From Eubacteriales bacterium (lineage in GTDB: Bacteria > Bacillota > Clostridia > Oscillospirales > CAG-272): a stretch of 38,346 nt of DNA. Within the stretch, counting starts at the first letter, position 1. Each line of letters begins with the position of its first letter. The notes under the pieces are model-generated. The model searched no databases. It was not told where the DNA came from and saw only the letters and a program-made list of their open reading frames with translations. Position numbers and translations under genes: made by a program. Below, one piece after another: positions 1 to 38,346 of the stretch. The stretch spans positions 1 to 38,346 of the forward strand of contig JAZMZS010000097.1 of assembly GCA_045586105.1 (NCBI GenBank), written 5' to 3'.

Positions 1-17
1 GATATACCGAGGAACAT

Positions 18-1874
18 ATGAAAAATGCTAATTGGCCTGACGTTTCATTTTTTCACAGAAGCGTCAGCTGTAATATATTCGATCATCTGGGAGCTCACAA
101 AAAAAACAACTCGATAGTTTTCCGCACCTGGGCTCCTCACGCCGACGAGGTATGGCTCGTCGGTGACTTCAACTCCTGGTCATGCTCTCACCCGATGAAG
201 AGGATAACAGAGGGCGGTGTGTGGGAATGCACGGCAGATCTCAGCGCGCTCAAGGATAAGCCGCTGTATAAATATAAGATCAGAAACGGAGACCGCATCC
301 TATTTAAAGCCGATCCGTTCGGCAGGATGATGCAGACGCCCCCCGACACTGCAACCGTATGGTATGATGCCGACGAGCCTTATTCGTGGACAGACAGCTG
401 GTGGATGCAGTCCGCAAGAGCCCGCTCAGGCGGAGATCTCTGCTCGGATCCCGTAAACATTTACGAGCTCCATGCAGGATCCTTCATGAGACATTCGGAC
501 GGTTCGTATATGAGCTACAGAGAGCTCGCTCCGATCCTCTGCTCATACATGAAGAGGATGAGCTATACACATGTGCTTTTGCTTCCGGTCGCAGAGCACC
601 ATCACGATGCATCGCTCGGATATGACGTGAGCGGCTTTTATTCGGTCACGTCCCGCTTCGGAGCTCCTGACGATCTGAAGTATTTTGTAAACACCCTTCA
701 CAATGCGGGGGTCGGTGTAATATTCGATCTCTCTATCTCCCATATTCCCTCAGACGAGCACGGCTGCTGCGAATTTGATGGGCAATGCCTGTATGAATGT
801 CCCGATCCTTCTCTGTGCGAGGGGAGACACCGATTTGACCTTTCAAGGATCGAGATCCGCTCGTTTCTGATATCAAATGCGTGTTATTATGCAAGAGATC
901 TTCATGCAGACGGCATACGCATATCGGGAGTGCGGAGAATGCTTTATCTCGACTATGGAAAAAGCCGCGGCGAGTGGAAGCCAAACCGCCACGGAGGTAA
1001 CGTCAGCTTCGAATCCGCGGCATTTATAAAGCAGCTGAACGGCTCGGTAAAGCGCCTTTATCCAAATGTAATAATGATCTCGGACGGATCCGGATCATCC
1101 GGCAGTACAGACTGCACGGATGAGGGGCTCGGCTTTGACCTTTTTATGAGCTCAGCACCTCTCAAAGCTCCGCTGTATCTTGTACAAAACGCCTCATCTG
1201 CCCGTTCACATGCCGTCATGACCGAAGCGGTAAGGGATGATATTCCCCGCCGTGTTCTTTCCCTGTCGCAAGCCTCGCTTTCTCTGTCTTCACGCTCGCT
1301 GATCGACAGAACAACAGGAGATTACGAAACGAGATTTGCACAGCTCAGGGCGTTTTTCACCTATTATATGACACTCCCGGGGAAAAAGCTCAGCTTCATG
1401 TCAAATGAATATGGGCAGTTTGCTCCGTGGAATCATGCGTCATCACTCGAATGGTTCATGCTCGACTTTGATATGCACAGAAGACTGCGCGATCTCAATG
1501 CCGACCTCGGAGAATTATATTTGTCCTGTCCTGCACTGTATAAGCATGGCGAAACGGCAAAAGCATGCATGGAGATCTGCTCTGACACATCGGATCACCG
1601 TTATTTAGCATACAGACGGGGCATCGGAGACGAGGGCGGTATTTACGTTATCATCAATCTCACCGATGATACCGTTTCCGTCAGATGCACAGAAATTCCC
1701 CTCGGAAGCTACCGCATCCTGTTATCTTCCGAGTACGAAAAATACAGCGGCAGGCGGAGCTCTTCGCTGACAGATGTGTTTATCAATTCAGTATATCCCA
1801 GGCTTGAGCTTCATCCCTTCGAGGCGCTTTTGCTCGAGCGGAGGGCAGATATCACGGATAATAAGAATAAATAG
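18..1874 (+). CDS. glgB: 1,4-alpha-glucan branching enzyme homologue (GlgB-like, GH13_9 with N-terminal CBM48); catalytic residues substituted, probably inactive
   Basis: Motifs HLGAH, FRTWAPHA, VWLVGDFNSW, KADPFG, NIYELHAGSF, MLYLDYG, PGKKLSFM; first gene before glgC. The catalytic motifs read RISGV, ISDGS and LSQAS instead of RVDAV, AEES and SHDE. Confidence 0.85.
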   Translation: MKNANWPDVSFFHRSVSCNIFDHLGAHKKNNSIVFRTWAPHADEVWLVGDFNSWSCSHPMKRITEGGVWECTADLSALKDKPLYKYKIRNGDRILFKADPFGRMMQTPPDTATVWYDADEPYSWTDSWWMQSARARSGGDLCSDPVNIYELHAGSFMRHSDGSYMSYRELAPILCSYMKRMSYTHVLLLPVAEHHHDASLGYDVSGFYSVTSRFGAPDDLKYFVNTLHNAGVGVIFDLSISHIPSDEHGCCEFDGQCLYECPDPSLCEGRHRFDLSRIEIRSFLISNACYYARDLHADGIRISGVRRMLYLDYGKSRGEWKPNRHGGNVSFESAAFIKQLNGSVKRLYPNVIMISDGSGSSGSTDCTDEGLGFDLFMSSAPLKAPLYLVQNASSARSHAVMTEAVRDDIPRRVLSLSQASLSLSSRSLIDRTTGDYETRFAQLRAFFTYYMTLPGKKLSFMSNEYGQFAPWNHASSLEWFMLDFDMHRRLRDLNADLGELYLSCPALYKHGETAKACMEICSDTSDHRYLAYRRGIGDEGGIYVIINLTDDTVSVRCTEIPLGSYRILLSSEYEKYSGRRSSSLTDVFINSVYPRLELHPFEALLLERRADITDNKNK

Positions 1875-1911
1875 ACAATAACATATATCACAAACGGAAA
1901 AGGAGAAAAAC

Positions 1912-3093
1912 ATGTTTAAGAAAAAAGAATGTGTCGCAATGCTTCTCGCAGGCGGTCAGGGCAGCCGTCTCTATGCGCTTACTCTCTCTACCGCAAAGCC
2001 CGCAGTTACCTTTGGGGGTAAGTACAGAATCATCGAATTCCCTCTCTCAAACTGCATCAATTCTCACATTGACACCGTTGGCGTACTTACCCAGTATCAG
2101 CCGCTCGTTCTCAACGAGTACGTAGGCAACGGTCAGCCGTGGGACCTTGACCGTACTTACGGCGGAGTAAAGATACTTCCTCCTTATCAAGGCAATAACA
2201 AGGCAGACTGGTATAAGGGTACCGCAAACGCAATCTATCAGAATATCAACTTTATCAAGAGATACGATCCCGAGTACGTGCTTATCCTGTCCGGCGACCA
2301 TATCTACAAGATGGATTACGCAAAGATGCTCAAAGCCCACAAAAAGAACAACGCCGACTGCACCATAGCGGTCCTTGAGGTCTCGCTTGAGGAAGCGTCC
2401 CGCTTTGGTATTCTGACGACCGACGAGAATAACAGGATCACCAAATTTACAGAAAAGCCAAAGAACCCCGACTCCACGAAGGCTTCGATGGGTATATACA
2501 TCTTCTCCGCAAAGAAGCTCTATAAGTACCTTGAAGAGGACGAGCTTGACCCGAACAGTGTAAATGACTTTGGAAAGAACATCATCCCCGCAATGCTCAA
2601 CGCGGGTGAAAAGATGTATTCGTATTCCTTCGAGGGATATTGGAAGGACGTCGGAACGCTCAAGAGCCTTTGGGAGGCTAACATGGATATGCTTGGTCAC
2701 GATCCTCACTTCTCTCTTCAGGACGAGAGCTGGAGGATATTCTCGAGAACGACCGTAAGTCCTCCTCAGTTCGTAGGTGCCGAAGCCAAGGTGGAGAATT
2801 CCATGATCACAAGCGGCTGCAGCATTTACGGTACCGTTATCAACAGCGTGCTCTCAAACGGCGTTACCGTTGAAGCGGGCGCTGTCGTGCGTGATTCGGT
2901 CATCATGGCAAACACAAAGATCTGCGCGGGCGCCAACGTGGAATATTCTATCATTGACTCAGACGTTGTGATAGGCAAGAACGCAAAGGTAGGTGCGCCA
3001 ATAGCTGACGATATAGATGTAGCTGTCATCGGCTCGGGTGTTGAAGTAAAAGATGACACCGTGATCAAAGCGGGTCAGATCATATCCAAGTAA
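1912..3093 (+). CDS. glgC: Glucose-1-phosphate adenylyltransferase, catalytic subunit
   Basis: [51 protein letters not shown]; C-terminal beta-helix; AAGGAG RBS. Confidence 0.97.
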
Positions 3094-3114
3094 TCGAGTA
3101 AGGAGGAGACACAA

Positions 3115-4248
3115 ATGAACGCTTTCGGAATTATTTTCGCTAATATACACGACGACAATCTCCCCGAGATGACCATGAGAAGAACCATCGGCTCGGTTCC
3201 CTTCGGATGCAGATACCGTCTTATAGACTTCACTCTGTCAAACATGGTAAACTCCAACATCAGTAAAGTCGGAGTTATCACTCACTATAATTACCAGTCC
3301 CTTATGGACCATCTCGGAACAGGTAAGGACTGGGACCTTGCACGCAGAAGCGGCGGTATCAAGCTTCTGCCTCCGTATATCACGGCATACGACAACACCT
3401 CGGGGGACGGACTCGAGAATTCCCGTCTTCACTCTCTCAAGGGTATTCTCAACTTCATCACGCGCTCCACAGAGGAATATGCGGTGCTATCCGACTGTGA
3501 CGCTATCTGCAATATCAACCTGAACGAGGTCTTCGAGTACCATCACGAAAACGAATCAGACATTACCATTGTAGCAACGAAGACCATGCTTCAGCGCGAG
3601 GATGTAGGTAAGCAGATAATCATCGAGGCTGACAAGAACAATATCGTACACAACTTCCTCGAGCAGACCTCCGACCTCAACGGCGAGAGACTTGTTTCCA
3701 CTAACATAATTATTCTCAAGCGAGAGCTGCTCCAGTCCATGGTCCTTGAGGCACTTTCGCACAACCACCGCCACATATACAAGGATTCCTTCAAGAATTA
3801 TCTTCCTCACAAGAAGATAATGATCTACGAGCATAAGGGCTATTACGCTACCGTAAAGAGCATCGTGGATTATTATAAGACCAACATGGAGCTGCTCGAT
3901 CCGAAGACCAGAGACGATCTCTTCAACATCGAGCACAGAGCTATTTATACTAAGGTAAGAAACAGCACACCTACCAAGTACGAGGAAAATGCCGTGGTTG
4001 AAAACTCTCTTATCGCTGACGGATGCATTATCGAGGGTACGGTCAGAAATTCCATCCTCTTCAGAGGAGTCAAGGTCGGCAAGGGCACTGTCGTAGAGAA
4101 TTCGATCATGCTCCAGGACACCTACACCGGAGAGAACGTTTCACTCAACTGTGTAATTACAGACAAGAATGTCGTTATCAGGGACGGCAGAAGGCTCTCG
4201 GGACACGAGACTATGCCCTTCTATATCAATAAGGGAGCGATGATATGA
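3115..4248 (+). CDS. glgD: Glucose-1-phosphate adenylyltransferase regulatory subunit GlgD
   Basis: GlgC paralogue lacking the GGxGxRL loop; VPFGCRYRLIDFTLSNMVNS, DHLGTGKDWDLAR; follows glgC with an AGGAGG RBS. Confidence 0.95.
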   Translation: MNAFGIIFANIHDDNLPEMTMRRTIGSVPFGCRYRLIDFTLSNMVNSNISKVGVITHYNYQSLMDHLGTGKDWDLARRSGGIKLLPPYITAYDNTSGDGLENSRLHSLKGILNFITRSTEEYAVLSDCDAICNINLNEVFEYHHENESDITIVATKTMLQREDVGKQIIIEADKNNIVHNFLEQTSDLNGERLVSTNIIILKRELLQSMVLEALSHNHRHIYKDSFKNYLPHKKIMIYEHKGYYATVKSIVDYYKTNMELLDPKTRDDLFNIEHRAIYTKVRNSTPTKYEENAVVENSLIADGCIIEGTVRNSILFRGVKVGKGTVVENSIMLQDTYTGENVSLNCVITDKNVVIRDGRRLSGHETMPFYINKGAMI

Positions 4249-5687
4249 GAAAGATACTGTTCGTAGGCGCAGAGGCTATGCCCTTTGCCGCAACGGGTGG
4301 ACTGGGAGACGTAATGGGCTCCCTCCCCGCCGCACTTAAGGAAGAATACGGCGACGATATCGACGTACGTGTCGTTATGCCTCTCTACAAGGCCGTCCGT
4401 GACGAGTGGAGAATGCAGATGAGACAGGAATGCGTCACCTTCGTGGATCTCGCGTGGAGACACGAATACTGCGGTATAAAGAGCCTCGAGAAGGACGGAG
4501 TGACCTACTATTTCATAGACAACGAAAGATACTTCAAGCGTGACGGGCTCTACGGGCATTTTGATGACGGAGAGAGGTATGCATTTTTCTGCACCTGCGT
4601 GCTCGAAATGCTCAACCGCCTCGACTACTACCCCGACATTCTGCACGCAAACGACTGGCAGTCTGCTCTTTCTGTGATCTATCTTAAGAGAAGATACGGT
4701 CTTATGGACGGCTACAGAGATATAAAGACGGTATTCACCATCCATAATATTGAGTATCAGGGAAAGTACGATTTCTCTATTCTCGGAGACGTATTCGATA
4801 TTCACGAATCTCACAAGCCGATCGTCGAATGGGAGGGCTGTATCAACCTCATGAAGGGTGCGATCCAATGCGCCGACGTTATTTCCACAGTAAGTCCCAA
4901 GTATGCCGAGGAGATCAAGAGCCCCGAGTATTCACACGGGCTTGACAAGATACTCAACGAGAATTGGTACAAGCTCAAGGGGATCCTCAACGGCATAGAC
5001 TACGTTTACTACAATCCCGCAAAGGACACCGCGCTCAGAACGAAATTCTCAAAGAGGACAGTAGAGAAAAAGGCACAGTGCAAGGTCGATTTCCAGAAGG
5101 AAATGGCACTTCCTGAGAATCCCGATATCCCCATGTTCGCAATGATCACGAGACTTGCCTCTCACAAGGGGCTCGATATCGTGTGTGATATGATATACGG
5201 GCTTCTCGAGCAGGATATTCAGTTTGTGGTACTCGGCACGGGTGAAGCGAAATACGAAGGCTTCCTGCGTGAGCTCGAGTACAGATTCCCCGACAAAGTA
5301 CGCTCTATCATCAAATACGACCGCGACCTTTCAAAGAGGATATATGCGGCAGCTGATGTATTCCTCATGCCCTCCAAAAGCGAGCCATGCGGACTCTCGC
5401 AGATGATCGCGTCCCGCTACGGCGCTATTCCCGTAACGAGAGAAACGGGCGGTCTTTACGATTCCATCAAGCATTATTATATTGACGAAAAGGGCAAAAT
5501 GCACGGTAATGGCTTTACCTTTGCAAATTACGGAGCAACAGAGCTCTATGACTGCGCTATGAAGGCGTATAACATCTGCAAGGATAAAGATAATTATATA
5601 AAGCTCGTACAAAGGATCATGGGAACTGACTTCTCCTGGTCAAAGTCTGCAAAGGAATATATGCAGATGTACGACGAGCTGAACTAA
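4245..5687 (+). CDS. glgA: Glycogen synthase (GT5)
   Basis: TGGLGDV, HANDWQ, FTIHNIEYQG, ITRLASHKG, MPSKSEPCGLSQM, TGGLYD; ATGA overlap with the glgD stop. Confidence 0.97.
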   Translation: MRKILFVGAEAMPFAATGGLGDVMGSLPAALKEEYGDDIDVRVVMPLYKAVRDEWRMQMRQECVTFVDLAWRHEYCGIKSLEKDGVTYYFIDNERYFKRDGLYGHFDDGERYAFFCTCVLEMLNRLDYYPDILHANDWQSALSVIYLKRRYGLMDGYRDIKTVFTIHNIEYQGKYDFSILGDVFDIHESHKPIVEWEGCINLMKGAIQCADVISTVSPKYAEEIKSPEYSHGLDKILNENWYKLKGILNGIDYVYYNPAKDTALRTKFSKRTVEKKAQCKVDFQKEMALPENPDIPMFAMITRLASHKGLDIVCDMIYGLLEQDIQFVVLGTGEAKYEGFLRELEYRFPDKVRSIIKYDRDLSKRIYAAADVFLMPSKSEPCGLSQMIASRYGAIPVTRETGGLYDSIKHYYIDEKGKMHGNGFTFANYGATELYDCAMKAYNICKDKDNYIKLVQRIMGTDFSWSKSAKEYMQMYDELN

Positions 5688-5725
5688 TATAAGGTCAAGG
5701 ACACACAAGGAAGGATTTTAACACA

Positions 5726-8149
5726 ATGGCAAAGACACAGAAGGAAATCAAAGAACTTCTCGAAACCAAGCTGTCGAGAAACTTCGGCTGCTCAAGTGCC
5801 GATGCTTCGGCTGAGCAGATGTACAAGGCAAGCGCACTTACTATCAGAGATATGTTGGCGCAGAAGAGAAACGATTTCAAAAAGGAAGTCAACAGAGAAG
5901 GAGAAAAGCGCGTTTACTACATGTGCATGGAGTTCCTCATGGGACGCTCTCTCAAGACCAATCTCCATAACCTCGGACTTGAAAAGGCGTACAAGGCGGC
6001 TCTGAAGAGCATGGGCTTTGATCTTGAGGATCTTTATGAGCTCGAGCCCGATGCAGGACTCGGAAACGGCGGTCTTGGCAGACTTGCGGCTTGCTTTATG
6101 GATTCTCTCTCATCACTTGATTACCCCGCTACAGGATTCTCTATCTGCTATGAATACGGACTTTTCAAGCAGAAGATCATAGACGGCATGCAGGTCGAAA
6201 TGCCTGATGTATGGCTCCCCGGAGGCGAGGTATGGCTCGTTCCGAGAACCGACAGGATCTACCACGTCAAGATCGGCGGAAGGATCAAGGAGATCTGGGA
6301 GGACGGCAGATGCCACATCGAGTACGTAGACTGTGACGAGATTGAGGCTGTTCCCTACGATATGATGGTATCGGGTGCCGACTCTAAGGCTGTAAACCAG
6401 CTCAGACTCTGGAAGGCAAGAAACATCAACAACTTCAACATGAATCTTTTCAGCCAGGGTGAGTACGCAAGAGCGATCAAGGACAGCACCAATGCCGAGA
6501 TAATATCCAAGGTTCTCTACCCCTCAGACAACCATTACGAAGGAAAGCTGCTCAGACTTACCCAGCAGTACTTCCTTGTTTCCGCATCGGTTCAGAGCAT
6601 TCTGCGCGACCATATGGCGGTTTACGGAACTCTTGACAATCTCGAAGAGAAGGTAGCTATCCATATAAACGACACACATCCCGCACTCTGCATTCCGGAG
6701 CTTATGAGAATACTCATAGACGATCATTGCTACGATTGGGATACTGCCTGGGGTAAGGTCTGCAAGATAGTTTCTTACACCAACCACACCGTCCTTCCCG
6801 AGGCTCTCGAGACCTGGAACGAGGACCTATTCAAGCTCAAGCTCCCGAGGATCTACTCTATCGTCAAGGAGATCAACGAAAGATTCTGCAACGAGGCATG
6901 GCAGAAGTTCCCCTCCAACTGGGATAAGATCTCGGCAATGTCGGTCATTGCCCACAATCAGATACGCATGGCAAACCTCAGCGTTATTGCTTCTCATACC
7001 ATCAACGGCGTTTCCAAGCTCCACTCGGATATTCTTGTAGATACAGTATTCAAGGATTTCTACAAGATGTATCCCGACCGCTTCACCAACGTAACGAACG
7101 GTATCGCACACCGCCGCTGGCTCTGCTACTCCAATCCCAAGCTTGCCAAGCTCATTGAAGAGCTTATTGGCAAGGGCTACAGAAAGGATCCCGAGCAGCT
7201 CGACGATCTGAGAAAGTTTGCAGACGACTCTGAGGTCCTCGACAGACTTGCCAAGATCAAGCTCGACAACAAAAAGGCATTTGCAGAAAAGCTCTACAAG
7301 AAGCAGGGCGCGGTTATCGACCCCAATTCTCTCTTTGATGTTCAGATCAAGAGACTTCACGAGTACAAGAGACAGCTTCTCAACACTCTTAACATCATTG
7401 CTCTTTACGTCGAGCTCAAGGAGGATCCGAACCTCGATATACAGCCACAGACCTTCCTCTTCGGTGCGAAGGCTGCGCCCGGATACTATATGGCTAAAGA
7501 TATAATCAAGCTTATCTGCTATATCCAGAAGGATATCGAGAAGAATCCGAAGATCAAGGAGAAGCTCAATGTCGTATTTCTCGAGGACTACAACGTCAGC
7601 CTCGCCGAAGCTCTTGTGCCCGCAGCCGAGGTATCCGAGCAGATCTCTCTTGCAGGTAAAGAAGCAAGCGGTACAGGCTGCATGAAGCTTATGATGAACG
7701 GTGCACTTACGCTCGGCACCTATGACGGTGCAAACGTCGAGATGGTTGCCGCAACAGGGCATGACAATATGTTCATATTCGGCATGGAATGCGACGAGGT
7801 TGAGGATCTCTGGAAGAAGGGCTATAACGCTTACGATCATTATGCCAACAACCCGAGAGCACGCAAGGCGGTAGACTACCTCAACATAGGCTTTGCTGGT
7901 CAATCGTTCTCGAACATCGGCAATTACCTGCTCAATTCTCAGTACGGTGTCGCAGACCCGTATATGTGCCTTGCTGACTTTGATTCATACACGCAGGCGC
8001 GTGAGAAGCTTCTCGCCGCATACGCAAAGAAGGAAGAGTGGAACAGGATGTCGCTTATCAACATTGCGGCTTCCGGCTTCTTTGCCGCTGACAGAAGCAT
8101 CAACGAATATGCTCAGCGCATCTGGGGACTTAAGCGTCTCGATAAATGA
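5726..8149 (+). CDS. glgP: Glycogen/alpha-glucan phosphorylase (GT35)
   Basis: DAGLGNGGLGRLAACF, INDTHP, YTNHT, NGIAHRRW, KRLHEYKRQ, PLP-lysine motif EASGTGCMK. Confidence 0.97.
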   Translation: MAKTQKEIKELLETKLSRNFGCSSADASAEQMYKASALTIRDMLAQKRNDFKKEVNREGEKRVYYMCMEFLMGRSLKTNLHNLGLEKAYKAALKSMGFDLEDLYELEPDAGLGNGGLGRLAACFMDSLSSLDYPATGFSICYEYGLFKQKIIDGMQVEMPDVWLPGGEVWLVPRTDRIYHVKIGGRIKEIWEDGRCHIEYVDCDEIEAVPYDMMVSGADSKAVNQLRLWKARNINNFNMNLFSQGEYARAIKDSTNAEIISKVLYPSDNHYEGKLLRLTQQYFLVSASVQSILRDHMAVYGTLDNLEEKVAIHINDTHPALCIPELMRILIDDHCYDWDTAWGKVCKIVSYTNHTVLPEALETWNEDLFKLKLPRIYSIVKEINERFCNEAWQKFPSNWDKISAMSVIAHNQIRMANLSVIASHTINGVSKLHSDILVDTVFKDFYKMYPDRFTNVTNGIAHRRWLCYSNPKLAKLIEELIGKGYRKDPEQLDDLRKFADDSEVLDRLAKIKLDNKKAFAEKLYKKQGAVIDPNSLFDVQIKRLHEYKRQLLNTLNIIALYVELKEDPNLDIQPQTFLFGAKAAPGYYMAKDIIKLICYIQKDIEKNPKIKEKLNVVFLEDYNVSLAEALVPAAEVSEQISLAGKEASGTGCMKLMMNGALTLGTYDGANVEMVAATGHDNMFIFGMECDEVEDLWKKGYNAYDHYANNPRARKAVDYLNIGFAGQSFSNIGNYLLNSQYGVADPYMCLADFDSYTQAREKLLAAYAKKEEWNRMSLINIAASGFFAADRSINEYAQRIWGLKRLDK

Positions 8150-8163
8150 TCAATAATTCAAAG

Positions 8164-8204
8164 CAGAAATCAAGGGTGCCCCACACTCTTGAATTTCTGT
8201 TTTT
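8164..8204 (+). terminator. Probable intrinsic terminator after glgP
   Basis: Imperfect stem CAGAAATCAAGGGTG...CACTCTTGAATTTCTG followed by TTTTT. Confidence 0.65.
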
Positions 8205-8225
8205 ATAGAGATAGTACGGATATTT

Positions 8226-10133
8226 ATGGAAAACTTTATCTGCGCCGATCTTTGCGGCGGAATATGCCGCAGCATAAGGATCAAAAAAAATATAAACGGA
8301 CGTGACGTTTCGGCACTAAACGCATTCAGTGCCGAGAGCCGGGTTACGTTTTCTCTCTGTGCTCCGAGAAGAGCAGGCGTGACATACGTCAGCATGCTTA
8401 TCGCAAGAGACGGAGAGCAACAAATCGAATACAAAATGCCCTTGGTCTCAGATTATGCAAAGGATGATGAGTACTCTATCACTCTCGATCTTGGCGAGCT
8501 GTGCGGTGCAGAGGGCTCGGGACTGTTCTATTACAAGATACGCATATGCACGGGAAATGACGTGTTTTTTACAAACAGCGTAAACAATGTTGATTTTACG
8601 CTCACGAGAGCCGAGCACGCTTCCTTCCGAATGCTCGTCCACTCTCCCGAGTTCAGCACGCCCGACTGGGCATATTCCTCTACTATGTATCACGTTTTCG
8701 TGGACAGATTTTTCAAGGGAAGCCGAGAGGTTCCTCTTCGCGAGGATGCAGAGCTCAACGATAACTGGGAAAACGGAATACCGCAGTATGCCCCCTACCC
8801 CGGTGCGCATCTCGAAAACAACGAATTTTTCGGCGGTACTCTTTGGGGTATATGCGAAAAGCTCGATTATCTTGAGCAGCTCGGAATAAACACGATATAT
8901 CTCTCACCGATATTCAAGGCATATTCCAACCACAAATACGATACCGGGGATTATCTTGAGGTCGACGAGATGTTCGGAGGAGAAGAAGCATTCGGCCATC
9001 TTATCGAAGAAACGAAAAAGCGCTCGATGAAGGTCATTCTCGACGGTGTATTCAATCATACCGGTGATAACAGCCGTTATTTTGATAAATACAGAAAATA
9101 CGGCAAAACGGGAGCATACGTGAACCGTGACTCGGAATACCGCGGATGGTTCTGTTTCCATCCCGATAACACCTATGAATCATGGTGGGGGATCACGATA
9201 CTTCCCAAGCTCAATCATCAGAACGAAAAATGCCGCCGCTTCTTCACAGGCAATGGCGGTGTTATCGAGAAGTATATAAAGGAAGGGATCGGAGGCTGGC
9301 GTCTTGATGTTGCAGACGAGCTTTCGGATGAATTTCTTGATGAGCTGAGAGAAACTGCAAAAACCACAGACAGCGAAGCGATCATCATAGGCGAGGTCTG
9401 GGAAAACGCCGCAGATAAGATCGCATATGCAAAGCGCCGCAGGTATTTCAGAGGAAAGCAGCTTGACAGCGTGATGAACTACCCTTTCAAGAACGCTCTG
9501 ATAGAATATATAAATTCGGGCGAATCCGATATACTCTACAACGAGCTTGTGGATATATATTCTTCTTATCCCGCATGCGTGAGCAATGTGCTGATGAACC
9601 TGCTCGGTACTCATGATACCGAAAGAATACTGACCGTACTTTCGGATGATGACCCAATGGGTAAGTCCATAGATGATATTGCCCGCTCAAGGCTCACTCC
9701 CGAGCAAAAGAAAAAAGCTGTACAAAAGCTAAAGGTCGCAAGCACGCTCCAATACACCGTCTACGGCTTCCCGTCCGTGTTCTACGGCGACGAAGCCGGA
9801 ATTGAAGGCTACGGTGATCCCTTCTGCAGAAAGCCCTTCCCGTGGCACGATATCAACGACGAGCTCCTCGCTCATTACAGAGCACTCGGTAGGATACGGC
9901 ACGAGAATCCTGCCTTTGCGGGAGGTGAGTTTGCAGTAACGCTGCATAACGGCGCGCTTCTCTCCTACACTCGCCGCAAAGATGATAATGAAATACTCGT
10001 ATATTCAAACGCAGGTGAAACAGCACGCATCATTCACCTTGACGGAACGTATACCGATCTTTTGACAGGTAAGACGCATTCAAAGGAAACGGCACTGCAG
10101 CCAATGTCTGCAATGATTCTGAAAAGACAATAG
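8226..10133 (+). CDS. GH13 neopullulanase/cyclomaltodextrinase/amylopullulanase-type glycoside hydrolase (likely glycogen catabolism)
   Basis: YHVFVDRF, SNHKYDT, LDGVFNH; intact triad GWRLDVADE / IGEVWE / LGTHDT; FYGDEAG, DPFCR. Confidence 0.9.
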   Translation: MENFICADLCGGICRSIRIKKNINGRDVSALNAFSAESRVTFSLCAPRRAGVTYVSMLIARDGEQQIEYKMPLVSDYAKDDEYSITLDLGELCGAEGSGLFYYKIRICTGNDVFFTNSVNNVDFTLTRAEHASFRMLVHSPEFSTPDWAYSSTMYHVFVDRFFKGSREVPLREDAELNDNWENGIPQYAPYPGAHLENNEFFGGTLWGICEKLDYLEQLGINTIYLSPIFKAYSNHKYDTGDYLEVDEMFGGEEAFGHLIEETKKRSMKVILDGVFNHTGDNSRYFDKYRKYGKTGAYVNRDSEYRGWFCFHPDNTYESWWGITILPKLNHQNEKCRRFFTGNGGVIEKYIKEGIGGWRLDVADELSDEFLDELRETAKTTDSEAIIIGEVWENAADKIAYAKRRRYFRGKQLDSVMNYPFKNALIEYINSGESDILYNELVDIYSSYPACVSNVLMNLLGTHDTERILTVLSDDDPMGKSIDDIARSRLTPEQKKKAVQKLKVASTLQYTVYGFPSVFYGDEAGIEGYGDPFCRKPFPWHDINDELLAHYRALGRIRHENPAFAGGEFAVTLHNGALLSYTRRKDDNEILVYSNAGETARIIHLDGTYTDLLTGKTHSKETALQPMSAMILKRQ

Positions 10134-10135
10134 AG

Positions 10136-10177
10136 AAAAAGCACCCGGAAGCATATGCTTCCGGGTGCCGTTTTTTT
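10136..10177. terminator. Bidirectional intrinsic terminator between the GH13 gene and groEL
   Basis: Perfect 28-bp palindrome GCACCCGGAAGCATATGCTTCCGGGTGC (10141-10168), flanked by A5 and T7, between convergent genes. Confidence 0.85.
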
Positions 10178-10186
10178 AGATTCGGA

Positions 10187-12123
<1,937 letters not shown>

Positions 12124-12165
12124 GTTCTTTCGCCTCCTATTTAATTTATCAATTATTGTTGATTT

Positions 12166-12192
12166 TTAGCACTCTATTGTTTTAAGTGCTAA
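12166..12192. promoter_or_regulatory. CIRCE element (HrcA operator) of groESL
   Basis: TTAGCACTC-N9-AAGTGCTAA, one mismatch to the consensus TTAGCACTC-N9-GAGTGCTAA, between the promoter and groES. Confidence 0.93.
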
Positions 12193-12203
12193 TTACAAGG
12201 ATA

Positions 12204-12231
12204 ATTATACTCAAAAGCCTCCGAAAATCAA
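12204..12231 (-). promoter_or_regulatory. SigmaA promoter of groESL
   Basis: Minus strand TTGATT-N16-TATAAT just upstream of CIRCE. Confidence 0.7.
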
Positions 12232-12416
12232 TACAAAACGGCTTTTATTAACATTTAGTTTACAATTGAAATCGCACACGCCTTTCCTGTTTGCTAAAAT
12301 CAGTCAAAACTACGGTTTTGCTGCGGAAAATACTCGTTTTGTTCTGCGTATAAAAACGTTTCCTAATATATATATATATTCTGTAAAACAGGATCGATAG
12401 GAGAAAAACGCTTTTT

Positions 12417-13742
12417 ATGCCCGAAAATATACTATCATTTGTCAACACCTATATCGTTTCACCCATATCAAGCTCTGTGCTTTTGATAGCGGGAATAATA
12501 CTGTCGGTGCGGCTGAGATTCTTCCAGTTTTCAAATCCTGTGAAGCTGTGCAGGCTAATGTTCAAAAGAAAAAAAGGCGGTACTTCCCCTTTCAGGGCGC
12601 TGACAGTCGCTCTTGCGGGTACTCTCGGTGTAGGCAACATATCTGGGGTCGCTGTCGCTCTTGCGCTCGGCGGAGCGGGTTCTGTATTCTGGATGTGGGT
12701 AAGTGCCGGGTGTGCCATGATAGTGAAGTATTCGGAGATCGTGCTTGCCGTCCACCACAGAGACGAGACAGACGGAGAGGTTCACGGAGGCGCTATGTAT
12801 TACATAAAAAGGGGGCTGAAAAGAAAAGGCACCGCCTCTGTTCTTGCAGGATGCTTTGCGGCGTTTTGTATATTTGCTTCACTGACTACGGGAAGTATAA
12901 TACAGGTCAACGCCGTATCCGAGGCGCTATACGGGTGCTTCGGTATTTCTCCTGTCCGGATCGGTCTCTTAATGGCGGCGGCATGTGCCCTAACGCTTTT
13001 TTCAAAAAAGAAGGACAGAATATCCGATGTCACGGTCAGGCTCGTTCCGATAATGAGCCTTATGTTCATATCGCTTTCTCTTATGATAATATTTACAAAT
13101 ATCAGAATGCTTCCCGACATTCTGGGCAGCATTATCGAGGATGCCTTTACTCCCTCCTCAGCCGTCGGCGGTATAGGAGGATTCGTGTTCTCGCGCGGTG
13201 TCAGATTCGGTGTCACGAAGGGGCTTTTTTCTAACGAGGCAGGCTGCGGAACATCTACCATTGCTCACGCCCGGGCAAATGCCGCATCTCCGAAAAGCCA
13301 GGGCGTATGGGGAATATTTGAGGTGTTTTTTGATACGGTCGTACTATGCACCCTGACGGCAGTAGTCCTCCTGATATGCTACGGCAATTCGGTTCCGAGC
13401 GAGGGAGGAGGGGTAATGGTCGCACTCTCGGCATACGGCTCATCACTCGGAGAGCCTGCCAAGTATGCCCTTGCCTCGGCGATCGTTCTGTTCGCATTTG
13501 CCACGGTCATTTGCTGGGCTTATTACGGATGCGAATGTGTGCGTTTTTTTACAAAGCAGAGCCCGGCAAAAACCGTGTATCTATTTATATACATTCTGTC
13601 GGTCATTTACGGAGCTGTTGCCTCTTCTTCATTGATTTGGGAGCTGGCGGATCTTACTATATGCATTATGATGAGTGTGAATACTCTTTGCATATGCGCC
13701 ATGAGTGACACGGTGTATTCGCTGTCAAAAGCAAAAGGGTGA
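12417..13742 (+). CDS. Alanine/glycine:cation symporter family (AGCS, AlsT-like) amino acid carrier
   Basis: ALAGTLGVGNISGVA, GGAGSVFWMW, GGAMYYI, GLFSNEAGCGTS; many hydrophobic helices. Confidence 0.92.
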   Translation: MPENILSFVNTYIVSPISSSVLLIAGIILSVRLRFFQFSNPVKLCRLMFKRKKGGTSPFRALTVALAGTLGVGNISGVAVALALGGAGSVFWMWVSAGCAMIVKYSEIVLAVHHRDETDGEVHGGAMYYIKRGLKRKGTASVLAGCFAAFCIFASLTTGSIIQVNAVSEALYGCFGISPVRIGLLMAAACALTLFSKKKDRISDVTVRLVPIMSLMFISLSLMIIFTNIRMLPDILGSIIEDAFTPSSAVGGIGGFVFSRGVRFGVTKGLFSNEAGCGTSTIAHARANAASPKSQGVWGIFEVFFDTVVLCTLTAVVLLICYGNSVPSEGGGVMVALSAYGSSLGEPAKYALASAIVLFAFATVICWAYYGCECVRFFTKQSPAKTVYLFIYILSVIYGAVASSSLIWELADLTICIMMSVNTLCICAMSDTVYSLSKAKG

Positions 13743-13765
13743 AGATCAAAACGCTTCACCCTTTG
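13733..13765. terminator. Probable bidirectional terminator between the symporter and hom
   Basis: 11-bp inverted repeat AAAGGGTGAAG / CTTCACCCTTT between convergent stops. Confidence 0.65.
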
Positions 13766-13769
13766 ATTA

Positions 13770-14975
13770 TTAAAGCACACAAATATCAGCAAGAATGGTA
13801 AGAGAGCACTTCTCTTGTATGGCAGTGAGGTCATTATCGCTGAGAGGTCCTGTAATTACCGCAACCTCATCCTTGTCGGCGATCATTTGCTTAATAGATA
13901 TGCCGGACGCCATCAACGTGTCCTTCTCGGATGCCGGAACGCTGATGTATCTCGAATATGCGTATTCATTATAATCGTACACATCGCATTCGCACGCACG
14001 CTCCCAGAAGATCTTTTTGGGCTGATCCCCCGAAACTACTATATCGACAATATCGGAAACGACTGCGCTCGCCGTAGGCTCGGCACCTGCTCCTCTGCCG
14101 TAGAACATTACGTCTCCCGTATAATCACCACATGCGAGGATACCGTTGAAGACGTCGGCGATCGAGTAGAGCGGGTTTGATTCGGGAACAAAGCACGGGC
14201 GCACACACTCAACGATCCTTCCGTCTTCTTTCCACGCACTTCCGATGAGCTTGATCTTAGCGTTGCACTCAGCGGCAGCCTCATGGTCGCGCAGACGTAT
14301 CTTTGTGATTCCCTTGCAGCTTATCCTGGATGTATCAAGAAGCTTGCCGAAGCATATAGCACCGAGGATACATGTCTTTCTCATAGCGTCGATACCCTCT
14401 ACATCAGCTGTGGGATCAGCCTCCGCGTATCCCTTCTTCTGAGCATCGGCAAGAACATCTGCAAAGTCACGCTTATGATCGGTCATCTGAGTGAGTATGT
14501 AGTTTGTGGTTCCGTTGAGTATTCCGTGAACCGAGGAGATATCGTTGGCGCTCATGTCATTCATAAGAGGACGGAGAACCGGGATCCCGCCACCCACGCT
14601 TGCCTCAAAGAGGTAGGAAACACCGCACTCACGCGCAAGCTCGGTGAGCTCCACTCCGAAGTTGGCGACGACCTCCTTGTTGGAGGAAACAACGCTCTTC
14701 CCTGCCTTAAAGCAGGCACAGGTAAACTCGAATGCGGGATGAGAGCCTCCGATGACCTCTGCGACGATGCTGATCTCGGGGTCACTTAAAATATCGTTTA
14801 TATCATGTGTTATTCTATCGGCAAAGGGGCTGTCGGGAAAATCTCTTAAGTCAAGTATTTTTTTGACGTATATCTTCTCCCCTGTTTTCTTCTCTATTAT
14901 CTCGGCGTTCTCGGTCAAAAGGCGGGCAGTTCCGCTTCCGACAACACCAAATCCAAGTATAGCTACGTTGATCAT
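13770..14975 (-). CDS. hom: Homoserine dehydrogenase
   Basis: Rossmann motif GFGVVGSG, FEASVGGGIP, GILNGTTNYIL, GYAEADPTADVEG, GRGAGAEPTASAV; start set at ATG 14975 (GGAG RBS), alternative 14987. Confidence 0.95.
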   Translation of the reverse strand: MINVAILGFGVVGSGTARLLTENAEIIEKKTGEKIYVKKILDLRDFPDSPFADRITHDINDILSDPEISIVAEVIGGSHPAFEFTCACFKAGKSVVSSNKEVVANFGVELTELARECGVSYLFEASVGGGIPVLRPLMNDMSANDISSVHGILNGTTNYILTQMTDHKRDFADVLADAQKKGYAEADPTADVEGIDAMRKTCILGAICFGKLLDTSRISCKGITKIRLRDHEAAAECNAKIKLIGSAWKEDGRIVECVRPCFVPESNPLYSIADVFNGILACGDYTGDVMFYGRGAGAEPTASAVVSDIVDIVVSGDQPKKIFWERACECDVYDYNEYAYSRYISVPASEKDTLMASGISIKQMIADKDEVAVITGPLSDNDLTAIQEKCSLTILADICVL

Positions 14976-15014
14976 TTCTGTCTCCATTTGATTTTAGTGT
15001 GAATATTTACATCA

Positions 15015-15043
15015 ATTATACTGCAAGTAAGCCGAAATGTCAA
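15015..15043 (-). promoter_or_regulatory. Consensus sigmaA promoter of hom
   Basis: Minus strand TTGACA-N17-TATAAT. Confidence 0.8.
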
Positions 15044-15057
15044 CATTTCGTTTTGTA

Positions 15058-15086
15058 TTTACTTTATTATTACGGTATGCTATAAT
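15058..15086 (+). promoter_or_regulatory. SigmaA promoter of the radical SAM gene (extended -10)
   Basis: TTTACT-N17-TATAAT with TGn before the -10. Confidence 0.65.
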
Positions 15087-15110
15087 AATGACAGAAGGAA
15101 GGTATATCAC

Positions 15111-16076
15111 ATGAAGCTGACACAGGTAGATACAAATCCCTTTGAATACTCAAACACGAACAAAAGATATCATACCTATGACTATTACCTCAAAAACAAA
15201 TTCGGCGGGAAGGTAGCAAAGATCCCGCTCGACTGCGGCTTTAGCTGTCCGAACATTGACGGAAGCAAGGGACACGGCGGATGCATCTACTGCTCGGAGC
15301 GAGGTAGCGGGGATTTTTCGCAGCCTGCGGCAATGCCGATAAGCGAGCAGTTCTCTGCGATGTTCGAGGTGATGAAGAGAAAATGGGACACCGACATGGC
15401 TATTCCCTACTTTCAGGCTCATACGAACACTTACGCTCCCGTTGATATATTAAGAAGGCTCTATTATGAGGCGTTGTCGCTTGACGGAGTCGTTGGACTT
15501 AACATAGCGACCCGTGCGGACTGTCTGTCGGAAAAAGTACTGGCTCTCCTTGCAGAGATAGCAGAAAAAACGGTTTTGACTGTGGAGCTCGGACTGCAGA
15601 GCGTTCACGAAAAGACGGCAAAGCTGATAAACAGATGCCACACCTACGATGAATTCTGCGACGGATATAAAAGGCTGAGAGCGGCATCTGAGAAGATAGG
15701 CATCTGCGTTCATCTGATCGAGGGGCTTCCCGGGGAGAATCACGAAATGATGGTGGAGAGTGCAAGGCAGTTAGCCTCACTTCATCCGGACCAGATCAAG
15801 CTGCATTGTCTGAACGTTCTCAAAAACACAGCGCTCGCATCGCTTTATGAATCGGGCAGATACACACCGATAACAAAGGACGAGTTTGTTTCGGTCGTCT
15901 GCGACAGCCTAGAGCTCTTCCCTGCGGATATAGTAATAGGAAGACTGACAGGAGATGCCGACAGAAAAAAACTGATAGAGCCGATATGGTCCCAAAAAAA
16001 GACCGAGGTCATCAATGCGATCGACCGTGAGCTCTACCGCAGAAACTCTTATCAAGGGATATATGCCGCCGACTGA
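15111..16076 (+). CDS. TIGR01212 family radical SAM protein (YhcC/YtqA-like; YtqA has been linked to tRNA wobble-uridine modification)
   Basis: Family-typical cluster motif GFSCPNIDGSKGHGGCIYC, YFQAHTNTY, IATRADC, VELGLQS, INRCH. Confidence 0.9.
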   Translation: MKLTQVDTNPFEYSNTNKRYHTYDYYLKNKFGGKVAKIPLDCGFSCPNIDGSKGHGGCIYCSERGSGDFSQPAAMPISEQFSAMFEVMKRKWDTDMAIPYFQAHTNTYAPVDILRRLYYEALSLDGVVGLNIATRADCLSEKVLALLAEIAEKTVLTVELGLQSVHEKTAKLINRCHTYDEFCDGYKRLRAASEKIGICVHLIEGLPGENHEMMVESARQLASLHPDQIKLHCLNVLKNTALASLYESGRYTPITKDEFVSVVCDSLELFPADIVIGRLTGDADRKKLIEPIWSQKKTEVINAIDRELYRRNSYQGIYAAD

Positions 16077-16167
16077 CAATGTATTATATTGCGGTTTTTT
16101 GTGTAATTAGCACAAATTCAGTCGATCAATTTCTACTTTTGCACAGCAGAAAATATAAAAAGTACTA

Positions 16168-16196
16168 TTGAAATAAAAATCCTTATACGATATAAT
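16168..16196 (+). promoter_or_regulatory. SigmaA promoter of the EF-G paralogue
   Basis: TTGAAA-N17-TATAAT about 75 nt upstream of the start. Confidence 0.75.
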
Positions 16197-16271
16197 AAAC
16201 GTATAAGGATTTTTTCTGTTGATATTCTCACTTTGACTATCCTTCAATTTCAACACAAGGAGCAACTACCC

Positions 16272-18326
16272 ATGGAAAAGATGATCACCAAAAACATCAG
16301 AAACATCGCCCTGCTGGGTCACGGCGGAGGCGGAAAGACTTCTCTTGCTGAATCGATGCTGTATCTGTGCAAGTGCACCGACCGTCTCGGCAAGACTCCC
16401 GAAGGAAATACTGTATGCGATTATGACGCAGAAGAAATAAAGCGCGGCTATTCGATCAGCGCGTGCACAGCACCCGTAGTATGGAAGGATATCAAGATCA
16501 ATATTCTCGACACCCCCGGATACCTCGACTTCCAGGCTGAGGTACGCCAGGCGGTAAGAGTTGCTGACGCTGCCATTATCGTCGTAGACGGCAAGGCAGG
16601 CATCGAGGTCGGCACTGAGCTCGCATGGGATTATGCAACCGATGCGGGGATCCCCAAGGCGTTCTTTATCAACAAGTTCGACGATCCCGAGGCAAGATTC
16701 AACCGCGTATTCACTTCCCTGCGCGACACCTTCGGCGTTGCTGTATGTCCCGTCATTATACCTATGATAGACGTTGACAAGGTCGTGGGCTTCCTTAATC
16801 TCGTCGATATGAGAGTTCTCGTTTACGACAAGGAAGGAAACCTCGTTGAGGGCTCTATTCCCGAAAACTATATCGAGACCGCAAATCACTACCGTGACAT
16901 GCTTCTTGAATCGATAGCACAGACAAGCGATGAGCTGATGGAGAAGTATTTTGCAGGTGAGGAGATCACCAATGACGAGTCACACGAGGCTATCCACGAG
17001 GGTATCATCCACGGAAGCATCGTTCCCGTATTCTGCGGAGCTGCTACCAAGATGTGGGGTGTAAGAACACTCATGGACACCATCAACGCTTCCTTCCCCC
17101 GTCCTACTGCAAGAGTAAACGAAAAGCTCGCTGACGGAACGGAAAAGGCTATAGAAAAGGAAGGCGGAGAGACTGCACTCTTCGTATTCAAGACTGTCGC
17201 TGACCCCTTCGTCGGTAAGATGTCCTTCTTCAAGGTCATGAACGGCGAGGTCAAGCGTGATATGACACTCACCAACACCACAACGGGGGCACAGGAGAAG
17301 CTTGCGCGCATCTACATAGTACGCGGAAAGAAGCAGATCGAGGTCGATTCTCTTGCTTGCGGTGATATCGGTATGACCGCAAAGCTCGTTAAAACCAACA
17401 CCAACGACACTCTGACCGCAGGCTCAAACATCAAGTATATGCCTATAACCTATCCCAATCCCTATATGGCAAAGGGTATCGTTCCCGCAGCCAAGGGAGA
17501 CGAGGACAAGATATCTCAGGGTATCGCAAAGCTGCTTGAGGAGGATCTCACCGTTAAGTATGAGAACAACGCCGAAACCAAGCAGATGCTCATCTACGGT
17601 ATCGGTGATATCCATCTTGACGTTCTCGTTTCAAAGCTGAAATCCAGATTCGGCACGAGCGTAAATCTTACAGACAGAAAGATCCCCTACCGCGAGACTA
17701 TCACCAAGTCCTGTGACGTCGAAGGAAAGCATAAAAAGCAGTCGGGAGGTCACGGTCAGTACGGACACGTTAAGATCAAGTTCTCTTACGGAGAGGCTGA
17801 GGGTCTTACCTTCTCAGAATCCACATTCGGCGGATCGGTACCCAAGAACTTCCATCCCGCAGTAGAAAAGGGACTTCTCGAATCAATGCAGAAGGGTGTT
17901 GCGGGATATCCTCTGATCCACCTTGCGGCAGATCTTTATGACGGCTCTTATCATGACGTTGACTCGAACGAGCTTTCCTTCAAGATGGCAGCATCCCTCG
18001 CTTACAAAGAAATGCTCAACAAGGCAGGCCCTGTTATTCTCGAGCCTGTCGGAGAGCTTAACGTCACAGTTCCCGAGGCTATGGTCGGTGATGCTATGGG
18101 TGACCTGAACAAGCGCAGAGGCGTTATAAAGGGTATGAACCCCGCAAAGAAGAAGGGATATACTACCATCGATGCTGACGTTCCTCAGGCAGAAATGGCT
18201 GATTACACGATAGCACTCAGAGCATTCACTCAGGGTCGCGGATTCTTCGAATACGAGGTTACGGGTTACGAGCAGGTGCCCGCTAACATAGCTCAAAAGA
18301 TCATCAAGGAAAACGCAGCTGAATAA
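16272..18326 (+). CDS. fusA: Elongation factor G-like protein (EF-G II / EF-G2 paralogue)
   Basis: IRNIALLGHGGGGKTS, LDTPGY, INKFD, HKKQSGGHGQYG, DGSYHDVDS, ILEP, TQGRG; not in the str operon; AAGGAG RBS before ATG 16272. Confidence 0.92.
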   Translation: MEKMITKNIRNIALLGHGGGGKTSLAESMLYLCKCTDRLGKTPEGNTVCDYDAEEIKRGYSISACTAPVVWKDIKINILDTPGYLDFQAEVRQAVRVADAAIIVVDGKAGIEVGTELAWDYATDAGIPKAFFINKFDDPEARFNRVFTSLRDTFGVAVCPVIIPMIDVDKVVGFLNLVDMRVLVYDKEGNLVEGSIPENYIETANHYRDMLLESIAQTSDELMEKYFAGEEITNDESHEAIHEGIIHGSIVPVFCGAATKMWGVRTLMDTINASFPRPTARVNEKLADGTEKAIEKEGGETALFVFKTVADPFVGKMSFFKVMNGEVKRDMTLTNTTTGAQEKLARIYIVRGKKQIEVDSLACGDIGMTAKLVKTNTNDTLTAGSNIKYMPITYPNPYMAKGIVPAAKGDEDKISQGIAKLLEEDLTVKYENNAETKQMLIYGIGDIHLDVLVSKLKSRFGTSVNLTDRKIPYRETITKSCDVEGKHKKQSGGHGQYGHVKIKFSYGEAEGLTFSESTFGGSVPKNFHPAVEKGLLESMQKGVAGYPLIHLAADLYDGSYHDVDSNELSFKMAASLAYKEMLNKAGPVILEPVGELNVTVPEAMVGDAMGDLNKRRGVIKGMNPAKKKGYTTIDADVPQAEMADYTIALRAFTQGRGFFEYEVTGYEQVPANIAQKIIKENAAE

Positions 18327-18352
18327 TTTGAATATATAAATTTGAATATATA
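18325..18352. repeat. 14-bp tandem duplication AATTTGAATATATA x2
   Basis: Read directly at 18325-18338 and 18339-18352. Confidence 0.8.
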
Positions 18353-18393
18353 AAAAGGAAGCGGTCTCAAAAAGCCGCTTCCTTTTTATATAT
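18346..18393. terminator. Bidirectional intrinsic terminator between the EF-G paralogue and ugd
   Basis: Perfect 19-bp inverted repeat ATATATAAAAAGGAAGCGG / CCGCTTCCTTTTTATATAT with a T-run on both strands. Confidence 0.88.
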
Positions 18394-18400
18394 CCGCTGA

Positions 18401-19642
18401 TCAGTCTCTGTTGAAAATATCTCTTGTGTAGACCTTTTCCTTAACGTCATCAAGAACGCTGTCATATCTGTTGGCTATAATTGCGTGGCTCATGCTTTTG
18501 AATCTTTCAAGATCGTTTACTACCTCACTGCCAAAGAAGGTGGAGCCGTCCTCGAGTGTAGGCTCATAAACGATGACCTTGGCGCCCTTTGCCTTGATCC
18601 TCTTCATTACTCCCTGAATAGCACTCTGTCTGAAGTTATCGCTGTTGCTCTTCATAGTAAGTCTGTATACACCAACAACGCTTTCCTTCTCAAGCTTGGC
18701 ATCCCAATCGCCGTTAGCAAGGCTGTAGCCTGCGGTATGAAGAACTCTGTCCGCGATAAAGTCCTTTCTCGTTCTGTTCGACTCAACGATAGCCTCGATA
18801 AGGTTCTCGGGAACGTCAGAATAGTTTGCGAGCAGCTGCTTTGTGTCCTTAGGCAGGCAGTAACCGCCGTAACCGAAGGAGGGGTTGTTATAATGCTCGC
18901 CAATACGGGGGTCAAGGCAGACACCCTTTATGATCTGCTGAGTATTGAGTCCCTTGAGCTCCGCATATGTATCAAGCTCGTTGAAAAAGCTTACTCTGAG
19001 GGCAAGGTAAGTATTGGCAAACAGCTTTACTGCCTCGGCTTCGGTAAAGCCCATGTAAAGAATATCCACATCCTCTTTGATCGCTCCGTGCTTAAGAAGA
19101 CCCGCAAACGTCTTTGCAGCCTCAACAAGACGTTCGTCCTCAAGGTCGGTTCCCACGATTATTCGGGATGGATAGAGGTTATCGTAGAGCGCCTTGCTCT
19201 CGCGCAAGAACTCGGGGCTGAATATGATATTGCTGCTGCCCGTTTTTTCCCTAATGCTCTTGGTGTATCCCACGGGAATGGTAGATTTGATTATCATTAC
19301 AGCATCGGGGTTGACCTTCATCACGGTGGAAATAACATTCTCTACCGCGGAGGTGTCAAAATAGTTCTTCGTTGAGTCGTAGTTCGTAGGCGCCGCTATA
19401 ACTACAAATTCCGCATCCTTGTATGCCGCCTCAGCATCGAGTGTGGCTACAAGATCGAGCTCCTTTGTGGCAAGATACTCTTCTATCTCATTATCCTGGA
19501 TAGGTGATTTTTTGTTGTTGATCATCTCTACCTTCTCGGGTATGATATCAACTGCCGTTACGTGATTGTGCTGTGAAAGAAGAACGCTGATGCTCAGACC
19601 TACGTATCCTGTTCCTGCTACTGCGATATTATGCTTTTTCAT
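18401..19642 (-). CDS. ugd: UDP-glucose 6-dehydrogenase
   Basis: [40 protein letters not shown], catalytic GGYCLPKD; start set at ATG 19642 (GAGGT RBS). Confidence 0.95.
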
Positions 19643-19667
19643 TATACTTACCTCTCTATATGTCCTT

Positions 19668-20729
19668 TCAATTATAAAACTCTTTATACCACTCGGCAAA
19701 TCTGCGCAGACCTTCCCGCAGTGTGGTGGTGGGCTTGAAGCCGAAATCTCTCTCAAGTGCACTTGTATCGGCAAACGTCACCTCGACGTCTCCCGACTGC
19801 ATGGGAACCAATTTCTTGTGCTTTTCAAAATCGTAGTCCGATGGCAGCACTCCTGCTCTCACAAGCTCCTGCTGGAGGATATCAACAAAGTCAAGCAGGT
19901 TCTCGGGATTGCTGTTTCCTATATTGTAGAGCGAGTAAGGCGCCGAGCGCAAGCCGTTTTCCTCGATCGTGCTCTCGGGTGCCTTCTGCATCACTCTGAG
20001 TACACCTTCAACGATGTCATCTACGTATGTAAAGTCACGCTTGCAGTTTCCGTAATTAAATATCTGTATATCCTCTCCGCGTACAAGCTTGTCGGTAAAT
20101 CCGAAATAAGCCATATCCGGACGCCCTGCAGGTCCGTATACGGTAAAGAACCGAAGGCCTGTGCAAGGTATACCGTAGAGCTTTGCATAAGCGTGAGCCA
20201 TCAGCTCATTTGACTTTTTTGTTGCGGCATACAGTGACACGGGATTATCCACCTTGTCATCTACCGAATAGGGGATCTTCGAATTACTTCCGTACACAGA
20301 GGAGCTCGATGCATAGACAAGATGCTCTACTCCCTTGCTTCCGTTATCATACGAATGCCTGCAAGCCTCAAGAATGTTATAAAAACCGATAATATTTGAA
20401 TCAATATAAACGCCTGGATTTGTGATCGAATATCTTACCCCTGCCTGTGCGGCAAGGTTTACAACTATATCGGGACGATACCTCTCGAATATTCCGTCAA
20501 TAACGCTCTTATCCGATATAGAGTCTCTGATGAACACGAACCGCTCGGAGGGGATCAATTCACCGAGCCTGTACTCCTTGAGGCTGACGTCGTAATAATC
20601 GTTGACGTTATCTATACCGATGACGGTCACATCCGATCGCCCGAGAAGCCTCTTTGCCAGGTTTGCTCCGATAAAGCCCGCCGCGCCTGTCAAAAGGACT
20701 GTTTTGTTTGAAATATCAATTGTTTTCAC
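19668..20729 (-). CDS. NAD-dependent epimerase, UDP-glucuronate 4-epimerase type
   Basis: [55 protein letters not shown]; GTG start. Confidence 0.88.
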
Positions 20730-20754
20730 TATCTATCCTACCTTCCGAAAGTCA

Positions 20755-21732
20755 TTATCTTCTGCCGAGGATCTTCAAGACAAGCCTTTTGGCTTTATCC
20801 GTATACTTGTTCATTTTTTTCTTGAACCTATATGAAAAGCCGTATTCGCTGTATTTTTTCGCGATCTTCTCAAATGTAAGTCTGTGATAATCATCCCAGA
20901 ACCGTCCTCTCTCGGGGGGACACGGAAACGGTCCCTTGAGCGGAGGCTGCATGCTGTCCTCAAGCTTTGTCTGCTTGAAATCCACACTATGGCAAGCTCT
21001 CTCGAAATATGTCCTGCCGAGCTCATTGTTTACAAGAACAAGCGAAACACCCTTATCATCGTTAAAGCCGGGTGCCGCCTTGTCAATTCCCCAATAATCG
21101 GCAATAGTGATATCTGCGGGATGCATTACTCCTTTATACGGGCACTTATAGCAGCTCGGTCTGAGAATGTTGTGGGCATAAAACAGTGAAGTATATACAC
21201 GACTGTCTATCTGCTTTCCGTTATCAAGATCTAACGTTTCTATATGGGTAGACCATCCGAAGCGCTTGTTTCGGAAATCAAGGTGCGTGACCTTTGCTCC
21301 GTTCTTGCTCTCCTGCCATGTCAGGTAATCCCTCAGGACGAGTGGGCTCGGAACTCCGTGACATACGATATCCATGCACAAAAGTCCATCATATTCCCCT
21401 CCGAGGAACGCCTTAAGTCCTGCTATCTGACATGAGGTTCCGCTGAAAAGGACCTTTTTGCCTTCGAGCAGATCGACCTTGACGCTTCTGAATATATCAG
21501 ATGTATTACTCTGTACGTATTTTGATCCGCGCATACGGTCACGCTCATCAGCCGTGGCTGCTCTGAGGTGATGCGCAGTAAAGGAATCGTCGAGCACACA
21601 TCCGTATACGATTCCGCCCTCCTCAAGTATCAGATCGGATACTGCTGTAAATATCCCTCCCGATCTGGAAGCCGCACGGATCACTTCGTCCTTATGCTTG
21701 ACAGCATATACGATTGGCTTTTCAAAGTTCAT
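20755..21732 (-). CDS. Coenzyme F420 hydrogenase/dehydrogenase beta-subunit (FrhB/FdhB) family flavo-Fe-S protein
   Basis: SRSGGIF, RGSKYVQS, GTSCQIAGL, DIVCHGVPS, LRPSCYKC, DITIADYWG. Confidence 0.85.
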   Translation of the reverse strand: MNFEKPIVYAVKHKDEVIRAASRSGGIFTAVSDLILEEGGIVYGCVLDDSFTAHHLRAATADERDRMRGSKYVQSNTSDIFRSVKVDLLEGKKVLFSGTSCQIAGLKAFLGGEYDGLLCMDIVCHGVPSPLVLRDYLTWQESKNGAKVTHLDFRNKRFGWSTHIETLDLDNGKQIDSRVYTSLFYAHNILRPSCYKCPYKGVMHPADITIADYWGIDKAAPGFNDDKGVSLVLVNNELGRTYFERACHSVDFKQTKLEDSMQPPLKGPFPCPPERGRFWDDYHRLTFEKIAKKYSEYGFSYRFKKKMNKYTDKAKRLVLKILGRR

Positions 21733-21758
21733 ATAGACCTCTTGATATCATATAATAA

Positions 21759-21998
21759 TTACGCCTTGATATATCCCTTGTTCGTCTGGTCAAGCTTGAA
21801 TGCGCAGACGGACAGGCACTTGAGACACCTGATGCAAATACCCGCATCTATCTCGGGATACAGAAATCCTTCCCCGTCCTCTTTTGCGTATATCGCACCG
21901 ACAGGACATACAGAGAGACATGCAAAGCATCCGCAGCAGTTTTCCTTTTTTTCGTATAACCGAGGGGTCGGATCCTCTTTTTTATTCGATCTATCCAT
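21759..21998 (-). CDS. 2x[4Fe-4S] ferredoxin-like protein
   Basis: CCGCFACLSVCP and CIRCLKCLSVC; own GGAGG RBS. Confidence 0.85.
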   Translation of the reverse strand: MDRSNKKEDPTPRLYEKKENCCGCFACLSVCPVGAIYAKEDGEGFLYPEIDAGICIRCLKCLSVCAFKLDQTNKGYIKA

Positions 21999-22014
21999 TA
22001 TTAGAAAGCCTCCG

Positions 22015-23430
22015 TCATTTTTTGAAGATCATTTTTTTGCCCTTGGCAAGTATCATCTTCATTTCCTTGCGGTTGATCACAAGGAACAAGAGCGCACCTG
22101 CCGCGCTCAGGCACAGGTTCATCACAAGTCCCGAGAAAACACCCGCTATCGTTACGGCAAGAGCAAGAGCAAACAGCGACATAAACTCAAGCCATTTTAT
22201 CGTGACCTTCATCGTTGCTTTTGTGTGATATGCACGAAGCACGAACATTACAAAGAATGCGACAAACGTTGATATTGAAGCGGCATGAAGTCCGATGAAT
22301 TTGATAAGGACAAGGTTTGCCGCCGCATTTATCAAAGCTCCTACAACGCTGGTAATGCCTGCCTTCTTCGTCTGGTCGCTCTTAAGATAGCCTACACCGA
22401 AGAAGGATGAAAACGCCTGAAAAACAGTACCGAGATATAAAAATGATACGTAATCAGCCGAGGTTATATAGCTCTCACTCATTACAAGAGCAATAAAAAG
22501 CTTGGTAAAGGGTATCAAAAACAGCAGCATCGTAAAGGACAGCTTGTAGTAATATCTGAACACGTTAGTATAAAAGCCGTCATTGGAATCGTCCTTGTCT
22601 CCGACTGCCGTATCCTGCCATGATTCATAAAAAATGTTATAAAGCATCTGCAGGATGGATGGAAATTTGTTGGCAACGCCGTAAATACCGTTTGCGGCGC
22701 TTCCGATAAAGAACTTTATAAAATACTTATTGAGAGAGCTGATCGCCCACCAGTTAAGTCTGTTCGGAATAAGCGGAACAGAAAAACCGAGCAGCTCCTT
22801 TTGTGTCTTGAAGGATCCGAGCTTAAGATCGAGCCTTCTCAGACGTTTTTCGAATATCAGCATCGCAAGTATTCCTACGATGTTACCGATTATCGTGCTC
22901 TGGAACAGTGCGATGATGCCCATGTCATAAATGACTACCTGTATGACGTTGAGAACCAGGAAGACGAGCGTATTCAGTATACCCGAAAGGGCGACAAGCT
23001 TCTGGTTATTTAAGCCTCTGAGAAGCTTCTGTACAGTCTGGAAAAGTCTGCCGACTATCAAGAGCCACAGGAAATACTCAAAATACGCGATCGGGAAGAA
23101 GAAATTTACCACTATCATCATCAGCGACCACAGGATCGACGTGAATGTGATAAACTTATAGACTGCCGAAATATACTCTCCCGACTGCTCCTTGTTGCGC
23201 ATCATCCAGGTATATGCACCGTCGGATATCTGCAAGGTTATCAGAGGAGTAAGCAGACTGATATTGGATATTATCAGCTCGTATTCTCCCATATCCGTGG
23301 GAGATATATAATATGTGTAAAAAGGTACGATAAAGAAATTGAGCAGCCTTGGACCGAATGTTCCGACGGCATATATCAATGTTCCTATCAATAACTTTTT
23401 ACTCTTGCTCTGAGAGTTTGTACTGCCCAC
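22015..23430 (-). CDS. wzx: Wzx-type oligosaccharide flippase (MOP superfamily)
   Basis: Many TM helices; FFIVPFYTYYISPTDMGEY, LLGFSVPLIPN, GIYGVANKFP. Start probably GTG 23430 right after the upstream stop; the ORF track gives 23451. Confidence 0.85.
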   Translation of the reverse strand: MGSTNSQSKSKKLLIGTLIYAVGTFGPRLLNFFIVPFYTYYISPTDMGEYELIISNISLLTPLITLQISDGAYTWMMRNKEQSGEYISAVYKFITFTSILWSLMMIVVNFFFPIAYFEYFLWLLIVGRLFQTVQKLLRGLNNQKLVALSGILNTLVFLVLNVIQVVIYDMGIIALFQSTIIGNIVGILAMLIFEKRLRRLDLKLGSFKTQKELLGFSVPLIPNRLNWWAISSLNKYFIKFFIGSAANGIYGVANKFPSILQMLYNIFYESWQDTAVGDKDDSNDGFYTNVFRYYYKLSFTMLLFLIPFTKLFIALVMSESYITSADYVSFLYLGTVFQAFSSFFGVGYLKSDQTKKAGITSVVGALINAAANLVLIKFIGLHAASISTFVAFFVMFVLRAYHTKATMKVTIKWLEFMSLFALALAVTIAGVFSGLVMNLCLSAAGALLFLVINRKEMKMILAKGKKMIFKK

Positions 23431-23431
23431 C

Positions 23432-24514
23432 TTATTTGCCTTTCTGCTCAATTATTCTGAGCAAATACTGTTTTGAAGCCTCGATAAGCCCGTAGATCCT
23501 GCTCTCGCCGTCACATACAAGCAAGCTTTCCTCTCCCGGGTCTCTGTCGGGATAAATTATCCTGCTGCTGCTCGAAATATTGTTTGCGAGCTGCTCGAGG
23601 CGGGCATTTCTCGTAGAATGCGATACGATATACAGGTCCTTTGCGAATATGGATGCAAATGCCGCTCCGTGAAAAGAATTGGTCACGACGGCACAGCTGT
23701 GATCTATCAGATACAGAAATTCCTCGGGGGACACAGCTTCTATCTTCTTTCCCGGGAAATCCGCGCCGACAGTTCCTCCTCCGCGTACCCAGACGATCCC
23801 CGCTCCGTACTTTTCGGATACACGGTTCAATGCGGCTCTGAGGTGTGGTGTATCCTCCATGACATATGAAAATACGTACTTTTTCGGACACGTGACACGA
23901 GCCTCGACCTGCTCCCATTCTTTTTTATCAAGCAAAAATACGGGATCTGCGGTAAGCGGGCATGCTACCCCTGTGCTTTCGGTTACATGATCGCACAGAT
24001 CCTGCTCTCTTGCCGAAATGCAGGTGAAGGATGAGGCGTACTTGTCGATCATGACTTTGTCCTGCGCTGTCAGCACGCGGCCTACGCTTGCGGAATAAGT
24101 GTACTTCGGCTTGTCGGTAAAATCAAGATAGAATGCGGAGTTATTTCCGTTCAGATCCGTATTCCAGATCTGATCGCTGCCTGCAATATAGGCGTCATAG
24201 TTATCGTTTTTCGGAATCGACTCCGTGTAATATTCGGGATCGAATTCTATATATTTGCTTCTGAAGGCTTCAAACTTCTGTCTCTTTATCCTGTTGATAT
24301 ATCTTGTCTTGAAGCCCGAAAGCTTAGAGAGCAGCGTGCTTCTCCGAGGCTCGGCGGCAGCTGTGCTCTTCCCTTTTGCCTTGTACTTAAGGTGCAGATG
24401 GCGCACCTCTGCTCCTTTGTCCGAAAGAAAGTGCTGGAGAGCATACGCCTGCAGCAAAGCGCCGATATTATCTGCACACGAAAAGGTCAATATCCCTATT
24501 TTCATTTTTTGCAT
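23432..24514 (-). CDS. Polysaccharide pyruvyl transferase family protein
   Basis: IGILTF..DNIGALLQAYAL, AGSDQIWN, ISARE, DPVFLL, VVTNSFHG. Confidence 0.88.
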   Translation of the reverse strand: MQKMKIGILTFSCADNIGALLQAYALQHFLSDKGAEVRHLHLKYKAKGKSTAAAEPRRSTLLSKLSGFKTRYINRIKRQKFEAFRSKYIEFDPEYYTESIPKNDNYDAYIAGSDQIWNTDLNGNNSAFYLDFTDKPKYTYSASVGRVLTAQDKVMIDKYASSFTCISAREQDLCDHVTESTGVACPLTADPVFLLDKKEWEQVEARVTCPKKYVFSYVMEDTPHLRAALNRVSEKYGAGIVWVRGGGTVGADFPGKKIEAVSPEEFLYLIDHSCAVVTNSFHGAAFASIFAKDLYIVSHSTRNARLEQLANNISSSSRIIYPDRDPGEESLLVCDGESRIYGLIEASKQYLLRIIEQKGK

Positions 24515-25617
24515 CTCTCCTCTGCCGGGCTTTCTTCTCCGCTGTACAAGATGTCATATTTCTTGATGACGTTTTCGATATCGTAAGAGCTCATGTCAAC
24601 ATAGTGTCTGCCGTTTTCGTGGCTGCTGAGATGCTCGTGTATCTTCTCCGCCCATCCCGAAGCGCCGAGCGAAAGGGGTATATACGTGCAATTGCCGAGA
24701 TCCGCTTCTGACGGAACTACATCCGAAGCGTAGCAATACATTCCCATCGCCTGTGCTTCTATAAGCACTATCCCGAGCCCCTCGAACTTCGAAGGAAATA
24801 CAAAAACGTCATTTTCGCTCATTATCCTCGGAATATCCGAATCATGCGGAAGCATATCGACCCTATCCTCAAGCCCGAGCTCAATGATCTTATTCTTGAT
24901 ATCTTCCTTTTCCGAACCAAATCCGATCATGGTAAGATGTGCATCACCAAAACAAGACGTATATTCGCGGAACATGTCGAGCAAAAAGGACTGGTTCTTC
25001 TGATCGCAGTAACGGCCGACGTGCATCATTCTGAGCTCTGTGCCGCTCTTTCTTTCGGGATACAGATCCTTATTGTATTTTTTGAGATCTATAGCATTAT
25101 TAACGACCTCCGCATCTGCATCACCGAACAAAAACTCACACGCTCCGCGTGAGCATCCGATCCTTGCAGTGGAGTATTTCCCGATAAGCTTGCTGTAACG
25201 GCTGTTGTACAGGCAGTAAATAAAATTATTTGTGTTGCCGACACTTGTATTGTGCGAATGCGCTATCCTGACCTTTATTCCCGCTTTTTTTGCAGCATGA
25301 AGAGAGATAGCACTCTCGAAATAATTGTGTGCATGCACCGCGTCATACGGACCGTTTTCGCGTATTACCCTTGATATGCCCTTAAGCAGCCTGTTGTATC
25401 TCAGATAAAAATCGAATCTGCTGTTTTTTACGGGAACAACAAAGACCTTCCCTCCGTAGCTCTCAAACTCATCCTTATAATAGTCGTCTGAGTTGAAGCA
25501 CACTATATCGAATAAATATTTAAAGCTAAGTCTTCTGACAATAGACATTATGACAGCCTGCGCACCCCCGTTACCGAGACCTGTACACGAAACCATCAGA
25601 ACCTTTTTCTTTTGCAT
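24502..25617 (-). CDS. Glycosyltransferase, GT4 (EpsF-like)
   Basis: GNGGAQ, RIAHSHN, HVGRYCDQKNQ, FPSKFEGLGIVLIEAQ. Confidence 0.9.
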   Translation of the reverse strand: MQKKKVLMVSCTGLGNGGAQAVIMSIVRRLSFKYLFDIVCFNSDDYYKDEFESYGGKVFVVPVKNSRFDFYLRYNRLLKGISRVIRENGPYDAVHAHNYFESAISLHAAKKAGIKVRIAHSHNTSVGNTNNFIYCLYNSRYSKLIGKYSTARIGCSRGACEFLFGDADAEVVNNAIDLKKYNKDLYPERKSGTELRMMHVGRYCDQKNQSFLLDMFREYTSCFGDAHLTMIGFGSEKEDIKNKIIELGLEDRVDMLPHDSDIPRIMSENDVFVFPSKFEGLGIVLIEAQAMGMYCYASDVVPSEADLGNCTYIPLSLGASGWAEKIHEHLSSHENGRHYVDMSSYDIENVIKKYDILYSGEESPAEERCKK

Positions 25618-25641
25618 CAGATCCTCCCCTAAATAAGCCGA

Positions 25642-26883
25642 TCAAGCCTCATCTTCCTCTGTTGAAGCAAATTTCAGAACATACGTAGCAGCGATCGTCA
25701 AAAGCACCTGGTAATAAATAAATGTTATATAAACGAGCGCCACCGACAAAATAACGATCGAAGTGAAAATAAACAAGCAAAGGATCGTCATCTTTTTATT
25801 GCTGTTGTTGGCTTTGCTTCTCGAGGCTAAGCAACGGTAATATATTATAGGATAGCTGAAATAGAAAACGATAAAGCCTACAATTCCGTTGTTCATCAGG
25901 ACCTCGACGAAATTGCAGTGAGAATAAGTACCGAAATGACTATAGGAGGCGGCAGTACCTTCTCCTATAAACGGACTCAGCGTAAACAATCTGAATCCCT
26001 CTTCAATAAAGTACTTTCTGTTGTTGTCACCGCTGTTTCCTCCGCCGTTTACGAGCAGATCGAAGAATTCCTCTATTCTCGAGCGAAGCAGAGCAAACGC
26101 CGAAACATTATAGACCATATACAGGAAAACTCCGACAATAAGTACCACGATCAGCGTGTTCTTGATCTTGGATGCCATGCCCTTTTTCTTGTGCTCTCTG
26201 AAAAAGAAGAGGAAGGTAAAGCCGAATACAAGAAGTATCAACACTTTTTTGGATGCGGTAATAAATGAGAAGAATACACCAATTGCACAAGCAGCCAAAT
26301 AGAGGAGCTTCTTTATTTTCGAGCTTTTTTCATTCAGGAAAAAATAGAGTGCGATCAGTGCACCGTAGCAGGATTTCAGACCGACATCGTTTGCATTTCC
26401 CGCAACCTCTCCTACTCTCGTCTCATTCATGATGGCATCGATAAACCCTGAGCCGTATATTGAAACGACATAGACATTCAGTACCAACCCGCCGATCATC
26501 AAAGCCTTAAAAAGGAATGAGATATCCTCTTCGGTCTCAATGAAATTTACAAGGCAGAAGGTGATGCATATTACAACAAACAGATCGTAAAGGAAGGTCA
26601 TTGCATAGCTGCTCGCAGAATACAGGCATCCGAGCATCGAGATAAGGAAGAATGCGATCATCGACAACGAATAAGCATTGAATTTCAGCGAGCCTCTGAC
26701 AAGAATGCAAAGCGCACTCACTCCAAGAAAGAAGTACAATGCATATGAGTTGAGCATCATCAGATATGATTGCGATGCAAACGCCATATTGCAGACGATA
26801 TACAAAAACGCCGAGATCTTCCACAGAAGCCGCAGGTCCTTGTTAAGCACCGATATGCTTTTTTCGGAATTTGATAAAGTCAT
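25642..26883 (-). CDS. wzy: Wzy polymerase / O-antigen ligase-like membrane protein
   Basis: About 10-12 TM helices; GNANDVG, TASKK, PFIGEG, YSHCNFVEVL..NGIVG (Wzy_C-like); inside a Wzx locus. Confidence 0.75.
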   Translation of the reverse strand: MTLSNSEKSISVLNKDLRLLWKISAFLYIVCNMAFASQSYLMMLNSYALYFFLGVSALCILVRGSLKFNAYSLSMIAFFLISMLGCLYSASSYAMTFLYDLFVVICITFCLVNFIETEEDISFLFKALMIGGLVLNVYVVSIYGSGFIDAIMNETRVGEVAGNANDVGLKSCYGALIALYFFLNEKSSKIKKLLYLAACAIGVFFSFITASKKVLILLVFGFTFLFFFREHKKKGMASKIKNTLIVVLIVGVFLYMVYNVSAFALLRSRIEEFFDLLVNGGGNSGDNNRKYFIEEGFRLFTLSPFIGEGTAASYSHFGTYSHCNFVEVLMNNGIVGFIVFYFSYPIIYYRCLASRSKANNSNKKMTILCLFIFTSIVILSVALVYITFIYYQVLLTIAATYVLKFASTEEDEA

Positions 26884-26893
26884 ATTACACCTT

Positions 26894-27973
26894 TTATTTC
26901 TTTTTACTTATGATATCTCCGAAGAAATTCTCCCACCGAGTAACGATATGATCGATACGCAGGGTCTCTCTGACCCCGTATGCGCGCTCACCGAGCCTTT
27001 GTGCAAGGACACGGTCCGAGAGTACACGCCTCAGCGCATCGGCAAAAGCCTCCGCATCTCCGCATGGGGTGATAAGTCCGTTTACGCCGTCCTCGATCAG
27101 CATTCTCGCTCCGCCGGGCGAGCAGTCAGCGGAAACACATGCAAGCCCGAGTGCCATTGCCTCGGCAAGAGCATTCGGCATTCCCTCGTAATCTGAGGTG
27201 AACGCAAAAATCTCCGCGCCTCTTATCCGTTCTCCGACGTTCGATACGTTTCCGCAAAAAACGACCCGATCCTCAACTCCGAGAGAGGATGCCTGAGCCT
27301 TAAGCTTATCCATAAGCTCACCGTCTCCGTATATTTCGAGCGTATACTCCGGAAATTCATCCTTTATACGTGAGAAGGCATCAATAAGCATTGCCTGGTT
27401 CTTCTGCTCCGTAAGACGTCCGACGTTTACTATTCTCTTTTCACGCACGCCCTCATGAGGATCGACAAGAGCGGCTGAATTTATAGGATTCAATATAACG
27501 GTACTCTTTTTCTGAATACCTCTGCCAAAGCACTCTTTTGCTCCGTTCGTCTGAAAAACGGCACCCTCAGCCATATTGAATGCAGCGTCTCGGATCATCA
27601 CCCTGAGCCTGCTTGTATTCTTTCCGTCGATGTTTTTCGGATCGTTTCTCTCACACACCACAACAGGGTACTTCGAGAAAGCAAGAGCAAAGCAGGTGTA
27701 TATGCACTGATAAGTCATGAAGGGCACAACTATATCGGGGTCGTATTTATACACAAATCTTCTGATATTCTTAATAACATCCGACATGCTGCCAATCTTA
27801 TCCTCAGAGAAAATCTCTACCGCCTCGTGAAGAGGATAGACACATTCTCTGCTCGCTTTTGTCGCATATATGCCGACCTCGTGTCCGCGCGCCGCAAGCT
27901 CGCTTGAAATGACTGATATGACACGCTCAGCTCCTCCGAAGCCCATAGCGGAGGTGATAAACAATATTTTCAT
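26894..27973 (-). CDS. Glycosyltransferase, GT4
   Basis: GGAERV, CERNDP, VGRLTEQKNQ, SDYEGMPNALAEAM; start set at ATG 27973 (GGAG RBS). Confidence 0.9.
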   Translation of the reverse strand: MKILFITSAMGFGGAERVISVISSELAARGHEVGIYATKASRECVYPLHEAVEIFSEDKIGSMSDVIKNIRRFVYKYDPDIVVPFMTYQCIYTCFALAFSKYPVVVCERNDPKNIDGKNTSRLRVMIRDAAFNMAEGAVFQTNGAKECFGRGIQKKSTVILNPINSAALVDPHEGVREKRIVNVGRLTEQKNQAMLIDAFSRIKDEFPEYTLEIYGDGELMDKLKAQASSLGVEDRVVFCGNVSNVGERIRGAEIFAFTSDYEGMPNALAEAMALGLACVSADCSPGGARMLIEDGVNGLITPCGDAEAFADALRRVLSDRVLAQRLGERAYGVRETLRIDHIVTRWENFFGDIISKKK

Positions 27974-27991
27974 ATAACGCTCCAATGAAAG

Positions 27992-29071
27992 TTATTTCTT
28001 CAGTAGCTTGTTGTATATTTCGATATATCCCTCAGCCATATTATCCGCAGAGAAGAAGACCGATCTTTCCTTTGCCGCTCTTCCGCAGCTTCCTCTGAGC
28101 TCTCTGTCAGAGAGCATTCGGATGACCGCATCGGCGATAGCATCGTCATTACATTCGCACAAAAGACCGTGCTTTTCATGTTCGATCATATCTACCACGC
28201 CGCCAACAGGTGTCGCAACGATAGGAAGCCCTGTTGCCATGGTCTCTATGAGGGTTATAGGCATTCCCTCGTAATTAGAGCAAAGCAGGAACATATCGCT
28301 TTTGCTCATAACGCTGTATATCTTATCTGTGGTTCCGCAGAAGTTTACATGATCATCAAGAGACAACTCATGACAAAGCTCCCTGCACCTCTGCTCGAGC
28401 TCTCCCGCACCGTACAGGTTCAATCTGGCATTTGGGAATCTCTCTGTGACCTTCGCAAAGGCTCTCAATATACCCTCGTGATTTTTTTGATAATTGAAGC
28501 GTCCGACATGAAGTAAATTTATCTCTTCTCCAAAAGAATAATCCATTTTAGGAATGCAATTGGAGAGATCAATTCCGTTATAGACCATCCCGATATTCTC
28601 TGCGGGAAGTCCGTATTCCTCAATAACCGTCTCCTTTATCACAGGGCTGATCGAAACGGGATACATCCCGAGCCTCTTGTAAAAGAAGGAATTCAGCTTT
28701 CTGTCTGTGGAGCCGACCTCCTTTGACGCCATGTTGTGAATAGTATGCACATGATGCTTGACCCCCGAAAGGATCGCCGCGGGCGTCGCATATCTCGCAA
28801 GATATCTGTGAGTGTGTATGACATCCGGCTTTATTCTTTTGAACACGGAACGCATTTTGGGGATCATGCTCAGGTCAAAGCCGCTTTTTTTATCAAGATA
28901 TACTACCTCTATCCCTTTCGCTTCCAATCTATCGGTGATCGGAGTGTGCTTGGTATACATACTGACCACTGTCACGTCATGCCCTCTTGCAGTAAGTGCA
29001 TAGGTCAGATTTTCAGTCCCTATCTCAGCACCTGCGAGATCAAACTCGGGCATCAGCTGAATTATTTTCAT
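27992..29071 (-). CDS. Glycosyltransferase, GT4
   Basis: AGAE, HTIHN, HVGRFNYQKNH, SNYEGMPITLIETM. Confidence 0.9.
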   Translation of the reverse strand: MKIIQLMPEFDLAGAEIGTENLTYALTARGHDVTVVSMYTKHTPITDRLEAKGIEVVYLDKKSGFDLSMIPKMRSVFKRIKPDVIHTHRYLARYATPAAILSGVKHHVHTIHNMASKEVGSTDRKLNSFFYKRLGMYPVSISPVIKETVIEEYGLPAENIGMVYNGIDLSNCIPKMDYSFGEEINLLHVGRFNYQKNHEGILRAFAKVTERFPNARLNLYGAGELEQRCRELCHELSLDDHVNFCGTTDKIYSVMSKSDMFLLCSNYEGMPITLIETMATGLPIVATPVGGVVDMIEHEKHGLLCECNDDAIADAVIRMLSDRELRGSCGRAAKERSVFFSADNMAEGYIEIYNKLLKK

Positions 29072-29095
29072 TTTACCACCCCCGATGGAAACGCT

Positions 29096-30007
29096 CTACA
29101 ATCTTTCTGTCAGCTTTTGAATTGCCTTTGCGGCAAATGCCCGTTTGGGCTTAAAAAACGATCTTTGGTATTCCTGCCACTTTTTTGAATACTCATCATA
29201 GACAGCTTGTCCTGTCAGGTCATACATTACATTAAGCTGTGCTATATGGAGTTTATGATAGAACGGGCTTGTCAGCCTCTTGGATCTATCGTAATAAGAC
29301 CAGTATCTGCAGTCATACGCAGGCAGGGTCTTGGCGAGTGTGGCAAGAGTAAGCGAATAGATCTCATTTATACTCTCATCTCCCGTGAGCTTTACGTAAT
29401 CGTAAAGACACCAAAGCGAGAATATCCAACCGTTGAGAACTACCGTGCGGGTGGGGTCTGTGTGCTCGCAAAGATACACTTCATCTCCCTCGTACTGTGT
29501 GCATCCGCCCTCGCTTAAAGGGATCAACATAAAATCTATTGCCCGCTTGGCGGCGGTAAGATACTTTTCATCGCCGTTTTGGGTATATACCCTCATAAAC
29601 AGGCATGCCGCCTCGGACTGTGCCATAGAAGAATACGGATGCTCGGGATAGATGTATGCAAAGGTCTTCCACCCTCCGCGTTCCTCCTGATTATCATAGA
29701 GCCACCCTGCACATGCTTCGGCTATTTCAAAGAACTTCTTTTCGTCCTTCTCCAGATAAATATCAAATGCACCGAGACCGTATTGTGCGATCTCTATAGG
29801 AAAGCATATCGTCTGACCGTCATCGGTAACGGTACTCGGGATCTCCGGCGAGTCATCCCTTTTATGCACCTTTTCCCTGAGGTCATTATAAAAACCGGCA
29901 ACCTTCTCCTTGGAATAAAACCTTCCCTCGCCTTGCTCAACGTGGTAAATGCTTTTCCCGAGAACCATGTTTGTCCATTTTTTTACTAAATGGAGATTGA
30001 ATGACAT
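29096..30007 (-). CDS. D-glucuronyl C5-epimerase family protein (GLCE-like)
   Basis: PIEIAQYGL, YSSMAQSEA, VLNGWIFSLWCLYDY, SYYD, FYHKLHIAQL match recalled GLCE motifs (PIQIAQYGL, YSAMAQG, VLNGFMYSL.GLYD, YHTTHINQL); start set at ATG 30007 (GAGGT RBS). Confidence 0.85.
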   Translation of the reverse strand: MSFNLHLVKKWTNMVLGKSIYHVEQGEGRFYSKEKVAGFYNDLREKVHKRDDSPEIPSTVTDDGQTICFPIEIAQYGLGAFDIYLEKDEKKFFEIAEACAGWLYDNQEERGGWKTFAYIYPEHPYSSMAQSEAACLFMRVYTQNGDEKYLTAAKRAIDFMLIPLSEGGCTQYEGDEVYLCEHTDPTRTVVLNGWIFSLWCLYDYVKLTGDESINEIYSLTLATLAKTLPAYDCRYWSYYDRSKRLTSPFYHKLHIAQLNVMYDLTGQAVYDEYSKKWQEYQRSFFKPKRAFAAKAIQKLTERL

Positions 30008-30033
30008 ATTTACCTCTCTGTTACAAAAGATAC

Positions 30034-31071
30034 TCAGCCTATTCGCTCTATCATCGGAGCTATAGCATTCGCGGGCAGATATATCTCTGCTTTTTTCCTG
30101 CAAAAAGGCTTCATATCAATTATGATGTTCGGTTCTTGCGCAATTTTGTTCAGCGTGGATATAAGATCATCGTTGTTTTCAAACTCGTATCCGATACCGC
30201 TCCTGCCCTCATCCACTATATCCGAAAAGCTCTCCCATCTCGCACTGATCACGGGAACGCCCGCCGCATATGCATCAACTATCGTCCCCGGTACACCCTC
30301 GGTATAGAAAAGAGTAGGAAACAAAAGAGCGAAGTAATCCTTAAGCACCGATACGCTCTCATCAAACGGAACACAGCCGAGATAATTTACATATTCGGGA
30401 AAGCTCTCCTTGAGCTGCTCGAACCACTCCGTCTGCGAGCTGTCGACGGGACCGTAAATATCAAGAGTATATACCGTCCTTCCGTGCGCTTCGTTAACGG
30501 CTCTGACCGCCGCTGCAGCCTCTTCCATTCCCTTTTCCTTCATAACTCTGGAAAAGGTACACAGCCTGTAGGGCTCTGTATACTCCGATGCCATCTCCTC
30601 GGCCGGGATGATACTCAGATCCTTGAAGTTTGCGATCACCGAAATGTTCTCGAACCCTCTGGCTTCAAGCGCATTCTTCATCGTAGTAGTTTCAACGAAT
30701 ATGCAGTCAAAGCATTTGAGCTTGCTCTCGAGGGAAGGCTTGTCCGAAATGAACTTGGCGAGCCATCCGCCTATGACCGAATAATATATCTTCTTTTTGA
30801 ATATTTTTTTCAGAAGTACAAACAGCGGTGAAAATATCTTTATTCCGTTGTGAGCGGGAAACATCATGCACGCATCACAGGTCATAAACAGCCCTACAGT
30901 CCCGAAAAGCACAGGCAGGGCGCGCTTTTTGATGTTATATGTATCTACAGTTTTGATATTCTCTTTACCGTAGTGTCCGCACATAGCCGAATAGACGGTT
31001 TTCGTCTTTACGGTCTGGCCGTCAAGAAAGGTCTTTTTCCCGCCGAAATGTCCGCAAATACCGATCTTCAT
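30034..31071 (-). CDS. Glycosyltransferase, GT4-like
   Basis: DGQTVKT, FSRVMKEKG, FPTLFYTEGVPGTIVDAY; next to the initiating transferase. Confidence 0.85.
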   Translation of the reverse strand: MKIGICGHFGGKKTFLDGQTVKTKTVYSAMCGHYGKENIKTVDTYNIKKRALPVLFGTVGLFMTCDACMMFPAHNGIKIFSPLFVLLKKIFKKKIYYSVIGGWLAKFISDKPSLESKLKCFDCIFVETTTMKNALEARGFENISVIANFKDLSIIPAEEMASEYTEPYRLCTFSRVMKEKGMEEAAAAVRAVNEAHGRTVYTLDIYGPVDSSQTEWFEQLKESFPEYVNYLGCVPFDESVSVLKDYFALLFPTLFYTEGVPGTIVDAYAAGVPVISARWESFSDIVDEGRSGIGYEFENNDDLISTLNKIAQEPNIIIDMKPFCRKKAEIYLPANAIAPMIERIG

Positions 31072-31090
31072 ATGATCTCTCCGAATTATC

Positions 31091-31774
31091 TTACTTCAGA
31101 ACTGCGATCACAGTTCTGAACATGGTTTTTATATCAGAAAAGAAGTTGAAGCGCTCTATTGCCTCAAGGTTGTATTTCATCTTTTCGGGAAGAATGTCAT
31201 TTACGTATGTATCGTCAGCATTCTCTGCGTTCTCGAGAAGCTTCTCCTCATCCTTGTAGCATATCGACGCCTCGCTCGTTACACCCGCGGGAAGGAGCAG
31301 CGTTGCCTTCATCTCGTCGGTATAGCGGTCTACGTATTTGACTACCTCGGGGCGTGTCCCGACAAGTGTCATGTCTCCAAGAAAGATATTGAACAGCTGC
31401 GGAAGCTCATCGATTCTTGTTTTTCTGATAAGCGAACCGACCTTTGTTACTCTCGAGTCATTTTTTGTAGTTACGAGAGAGCCCATCTTGTCGGCATTAT
31501 TTACCATAGTACGGAACTTGAATATGCGGAAGCGTCTGCCGTACTGCGTTACTCTTTCCTGTCTGAAAAATACAGGTCCGGGAGAATCGAGCTTGATCAC
31601 AACAGCAAGTATCAACAGCACAGGCCAGATCAGAAGCAGCAGGACGAGCGACACAAGAATATCAAACGTCCTCTTGAAAAACAAGCTTGCTTTCTTTTTT
31701 GAAAGTATATCGTAATACTTCTTCACCGCATCGTTCTGAAGCTCTGCGGGAAGATCGGTAAATTTCTTCAGCAT
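31091..31774 (-). CDS. Initiating undecaprenyl-phosphate sugar-1-phosphate transferase (monotopic PGT, AATGal-P transferase-like)
   Basis: KRTFDI, PGPVFFRQERV, KFRTMV, RKTRIDELPQL, GDMTLVGTRPE. Confidence 0.92.
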   Translation of the reverse strand: MLKKFTDLPAELQNDAVKKYYDILSKKKASLFFKRTFDILVSLVLLLLIWPVLLILAVVIKLDSPGPVFFRQERVTQYGRRFRIFKFRTMVNNADKMGSLVTTKNDSRVTKVGSLIRKTRIDELPQLFNIFLGDMTLVGTRPEVVKYVDRYTDEMKATLLLPAGVTSEASICYKDEEKLLENAENADDTYVNDILPEKMKYNLEAIERFNFFSDIKTMFRTVIAVLK

Positions 31775-32391
31775 TATACAAGGTCCTTCCGAAAACAGAT
31801 TTTATCCTTTGTTTGCTCTGCGATATCATATCCGAGCTTCTTATAAAAAGCAAGACCGCGGGGATTCGAGGTTTCACAGGTAAGATAGCAGACCTTATGA
31901 CCGTGCTCGAGCAGAACCTCGTTATACCTGTTTACCATTTCGACCGCTGCTCCCGTGCCGCGCATTTCCTTTGTGACACAGATAGAGAGAAGATCCCCCT
32001 CTCCCGTTTTGTCGATCGGGGAAGCCGTCTGCTCCTCGGCGGGAGCTTTTTTCCTGCTCAGGGTCTTTTTTACCTTGCCCCATGCAAGCTTATCAAAGCG
32101 CAGAAGCAGCCCGAGCACCTTCATCCCCATGGCAAGCCTGTTATTCTTCATAAAGTTGGATATGGCATTAGTCTTGCCAAGCACGTACCCCATAACGAAG
32201 CCGACCATCTTCCCCTCATCGTTTTCGCAAACAAGGAAAAGATGCGGAGCCTCCTTGTAAAACTCAAGATAGTACTTTGTCAGCAGTTTTTTTCCGAGTC
32301 GGGTGCTGAAGCTGTCGGGAAAGCATTCGGCGTGCACGTCGCATACCGTACCAAGATCCTGCTCCTGAGCCGCTCTTATAGTATAACCCAT
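31774..32391 (-). CDS. GNAT family N-acetyltransferase
   Basis: LLSICVTKEMRGTGAA (acetyl-CoA motif A), SNPRGLAFYKKLGY; stop overlaps the PGT start. Confidence 0.85.
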   Translation of the reverse strand: MGYTIRAAQEQDLGTVCDVHAECFPDSFSTRLGKKLLTKYYLEFYKEAPHLFLVCENDEGKMVGFVMGYVLGKTNAISNFMKNNRLAMGMKVLGLLLRFDKLAWGKVKKTLSRKKAPAEEQTASPIDKTGEGDLLSICVTKEMRGTGAAVEMVNRYNEVLLEHGHKVCYLTCETSNPRGLAFYKKLGYDIAEQTKDKICFRKDLV

Positions 32392-32436
32392 AATTGTTTC
32401 CTCTGATCAAATCAAATTCGGAGCATCTCTCCGTTG

Positions 32437-33654
32437 TTATTCTGCTAAAAGGCTGACGAGATTATCCGTAATATACTTCACATCCTCATCCGAGAGCAGT
32501 GTATGCAGAGGCAGCGTGACCTCTCTCTCGTAATGCGAGTATGCTCTCGGGTAGTCCTTTATATCGAATCCAAGATTTTTATACGCGCTGAGAAGCGGCA
32601 GGGGCTTATAATGGACGTTGGAGGTTATTCCCCTCTGAGCGAGAGAAACGATAAGTGCATTCCTCTTCTCGGTATCAAACCCGGGTATCTCCATTATATA
32701 AAGATGTCCGCTCGAACAGGAGGAGCCTTCGTAATGAGGCAGCACCTTAACTCCCAAAGGAAGCAATGCACTGTTGTACATTTCAATTATTTCTTTTCTT
32801 CTCGCAAGAAGCCCATCGTATCTGTCAAGCTGAACAAGTCCTATAGCAGCCGCATAGTCTGTCATATTGCACTTGTATGCGGGATAAACGATATCATACT
32901 CCCACGCACCAATCTGGGTCTTGGCAAGCGCATCCTTTGTCTGACCGTGAAGCGATGCAAGCATATATTGCTTGTAGAGCCATTCGTTGTCAATTCCGTC
33001 GATATCTCTCCAGCATACAGCACCGCCCTCACCTGTGGTAAAGTTTTTTACCGCGTGGAAGGAGAAGGAGGTAAAGTCAGCGACCTCCCCGCTCATTTTT
33101 CCGTCCTTTTTCGCACCAAAGCCGTGAGCGCTGTCGGATATAACAGCGATCCTGCCGAGCGCCTTCTGTATCGGATTATCGGAAGGAGCAAACACTCCCT
33201 TCTTCGCCTCTGCCACAGAGAAGATCTTATCGTAATCGCACATGCATCCACCGATATCGACGCACATGACCGCCTTTGTTTTTTCGTTTACAGCCTCTGC
33301 CATAAGGTCATAGTCCATTTCGAGGCTGTCGGTCTGGCAATCCACTATACGCAGTGTAGCGCCGACATGGCATACAACAGAAGCGGTCGCGGTATATGTA
33401 TAAGCGGGAACGATGACCTCGTCTCCCGCGCCTACTCCGAGAATTCTCAGCGTAAGCTCCATTGCCGCAGTAGCGGAATTGAGGCAGACGGCTCTTGAAG
33501 TATGTACGTAGTGCGCTATTCTCTCTTCAAGAAGCTTTGTTCTCTTGCCTGTGGTTATCCAGCCGCTTCTGAGGGCAGCACAAACCTCTTCTATCTCCGC
33601 CTCGGTAATATCGGGGGGAGAAAACGGAATGTTTCTGATAGCTAATTCGCTCAT
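32437..33654 (-). CDS. DegT/DnrJ/EryC1/StrS PLP-dependent sugar aminotransferase (AATGal-synthesis type)
   Basis: NIPFSPPDI, SGWITTG, LNSATAA, SDSAH, SFHAVKNFTTGEGG, YKCNMTD; start set at ATG 33654. Confidence 0.93.
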   Translation of the reverse strand: MSELAIRNIPFSPPDITEAEIEEVCAALRSGWITTGKRTKLLEERIAHYVHTSRAVCLNSATAAMELTLRILGVGAGDEVIVPAYTYTATASVVCHVGATLRIVDCQTDSLEMDYDLMAEAVNEKTKAVMCVDIGGCMCDYDKIFSVAEAKKGVFAPSDNPIQKALGRIAVISDSAHGFGAKKDGKMSGEVADFTSFSFHAVKNFTTGEGGAVCWRDIDGIDNEWLYKQYMLASLHGQTKDALAKTQIGAWEYDIVYPAYKCNMTDYAAAIGLVQLDRYDGLLARRKEIIEMYNSALLPLGVKVLPHYEGSSCSSGHLYIMEIPGFDTEKRNALIVSLAQRGITSNVHYKPLPLLSAYKNLGFDIKDYPRAYSHYEREVTLPLHTLLSDEDVKYITDNLVSLLAE

Positions 33655-33726
33655 GATAATACCTCTCAATCAAGTTGTTTGCTGATGTGATCTTTGTTTT
33701 GCGCAGCAGAGCGTGCTGCTTGTGTC

Positions 33727-35613
33727 TTATTCCTTTCCCTTTTTGGGAGCAAGTATAGTAGAAGGAACGTATGTATCAACGATATCGAGAACAAGTTCTC
33801 TTATGTTGTCGCAGTTATCGTAGCACGCATACTTAAGTTTTTCGAGCTTTGTGTAGAAGGTGGTATCCTCGATCTCTATCGGCTTTCCGATGTAGATAAG
33901 CTCGTTGTCCGTCTTTGAAAGTCCTTCCTCACCCATCAAAAGCTCCTCATAAAGCTTCTCGCCGGGACGAAGACCCGTGTATTCGATCTTGATATCGACA
34001 TCGGGCTCGTAGCCCGAAAGTCTGATAAGGTTTCTGGCAAGGTCATCGATCTTGACGGGAGCTCCCATATCGAGAACGAAGATCTCGCCTCCCTTGGCAT
34101 AATACCCTGCCTGAAGTACAAGGGAAACAGCCTCGGGAATAGTCATAAAGTATCTGATTATGTCGGGATGAGTAACGGTAACAGGACCCCCCTCCTCGAT
34201 CTGTCTCTTGAACAGGGGAATAACAGAGCCGTTCGAGCCGAGAACATTACCGAATCTTACGGCAACAAAATCCGTCTCGCTCGTTTTGTCAAAGGTCTGC
34301 ACGATCATTTCACAAAGTCGCTTGGATGCGCCCATGATATTCGTAGGATTGACCGCTTTATCGGTGGAAATAAGGACAAACTTCTCCGCCTGATACTTTA
34401 TAGCGCAGCTCGCAGTCTTGAAGGTTCCGAAAACATTGTTCTTTATAGCCTCATTGGGACTATTTTCCATAAGAGGAACGTGCTTATGAGCGGCTGCATG
34501 GTAAACTATCTGAGGACGGTATTCCTTGAAGACGGAATCCATCCTTCTCGTGTCACGCACAGATGCAATAATCACGTGAAGATCAAGCTCGGGGTACTTT
34601 CTGACAAGCTCCTGCTGAATATCGTATGCATTATTCTCATATATATCAAGTATGATAAGTCGCTTGGGATTATGAGAGGCGATCTGCCTGCAAAGCTCGC
34701 TTCCGATAGATCCGCCGCCACCGGTGACCATTATTACCTTTCCCGAAAGCTCATCAAGTATTTCATCGAGGTTGACCTTGATAAGATCGCGTCCGAGCAG
34801 ATCCTCTACCTTAACATCTCGAATAGCACCGGTCACTATCTGACCTGTCACCATTTTCTCTATACTGGGAAGGATCTTCAAAGTGCAATTAACACTCTTG
34901 CAGACATTGAGGATATTACGCTTCTCCTCTGCCGAAATATTCGTGATGGCAAAGATTATCTGCTCGATCTCGAATTTCTGTGCAGCCTGGAGAATAGCCG
35001 TTCTGTCCCCCACAACGGGAACACCGTCGATATGACAACCCGTTTTCTCGGGATCATCATCTATTATGCATACGGGATTTATAAAAATATCGGGATTGTT
35101 GAGATACTCCCCGATAACGGTTCTGCCCGCATTACCCGCACCGATGATCATGGTGTTTATCATATTACCTCTGTGAGACTTTACCCTGACAGAGGAACGG
35201 ACGAATCTCATTATACGCAGAGATCCGCGGGAAAGAAGAACAAACATAAACTGTGTCATAAAAGACATACAGTAAACAGACCACGGAAATCTGCCGTAAA
35301 GCCCCCAGGTAAGAGCAAGCCCGACTACGTTTGAAACGATAACGGCAATGCAAACCTTACCGATCTCGTTCAATCCGAAATAATTCCACAGCATGTTATA
35401 AAGCTGGCAAAGCCAATAGACCGCAACCGAAATACAAGCAACAGTCAGACACGCCTGCGGAAGCACCTCAACATACTGGGGCTCGATCGATGAATATCTG
35501 AAATCGAACCTGGCAAGCAGGGCAAGAAAAAACGATCCCGCTGCAACCAGAAGATCAAGTAAAACAAATATCAAAGCGTAAAAAACCTTTTTTGATGTTA
35601 TCTTTTTCAACAT
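33727..35613 (-). CDS. Membrane-anchored UDP-GlcNAc 4,6-dehydratase (CapD/PglF family)
   Basis: N-terminal TM helices, IIGAGNAG, VTGGGGSIGSELCRQ, HAAAHKHVP, ISTDKAVNPTNIMGASKR, RFGNVLGS; start set at ATG 35613 (GGAGG RBS); the longer ORF-track start runs through the promoter. Confidence 0.93.
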   Translation of the reverse strand: MLKKITSKKVFYALIFVLLDLLVAAGSFFLALLARFDFRYSSIEPQYVEVLPQACLTVACISVAVYWLCQLYNMLWNYFGLNEIGKVCIAVIVSNVVGLALTWGLYGRFPWSVYCMSFMTQFMFVLLSRGSLRIMRFVRSSVRVKSHRGNMINTMIIGAGNAGRTVIGEYLNNPDIFINPVCIIDDDPEKTGCHIDGVPVVGDRTAILQAAQKFEIEQIIFAITNISAEEKRNILNVCKSVNCTLKILPSIEKMVTGQIVTGAIRDVKVEDLLGRDLIKVNLDEILDELSGKVIMVTGGGGSIGSELCRQIASHNPKRLIILDIYENNAYDIQQELVRKYPELDLHVIIASVRDTRRMDSVFKEYRPQIVYHAAAHKHVPLMENSPNEAIKNNVFGTFKTASCAIKYQAEKFVLISTDKAVNPTNIMGASKRLCEMIVQTFDKTSETDFVAVRFGNVLGSNGSVIPLFKRQIEEGGPVTVTHPDIIRYFMTIPEAVSLVLQAGYYAKGGEIFVLDMGAPVKIDDLARNLIRLSGYEPDVDIKIEYTGLRPGEKLYEELLMGEEGLSKTDNELIYIGKPIEIEDTTFYTKLEKLKYACYDNCDNIRELVLDIVDTYVPSTILAPKKGKE

Positions 35614-35698
35614 ATATTCCTCCAAAGATAAGAAGCCGCAAGCTGCAGCATTGATAAAAATGCAAATGTTATCTCTTATAATTAATTCAAACATATAT

Positions 35699-35727
35699 AT
35701 AATAGCATAATAAGAAGTAAATTTCAA
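35699..35727 (-). promoter_or_regulatory. SigmaA promoter of the polysaccharide operon
   Basis: Minus strand TTGAAA-N17-TATTAT with extended TGn, about 85 nt upstream of the CapD-family start. Confidence 0.65.
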
Positions 35728-36167
35728 TATATCAAGGCAAATAAAAGTTTGTGCACAAGTGACAAATATTAACAGAGAAATAATAAGCAGCCGGCAAAAG
35801 AGAGAGGCGAAGAAGCAAAAAAAATGCAAGATTCGAATTCCATTTCAAGAAACTCGCACCGTGTCTGTTCCGTTTGTGGTATTTTGTATCGAATGTTTTG
35901 CAAAAACAGTTCCACATCCGGCTTGTGCAAAAACTCGTGACAGAATGACAACACCGTATTTTAAGAATACGCCTCACCCTGCAAGCACCAAAATGATTGC
36001 CGCAAAAGCGTAGCAACTCAGAGGAAACGCTATCCGCACTGCATCTCCATCTGCACATAACTGCAGCAGGGGCTCATTTTTTTCTGCTGATCAGCTTCAG
36101 TTCCAAAGCACGACCTTTTCGATCCCTATTTTTTGCTCAGATGCATGCGTAAAGTGTGCATCTGAGC

Positions 36168-36210
36168 AAAAAAATAAGCACGGCGACGTTAATCAATCAC
36201 CGTGCTTATC
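36168..36210 (-). terminator. Intrinsic terminator of tRNA-Pro
   Basis: Minus strand ATAAGCACGG...CCGTGCTTAT followed by a T-run directly after the CCA end. Confidence 0.7.
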
Positions 36211-36286
36211 TGGTCTGAGTGACAAGACTTGAACTTGCGGCCTCTACCACCCCAAGGTAGCGCGCTACCAGCTGCGCCACACCCAG
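36211..36286 (-). tRNA. tRNA-Pro (anticodon GGG)
   Basis: 76 nt: acceptor stem CTGGGTG/CACTCAG plus ACCA, D-arm GCGC-AGCTGGTA-GCGC, anticodon arm CTACC-TTGGGGT-GGTAG, T-loop GTTCAAG. Confidence 0.96.
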
Positions 36287-36309
36287 ATTGCTCTCCTGAG
36301 CACTCGGAC

Positions 36310-36338
36310 ATTATAGCACAAGCTCTTTGGGTTGTCAA
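36310..36338 (-). promoter_or_regulatory. Consensus sigmaA promoter of tRNA-Pro
   Basis: Minus strand TTGACA-N17-TATAAT with extended TG. Confidence 0.85.
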
Positions 36339-36427
36339 GTACTTTTTTCGATTTTTTGAAACTTTTTTCTTGACCGCTTTTCCTCGCTCGGAGCAGTACA
36401 GAAATATCTCCGATAATAAAAAAATAT

Positions 36428-36445
36428 TTGTGAAAAACTTGTCAA
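36428..36445. promoter_or_regulatory. Putative Rex operator (upstream copy)
   Basis: TTGTGAAAAACTTGTCAA, two mismatches to TTGTGAA-N4-TTCACAA. Confidence 0.5.
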
Positions 36446-36471
36446 TTACCGTTTTTTTTGCTCAAAATCTA

Positions 36472-36500
36472 TTGAAATATTATTAGATTTGATGTATAAT
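36472..36500 (+). promoter_or_regulatory. SigmaA promoter of the hydrogenase cluster
   Basis: TTGAAA-N17-TATAAT. Confidence 0.8.
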
Positions 36501-36504
36501 CGGA

Positions 36505-36522
36505 TTGTGTGTAAATACACAA
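36505..36522. promoter_or_regulatory. Putative Rex operator over the transcription start
   Basis: 18-bp TTGTG-N8-CACAA (TTGTGTGTAAATACACAA) just downstream of the -10. Confidence 0.7.
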
Positions 36523-36560
36523 TAAATTTTAGATTCCGTTAAGGAGGAAAACGATCAATC

Positions 36561-37058
36561 ATGAAAAAGAAAAAGACCACTGTAGCGTTTAACGGAACGC
36601 CCGAACAGGAGGCTGCTCTCGACCTTTACATCGCTGAGCACAAGGACGAGAAGGGCGCACTCATGCCCGTTCTTCAGAAGGCACAGGAGATCTACGGTTA
36701 TCTTCCTATCGAGGTTCAGCGTCACATTGCACTTGCTATGGACGTTCCGCTCGAAGAGGTATACGGTGTTTCCACCTTCTACTCTCAGTTCTCTCTCAAC
36801 CCCAAGGGCAAGGTCGCTATCGCAGTTTGTCTCGGTACCGCTTGCTACGTTAAGGGCTCGGGAGATATTCTCGACAGGATCACTCAGGAGATAGGCGTTG
36901 CTGCCGGAGAGACCTCTGCTGACGGCTACTACTCTGTAGATGCTACCAGATGCATCGGCGCATGCGGACTTGCTCCCGTTCTCACCATTAATGACGAGGT
37001 ATACGGTAGACTCGTTCCCAATGATATGCCGGGCATTCTTGCAAAATACAAGGCATAA
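36561..37058 (+). CDS. NuoE/HydC/HndA-like [2Fe-2S] subunit of an NADH-dependent [FeFe]-hydrogenase
   Basis: LQKAQEIYGYLP, VSTFYSQF, VCLGTACYVKG, RCIGACGLAP; AGGAGG RBS. Confidence 0.92.
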   Translation: MKKKKTTVAFNGTPEQEAALDLYIAEHKDEKGALMPVLQKAQEIYGYLPIEVQRHIALAMDVPLEEVYGVSTFYSQFSLNPKGKVAIAVCLGTACYVKGSGDILDRITQEIGVAAGETSADGYYSVDATRCIGACGLAPVLTINDEVYGRLVPNDMPGILAKYKA

Positions 37059-37105
37059 TTCAAATCTGCAATAATCTATTCTTTTAGCTTTAAGGAAGTT
37101 TACAA

Positions 37106-37459
37106 ATGAAGATATCCACATTGACTGAGCTGCTCGACGCAAAGATCGTCTGCGGAGAGGAAAGCATCGGAAAGCACGTATATTCCGCATGCGGAAGCGA
37201 CATGATGAGTGACGTACTCGCTTACGTAAAGGATCAGGCGGTCCTTTTAACGGGTCTCGTTAACACTCAGGTCGTGCGTACCGCTATGATGATGGACATG
37301 GTATGCGTCGTTTTCGTAAGAAACAAGATGCCAACCGATGAGATGATCGAGCTTGCACGCGACCACGGACTTGTTCTCATAACTACAGAAAAGAGAATGT
37401 ACGACGCTTGCGGTATTCTCTATACCGCAGGTCTGACAGGAAACGGAGACAGATCATGA
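37106..37459 (+). CDS. DRTGG-domain protein (hydrogenase-associated)
   Basis: ACGSDMMSDVLA, LLTGLVNTQVVRTA; typical context in clostridial hydrogenase clusters. Confidence 0.8.
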   Translation: MKISTLTELLDAKIVCGEESIGKHVYSACGSDMMSDVLAYVKDQAVLLTGLVNTQVVRTAMMMDMVCVVFVRNKMPTDEMIELARDHGLVLITTEKRMYDACGILYTAGLTGNGDRS

Positions 37460-37878
37460 GTGAACAGCTGCATTTCCACTTTGACGTGGACGGCAACGAC
37501 TTCACAAGTGCAGGGCACGCCTCTGTCAGCGTGAAGAAAAATCTGCGCCGTCTCGGCCTTGATCCCGAGACGATAAGGAAGGTTTCCATCGCCATGTACG
37601 AGGGAGAGATCAATATGGTCATCCATGCGGGCGGCGGTGTAGCCGATGTGTACGTAGACGAGGAAAAGGTCACTATCGTGCTCGAGGACAACGGCCCCGG
37701 AATCGAAAACATCGAGCTTGCTATGAAGGACGGTTATTCTACCGCACCCGACAATATCCGCTCTCTTGGTTTCGGTGCGGGAATGGGACTGCCGAACATG
37801 AAGCGTTACTCCGATACTCTCGAGCTTGAATCCGAGCTCGGACACGGTACCAAGGTAACGATGACTGTCAACATCTGA
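37456..37878 (+). CDS. Anti-sigma-factor-type Ser/Thr kinase (HATPase_c, RsbW/RsbT-like)
   Basis: YEGEINMVIHA (N box), DNGPGI (G1), GYST, GFGAGMGLPNMKR (G2); start at ATG 37456 overlaps the upstream stop. Confidence 0.88.
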   Translation: MSEQLHFHFDVDGNDFTSAGHASVSVKKNLRRLGLDPETIRKVSIAMYEGEINMVIHAGGGVADVYVDEEKVTIVLEDNGPGIENIELAMKDGYSTAPDNIRSLGFGAGMGLPNMKRYSDTLELESELGHGTKVTMTVNI

Positions 37879-37917
37879 GCACACTTCTCACTTTATTCTT
37901 AAGGAAGGTGGACAAGA

Positions 37918-38346
37918 ATGGAAAAATATATGCATTCCGTTTCACTCGACGTGAATAAATGTACAGGGTGTACCACGTGCCTCCGCCACTGTCCTACCGA
38001 GGCTATACGTATAAAGGACGGCAGAGCTGTGATCGACGGCGAGAGATGTATCGACTGCGGCGTATGCATCCGCATCTGCCCGCACAAGGCAAAAAAAGCT
38101 ACCTGCGGCGCTCTTGAGGATATAGCACAGTTCAAATACAAGATAGCTCTCCCCGCCCCGACGCTCTACGGGCAGTTTGAATCTCTCGAGGATGCAGATT
38201 ACGTCATCCAAGGGATATACGACCTCGGATTTGATTACGTCTACGAGGTCGCGGCTGCGGCTGAGCTCGTATCCGCTTACACCCGCACGTATATGAACAC
38301 CCCCGGCATAAACAAGCCCGTTATCAGCTCTGCGTGTCCTGTAGTT
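37918..38346 (+). CDS. Ferredoxin-domain [FeFe]-hydrogenase-like protein (putative sensory/regulatory type), 3' end outside the window
   Basis: Own translation, absent from the ORF track because no stop is reached: MEKYMHSVSLDVNKCTGCTTCLRHCPTEAI...CIDCGVCIRICPH...ALPAPTLYGQF...YEVAAAAE...PVISSACPVV; GGAAGGTG RBS. Confidence 0.8.
   Translation, partial: MEKYMHSVSLDVNKCTGCTTCLRHCPTEAIRIKDGRAVIDGERCIDCGVCIRICPHKAKKATCGALEDIAQFKYKIALPAPTLYGQFESLEDADYVIQGIYDLGFDYVYEVAAAAELVSAYTRTYMNTPGINKPVISSACPVV

Follow-up and report, generated by a model that had tools for sequence, protein, structure and literature searches.

The closest described relatives of the gene reported here are the bacterial GH13_9 branching enzymes (GlgB) of Escherichia coli (1m7x/4lpc), Cyanothece (BE1, 5gqu) and Vibrio (9u77), whose domain order and position as the first gene of glgBCDAP it shares at 29-33% identity. 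In the glycogen synthesis of Firmicutes, GlgD is a duplicate that pairs with an active GlgC of its own family. It is called a regulatory subunit in an excerpt of a review (PMC10395257). In plants, alpha-glucan is shaped by ISA2, an isoamylase subunit of GH13 that is itself inactive, and by PTST/FLO6, which carry CBM48, through partnering with active enzymes or targeting them, according to excerpts of two papers (PMC13666283, PMC6243121), the first of which also cites the branching enzyme of Anaerococcus prevotii as a bacterial example of GH13_8. During catalysis by GH13 enzymes, a covalent intermediate forms on the nucleophile Asp, as stated in an excerpt of another (PMC13515694). A search of the literature found no paper describing a retained, catalytically dead GlgB such as the one considered below.

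The window, which is the whole stretch of 38,346 nucleotides analysed, comes from a gut bacterium and begins with a glycogen operon on the plus strand. Its first gene, in the order glgB-glgC-glgD-glgA-glgP, is an ORF of 618 aa (18..1874), a catalytically degenerate homologue of GH13_9 branching enzymes referred to as pseudo-GlgB, which starts with ATG at 18 and contains no internal stop; by direct read, a Shine-Dalgarno-like GAGGAA (10..15, plus strand) ends 2 nt before it. It is followed on the same strand by glgC for glucose-1-phosphate adenylyltransferase (1912..3093; NF003670, 587 bits, cut-off 470), glgD for the non-catalytic GlgC-like subunit (3115..4248; TIGR02092, 367 bits, cut-off 236.6), glgA for glycogen synthase (4245..5687; NF001898, 608 bits, cut-off 603), glgP for glycogen phosphorylase (5726..8149; TIGR02093, 1071 bits, cut-off 552.9) and amy for a neopullulanase/cyclomaltodextrinase-like GH13 protein with intact GWRLDVADE, GEVW and HDTER motifs (8226..10133). 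A strong bidirectional terminator-like hairpin, identified by consensus scan only, marks the operon end (10141..10168), and the same kind of scan found no such hairpin in the glgB-glgC spacer (1875-1911). An uninterrupted frame in an intact operon, as claimed in an earlier sequence-only reading of this DNA, is therefore what is present, with all five genes besides glgB intact.

Pseudo-GlgB has retained the architecture of its family, namely CBM48, a GH13 (beta/alpha)8 barrel and a C domain, as seen from Pfam, an AlphaFold2 model and Foldseek, and it is labelled 'GlgB, Bacillota' in the ESM Atlas. Pfam recognizes CBM_48 (aa 24-101, 87..320, plus strand, 64 bits) and GlgB_N, but only the first part of Alpha-amylase (aa 176-248, 36.8 bits), and Alpha-amylase_C is sub-threshold (20.7 vs 21.2 bits). 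All NCBIfam GlgB equivalog models match the protein end to end and all fall below their cut-offs (NF008967, 474.6 < 577; NF003811, 459.1 < 741; TIGR01515, 405.9 < 463.95), whereas six of six intact relatives score 774-877 on NF008967; among other dead forms, 4 of 8 are still above a GlgB cut-off. Two of the surface glucan sites listed for E. coli GlgB (PMC10254366, Table 1) are recognizable. W54 (nt 177-179), within the CBM48 domain, aligns with W159 of site IV in E. coli K-12 GlgB, and this column holds W in all 50 dead representatives having a residue there (2 of 52 are gapped); W479 (1452..1454, plus strand), the counterpart of W586 of site I, is kept in 50 of 52. In the alignment, the tryptophan of site VI is absent from the clade of pseudo-GlgB.

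The active site presents a different picture. It had been claimed by eye that all three catalytic positions are replaced in a full-length GlgB, and the residue numbers and nucleotide coordinates then given turned out to be exact in two alignments. In a HMMER alignment to the solved Vibrio GlgB (9u77_A, E 2.7e-103), RVDAV reads RISGV, IAEES reads ISDGS and LSLSHDE reads LSLSQAS. When MAFFT aligns the protein with GlgB of E. coli K-12 (sequence of the annotated record), the nucleophile D405 corresponds to S303 (nt 924-926), the acid/base E458 to D356 (nt 1083-1085), and H525/D526, the latter being the transition-state Asp, to Q418/A419 (nt 1269-1274). These replacements lie in GH13 region II (GIRISGV for GLRVDAV, 912..932), region III (ISDGS for IAEES, 1077..1091) and region IV (LSQAS for ISHDE, 1263..1277), all on the plus strand. 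The sequence within three residues of S303 or Q418/A419 contains no substitute acidic residue. Moreover, the active-site loop with the consensus DLKWNMGWMN reads DLFMSSAPLK (1137..1166, plus strand), so that KWNMGW is FMSSAP (aa 376-381), while the flanking MLYLDYG (308), GDY..RFAQLRA (434-445) and PGKKL (454) are still present, both as originally noticed. Other residues have been preserved: Y202, D237, H242 and R301 align with E. coli Y300, D335, H340 and R403, and D237 and H242 sit in region I (DLSISH for DWVPAH, 726..743, plus strand), although most other dead copies are without H242. As D/E/D is found in 109 of the 120 nearest database homologues, the substitutions are not a matter of chance.

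The AlphaFold2 model (mean pLDDT 89.7, pTM 0.93, with lower confidence at the eroded loop) has strands at 299-303, 352-356 and 412-416, which places S303, D356 and Q418/A419 at the ends of beta4, beta5 and beta7, where GH13 catalytic residues sit. Foldseek superposes it on the GH13_9 enzymes at TM 0.85-0.92 (0.92 to Cyanothece BE1, 0.85-0.87 to E. coli BE); as no residue-level pairs are given, the register of the triad rests on the strand ends of the model together with the sequence alignments, which agree on it. On these predicted and aligned positions it is confirmed that the ORF encodes a full-length GlgB homologue without catalytic residues, retaining the tryptophans of surface sites I and IV but having neither nucleophile, acid/base, region-IV His-Asp nor KWNMGW loop, and the retaining double-displacement mechanism of GH13_9 enzymes would not be usable by it.

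A search for an active glgB upstream or elsewhere had been suggested. A branching enzyme that is active by its sequence does exist elsewhere in the genome, but it belongs to GH13_8 and so to a subfamily other than that of GlgB. In a TIGR01515 search of the genome of origin (G000), only pseudo-GlgB, its sole GH13_9-like gene, and a gene on another contig (C169, 703-2691, minus strand) match. The latter encodes a GH13_8 branching enzyme of 662 aa with intact catalytic residues (motifs FRFDGV, IAEDMSG and ESHDQ), which is closest to the eukaryotic branching enzymes (human GBE1, 4bzy, E 1.2e-210) and 70-88% identical to many proteins of Clostridia, Acutalibacteraceae and Ruminococcaceae. A GH57 branching enzyme was considered and rejected by inference, the only match being one of 23.9 bits in a 239-aa frame. 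Judged from sequence, branching is most likely done by the GH13_8 enzyme, and the alternative once raised, that this organism makes poorly branched glucan, is unlikely in view of the intact GH13_8 gene.

It is conceivable that the substitutions arose from assembly or binning errors, or that the GH13_8 contig comes from another organism. The genome is in 277 contigs, 86% complete and 1.15% contaminated, and the GH13_8 gene lies on a contig of 4.2 kb, where its neighbours gave no Pfam match. Such an artefact can nevertheless hardly be credited. At codons 303 and 356, no difference is listed for the contigs of a separate public run (X1, ~98.7% identical), whose cover has a gap at codons 418-419; the same kind of loss is present in relatives from other assemblies; two other dead forms are each represented by a cluster of full-length, near-identical members, 19 in one and 30 in the other; and a GH13_8 gene is found in five of five genomes of the genus, with identity dropping from 84% to 71%.

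Within the family, GH13_8 occurs in 69 of 401 genomes, 44 of which are without a GH13_9-like gene while 25 have one; the GH13_9-like copies of these 25 are degenerate in 14, D/E/D in 10 and truncated in 1. The triad was read in ~100 of the 316 GH13_9 matches among family genomes. GH13_8-negative genomes in the relatives sample have D/E/D in 24 of 24 cases, and the 20 lowest-scoring GH13_8-negative genomes comprise 15 with D/E/D, 2 with fragments consistent with it, 2 unreadable and 1 degenerate; this last genome (G220) is 89% complete, and other members of its genus carry GH13_8. In a fresh test on 30 genomes, reached via genome-contig loci, both genomes whose copy is degenerate had GH13_8 (G001, already counted, is one of the two), as did 1 of the 28 with D/E/D. 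Independent-pairs tests of this association were not significant on either the GlgC tree (7 independent pairs, median p 0.125) or the GlgB tree (median p 1). Degenerate copies stand directly upstream of glgC in 15 of 16 cases, and in five of five inspected genomes without the GH13_9 gene, glgC is cleanly the first gene of the operon and no remnant precedes it. Short ORFs, of 351, 483 and 541 aa, occur among the copies. The loss is not rare, as the triad is missing in 55 of the 148 cluster representatives (50% identity) that matched best, a list biased to dead forms because the search profile was built from them; among the matches listed by a genome-contig profile search, 78 of 80 are intact enzymes, and a metagenome scan with a three-sequence profile found no relative.

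The degenerate copies arose independently at least seven times. On a tree built from the adjacent GlgC, 10 changes are required to explain the dead state, and at least 7 of these fall on starred branches; a single dead clade is rejected by the AU test (p 9e-50). A 59-row GlgB tree placed 11 dead copies on one side of a starred branch, but this single group was rejected as long-branch attraction because it was flagged by the tree tool, is broken by closer intact relatives, and is contradicted by the GlgC tree and the AU test.

Despite the loss of catalysis, the dead copies are under purifying selection and are not drifting. Compared with the X1 contigs (depth 3.4-4.5), which represent a near-identical strain, pseudo-GlgB shows 20 differences, 11 of them synonymous and 9 non-synonymous, as well as a single deletion of 3 nt that keeps the frame; pN/pS is 0.24 (binomial p 0.0015). 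Nei-Gojobori dS is saturated for most deep pairs. The dead GlgBs of G000 and G002, both lacking the nucleophile Asp, are only 49% identical, whereas their GlgCs are 91% identical; pN is 0.34 and pS is saturated, and with dS set to 1.77, the value for the GH13_8 genes of these two genomes, omega is <= ~0.26. In genus g81, where the dead clade is young, omega is 0.138 in the dead trio vs 0.077 in the active quartet. A maximum-likelihood omega of 0.067 for the g1 trio was set aside as untrustworthy, the tree length being 9.5. The column comparison, between 52 degenerate and 93 intact representatives of 50%-identity clusters, gives a similar view: 69 of the 109 columns conserved at >= 90% in the intact set stay at >= 80% among the degenerate representatives, W54, W479 and PGKK.FMG.E being examples, and conservation of the CBM48 and C domains is the same in both. 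Fourteen columns are lost, among them every catalytic-triad position and neighbours (H242, D303, A304, E356, S358, D419, E420, K425, W200, Q203, G380 and others). The sequence-only reading had proposed looking to relatives for equivalent substitutions and to dN/dS for signs of neutrality; relatives do show the same kind of loss, and evolution is purifying, not neutral. Homology to an active family, absence of the essential catalytic residues and purifying selection after their loss, which are among the marks of a pseudoenzyme, are found together here; of a further mark, a non-catalytic function, what is seen is the conservation of CBM48 and of the surface-site tryptophans. The earlier idea that the intact operon retains a putative pseudo-branching enzyme for some purpose other than catalysis is thus supported.

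The preferred reading, with a probability of roughly 0.62, is that this is the original operonic glgB, which lost catalysis once the lineage carried GH13_8 and is now a retained pseudoenzyme, probably a glucan-binding one. In this sequence of events, the lineage would have come to carry the GH13_8 enzyme before the GH13_9 glgB lost catalysis; the dead protein would still be made from the first cistron of the operon and would bind alpha-1,4-glucan chains via CBM48 and the surface sites without cutting them; and the action of GlgA, the GH13_8 enzyme or GlgP on the growing particle may be influenced through targeting, shielding or spacing. The protein may even be a dedicated CBM48-bearing glucan-binding subunit or targeting factor that determines the spacing of branches or the turnover of particles together with GH13_8, GlgA or GlgP. 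Bacteria would then have arrived by convergence, on seven or more occasions when GH13_8 took over catalysis, at an equivalent of plant ISA2 or PTST/FLO6, but so specific a role is unlikely and is offered tentatively. That pseudo-GlgB is still an enzyme, with weak or altered activity through D356 and another residue or on a different substrate, is very improbable. The -1 subsite residues Y202, D237, H242 and R301 are kept, D356 is a conservative change, and in 12 of the 52 dead representatives the change is confined to a single one of the three positions; however, there is no carboxylate at or adjoining the nucleophile position (RISGV), Gln-Ala stands for the region IV His-Asp, the KWNMGW loop is gone, and the nucleophile is replaced in 42 of the 52 (by G, S, E, N, C and others).

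A rather unlikely account, though one with evidence of its own, is that the gene is a relic on its way out, in which GlgB became redundant after GH13_8 arrived, lost catalysis and is decaying slowly to deletion, the remaining constraint being indirect, such as avoidance of a misfolded or aggregating product from a well-expressed first cistron, or translation into glgC. The graded series in GH13_8-bearing genomes, from intact through degenerate and truncated to absent, is consistent with decay, as are the clean deletions, and the absence of the gene from 44 of the 69 genomes means that the role of the dead protein is dispensable in many lineages. The GlgB/GlgC distance ratio also rises stepwise from intact copies without GH13_8 (1.24) through intact copies with it (1.43) to dead copies (1.85), ranging over 1.68-2.9 in 11 dead rows vs 1.06-1.58 in 35 intact rows, and the replacements at catalytic positions are heterogeneous, with no new motif shared by the 52 dead representatives. 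On the other hand, pN/pS is 0.24 at strain level and the estimate is at most ~0.26 in the deeper comparison where synonymous sites are saturated. Dozens of columns are 96-100% conserved in the dead representatives, whereas conservation drops to 18-40% at adjacent columns of the active site. No stop codon was present in any match from the 20 genomes examined, and under simulated neutral evolution all 200 of 200 runs had put one into the ORF once 0.1 substitutions per site were reached. If selection merely kept the frame open, amino-acid change would not be restrained.

Taken as a retained pseudoenzyme, the dead GlgB offers a natural repeated experiment in which an analogue from a different subfamily displaces an enzyme: the enzyme first becomes redundant, then loses its active site but not its fold, and in many lineages is finally deleted. 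It suggests that the non-catalytic part of GlgB, CBM48 plus surface sites, is separable and that selection can preserve this part by itself. For gut Clostridia, metabolic reconstructions that count glgB as the branching step may name the wrong gene.

Among known systems, the C169 enzyme is of the same type as the bacterial GH13_8 enzymes; it probably took over catalysis and does not in itself constitute the finding. FdBE2 of Faecalibacterium duncaniae (PDB 21jh/21kg, released 2025-12-31) is a second, divergent GH13_9-like enzyme from related gut Clostridia, which matches the pseudo-GlgB model at TM 0.88 and 29% identity and may bear on its novelty. FdBE2 ranked last in two PDB searches, one using a GlgB resembling that of Faecalibacterium and the other the second copy of genome G019. 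As non-catalytic GH13 or CBM48 proteins, ISA2 and PTST/FLO6 appear to be the best functional analogy, although they are eukaryotic, belong to other subfamilies and have demonstrated partner binding, while pseudo-GlgB is known from sequence and model. The analogy with GlgC/GlgD, drawn from the outset, holds in part. Both GlgD (3115-4248) and pseudo-GlgB are catalytically degenerate relatives of enzymes of the glycogen pathway, belong to one operon and are maintained by selection. The likeness is loose because catalysis falls to a GH13_8 enzyme and the gene that died is no copy but the original: GlgD and ISA2 are of the type in which a duplicate stands beside an active member of its own subfamily, whereas here a single GH13_9-like gene occupies the ancestral operon slot, so that, unlike in GlgD, it is the ancestral gene itself that died and the active enzyme came from another subfamily.

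The frame under study lies on the plus strand of the window, opening with an ATG at 18, 17 nt from the window start and directly downstream of a GAGGAA at 10-15 (+), and its 618 codons close at 1874. Its product carries the Pfam domains CBM48 and GlgB_N and the beginning of the GH13 domain, and all GlgB equivalog models of NCBIfam match it end to end, each under its cut-off. Residues were mapped by HMMER alignment to solved GlgB structures and by MAFFT alignment with the annotated record of E. coli K-12 GlgB. D405, E458, H525 and D526 of the latter, its established catalytic residues, correspond to S303, D356, Q418 and A419, respectively, and E. coli Y300, D335, H340 and R403 are retained. Erosion extends to the KWNMGW loop and spares MLYLDYG, GDY..RFA..RA and PGKKL. 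In an AlphaFold2 model built on a 121-sequence alignment (mean pLDDT 89.7, pTM 0.93), strands 233-239, 299-303, 352-356 and 412-416 stop at or just before the positions of GH13 regions I-IV, in agreement with the alignments, and the triad loss claimed by the sequence-only reading is therefore real. Of the internal ten-residue blocks, 361-370 (54) has the lowest confidence, with 381-400 and 421-430 (75) among the lowest, and all of these match the eroded loops in position. By Foldseek, the model superposes on branching enzymes of GH13_9 with a TM of 0.92, and the solved structures matched also include Faecalibacterium duncaniae FdBE2 (21jh). A general double-displacement mechanism is described for GH13 enzymes (PMC13515694). 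The protein is predicted from its residues to be incapable of making the covalent glucosyl-enzyme intermediate, and it lacks the catalytic feature by which GlgB is defined.

The glycogen operon, proposed from sequence to be intact, is so: the dead gene is followed on the same strand, with short spacers, by glgC (1912-3093), glgD (3115-4248), glgA (4245-5687) and glgP (5726-8149), all above their NCBIfam cut-offs, and by a neopullulanase-like GH13 gene, amy (8226-10133), with its catalytic motifs retained. A consensus scan for terminator-like hairpins found none in the ORF-glgC spacer and placed a strong bidirectional one at 10141-10168. The glgBCDAP-amy layout is described in lactobacilli (PMC10395257), with which the window operon shares its gene order. 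GC3 is 0.558 in the dead glgB against 0.608-0.632 in glgC, glgA and glgP (window 18-8146), which would fit weaker codon-usage selection.

Elsewhere in the window, a 697-aa EF-G family protein, probably an EF-G paralogue, is encoded at 16233-18326 (+), away from ribosomal genes. A surface-polysaccharide cluster occupies 18401-35829 on the minus strand, with genes for a UDP-glucose dehydrogenase-like protein, an FrhB-like protein with polysaccharide pyruvyl transferase, a flippase, a Wzy-like polymerase, five GT4 or GT1-type glycosyltransferases, an initiating sugar transferase, a GNAT acetyltransferase, a DegT-type aminotransferase and a PglF-like dehydratase. No ORF of at least 90 aa is present in 19775-20754 (~1 kb) or 35830-36554 (~0.7 kb), the latter containing tRNA-Pro (GGG) at 36211-36286 (-); Rfam and ARAGORN detect no other RNA gene in the window.

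The window's genome, G000 (2.61 Mb, 277 contigs, 86% complete), holds two TIGR01515 matches and no others, namely the ORF and a 662-aa frame on contig C169. The C169 protein has its closest matches in human GBE1 (4bzy, E 1.2e-210) and in rice and other eukaryotic enzymes; because it additionally bears FRFDGV, IAEDMSG and ESHDQ, it is a GH13_8 enzyme whose catalytic residues are intact, so that G000 possesses another intact branching enzyme. The active enzyme sought elsewhere in the genome is most likely this GH13_8 protein and not a second GlgB. No other GH13 gene was detected in G000 by PF00128 besides the operon amylase, and the sole GH57 match scores 23.9 bits in a 239-aa frame. The C169 protein has numerous relatives at 70-88% identity, those named being from Clostridia, Acutalibacteraceae, Ruminococcaceae and Oscillospiraceae assemblies. 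On this 4.2-kb contig, none of the six frames flanking the GH13_8 gene has a Pfam match.

Degenerate forms are not confined to this genome. Among the matches listed, the closest database homologues of the ORF show 58, 58, 48 and 44% identity and so on, and the D/E/D triad (nucleophile, acid/base, transition-state residue) is missing in 11 of 120, including all seven closest. In this clade the nucleophile position reads S (the ORF), A, S, S, N, S, C, C, and the acid/base position D, once G. In a family sample of 401 genomes (GH13_8 called at E <= 1e-150, GH13_9-like at E <= 1e-50), GH13_8 occurs in 69 and a GH13_9-like gene in 316, with both in 25, GH13_8 alone in 44, GH13_9 alone in 291 and neither in 41. 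The catalytic columns of all 25 two-gene genomes comprise 14 degenerate, 10 D/E/D and one 541-aa frame without region I. GH13_8-negative genomes with GH13_9 had D/E/D in 24/24 cases in the first relatives sample; the 20 lowest-scoring ones, picked as likeliest degenerate, gave 15 D/E/D, two compatible fragments, two unreadable and one C/E/D. The last, G220, is 89% complete, and three other genomes of its genus have GH13_8. As a prediction test, the 80 listed loci of a genome-contig scan (78 D/E/D, two degenerate) showed GH13_8 in 2/2 degenerate genomes (G001 again and one new) against 1/28 intact, and a genome of another family of the same order carries a degenerate copy together with GH13_8. 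The association is strong in raw counts, from samples selected in differing ways and from kin that are not independent; with phylogenetic control it is not demonstrated, as an independent-pairs test on the GlgC tree had 7 usable pairs, ~4 in the same direction and ~0 opposite (median p 0.125).

Some relatives carry additional or interrupted copies. G019, a GH13_8-negative genome whose operonic GlgB is intact (L022, D/E/D), has a second GlgB-like paralogue of 604 aa (G019:C64:27392-29206; L180:393-2207, minus strand) in which the region I His and KWNMGW are lost, the region II Arg is Cys, SHDE reads RPTD, and W54 and W479 are retained; degenerate GlgB-like proteins therefore occur beside active GH13_9 too. 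Other genomes of its genus also have 2-3 GlgB-like matches. G297 has two degenerate genes, one of 351 aa (directly upstream of glgC) and one of 621 aa without glgC inside its 1.5-kb flanks (L148, L150), and its GH13_8 match contains one TAA. Good-scoring matches at G312:C23:22323-24035 and G237:C1:133506-135386 have one in-frame stop each (TGA, TAA) and may be true pseudogenes or sequencing errors.

Of 16 degenerate copies, 15 have glgC as their immediate downstream neighbour on the same strand, so they derive from the glgB of the operon rather than from an additional gene. When close intact relatives are included, the GlgB tree requires 6 state changes. Without these relatives, 11 dead sequences were grouped, with a long-branch warning, and this single group is contradicted by the tree of the slow-evolving neighbour GlgC and by the AU test: the dead state takes 10 changes there, at least 7 on starred branches, and forcing the 13 dead-operon rows into one clade costs 532 log-likelihood units (AU p 9e-50). 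The GlgC tree settles the question in favour of many deaths. Four genomes of one genus, g81, differ very little in GlgC, and GlgB is intact in one of them and dead in three; these three carry R, Y or W in place of the region I His and C, E or C at the nucleophile position. These losses are recent, separate events. In five GH13_8 genomes without GH13_9, glgC is the first gene of the operon, and the preceding 1.5 kb contain no remnant of GlgB.

What the dead forms keep was assessed by searching 1.84 billion cluster representatives with a profile made from the window's clade. The best 150 matches included 148 new ones, 93 with D/E/D and 55 without; this list is skewed to dead forms, which were the source of the profile. 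In a comparison of 52 degenerate with 93 intact representatives, the intact set has 109 columns with conservation of at least 90%, of which the degenerate set keeps 69 (at least 80%), with 26 intermediate and 14 lost (H242, D303, A304, E356, S358, D419, E420, K425, W200, Q203, P195, V239, G380 and Y406). Mean conservation is unchanged in CBM48 (0.52 against 0.50), the last barrel part (0.57 against 0.56) and the C domain (0.45 against 0.42), and falls from 0.65 to 0.44 in regions II-IV; likewise, mean pairwise identity within the window's clade is best in CBM48 (61%) and worst in regions II-IV (41%). W54 and W479 of the ORF align with W159 (site IV, on CBM48) and W586 (site I), which belong to surface glucan sites of the E. 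coli enzyme (PMC10254366, Table 1), and each is Trp in 50/52 dead representatives; the window's clade no longer has the Trp of site VI. The ORF product retains the fold of GlgB, its CBM48 module and the tryptophans of two surface sites. In many of the best-150 representatives, the GlgB-like region lies inside much longer proteins (~1,000-1,500 aa, one 2,610 aa), and one family genome has a 1,156-aa open frame (G206:C52:26052-27809); all these are presumably fusions with other glucan enzymes.

In the main rival reading, the dead state would be no more than a long-lived stage of decay toward deletion. In agreement with a trajectory that seems to run from redundancy through active-site loss to deletion in many lineages, the distance ratio of GlgB to GlgC increases from 1.24 (intact without GH13_8) to 1.43 (intact with GH13_8) and 1.85 (dead). 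The dead gene is nevertheless under purifying selection, not drifting. Between G000 and its relative G002, both without the nucleophile Asp, pN is 0.34 for the dead glgB with synonymous sites saturated, 0.048 for glgC and 0.108 for the GH13_8 gene (dS 1.77), from which a dead-gene omega of ~0.26 or less follows, ~4x that of GH13_8 and ~9x that of glgC; in g81, omega under a maximum-likelihood codon model is 0.138 in the dead trio and 0.077 in the intact quartet. Over the 1,497 sites covered, a strain ~98.7% identical, from contigs of the public run X1, shows 11 synonymous and 9 non-synonymous differences, a pN/pS of 0.24 that departs from neutrality (binomial p 0.0015), at a depth of 3.4-4.5 where sequencing errors would raise, not reduce, the non-synonymous count; it also lacks 3 nt at 1585-1587, in frame, within the C domain. 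Under neutral simulation, a stop was gained in 200/200 runs at 0.1 substitutions per site, and at 1.8 identity fell to 9%, against the observed 49% and 0 stops. The pseudo-branching enzyme with a retained role, as first suggested, is essentially right, and the role itself would be as follows: dead GlgB, presumably produced from the operon's first cistron, may bind alpha-glucan chains without cutting them, and could thereby influence how GlgA, the GH13_8 enzyme or GlgP gain access or are positioned.

A catalytically dead bacterial GlgB was not found described in a full-text literature search covering few subscription journals, and a GlgB equivalog cut-off is still passed by 4 of 8 dead forms tested. 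The more interesting result is the recurrent death of the operonic GlgB where another branching enzyme is present, with fold and CBM48 under selection. In its working, dead GlgB can be likened to other pseudoenzymes of glucan metabolism, namely GlgD of this same operon and, as described in PMC13666283 and PMC6243121, plant ISA2 and the CBM48 proteins PTST/FLO6, without belonging to any of these families. GlgD and ISA2 are duplicates beside an active enzyme of their own subfamily, whereas dead GlgB is not.

Follow-up and report, generated by a model that had tools for sequence, protein, structure and literature searches.

The window, i.e. the whole analyzed stretch of 38,346 nucleotides, contains a cassette of four genes in which adjoining genes overlap or are separated by at most 26 nt:

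23432-24514, minus strand: pyruvyl-transferase-family enzyme of 360 aa (PF04230 PS_pyruv_trans, Pfam E 1.4e-27)
22015-23451, minus strand: Wzx-type flippase of 478 aa, between the transferase and the putative reductase (PF01943, 3.2e-15)
21759-21998, minus strand: 2x[4Fe-4S] ferredoxin-like protein of 79 aa (Fer4_7, 2.8e-9)
20755-21732, minus strand: FrhB/FdhB-fold protein of 325 aa, predicted to be a flavo-iron-sulfur protein (PF04432, 7e-23; PF04422, 6e-8)

A preliminary description of this DNA had reported an FrhB-like and a 2x[4Fe-4S] gene tightly packed with wzx and a transferase gene, and all four were found as placed. The cassette is surrounded by a Wzy-dependent glycan operon of co-oriented genes, which extends from approximately 35829 to 18401. 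The Pfam matches in its upstream part (24502-35829, minus strand) and at its downstream end (18401-20729, minus strand) include four glycosyltransferases of the GT1/GT4 type:

33727-35829, minus strand: CapD-like dehydratase, whose true start is probably located later
32437-33669, minus strand: DegT aminotransferase
31774-32391, minus strand: GNAT
31091-31774, minus strand: small phosphoglycosyl transferase
30034-31071, minus strand: glycosyltransferase, GT1/GT4-type
29096-30103, minus strand: C5-epimerase-like protein
27992-29071, minus strand: glycosyltransferase, GT4
26894-27985, minus strand: glycosyltransferase, GT4
25642-26883, minus strand: Wzy
24502-25617, minus strand: glycosyltransferase, GT4
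19668-20729, minus strand: NAD-dependent epimerase, UDP-GlcA 4-epimerase-like
18401-19642, minus strand: Ugd, UDP-glucose 6-dehydrogenase

On the plus strand, a divergent operon of the FeFe-hydrogenase type (NuoE-like, Fer4) begins at position 36561, directly upstream of the glycan genes. The earlier statement that the locus lacks hydrogenase and F420 genes is correct for the operon itself, but has to be qualified by this hydrogenase-type neighbour. A FrhA/FrhG or FdhA partner was found neither among the 16 operon ORFs nor among the 15 other window ORFs scanned. Likewise, neither of the MurA and MurB families (PF00275, EPSP-synthase fold, and MurB-type reductase, respectively) was among the Pfam matches of the operon.

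The window transferase reached 97.8 bits against PF04230 (gathering score 25.3), and its AF2 model (pLDDT 90) shows a GT-B-like fold. Conserved motif positions within the aligned subfamily are G112/D114, D190 and H282. The matches to CsaB and to Pvg1p (5ax7) were weak, and no significant BLASTP similarity to WcaK (E 0.29) and no match to the WcaK equivalog of NCBIfam was detected. The CsaB equivalog was rejected as an assignment, with 34.8 bits compared to a NCBIfam cut-off of 213.1.

The FrhB-like protein scored 81.6 bits against PF04432 (cut-off 23.3) and 33.1 bits against PF04422 (cut-off 22). Using Foldseek, its AF2 model (pLDDT 95.8) was matched to FdhB (7bkb_E, 6e-14), FrhB (4ci0_C, 9e-14) and HCAR (5dqr_F, 2e-12) with a TM score of about 0.55. 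The fold, and probably also four conserved cysteines, are shared with these proteins, whereas the identity is only 14-20% and the context is a glycan locus without a FrhA/FrhG or FdhA partner. The cysteines C101, C124, C194 and C197 are invariant in 79 aligned sequences, which all match PF04432 (79/79), and are putative ligands of a [4Fe-4S] cluster. In the 79-aa protein, both CxxCxxCxxxC motifs are invariant in 22 out of 22 aligned homologues. A ferredoxin domain in N-terminal or adjacent position is also found for Fsr (7np8), and BciB is another reductase with the FrhB fold.

A genuine FrhB was rejected for the window protein, which reached 21.4 bits against TIGR03289 (cut-off 331.5) and 23.5 bits against NF006807 (cut-off 269). 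The label of an F420-hydrogenase subunit is also contradicted by the missing FrhA/FrhG/FdhA partners and by neighbours that are glycan genes. Synthesis of F420 is not known from the host lineages.

Next, the association of the transferase, the ferredoxin and the FrhB-like protein in other genomes was analyzed. A search with the FrhB-like family resulted in 6,539 clusters (50% identity, E<=1e-30). In a genome scan covering several phyla, the transferase was present in 61 of 80 related loci, and in 60 of these 61 it is encoded on the same strand as the FrhB-like gene. The two are fused in three loci, adjacent in 25 and separated by one gene in 24; this single intervening gene is Wzx-like in 19 of the 24. 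The transferase is therefore located at most one gene away in 52 of 61 loci, whereas 18.1 would be expected if its gene slot were random (P ~5e-21). PF04230 was matched by all 61 aligned transferases (that of the window and 60 from the scanned loci). For 92 FrhB-like ORFs, the homologous ferredoxin domain is either fused at the N-terminus (64) or encoded by a separate adjacent ORF (26), i.e. in 90 of 92 cases. In annotated plasmid regions of three phyla, the transferase lies 0-2 genes from the FrhB-like gene (4/4).

Furthermore, PF04230 is fused to PF04432 in 108 of the best 120 longer relatives (570-2000 aa, from a search with 2,674 matches in all), most of which also contain Fer4 and have a length of about 770 aa. 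The association of the three parts is far beyond chance. This confirms the earlier remark that the gene pairing recurs in glycan loci of other anaerobes, and the co-occurrence proposed there as a check was found to exceed the random expectation. Among the loci seen, the module is largely limited to anaerobes.

A parallel module was identified in E. coli O146, for which D-glucose of the O-antigen is reported to bear a lactyl group (PMC7685785). The gene order of this cluster is rfbBDAC, a nitroreductase-family gene, wzx, a PF04230 gene, GT4, wzy and GTs. Here, the transferase and the flavoreductase flank wzx, no MurA- or MurB-like gene is present, and no other candidate gene in the cluster is left for the lactyl group. 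The window and O146 transferases share 26% identity over the full length (E 2e-25) and fall into one clade of 51 rows with an SH-aLRT support of 95, obtained in a quick tree search without bootstrap. The two systems agree in the clade of the transferase, the position of the flippase between transferase and reductase, the presence of a flavoreductase partner and the Wzy-dependent glycan locus. They differ in the reductase, which in O146 has the PF00881 nitroreductase fold and no iron-sulfur protein, in contrast to the FrhB-fold and 2x[4Fe-4S] proteins of the window. Fusions of PF00881 to PF04230 were found in four of six longer relatives of the O146 nitroreductase, and two relatives are GT2 fusions.

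For the Klebsiella capsule type K8, which has the transferase gene, we know of no lactyl group. In the part of the Klebsiella cps survey used here, K8, K22, K37 and K66 are the four types with the transferase gene but without a pyruvylated capsule (PMC4616057). K22 and K37 are lactyl-GlcA types (PMC3857182; PMC4616057), and for K22 the sugar is 4-O-[(S)-1-carboxyethyl]-GlcA according to the title of reference 36 in PMC3857182. The cps gene list contains two nitroreductases and one "coenzyme F420 hydrogenase" (PMC4616057). The preliminary description knew of no assigned enzymes for lactyl sugars; this has to be corrected, as wfeP is named for the lactyl sugar of E. coli O124 in a review of E. 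coli (PMC7685785).

From the gene content, the fold, the conserved cysteines, the fusion or close proximity of transferase, ferredoxin and FrhB-like protein, and the O146 module, all observed here, the cassette is predicted by comparison to catalyze enolpyruvyl transfer followed by ferredoxin-driven reduction, resulting in a lactyl (1-carboxyethyl) ether on a repeat-unit sugar. We consider this reading probable. Its core had been put forward in the preliminary description and gains indirect support from the fusions of both reductase types with the transferase, from O146 and from K22 and K37.

For the reaction steps, including acceptor and electron donor, the following course is inferred. In a first step, the PF04230 enzyme is proposed to move the enolpyruvyl group of PEP onto a sugar hydroxyl, most likely of the repeat unit while this is bound to undecaprenyl diphosphate on the cytoplasmic side, and the reaction would halt at the enol ether without ketal closure. 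The FrhB-fold protein, a predicted enolpyruvyl-ether reductase that would use a flavin together with a [4Fe-4S] cluster of its own, would then reduce the C=C bond to the lactyl ether. Electrons may come from ferredoxin in its reduced form or from a different donor of low potential, and the 2x[4Fe-4S] protein, proposed as the electron-input module, would hand them on to the FrhB-fold protein. Finally, the co-inherited Wzx would flip the modified unit, which Wzy would polymerize.

The sequence does not reveal whether the product of the transferase is an enol ether or a ketal. As an alternative, the transferase could form an ordinary ketal, while the FrhB-like/ferredoxin pair carries out unrelated redox chemistry on the same glycan, e.g. 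on a keto-sugar or an unsaturated acyl group, and the genes merely travel together. No transferase was found in the flank read for 19 of the 80 loci, of which 7 have an upstream flank of less than 2.7 kb. Six are glycan loci with no transferase within about 5 kb, which speaks for this alternative (L015, L022, L034, L040, L055, of which the downstream flank is 529 nt only, and L058), and six represent non-glycan contexts (L017, L029, L041, L043, L045, L083). Hence, the FrhB-like family is not linked exclusively to the transferase, which is missing from the flank read of approximately 12 of 80 loci, including the 6 with a non-glycan context. In addition, some FrhB-like relatives have an acyltransferase as fusion partner in place of the pyruvyl transferase (PF00132 in P0122-P0124, PF01757 in P0233), and a second clade of FrhB-partnered transferases (L071 type, 11 rows) is nearer to the ketal enzyme WcaK, with the best score against CsaB.

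However, single-polypeptide fusions with the transferase dominate among the best longer relatives, fusions of this transferase family with an unrelated flavoreductase exist as well, and in O146 only the genes for transferase and reductase are left to explain the lactyl group. The ketal pyruvyl transferases WcaK, CsaB and Pvg1p belong to the same Pfam family as the window transferase, but known ketal systems differ in having no reductase partner; no such reductase is present in the colanic-acid cluster of WcaK. The reductase partner and the O146 parallel favour an enol ether as the transferase product, followed by its reduction. Ketal formation with independent redox chemistry is considered improbable.

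The lactyl-ether reading resembles MurA (UDP-GlcNAc enolpyruvyl transferase, described in PMC6801904) and MurB (UDP-enolpyruvyl-GlcNAc reductase), in which enolpyruvyl transfer from PEP is followed by flavin-dependent reduction to a lactyl ether. This resemblance is one of mechanism only, as neither protein is homologous: the PF04230 enzyme has a GT-B-like instead of an EPSP-synthase fold, and the putative window reductase has the FrhB fold in place of that of MurB. The acceptor of MurA is a nucleotide sugar, whereas here it is probably a lipid-linked oligosaccharide, and the electron source of MurB is NADPH, compared to probably ferredoxin in the cassette. A chemical precedent is found in F420 synthesis: once the PEP-derived enolpyruvyl group has been transferred, its methylene is reduced by a flavoenzyme, the nitroreductase-fold domain of FbiB, resulting in (S)-lactyl (PMC6450877). 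There, the product is a phosphodiester on a deazaflavin and not a sugar ether, and the fold of the reductase is that of the O146 partner, unlike that of the window protein.

The same gene content would result if the order were reversed, with the reductase making 2-phospholactate or another activated lactyl donor from PEP and the PF04230 enzyme then transferring the lactyl group. This is very unlikely, because MurA and pyruvyl transferases are generally known to require the double bond of the PEP enol for their chemistry, and no reaction is known to us in which phospholactate is substituted at its secondary carbon. For F420 synthesis, 2-phospholactate was long taken as the lactyl donor, but PEP is used instead and the reduction follows the transfer (PMC6450877). 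Least of all do we expect the FrhB-like/ferredoxin unit to be a redox sensor or structural partner that gates pyruvylation by the redox state of the cell without acting on the glycan: iron-sulfur domains often act as sensors and the module is mostly confined to anaerobes, but a catalytic-type fold and four putative cluster cysteines are kept over 79 diverse sequences, and the fact that a nitroreductase-family protein takes its place in fusions and in O146 suggests that a reduction is required, rather than sensing.

Beyond the window, thousands of glycan-locus genes of gut, rumen and sediment anaerobes annotated as "coenzyme F420 hydrogenase/dehydrogenase beta subunit" may encode a new ferredoxin-dependent enolpyruvyl-ether reductase, with PF04230 partners that are enolpyruvyl and not ketal transferases; we lean slightly towards this generalization. 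If it is true, a very large protein family with a misleading name would gain a function, and the pyruvyl-transferase family would split into ketal-forming and enol-ether-forming members. Two non-homologous reductases would then be used, a nitroreductase type in facultative enterobacteria and an FrhB type with ferredoxin in strict anaerobes, which would be a clear case of one pathway step replaced non-homologously according to oxygen lifestyle. Lactyl ethers would also be a common, genome-predictable capsule decoration of anaerobes. Lactyl sugars are charged, acid-stable epitopes. In bacteria of the gut and the rumen, they affect the serotype, the recognition by phages and antibodies and the properties of the polymer.

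The four genes of the module are located as given in the preliminary description, all of them co-oriented on the minus strand and tightly packed, with overlaps or gaps of at most 26 nt:

23432-24514 (-), pyruvyl-transferase-family gene (PF04230, E 1.4e-27)
22015-23451 (-), Wzx-type flippase gene (PF01943)
21759-21998 (-), gene for a 79-aa protein with two 4Fe-4S motifs
20755-21732 (-), FrhB/FdhB-family gene (PF04432 and PF04422)

According to the Pfam matches, the module lies inside one co-oriented Wzy-dependent glycan operon reaching from approximately 35829 to 18401. This operon contains a bacillosamine-type set (CapD-like dehydratase, DegT aminotransferase and GNAT), a small phosphoglycosyl transferase, four GT1/GT4-type glycosyltransferases, Wzy and the sugar genes for a PF06662 C5-epimerase-like protein, a UDP-GlcA-4-epimerase-like protein and Ugd. 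The PF06662 match at 29096-30103 (-), a D-glucuronyl C5-epimerase C-terminal domain (E 4e-39), is found in the same operon as Ugd and the UDP-GlcA-4-epimerase-like gene, and hints at an epimerisation of uronic acid at the polymer level. Outside of the glycan operon, the window contains a glycogen operon, groEL and housekeeping genes. A FeFe-hydrogenase-type operon (NuoE-like/Fer4) begins at 36561 (+), divergent from the glycan operon, with genes for a NuoE-like 2Fe-2S protein, a DRTGG protein, a HATPase_c protein and a Fer4 protein (36561-38346, +). The earlier statement that hydrogenase and F420 genes are missing is correct for the glycan operon but not for the whole window. The divergent operon could supply reduced ferredoxin.

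For the analysis of the neighbourhood, a genome scan with one genome per species was used, in which at least 600 relatives of the FrhB-like protein were confirmed. The best 80 loci, from Bacillota, Bacteroidota, Spirochaetota and Actinomycetota, were searched for the transferase using six-frame ORFs, two jackhmmer seeds and a Pfam check. The second seed was added after a Pfam scan of 17 first-seed-negative loci had recovered 7, which belong to a divergent transferase clade. A transferase was present in 61 of the 80 loci, on the same strand as the FrhB-like gene in 60 of these 61. It was fused to the FrhB-like gene in 3 loci, adjacent in 25, separated by one gene in 24 and by two to four genes in 9; for loci with two copies, the nearest one was counted. 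The sole intervening gene was Wzx-like in 19 of the 24 loci, and the order transferase-wzx-ferredoxin-FrhB of the window is therefore a recurrent cassette. The preliminary description had noted this pairing in other glycan loci, and the co-occurrence of the two families is indeed beyond chance: the transferase was found within one gene in 52 of 61 loci compared to 18.1 expected (P ~5e-21) for a random gene slot in each fetched span, a model based on crude gene calling. In annotated plasmid regions, the pyruvyl-transferase gene was 0-2 genes away in all four regions inspected out of eight matching records (Ruminococcus albus, Pseudobutyrivibrio xylanivorans, Desulfotalea psychrophila and Bacteroides finegoldii). 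In R. albus 7 pRUMAL02 (L001:5224-6467; L numbers denote loci) and P. xylanivorans MA3014 pNP95 (L003:6705-7758) this gene is annotated in two pieces and may be broken. Other cultured strains have the module intact, among them Ruminiclostridium cellobioparum DSM 1351 (L082), Ruminiclostridium sufflavum DSM 19573 (L039), Gallintestinimicrobium propionicum (L048) and Bacteroides hominis (L036).

The 19 loci without a transferase comprise 7 with a short upstream flank (<2.7 kb), 6 glycan loci and 6 non-glycan contexts. In two of these (L019 and L061) the flank terminates with a Wzx gene, which fits a truncated cassette. The glycan loci without a transferase in reach are L015, L022, L034, L040, L055 (downstream flank of only 529 nt) and L058. 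Directly upstream of the FrhB-like gene in L022, two paralogous ORFs of ~367 aa with a weak GDSL-like match (7803-9984) stand among MBOAT acyltransferases and may represent a different partner enzyme. The non-glycan loci are L017, L029, L041, L043, L045 and L083. Three of them contain Sphaerochaeta FrhB-like genes (L029:8230-9324, L043:6920-8152 and L045:9773-10912) in a conserved context of a peroxiredoxin, a CHASE3-PAS-GGDEF-HD sensor, two MFS transporters, a methyltransferase and a class-V aminotransferase, which points to a different substrate of this branch. From the transferase-less loci, including the non-glycan contexts, the FrhB fold is taken to serve other substrates too. An unrelated redox step performed by the FrhB-like/ferredoxin pair in the window is considered rather unlikely.

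The FrhB-like protein has at least 7,999 relatives of near length. When 1.84 billion cluster representatives were searched exhaustively, 12,946, 10,612 and 6,539 matches were obtained at E<=1e-3, 1e-10 and 1e-30, respectively. Among the best 120 listed of 2,674 longer relatives, 108 were PF04230-PF04432 fusions, most of them also with a Fer4 domain (proteins of ~770 aa). The other 12 comprised fusions to Wzx (3), hexapeptide acyltransferase (2), Acyl_transf_3 (1) and Ugd (1), and 5 proteins with Fer4 and FrhB only. For the nitroreductase-family protein of the E. coli O146 O-antigen cluster, six longer relatives were found, namely four PF00881-PF04230 fusions (720-730 aa) and two GT2 fusions. 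Individual fusion proteins are:

P0125, P0128 and P0144: FrhB fused to Wzx
P0122 and P0123: FrhB fused to hexapeptide acyltransferase
P0124: similar to P0122/P0123, no PF00132 listed
P0233: FrhB fused to Acyl_transf_3
P0241 (170 member sequences) and P0242: nitroreductase fused to GT2

Because two unrelated flavoreductase families are joined to one transferase family, the fusions argue for a transferase product that needs reducing.

The transferase of the window aligned over its whole length with the O146 transferase (26% identity, E 2e-25), whereas no significant similarity was detected between the window protein and the ketal enzyme WcaK. In a transferase tree of 73 rows (rooted on WcaK, quick search, SH-aLRT support only), a clade of 51 rows of FrhB-partnered transferases contains both the window and the O146 proteins (support 95), and the O146 transferase is sister to a Prevotella FrhB-partnered transferase (support 84). 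A second FrhB-partnered clade is nearer to WcaK and CsaB, another ketal-forming enzyme. The Foldseek analysis of the transferase model gave generic GT-B matches only (UDP-GlcNAc 2-epimerases and glycosyltransferases), which cannot separate enol-ether from ketal chemistry.

1-Carboxyethyl sugars have been reported for polysaccharides of Butyrivibrio fibrisolvens. In E. coli O124 and O146, D-glucose is substituted by lactyl groups according to the review PMC7685785, in which a cited title describes glucose etherified with (S)-lactic acid for O146. E. coli ATCC 8739 is assigned to O146 on the basis of the wzx and wzy annotated in it. The galF-gnd cluster of this strain contains rfbBDAC, the nitroreductase-family protein, wzx, the PF04230 transferase, a GT4, wzy, a GT2 and a glycosyltransferase split by IS1. 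Apart from the transferase and the flavoreductase, no gene of the cluster remains as a candidate for lactyl formation, and these two stand on either side of the flippase gene in the same arrangement as in the window. The colanic-acid cluster, in which WcaK makes a pyruvate ketal, is without such a reductase. In the 330-aa nitroreductase-family protein (L086:4062-5054), PF00881 covers residues 160-330, and the N-terminal 155 residues are without a Pfam match. The IS1 element lies in the glycosyltransferase gene (L086:11030-12618), and the O antigen of this strain may be incomplete. In a distant blastn search of 5,426 E. coli genomes with the nitroreductase and transferase genes, only 17 O146 genomes matched. 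The comparison of E. coli serogroups covered O146; lactyl groups are also carried by O58, O69, O124 and O150, and ketals by O112ac, O149 and O156.

In Klebsiella, pyruvyl-transferase genes are present in four K types whose capsules are not pyruvylated (K8, K22, K37 and K66), and the cps gene list includes two nitroreductases and one "coenzyme F420 hydrogenase" (PMC4616057). 4-O-[(S)-1-Carboxyethyl]-D-glucuronic acid is a constituent of the K22 capsule, from which K37 is distinguished by acetylation alone (PMC3857182 and the title of a reference cited there). The K66 structure is not stated in PMC11989651, and PMC8657804 and PMC11766843 describe carboxyethylidene (ketal) groups only. For F420 synthesis, it has been demonstrated that a nitroreductase-fold domain converts an enolpyruvyl methylene into (S)-lactyl by reduction (PMC6450877). 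The archaeal dehydro-F420-0 reductase ("CofX") is described as unknown in the Discussion of that paper; this step is another orphan enolpyruvyl reduction.

In the proposed mechanism, the PF04230 enzyme would use PEP to attach an enolpyruvyl group to a hydroxyl on the lipid-linked repeat unit, halting at the enol ether. Electrons would pass from a low-potential donor via the 2x[4Fe-4S] protein to the FrhB-fold flavo-iron-sulfur protein, which would reduce the double bond and thereby yield a 1-carboxyethyl ether, and the dedicated Wzx would then flip the modified unit. The chemistry of each step is inferred, as are the donor and the acceptor. Fusion to Wzx and the gene order of the cassette are compatible with an action at the membrane before flipping, without proving it. 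The acyltransferase fusions and the second partnered clade are not explained by this simple model. MurA/MurB and F420 synthesis follow the same two-step logic. A reduction preceding the transfer appears very unlikely. The E. coli and Klebsiella clusters imply a route that combines PF04230 with a nitroreductase, which may already be discussed in the literature. In the publications found on pyruvyl transferases with F420 or nitroreductase, no FrhB-fold, ferredoxin-linked reductase was found as partner, except for the bare gene count in PMC4616057.

The AF2 model of the FrhB-like protein (pLDDT 95.8, pTM 0.91) matched FdhB (7bkb_E, 6e-14) and the chlorophyll-cycle reductase HCAR (5dqr, 2e-12) in Foldseek. 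Further matches were FrhB (4ci0_C, 9r51_B and 6qii_B), F420-dependent sulfite reductase, and 8rja_E and 8riu_B, which are FrhB-like subunits of other F420-reducing complexes. These matches have a TM of ~0.55 and an identity of 14-20%. A phmmer search of the single sequence against PDB sequences gave no significant match, whereas profile and fold searches did. A genuine FrhB identity was rejected, with 21.4 bits compared to a cut-off of 331.5 and no hydrogenase or dehydrogenase partner.

The cysteines C101, C124, C194 and C197 are invariant in 79 aligned sequences, and both CxxCxxCxxxC motifs of the ferredoxin are complete in 22 of 22 sequences. Among 92 FrhB-like ORFs, the ferredoxin was an N-terminal fusion in 64 and a separate small neighbouring ORF in 26, as in the window; the 2 ORFs without it are second tandem copies. 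The ferredoxin is regarded as part of the reductase. A complex prediction for the FrhB-like protein and the ferredoxin with the transferase as partner gave scores of 0.00, 0.37 and 0.01, which speak neither for nor against binding. A redox sensor formed by this unit is the least probable reading. Tandem pairs of FrhB-like paralogues were found in six loci (L007, L010, L013, L014, L018 and L048; e.g., L048:8992-10020 and 10001-10993). The second paralogue has an identity of only ~32% with the FrhB-like protein of the window, and one small ferredoxin ORF is usually common to both copies.
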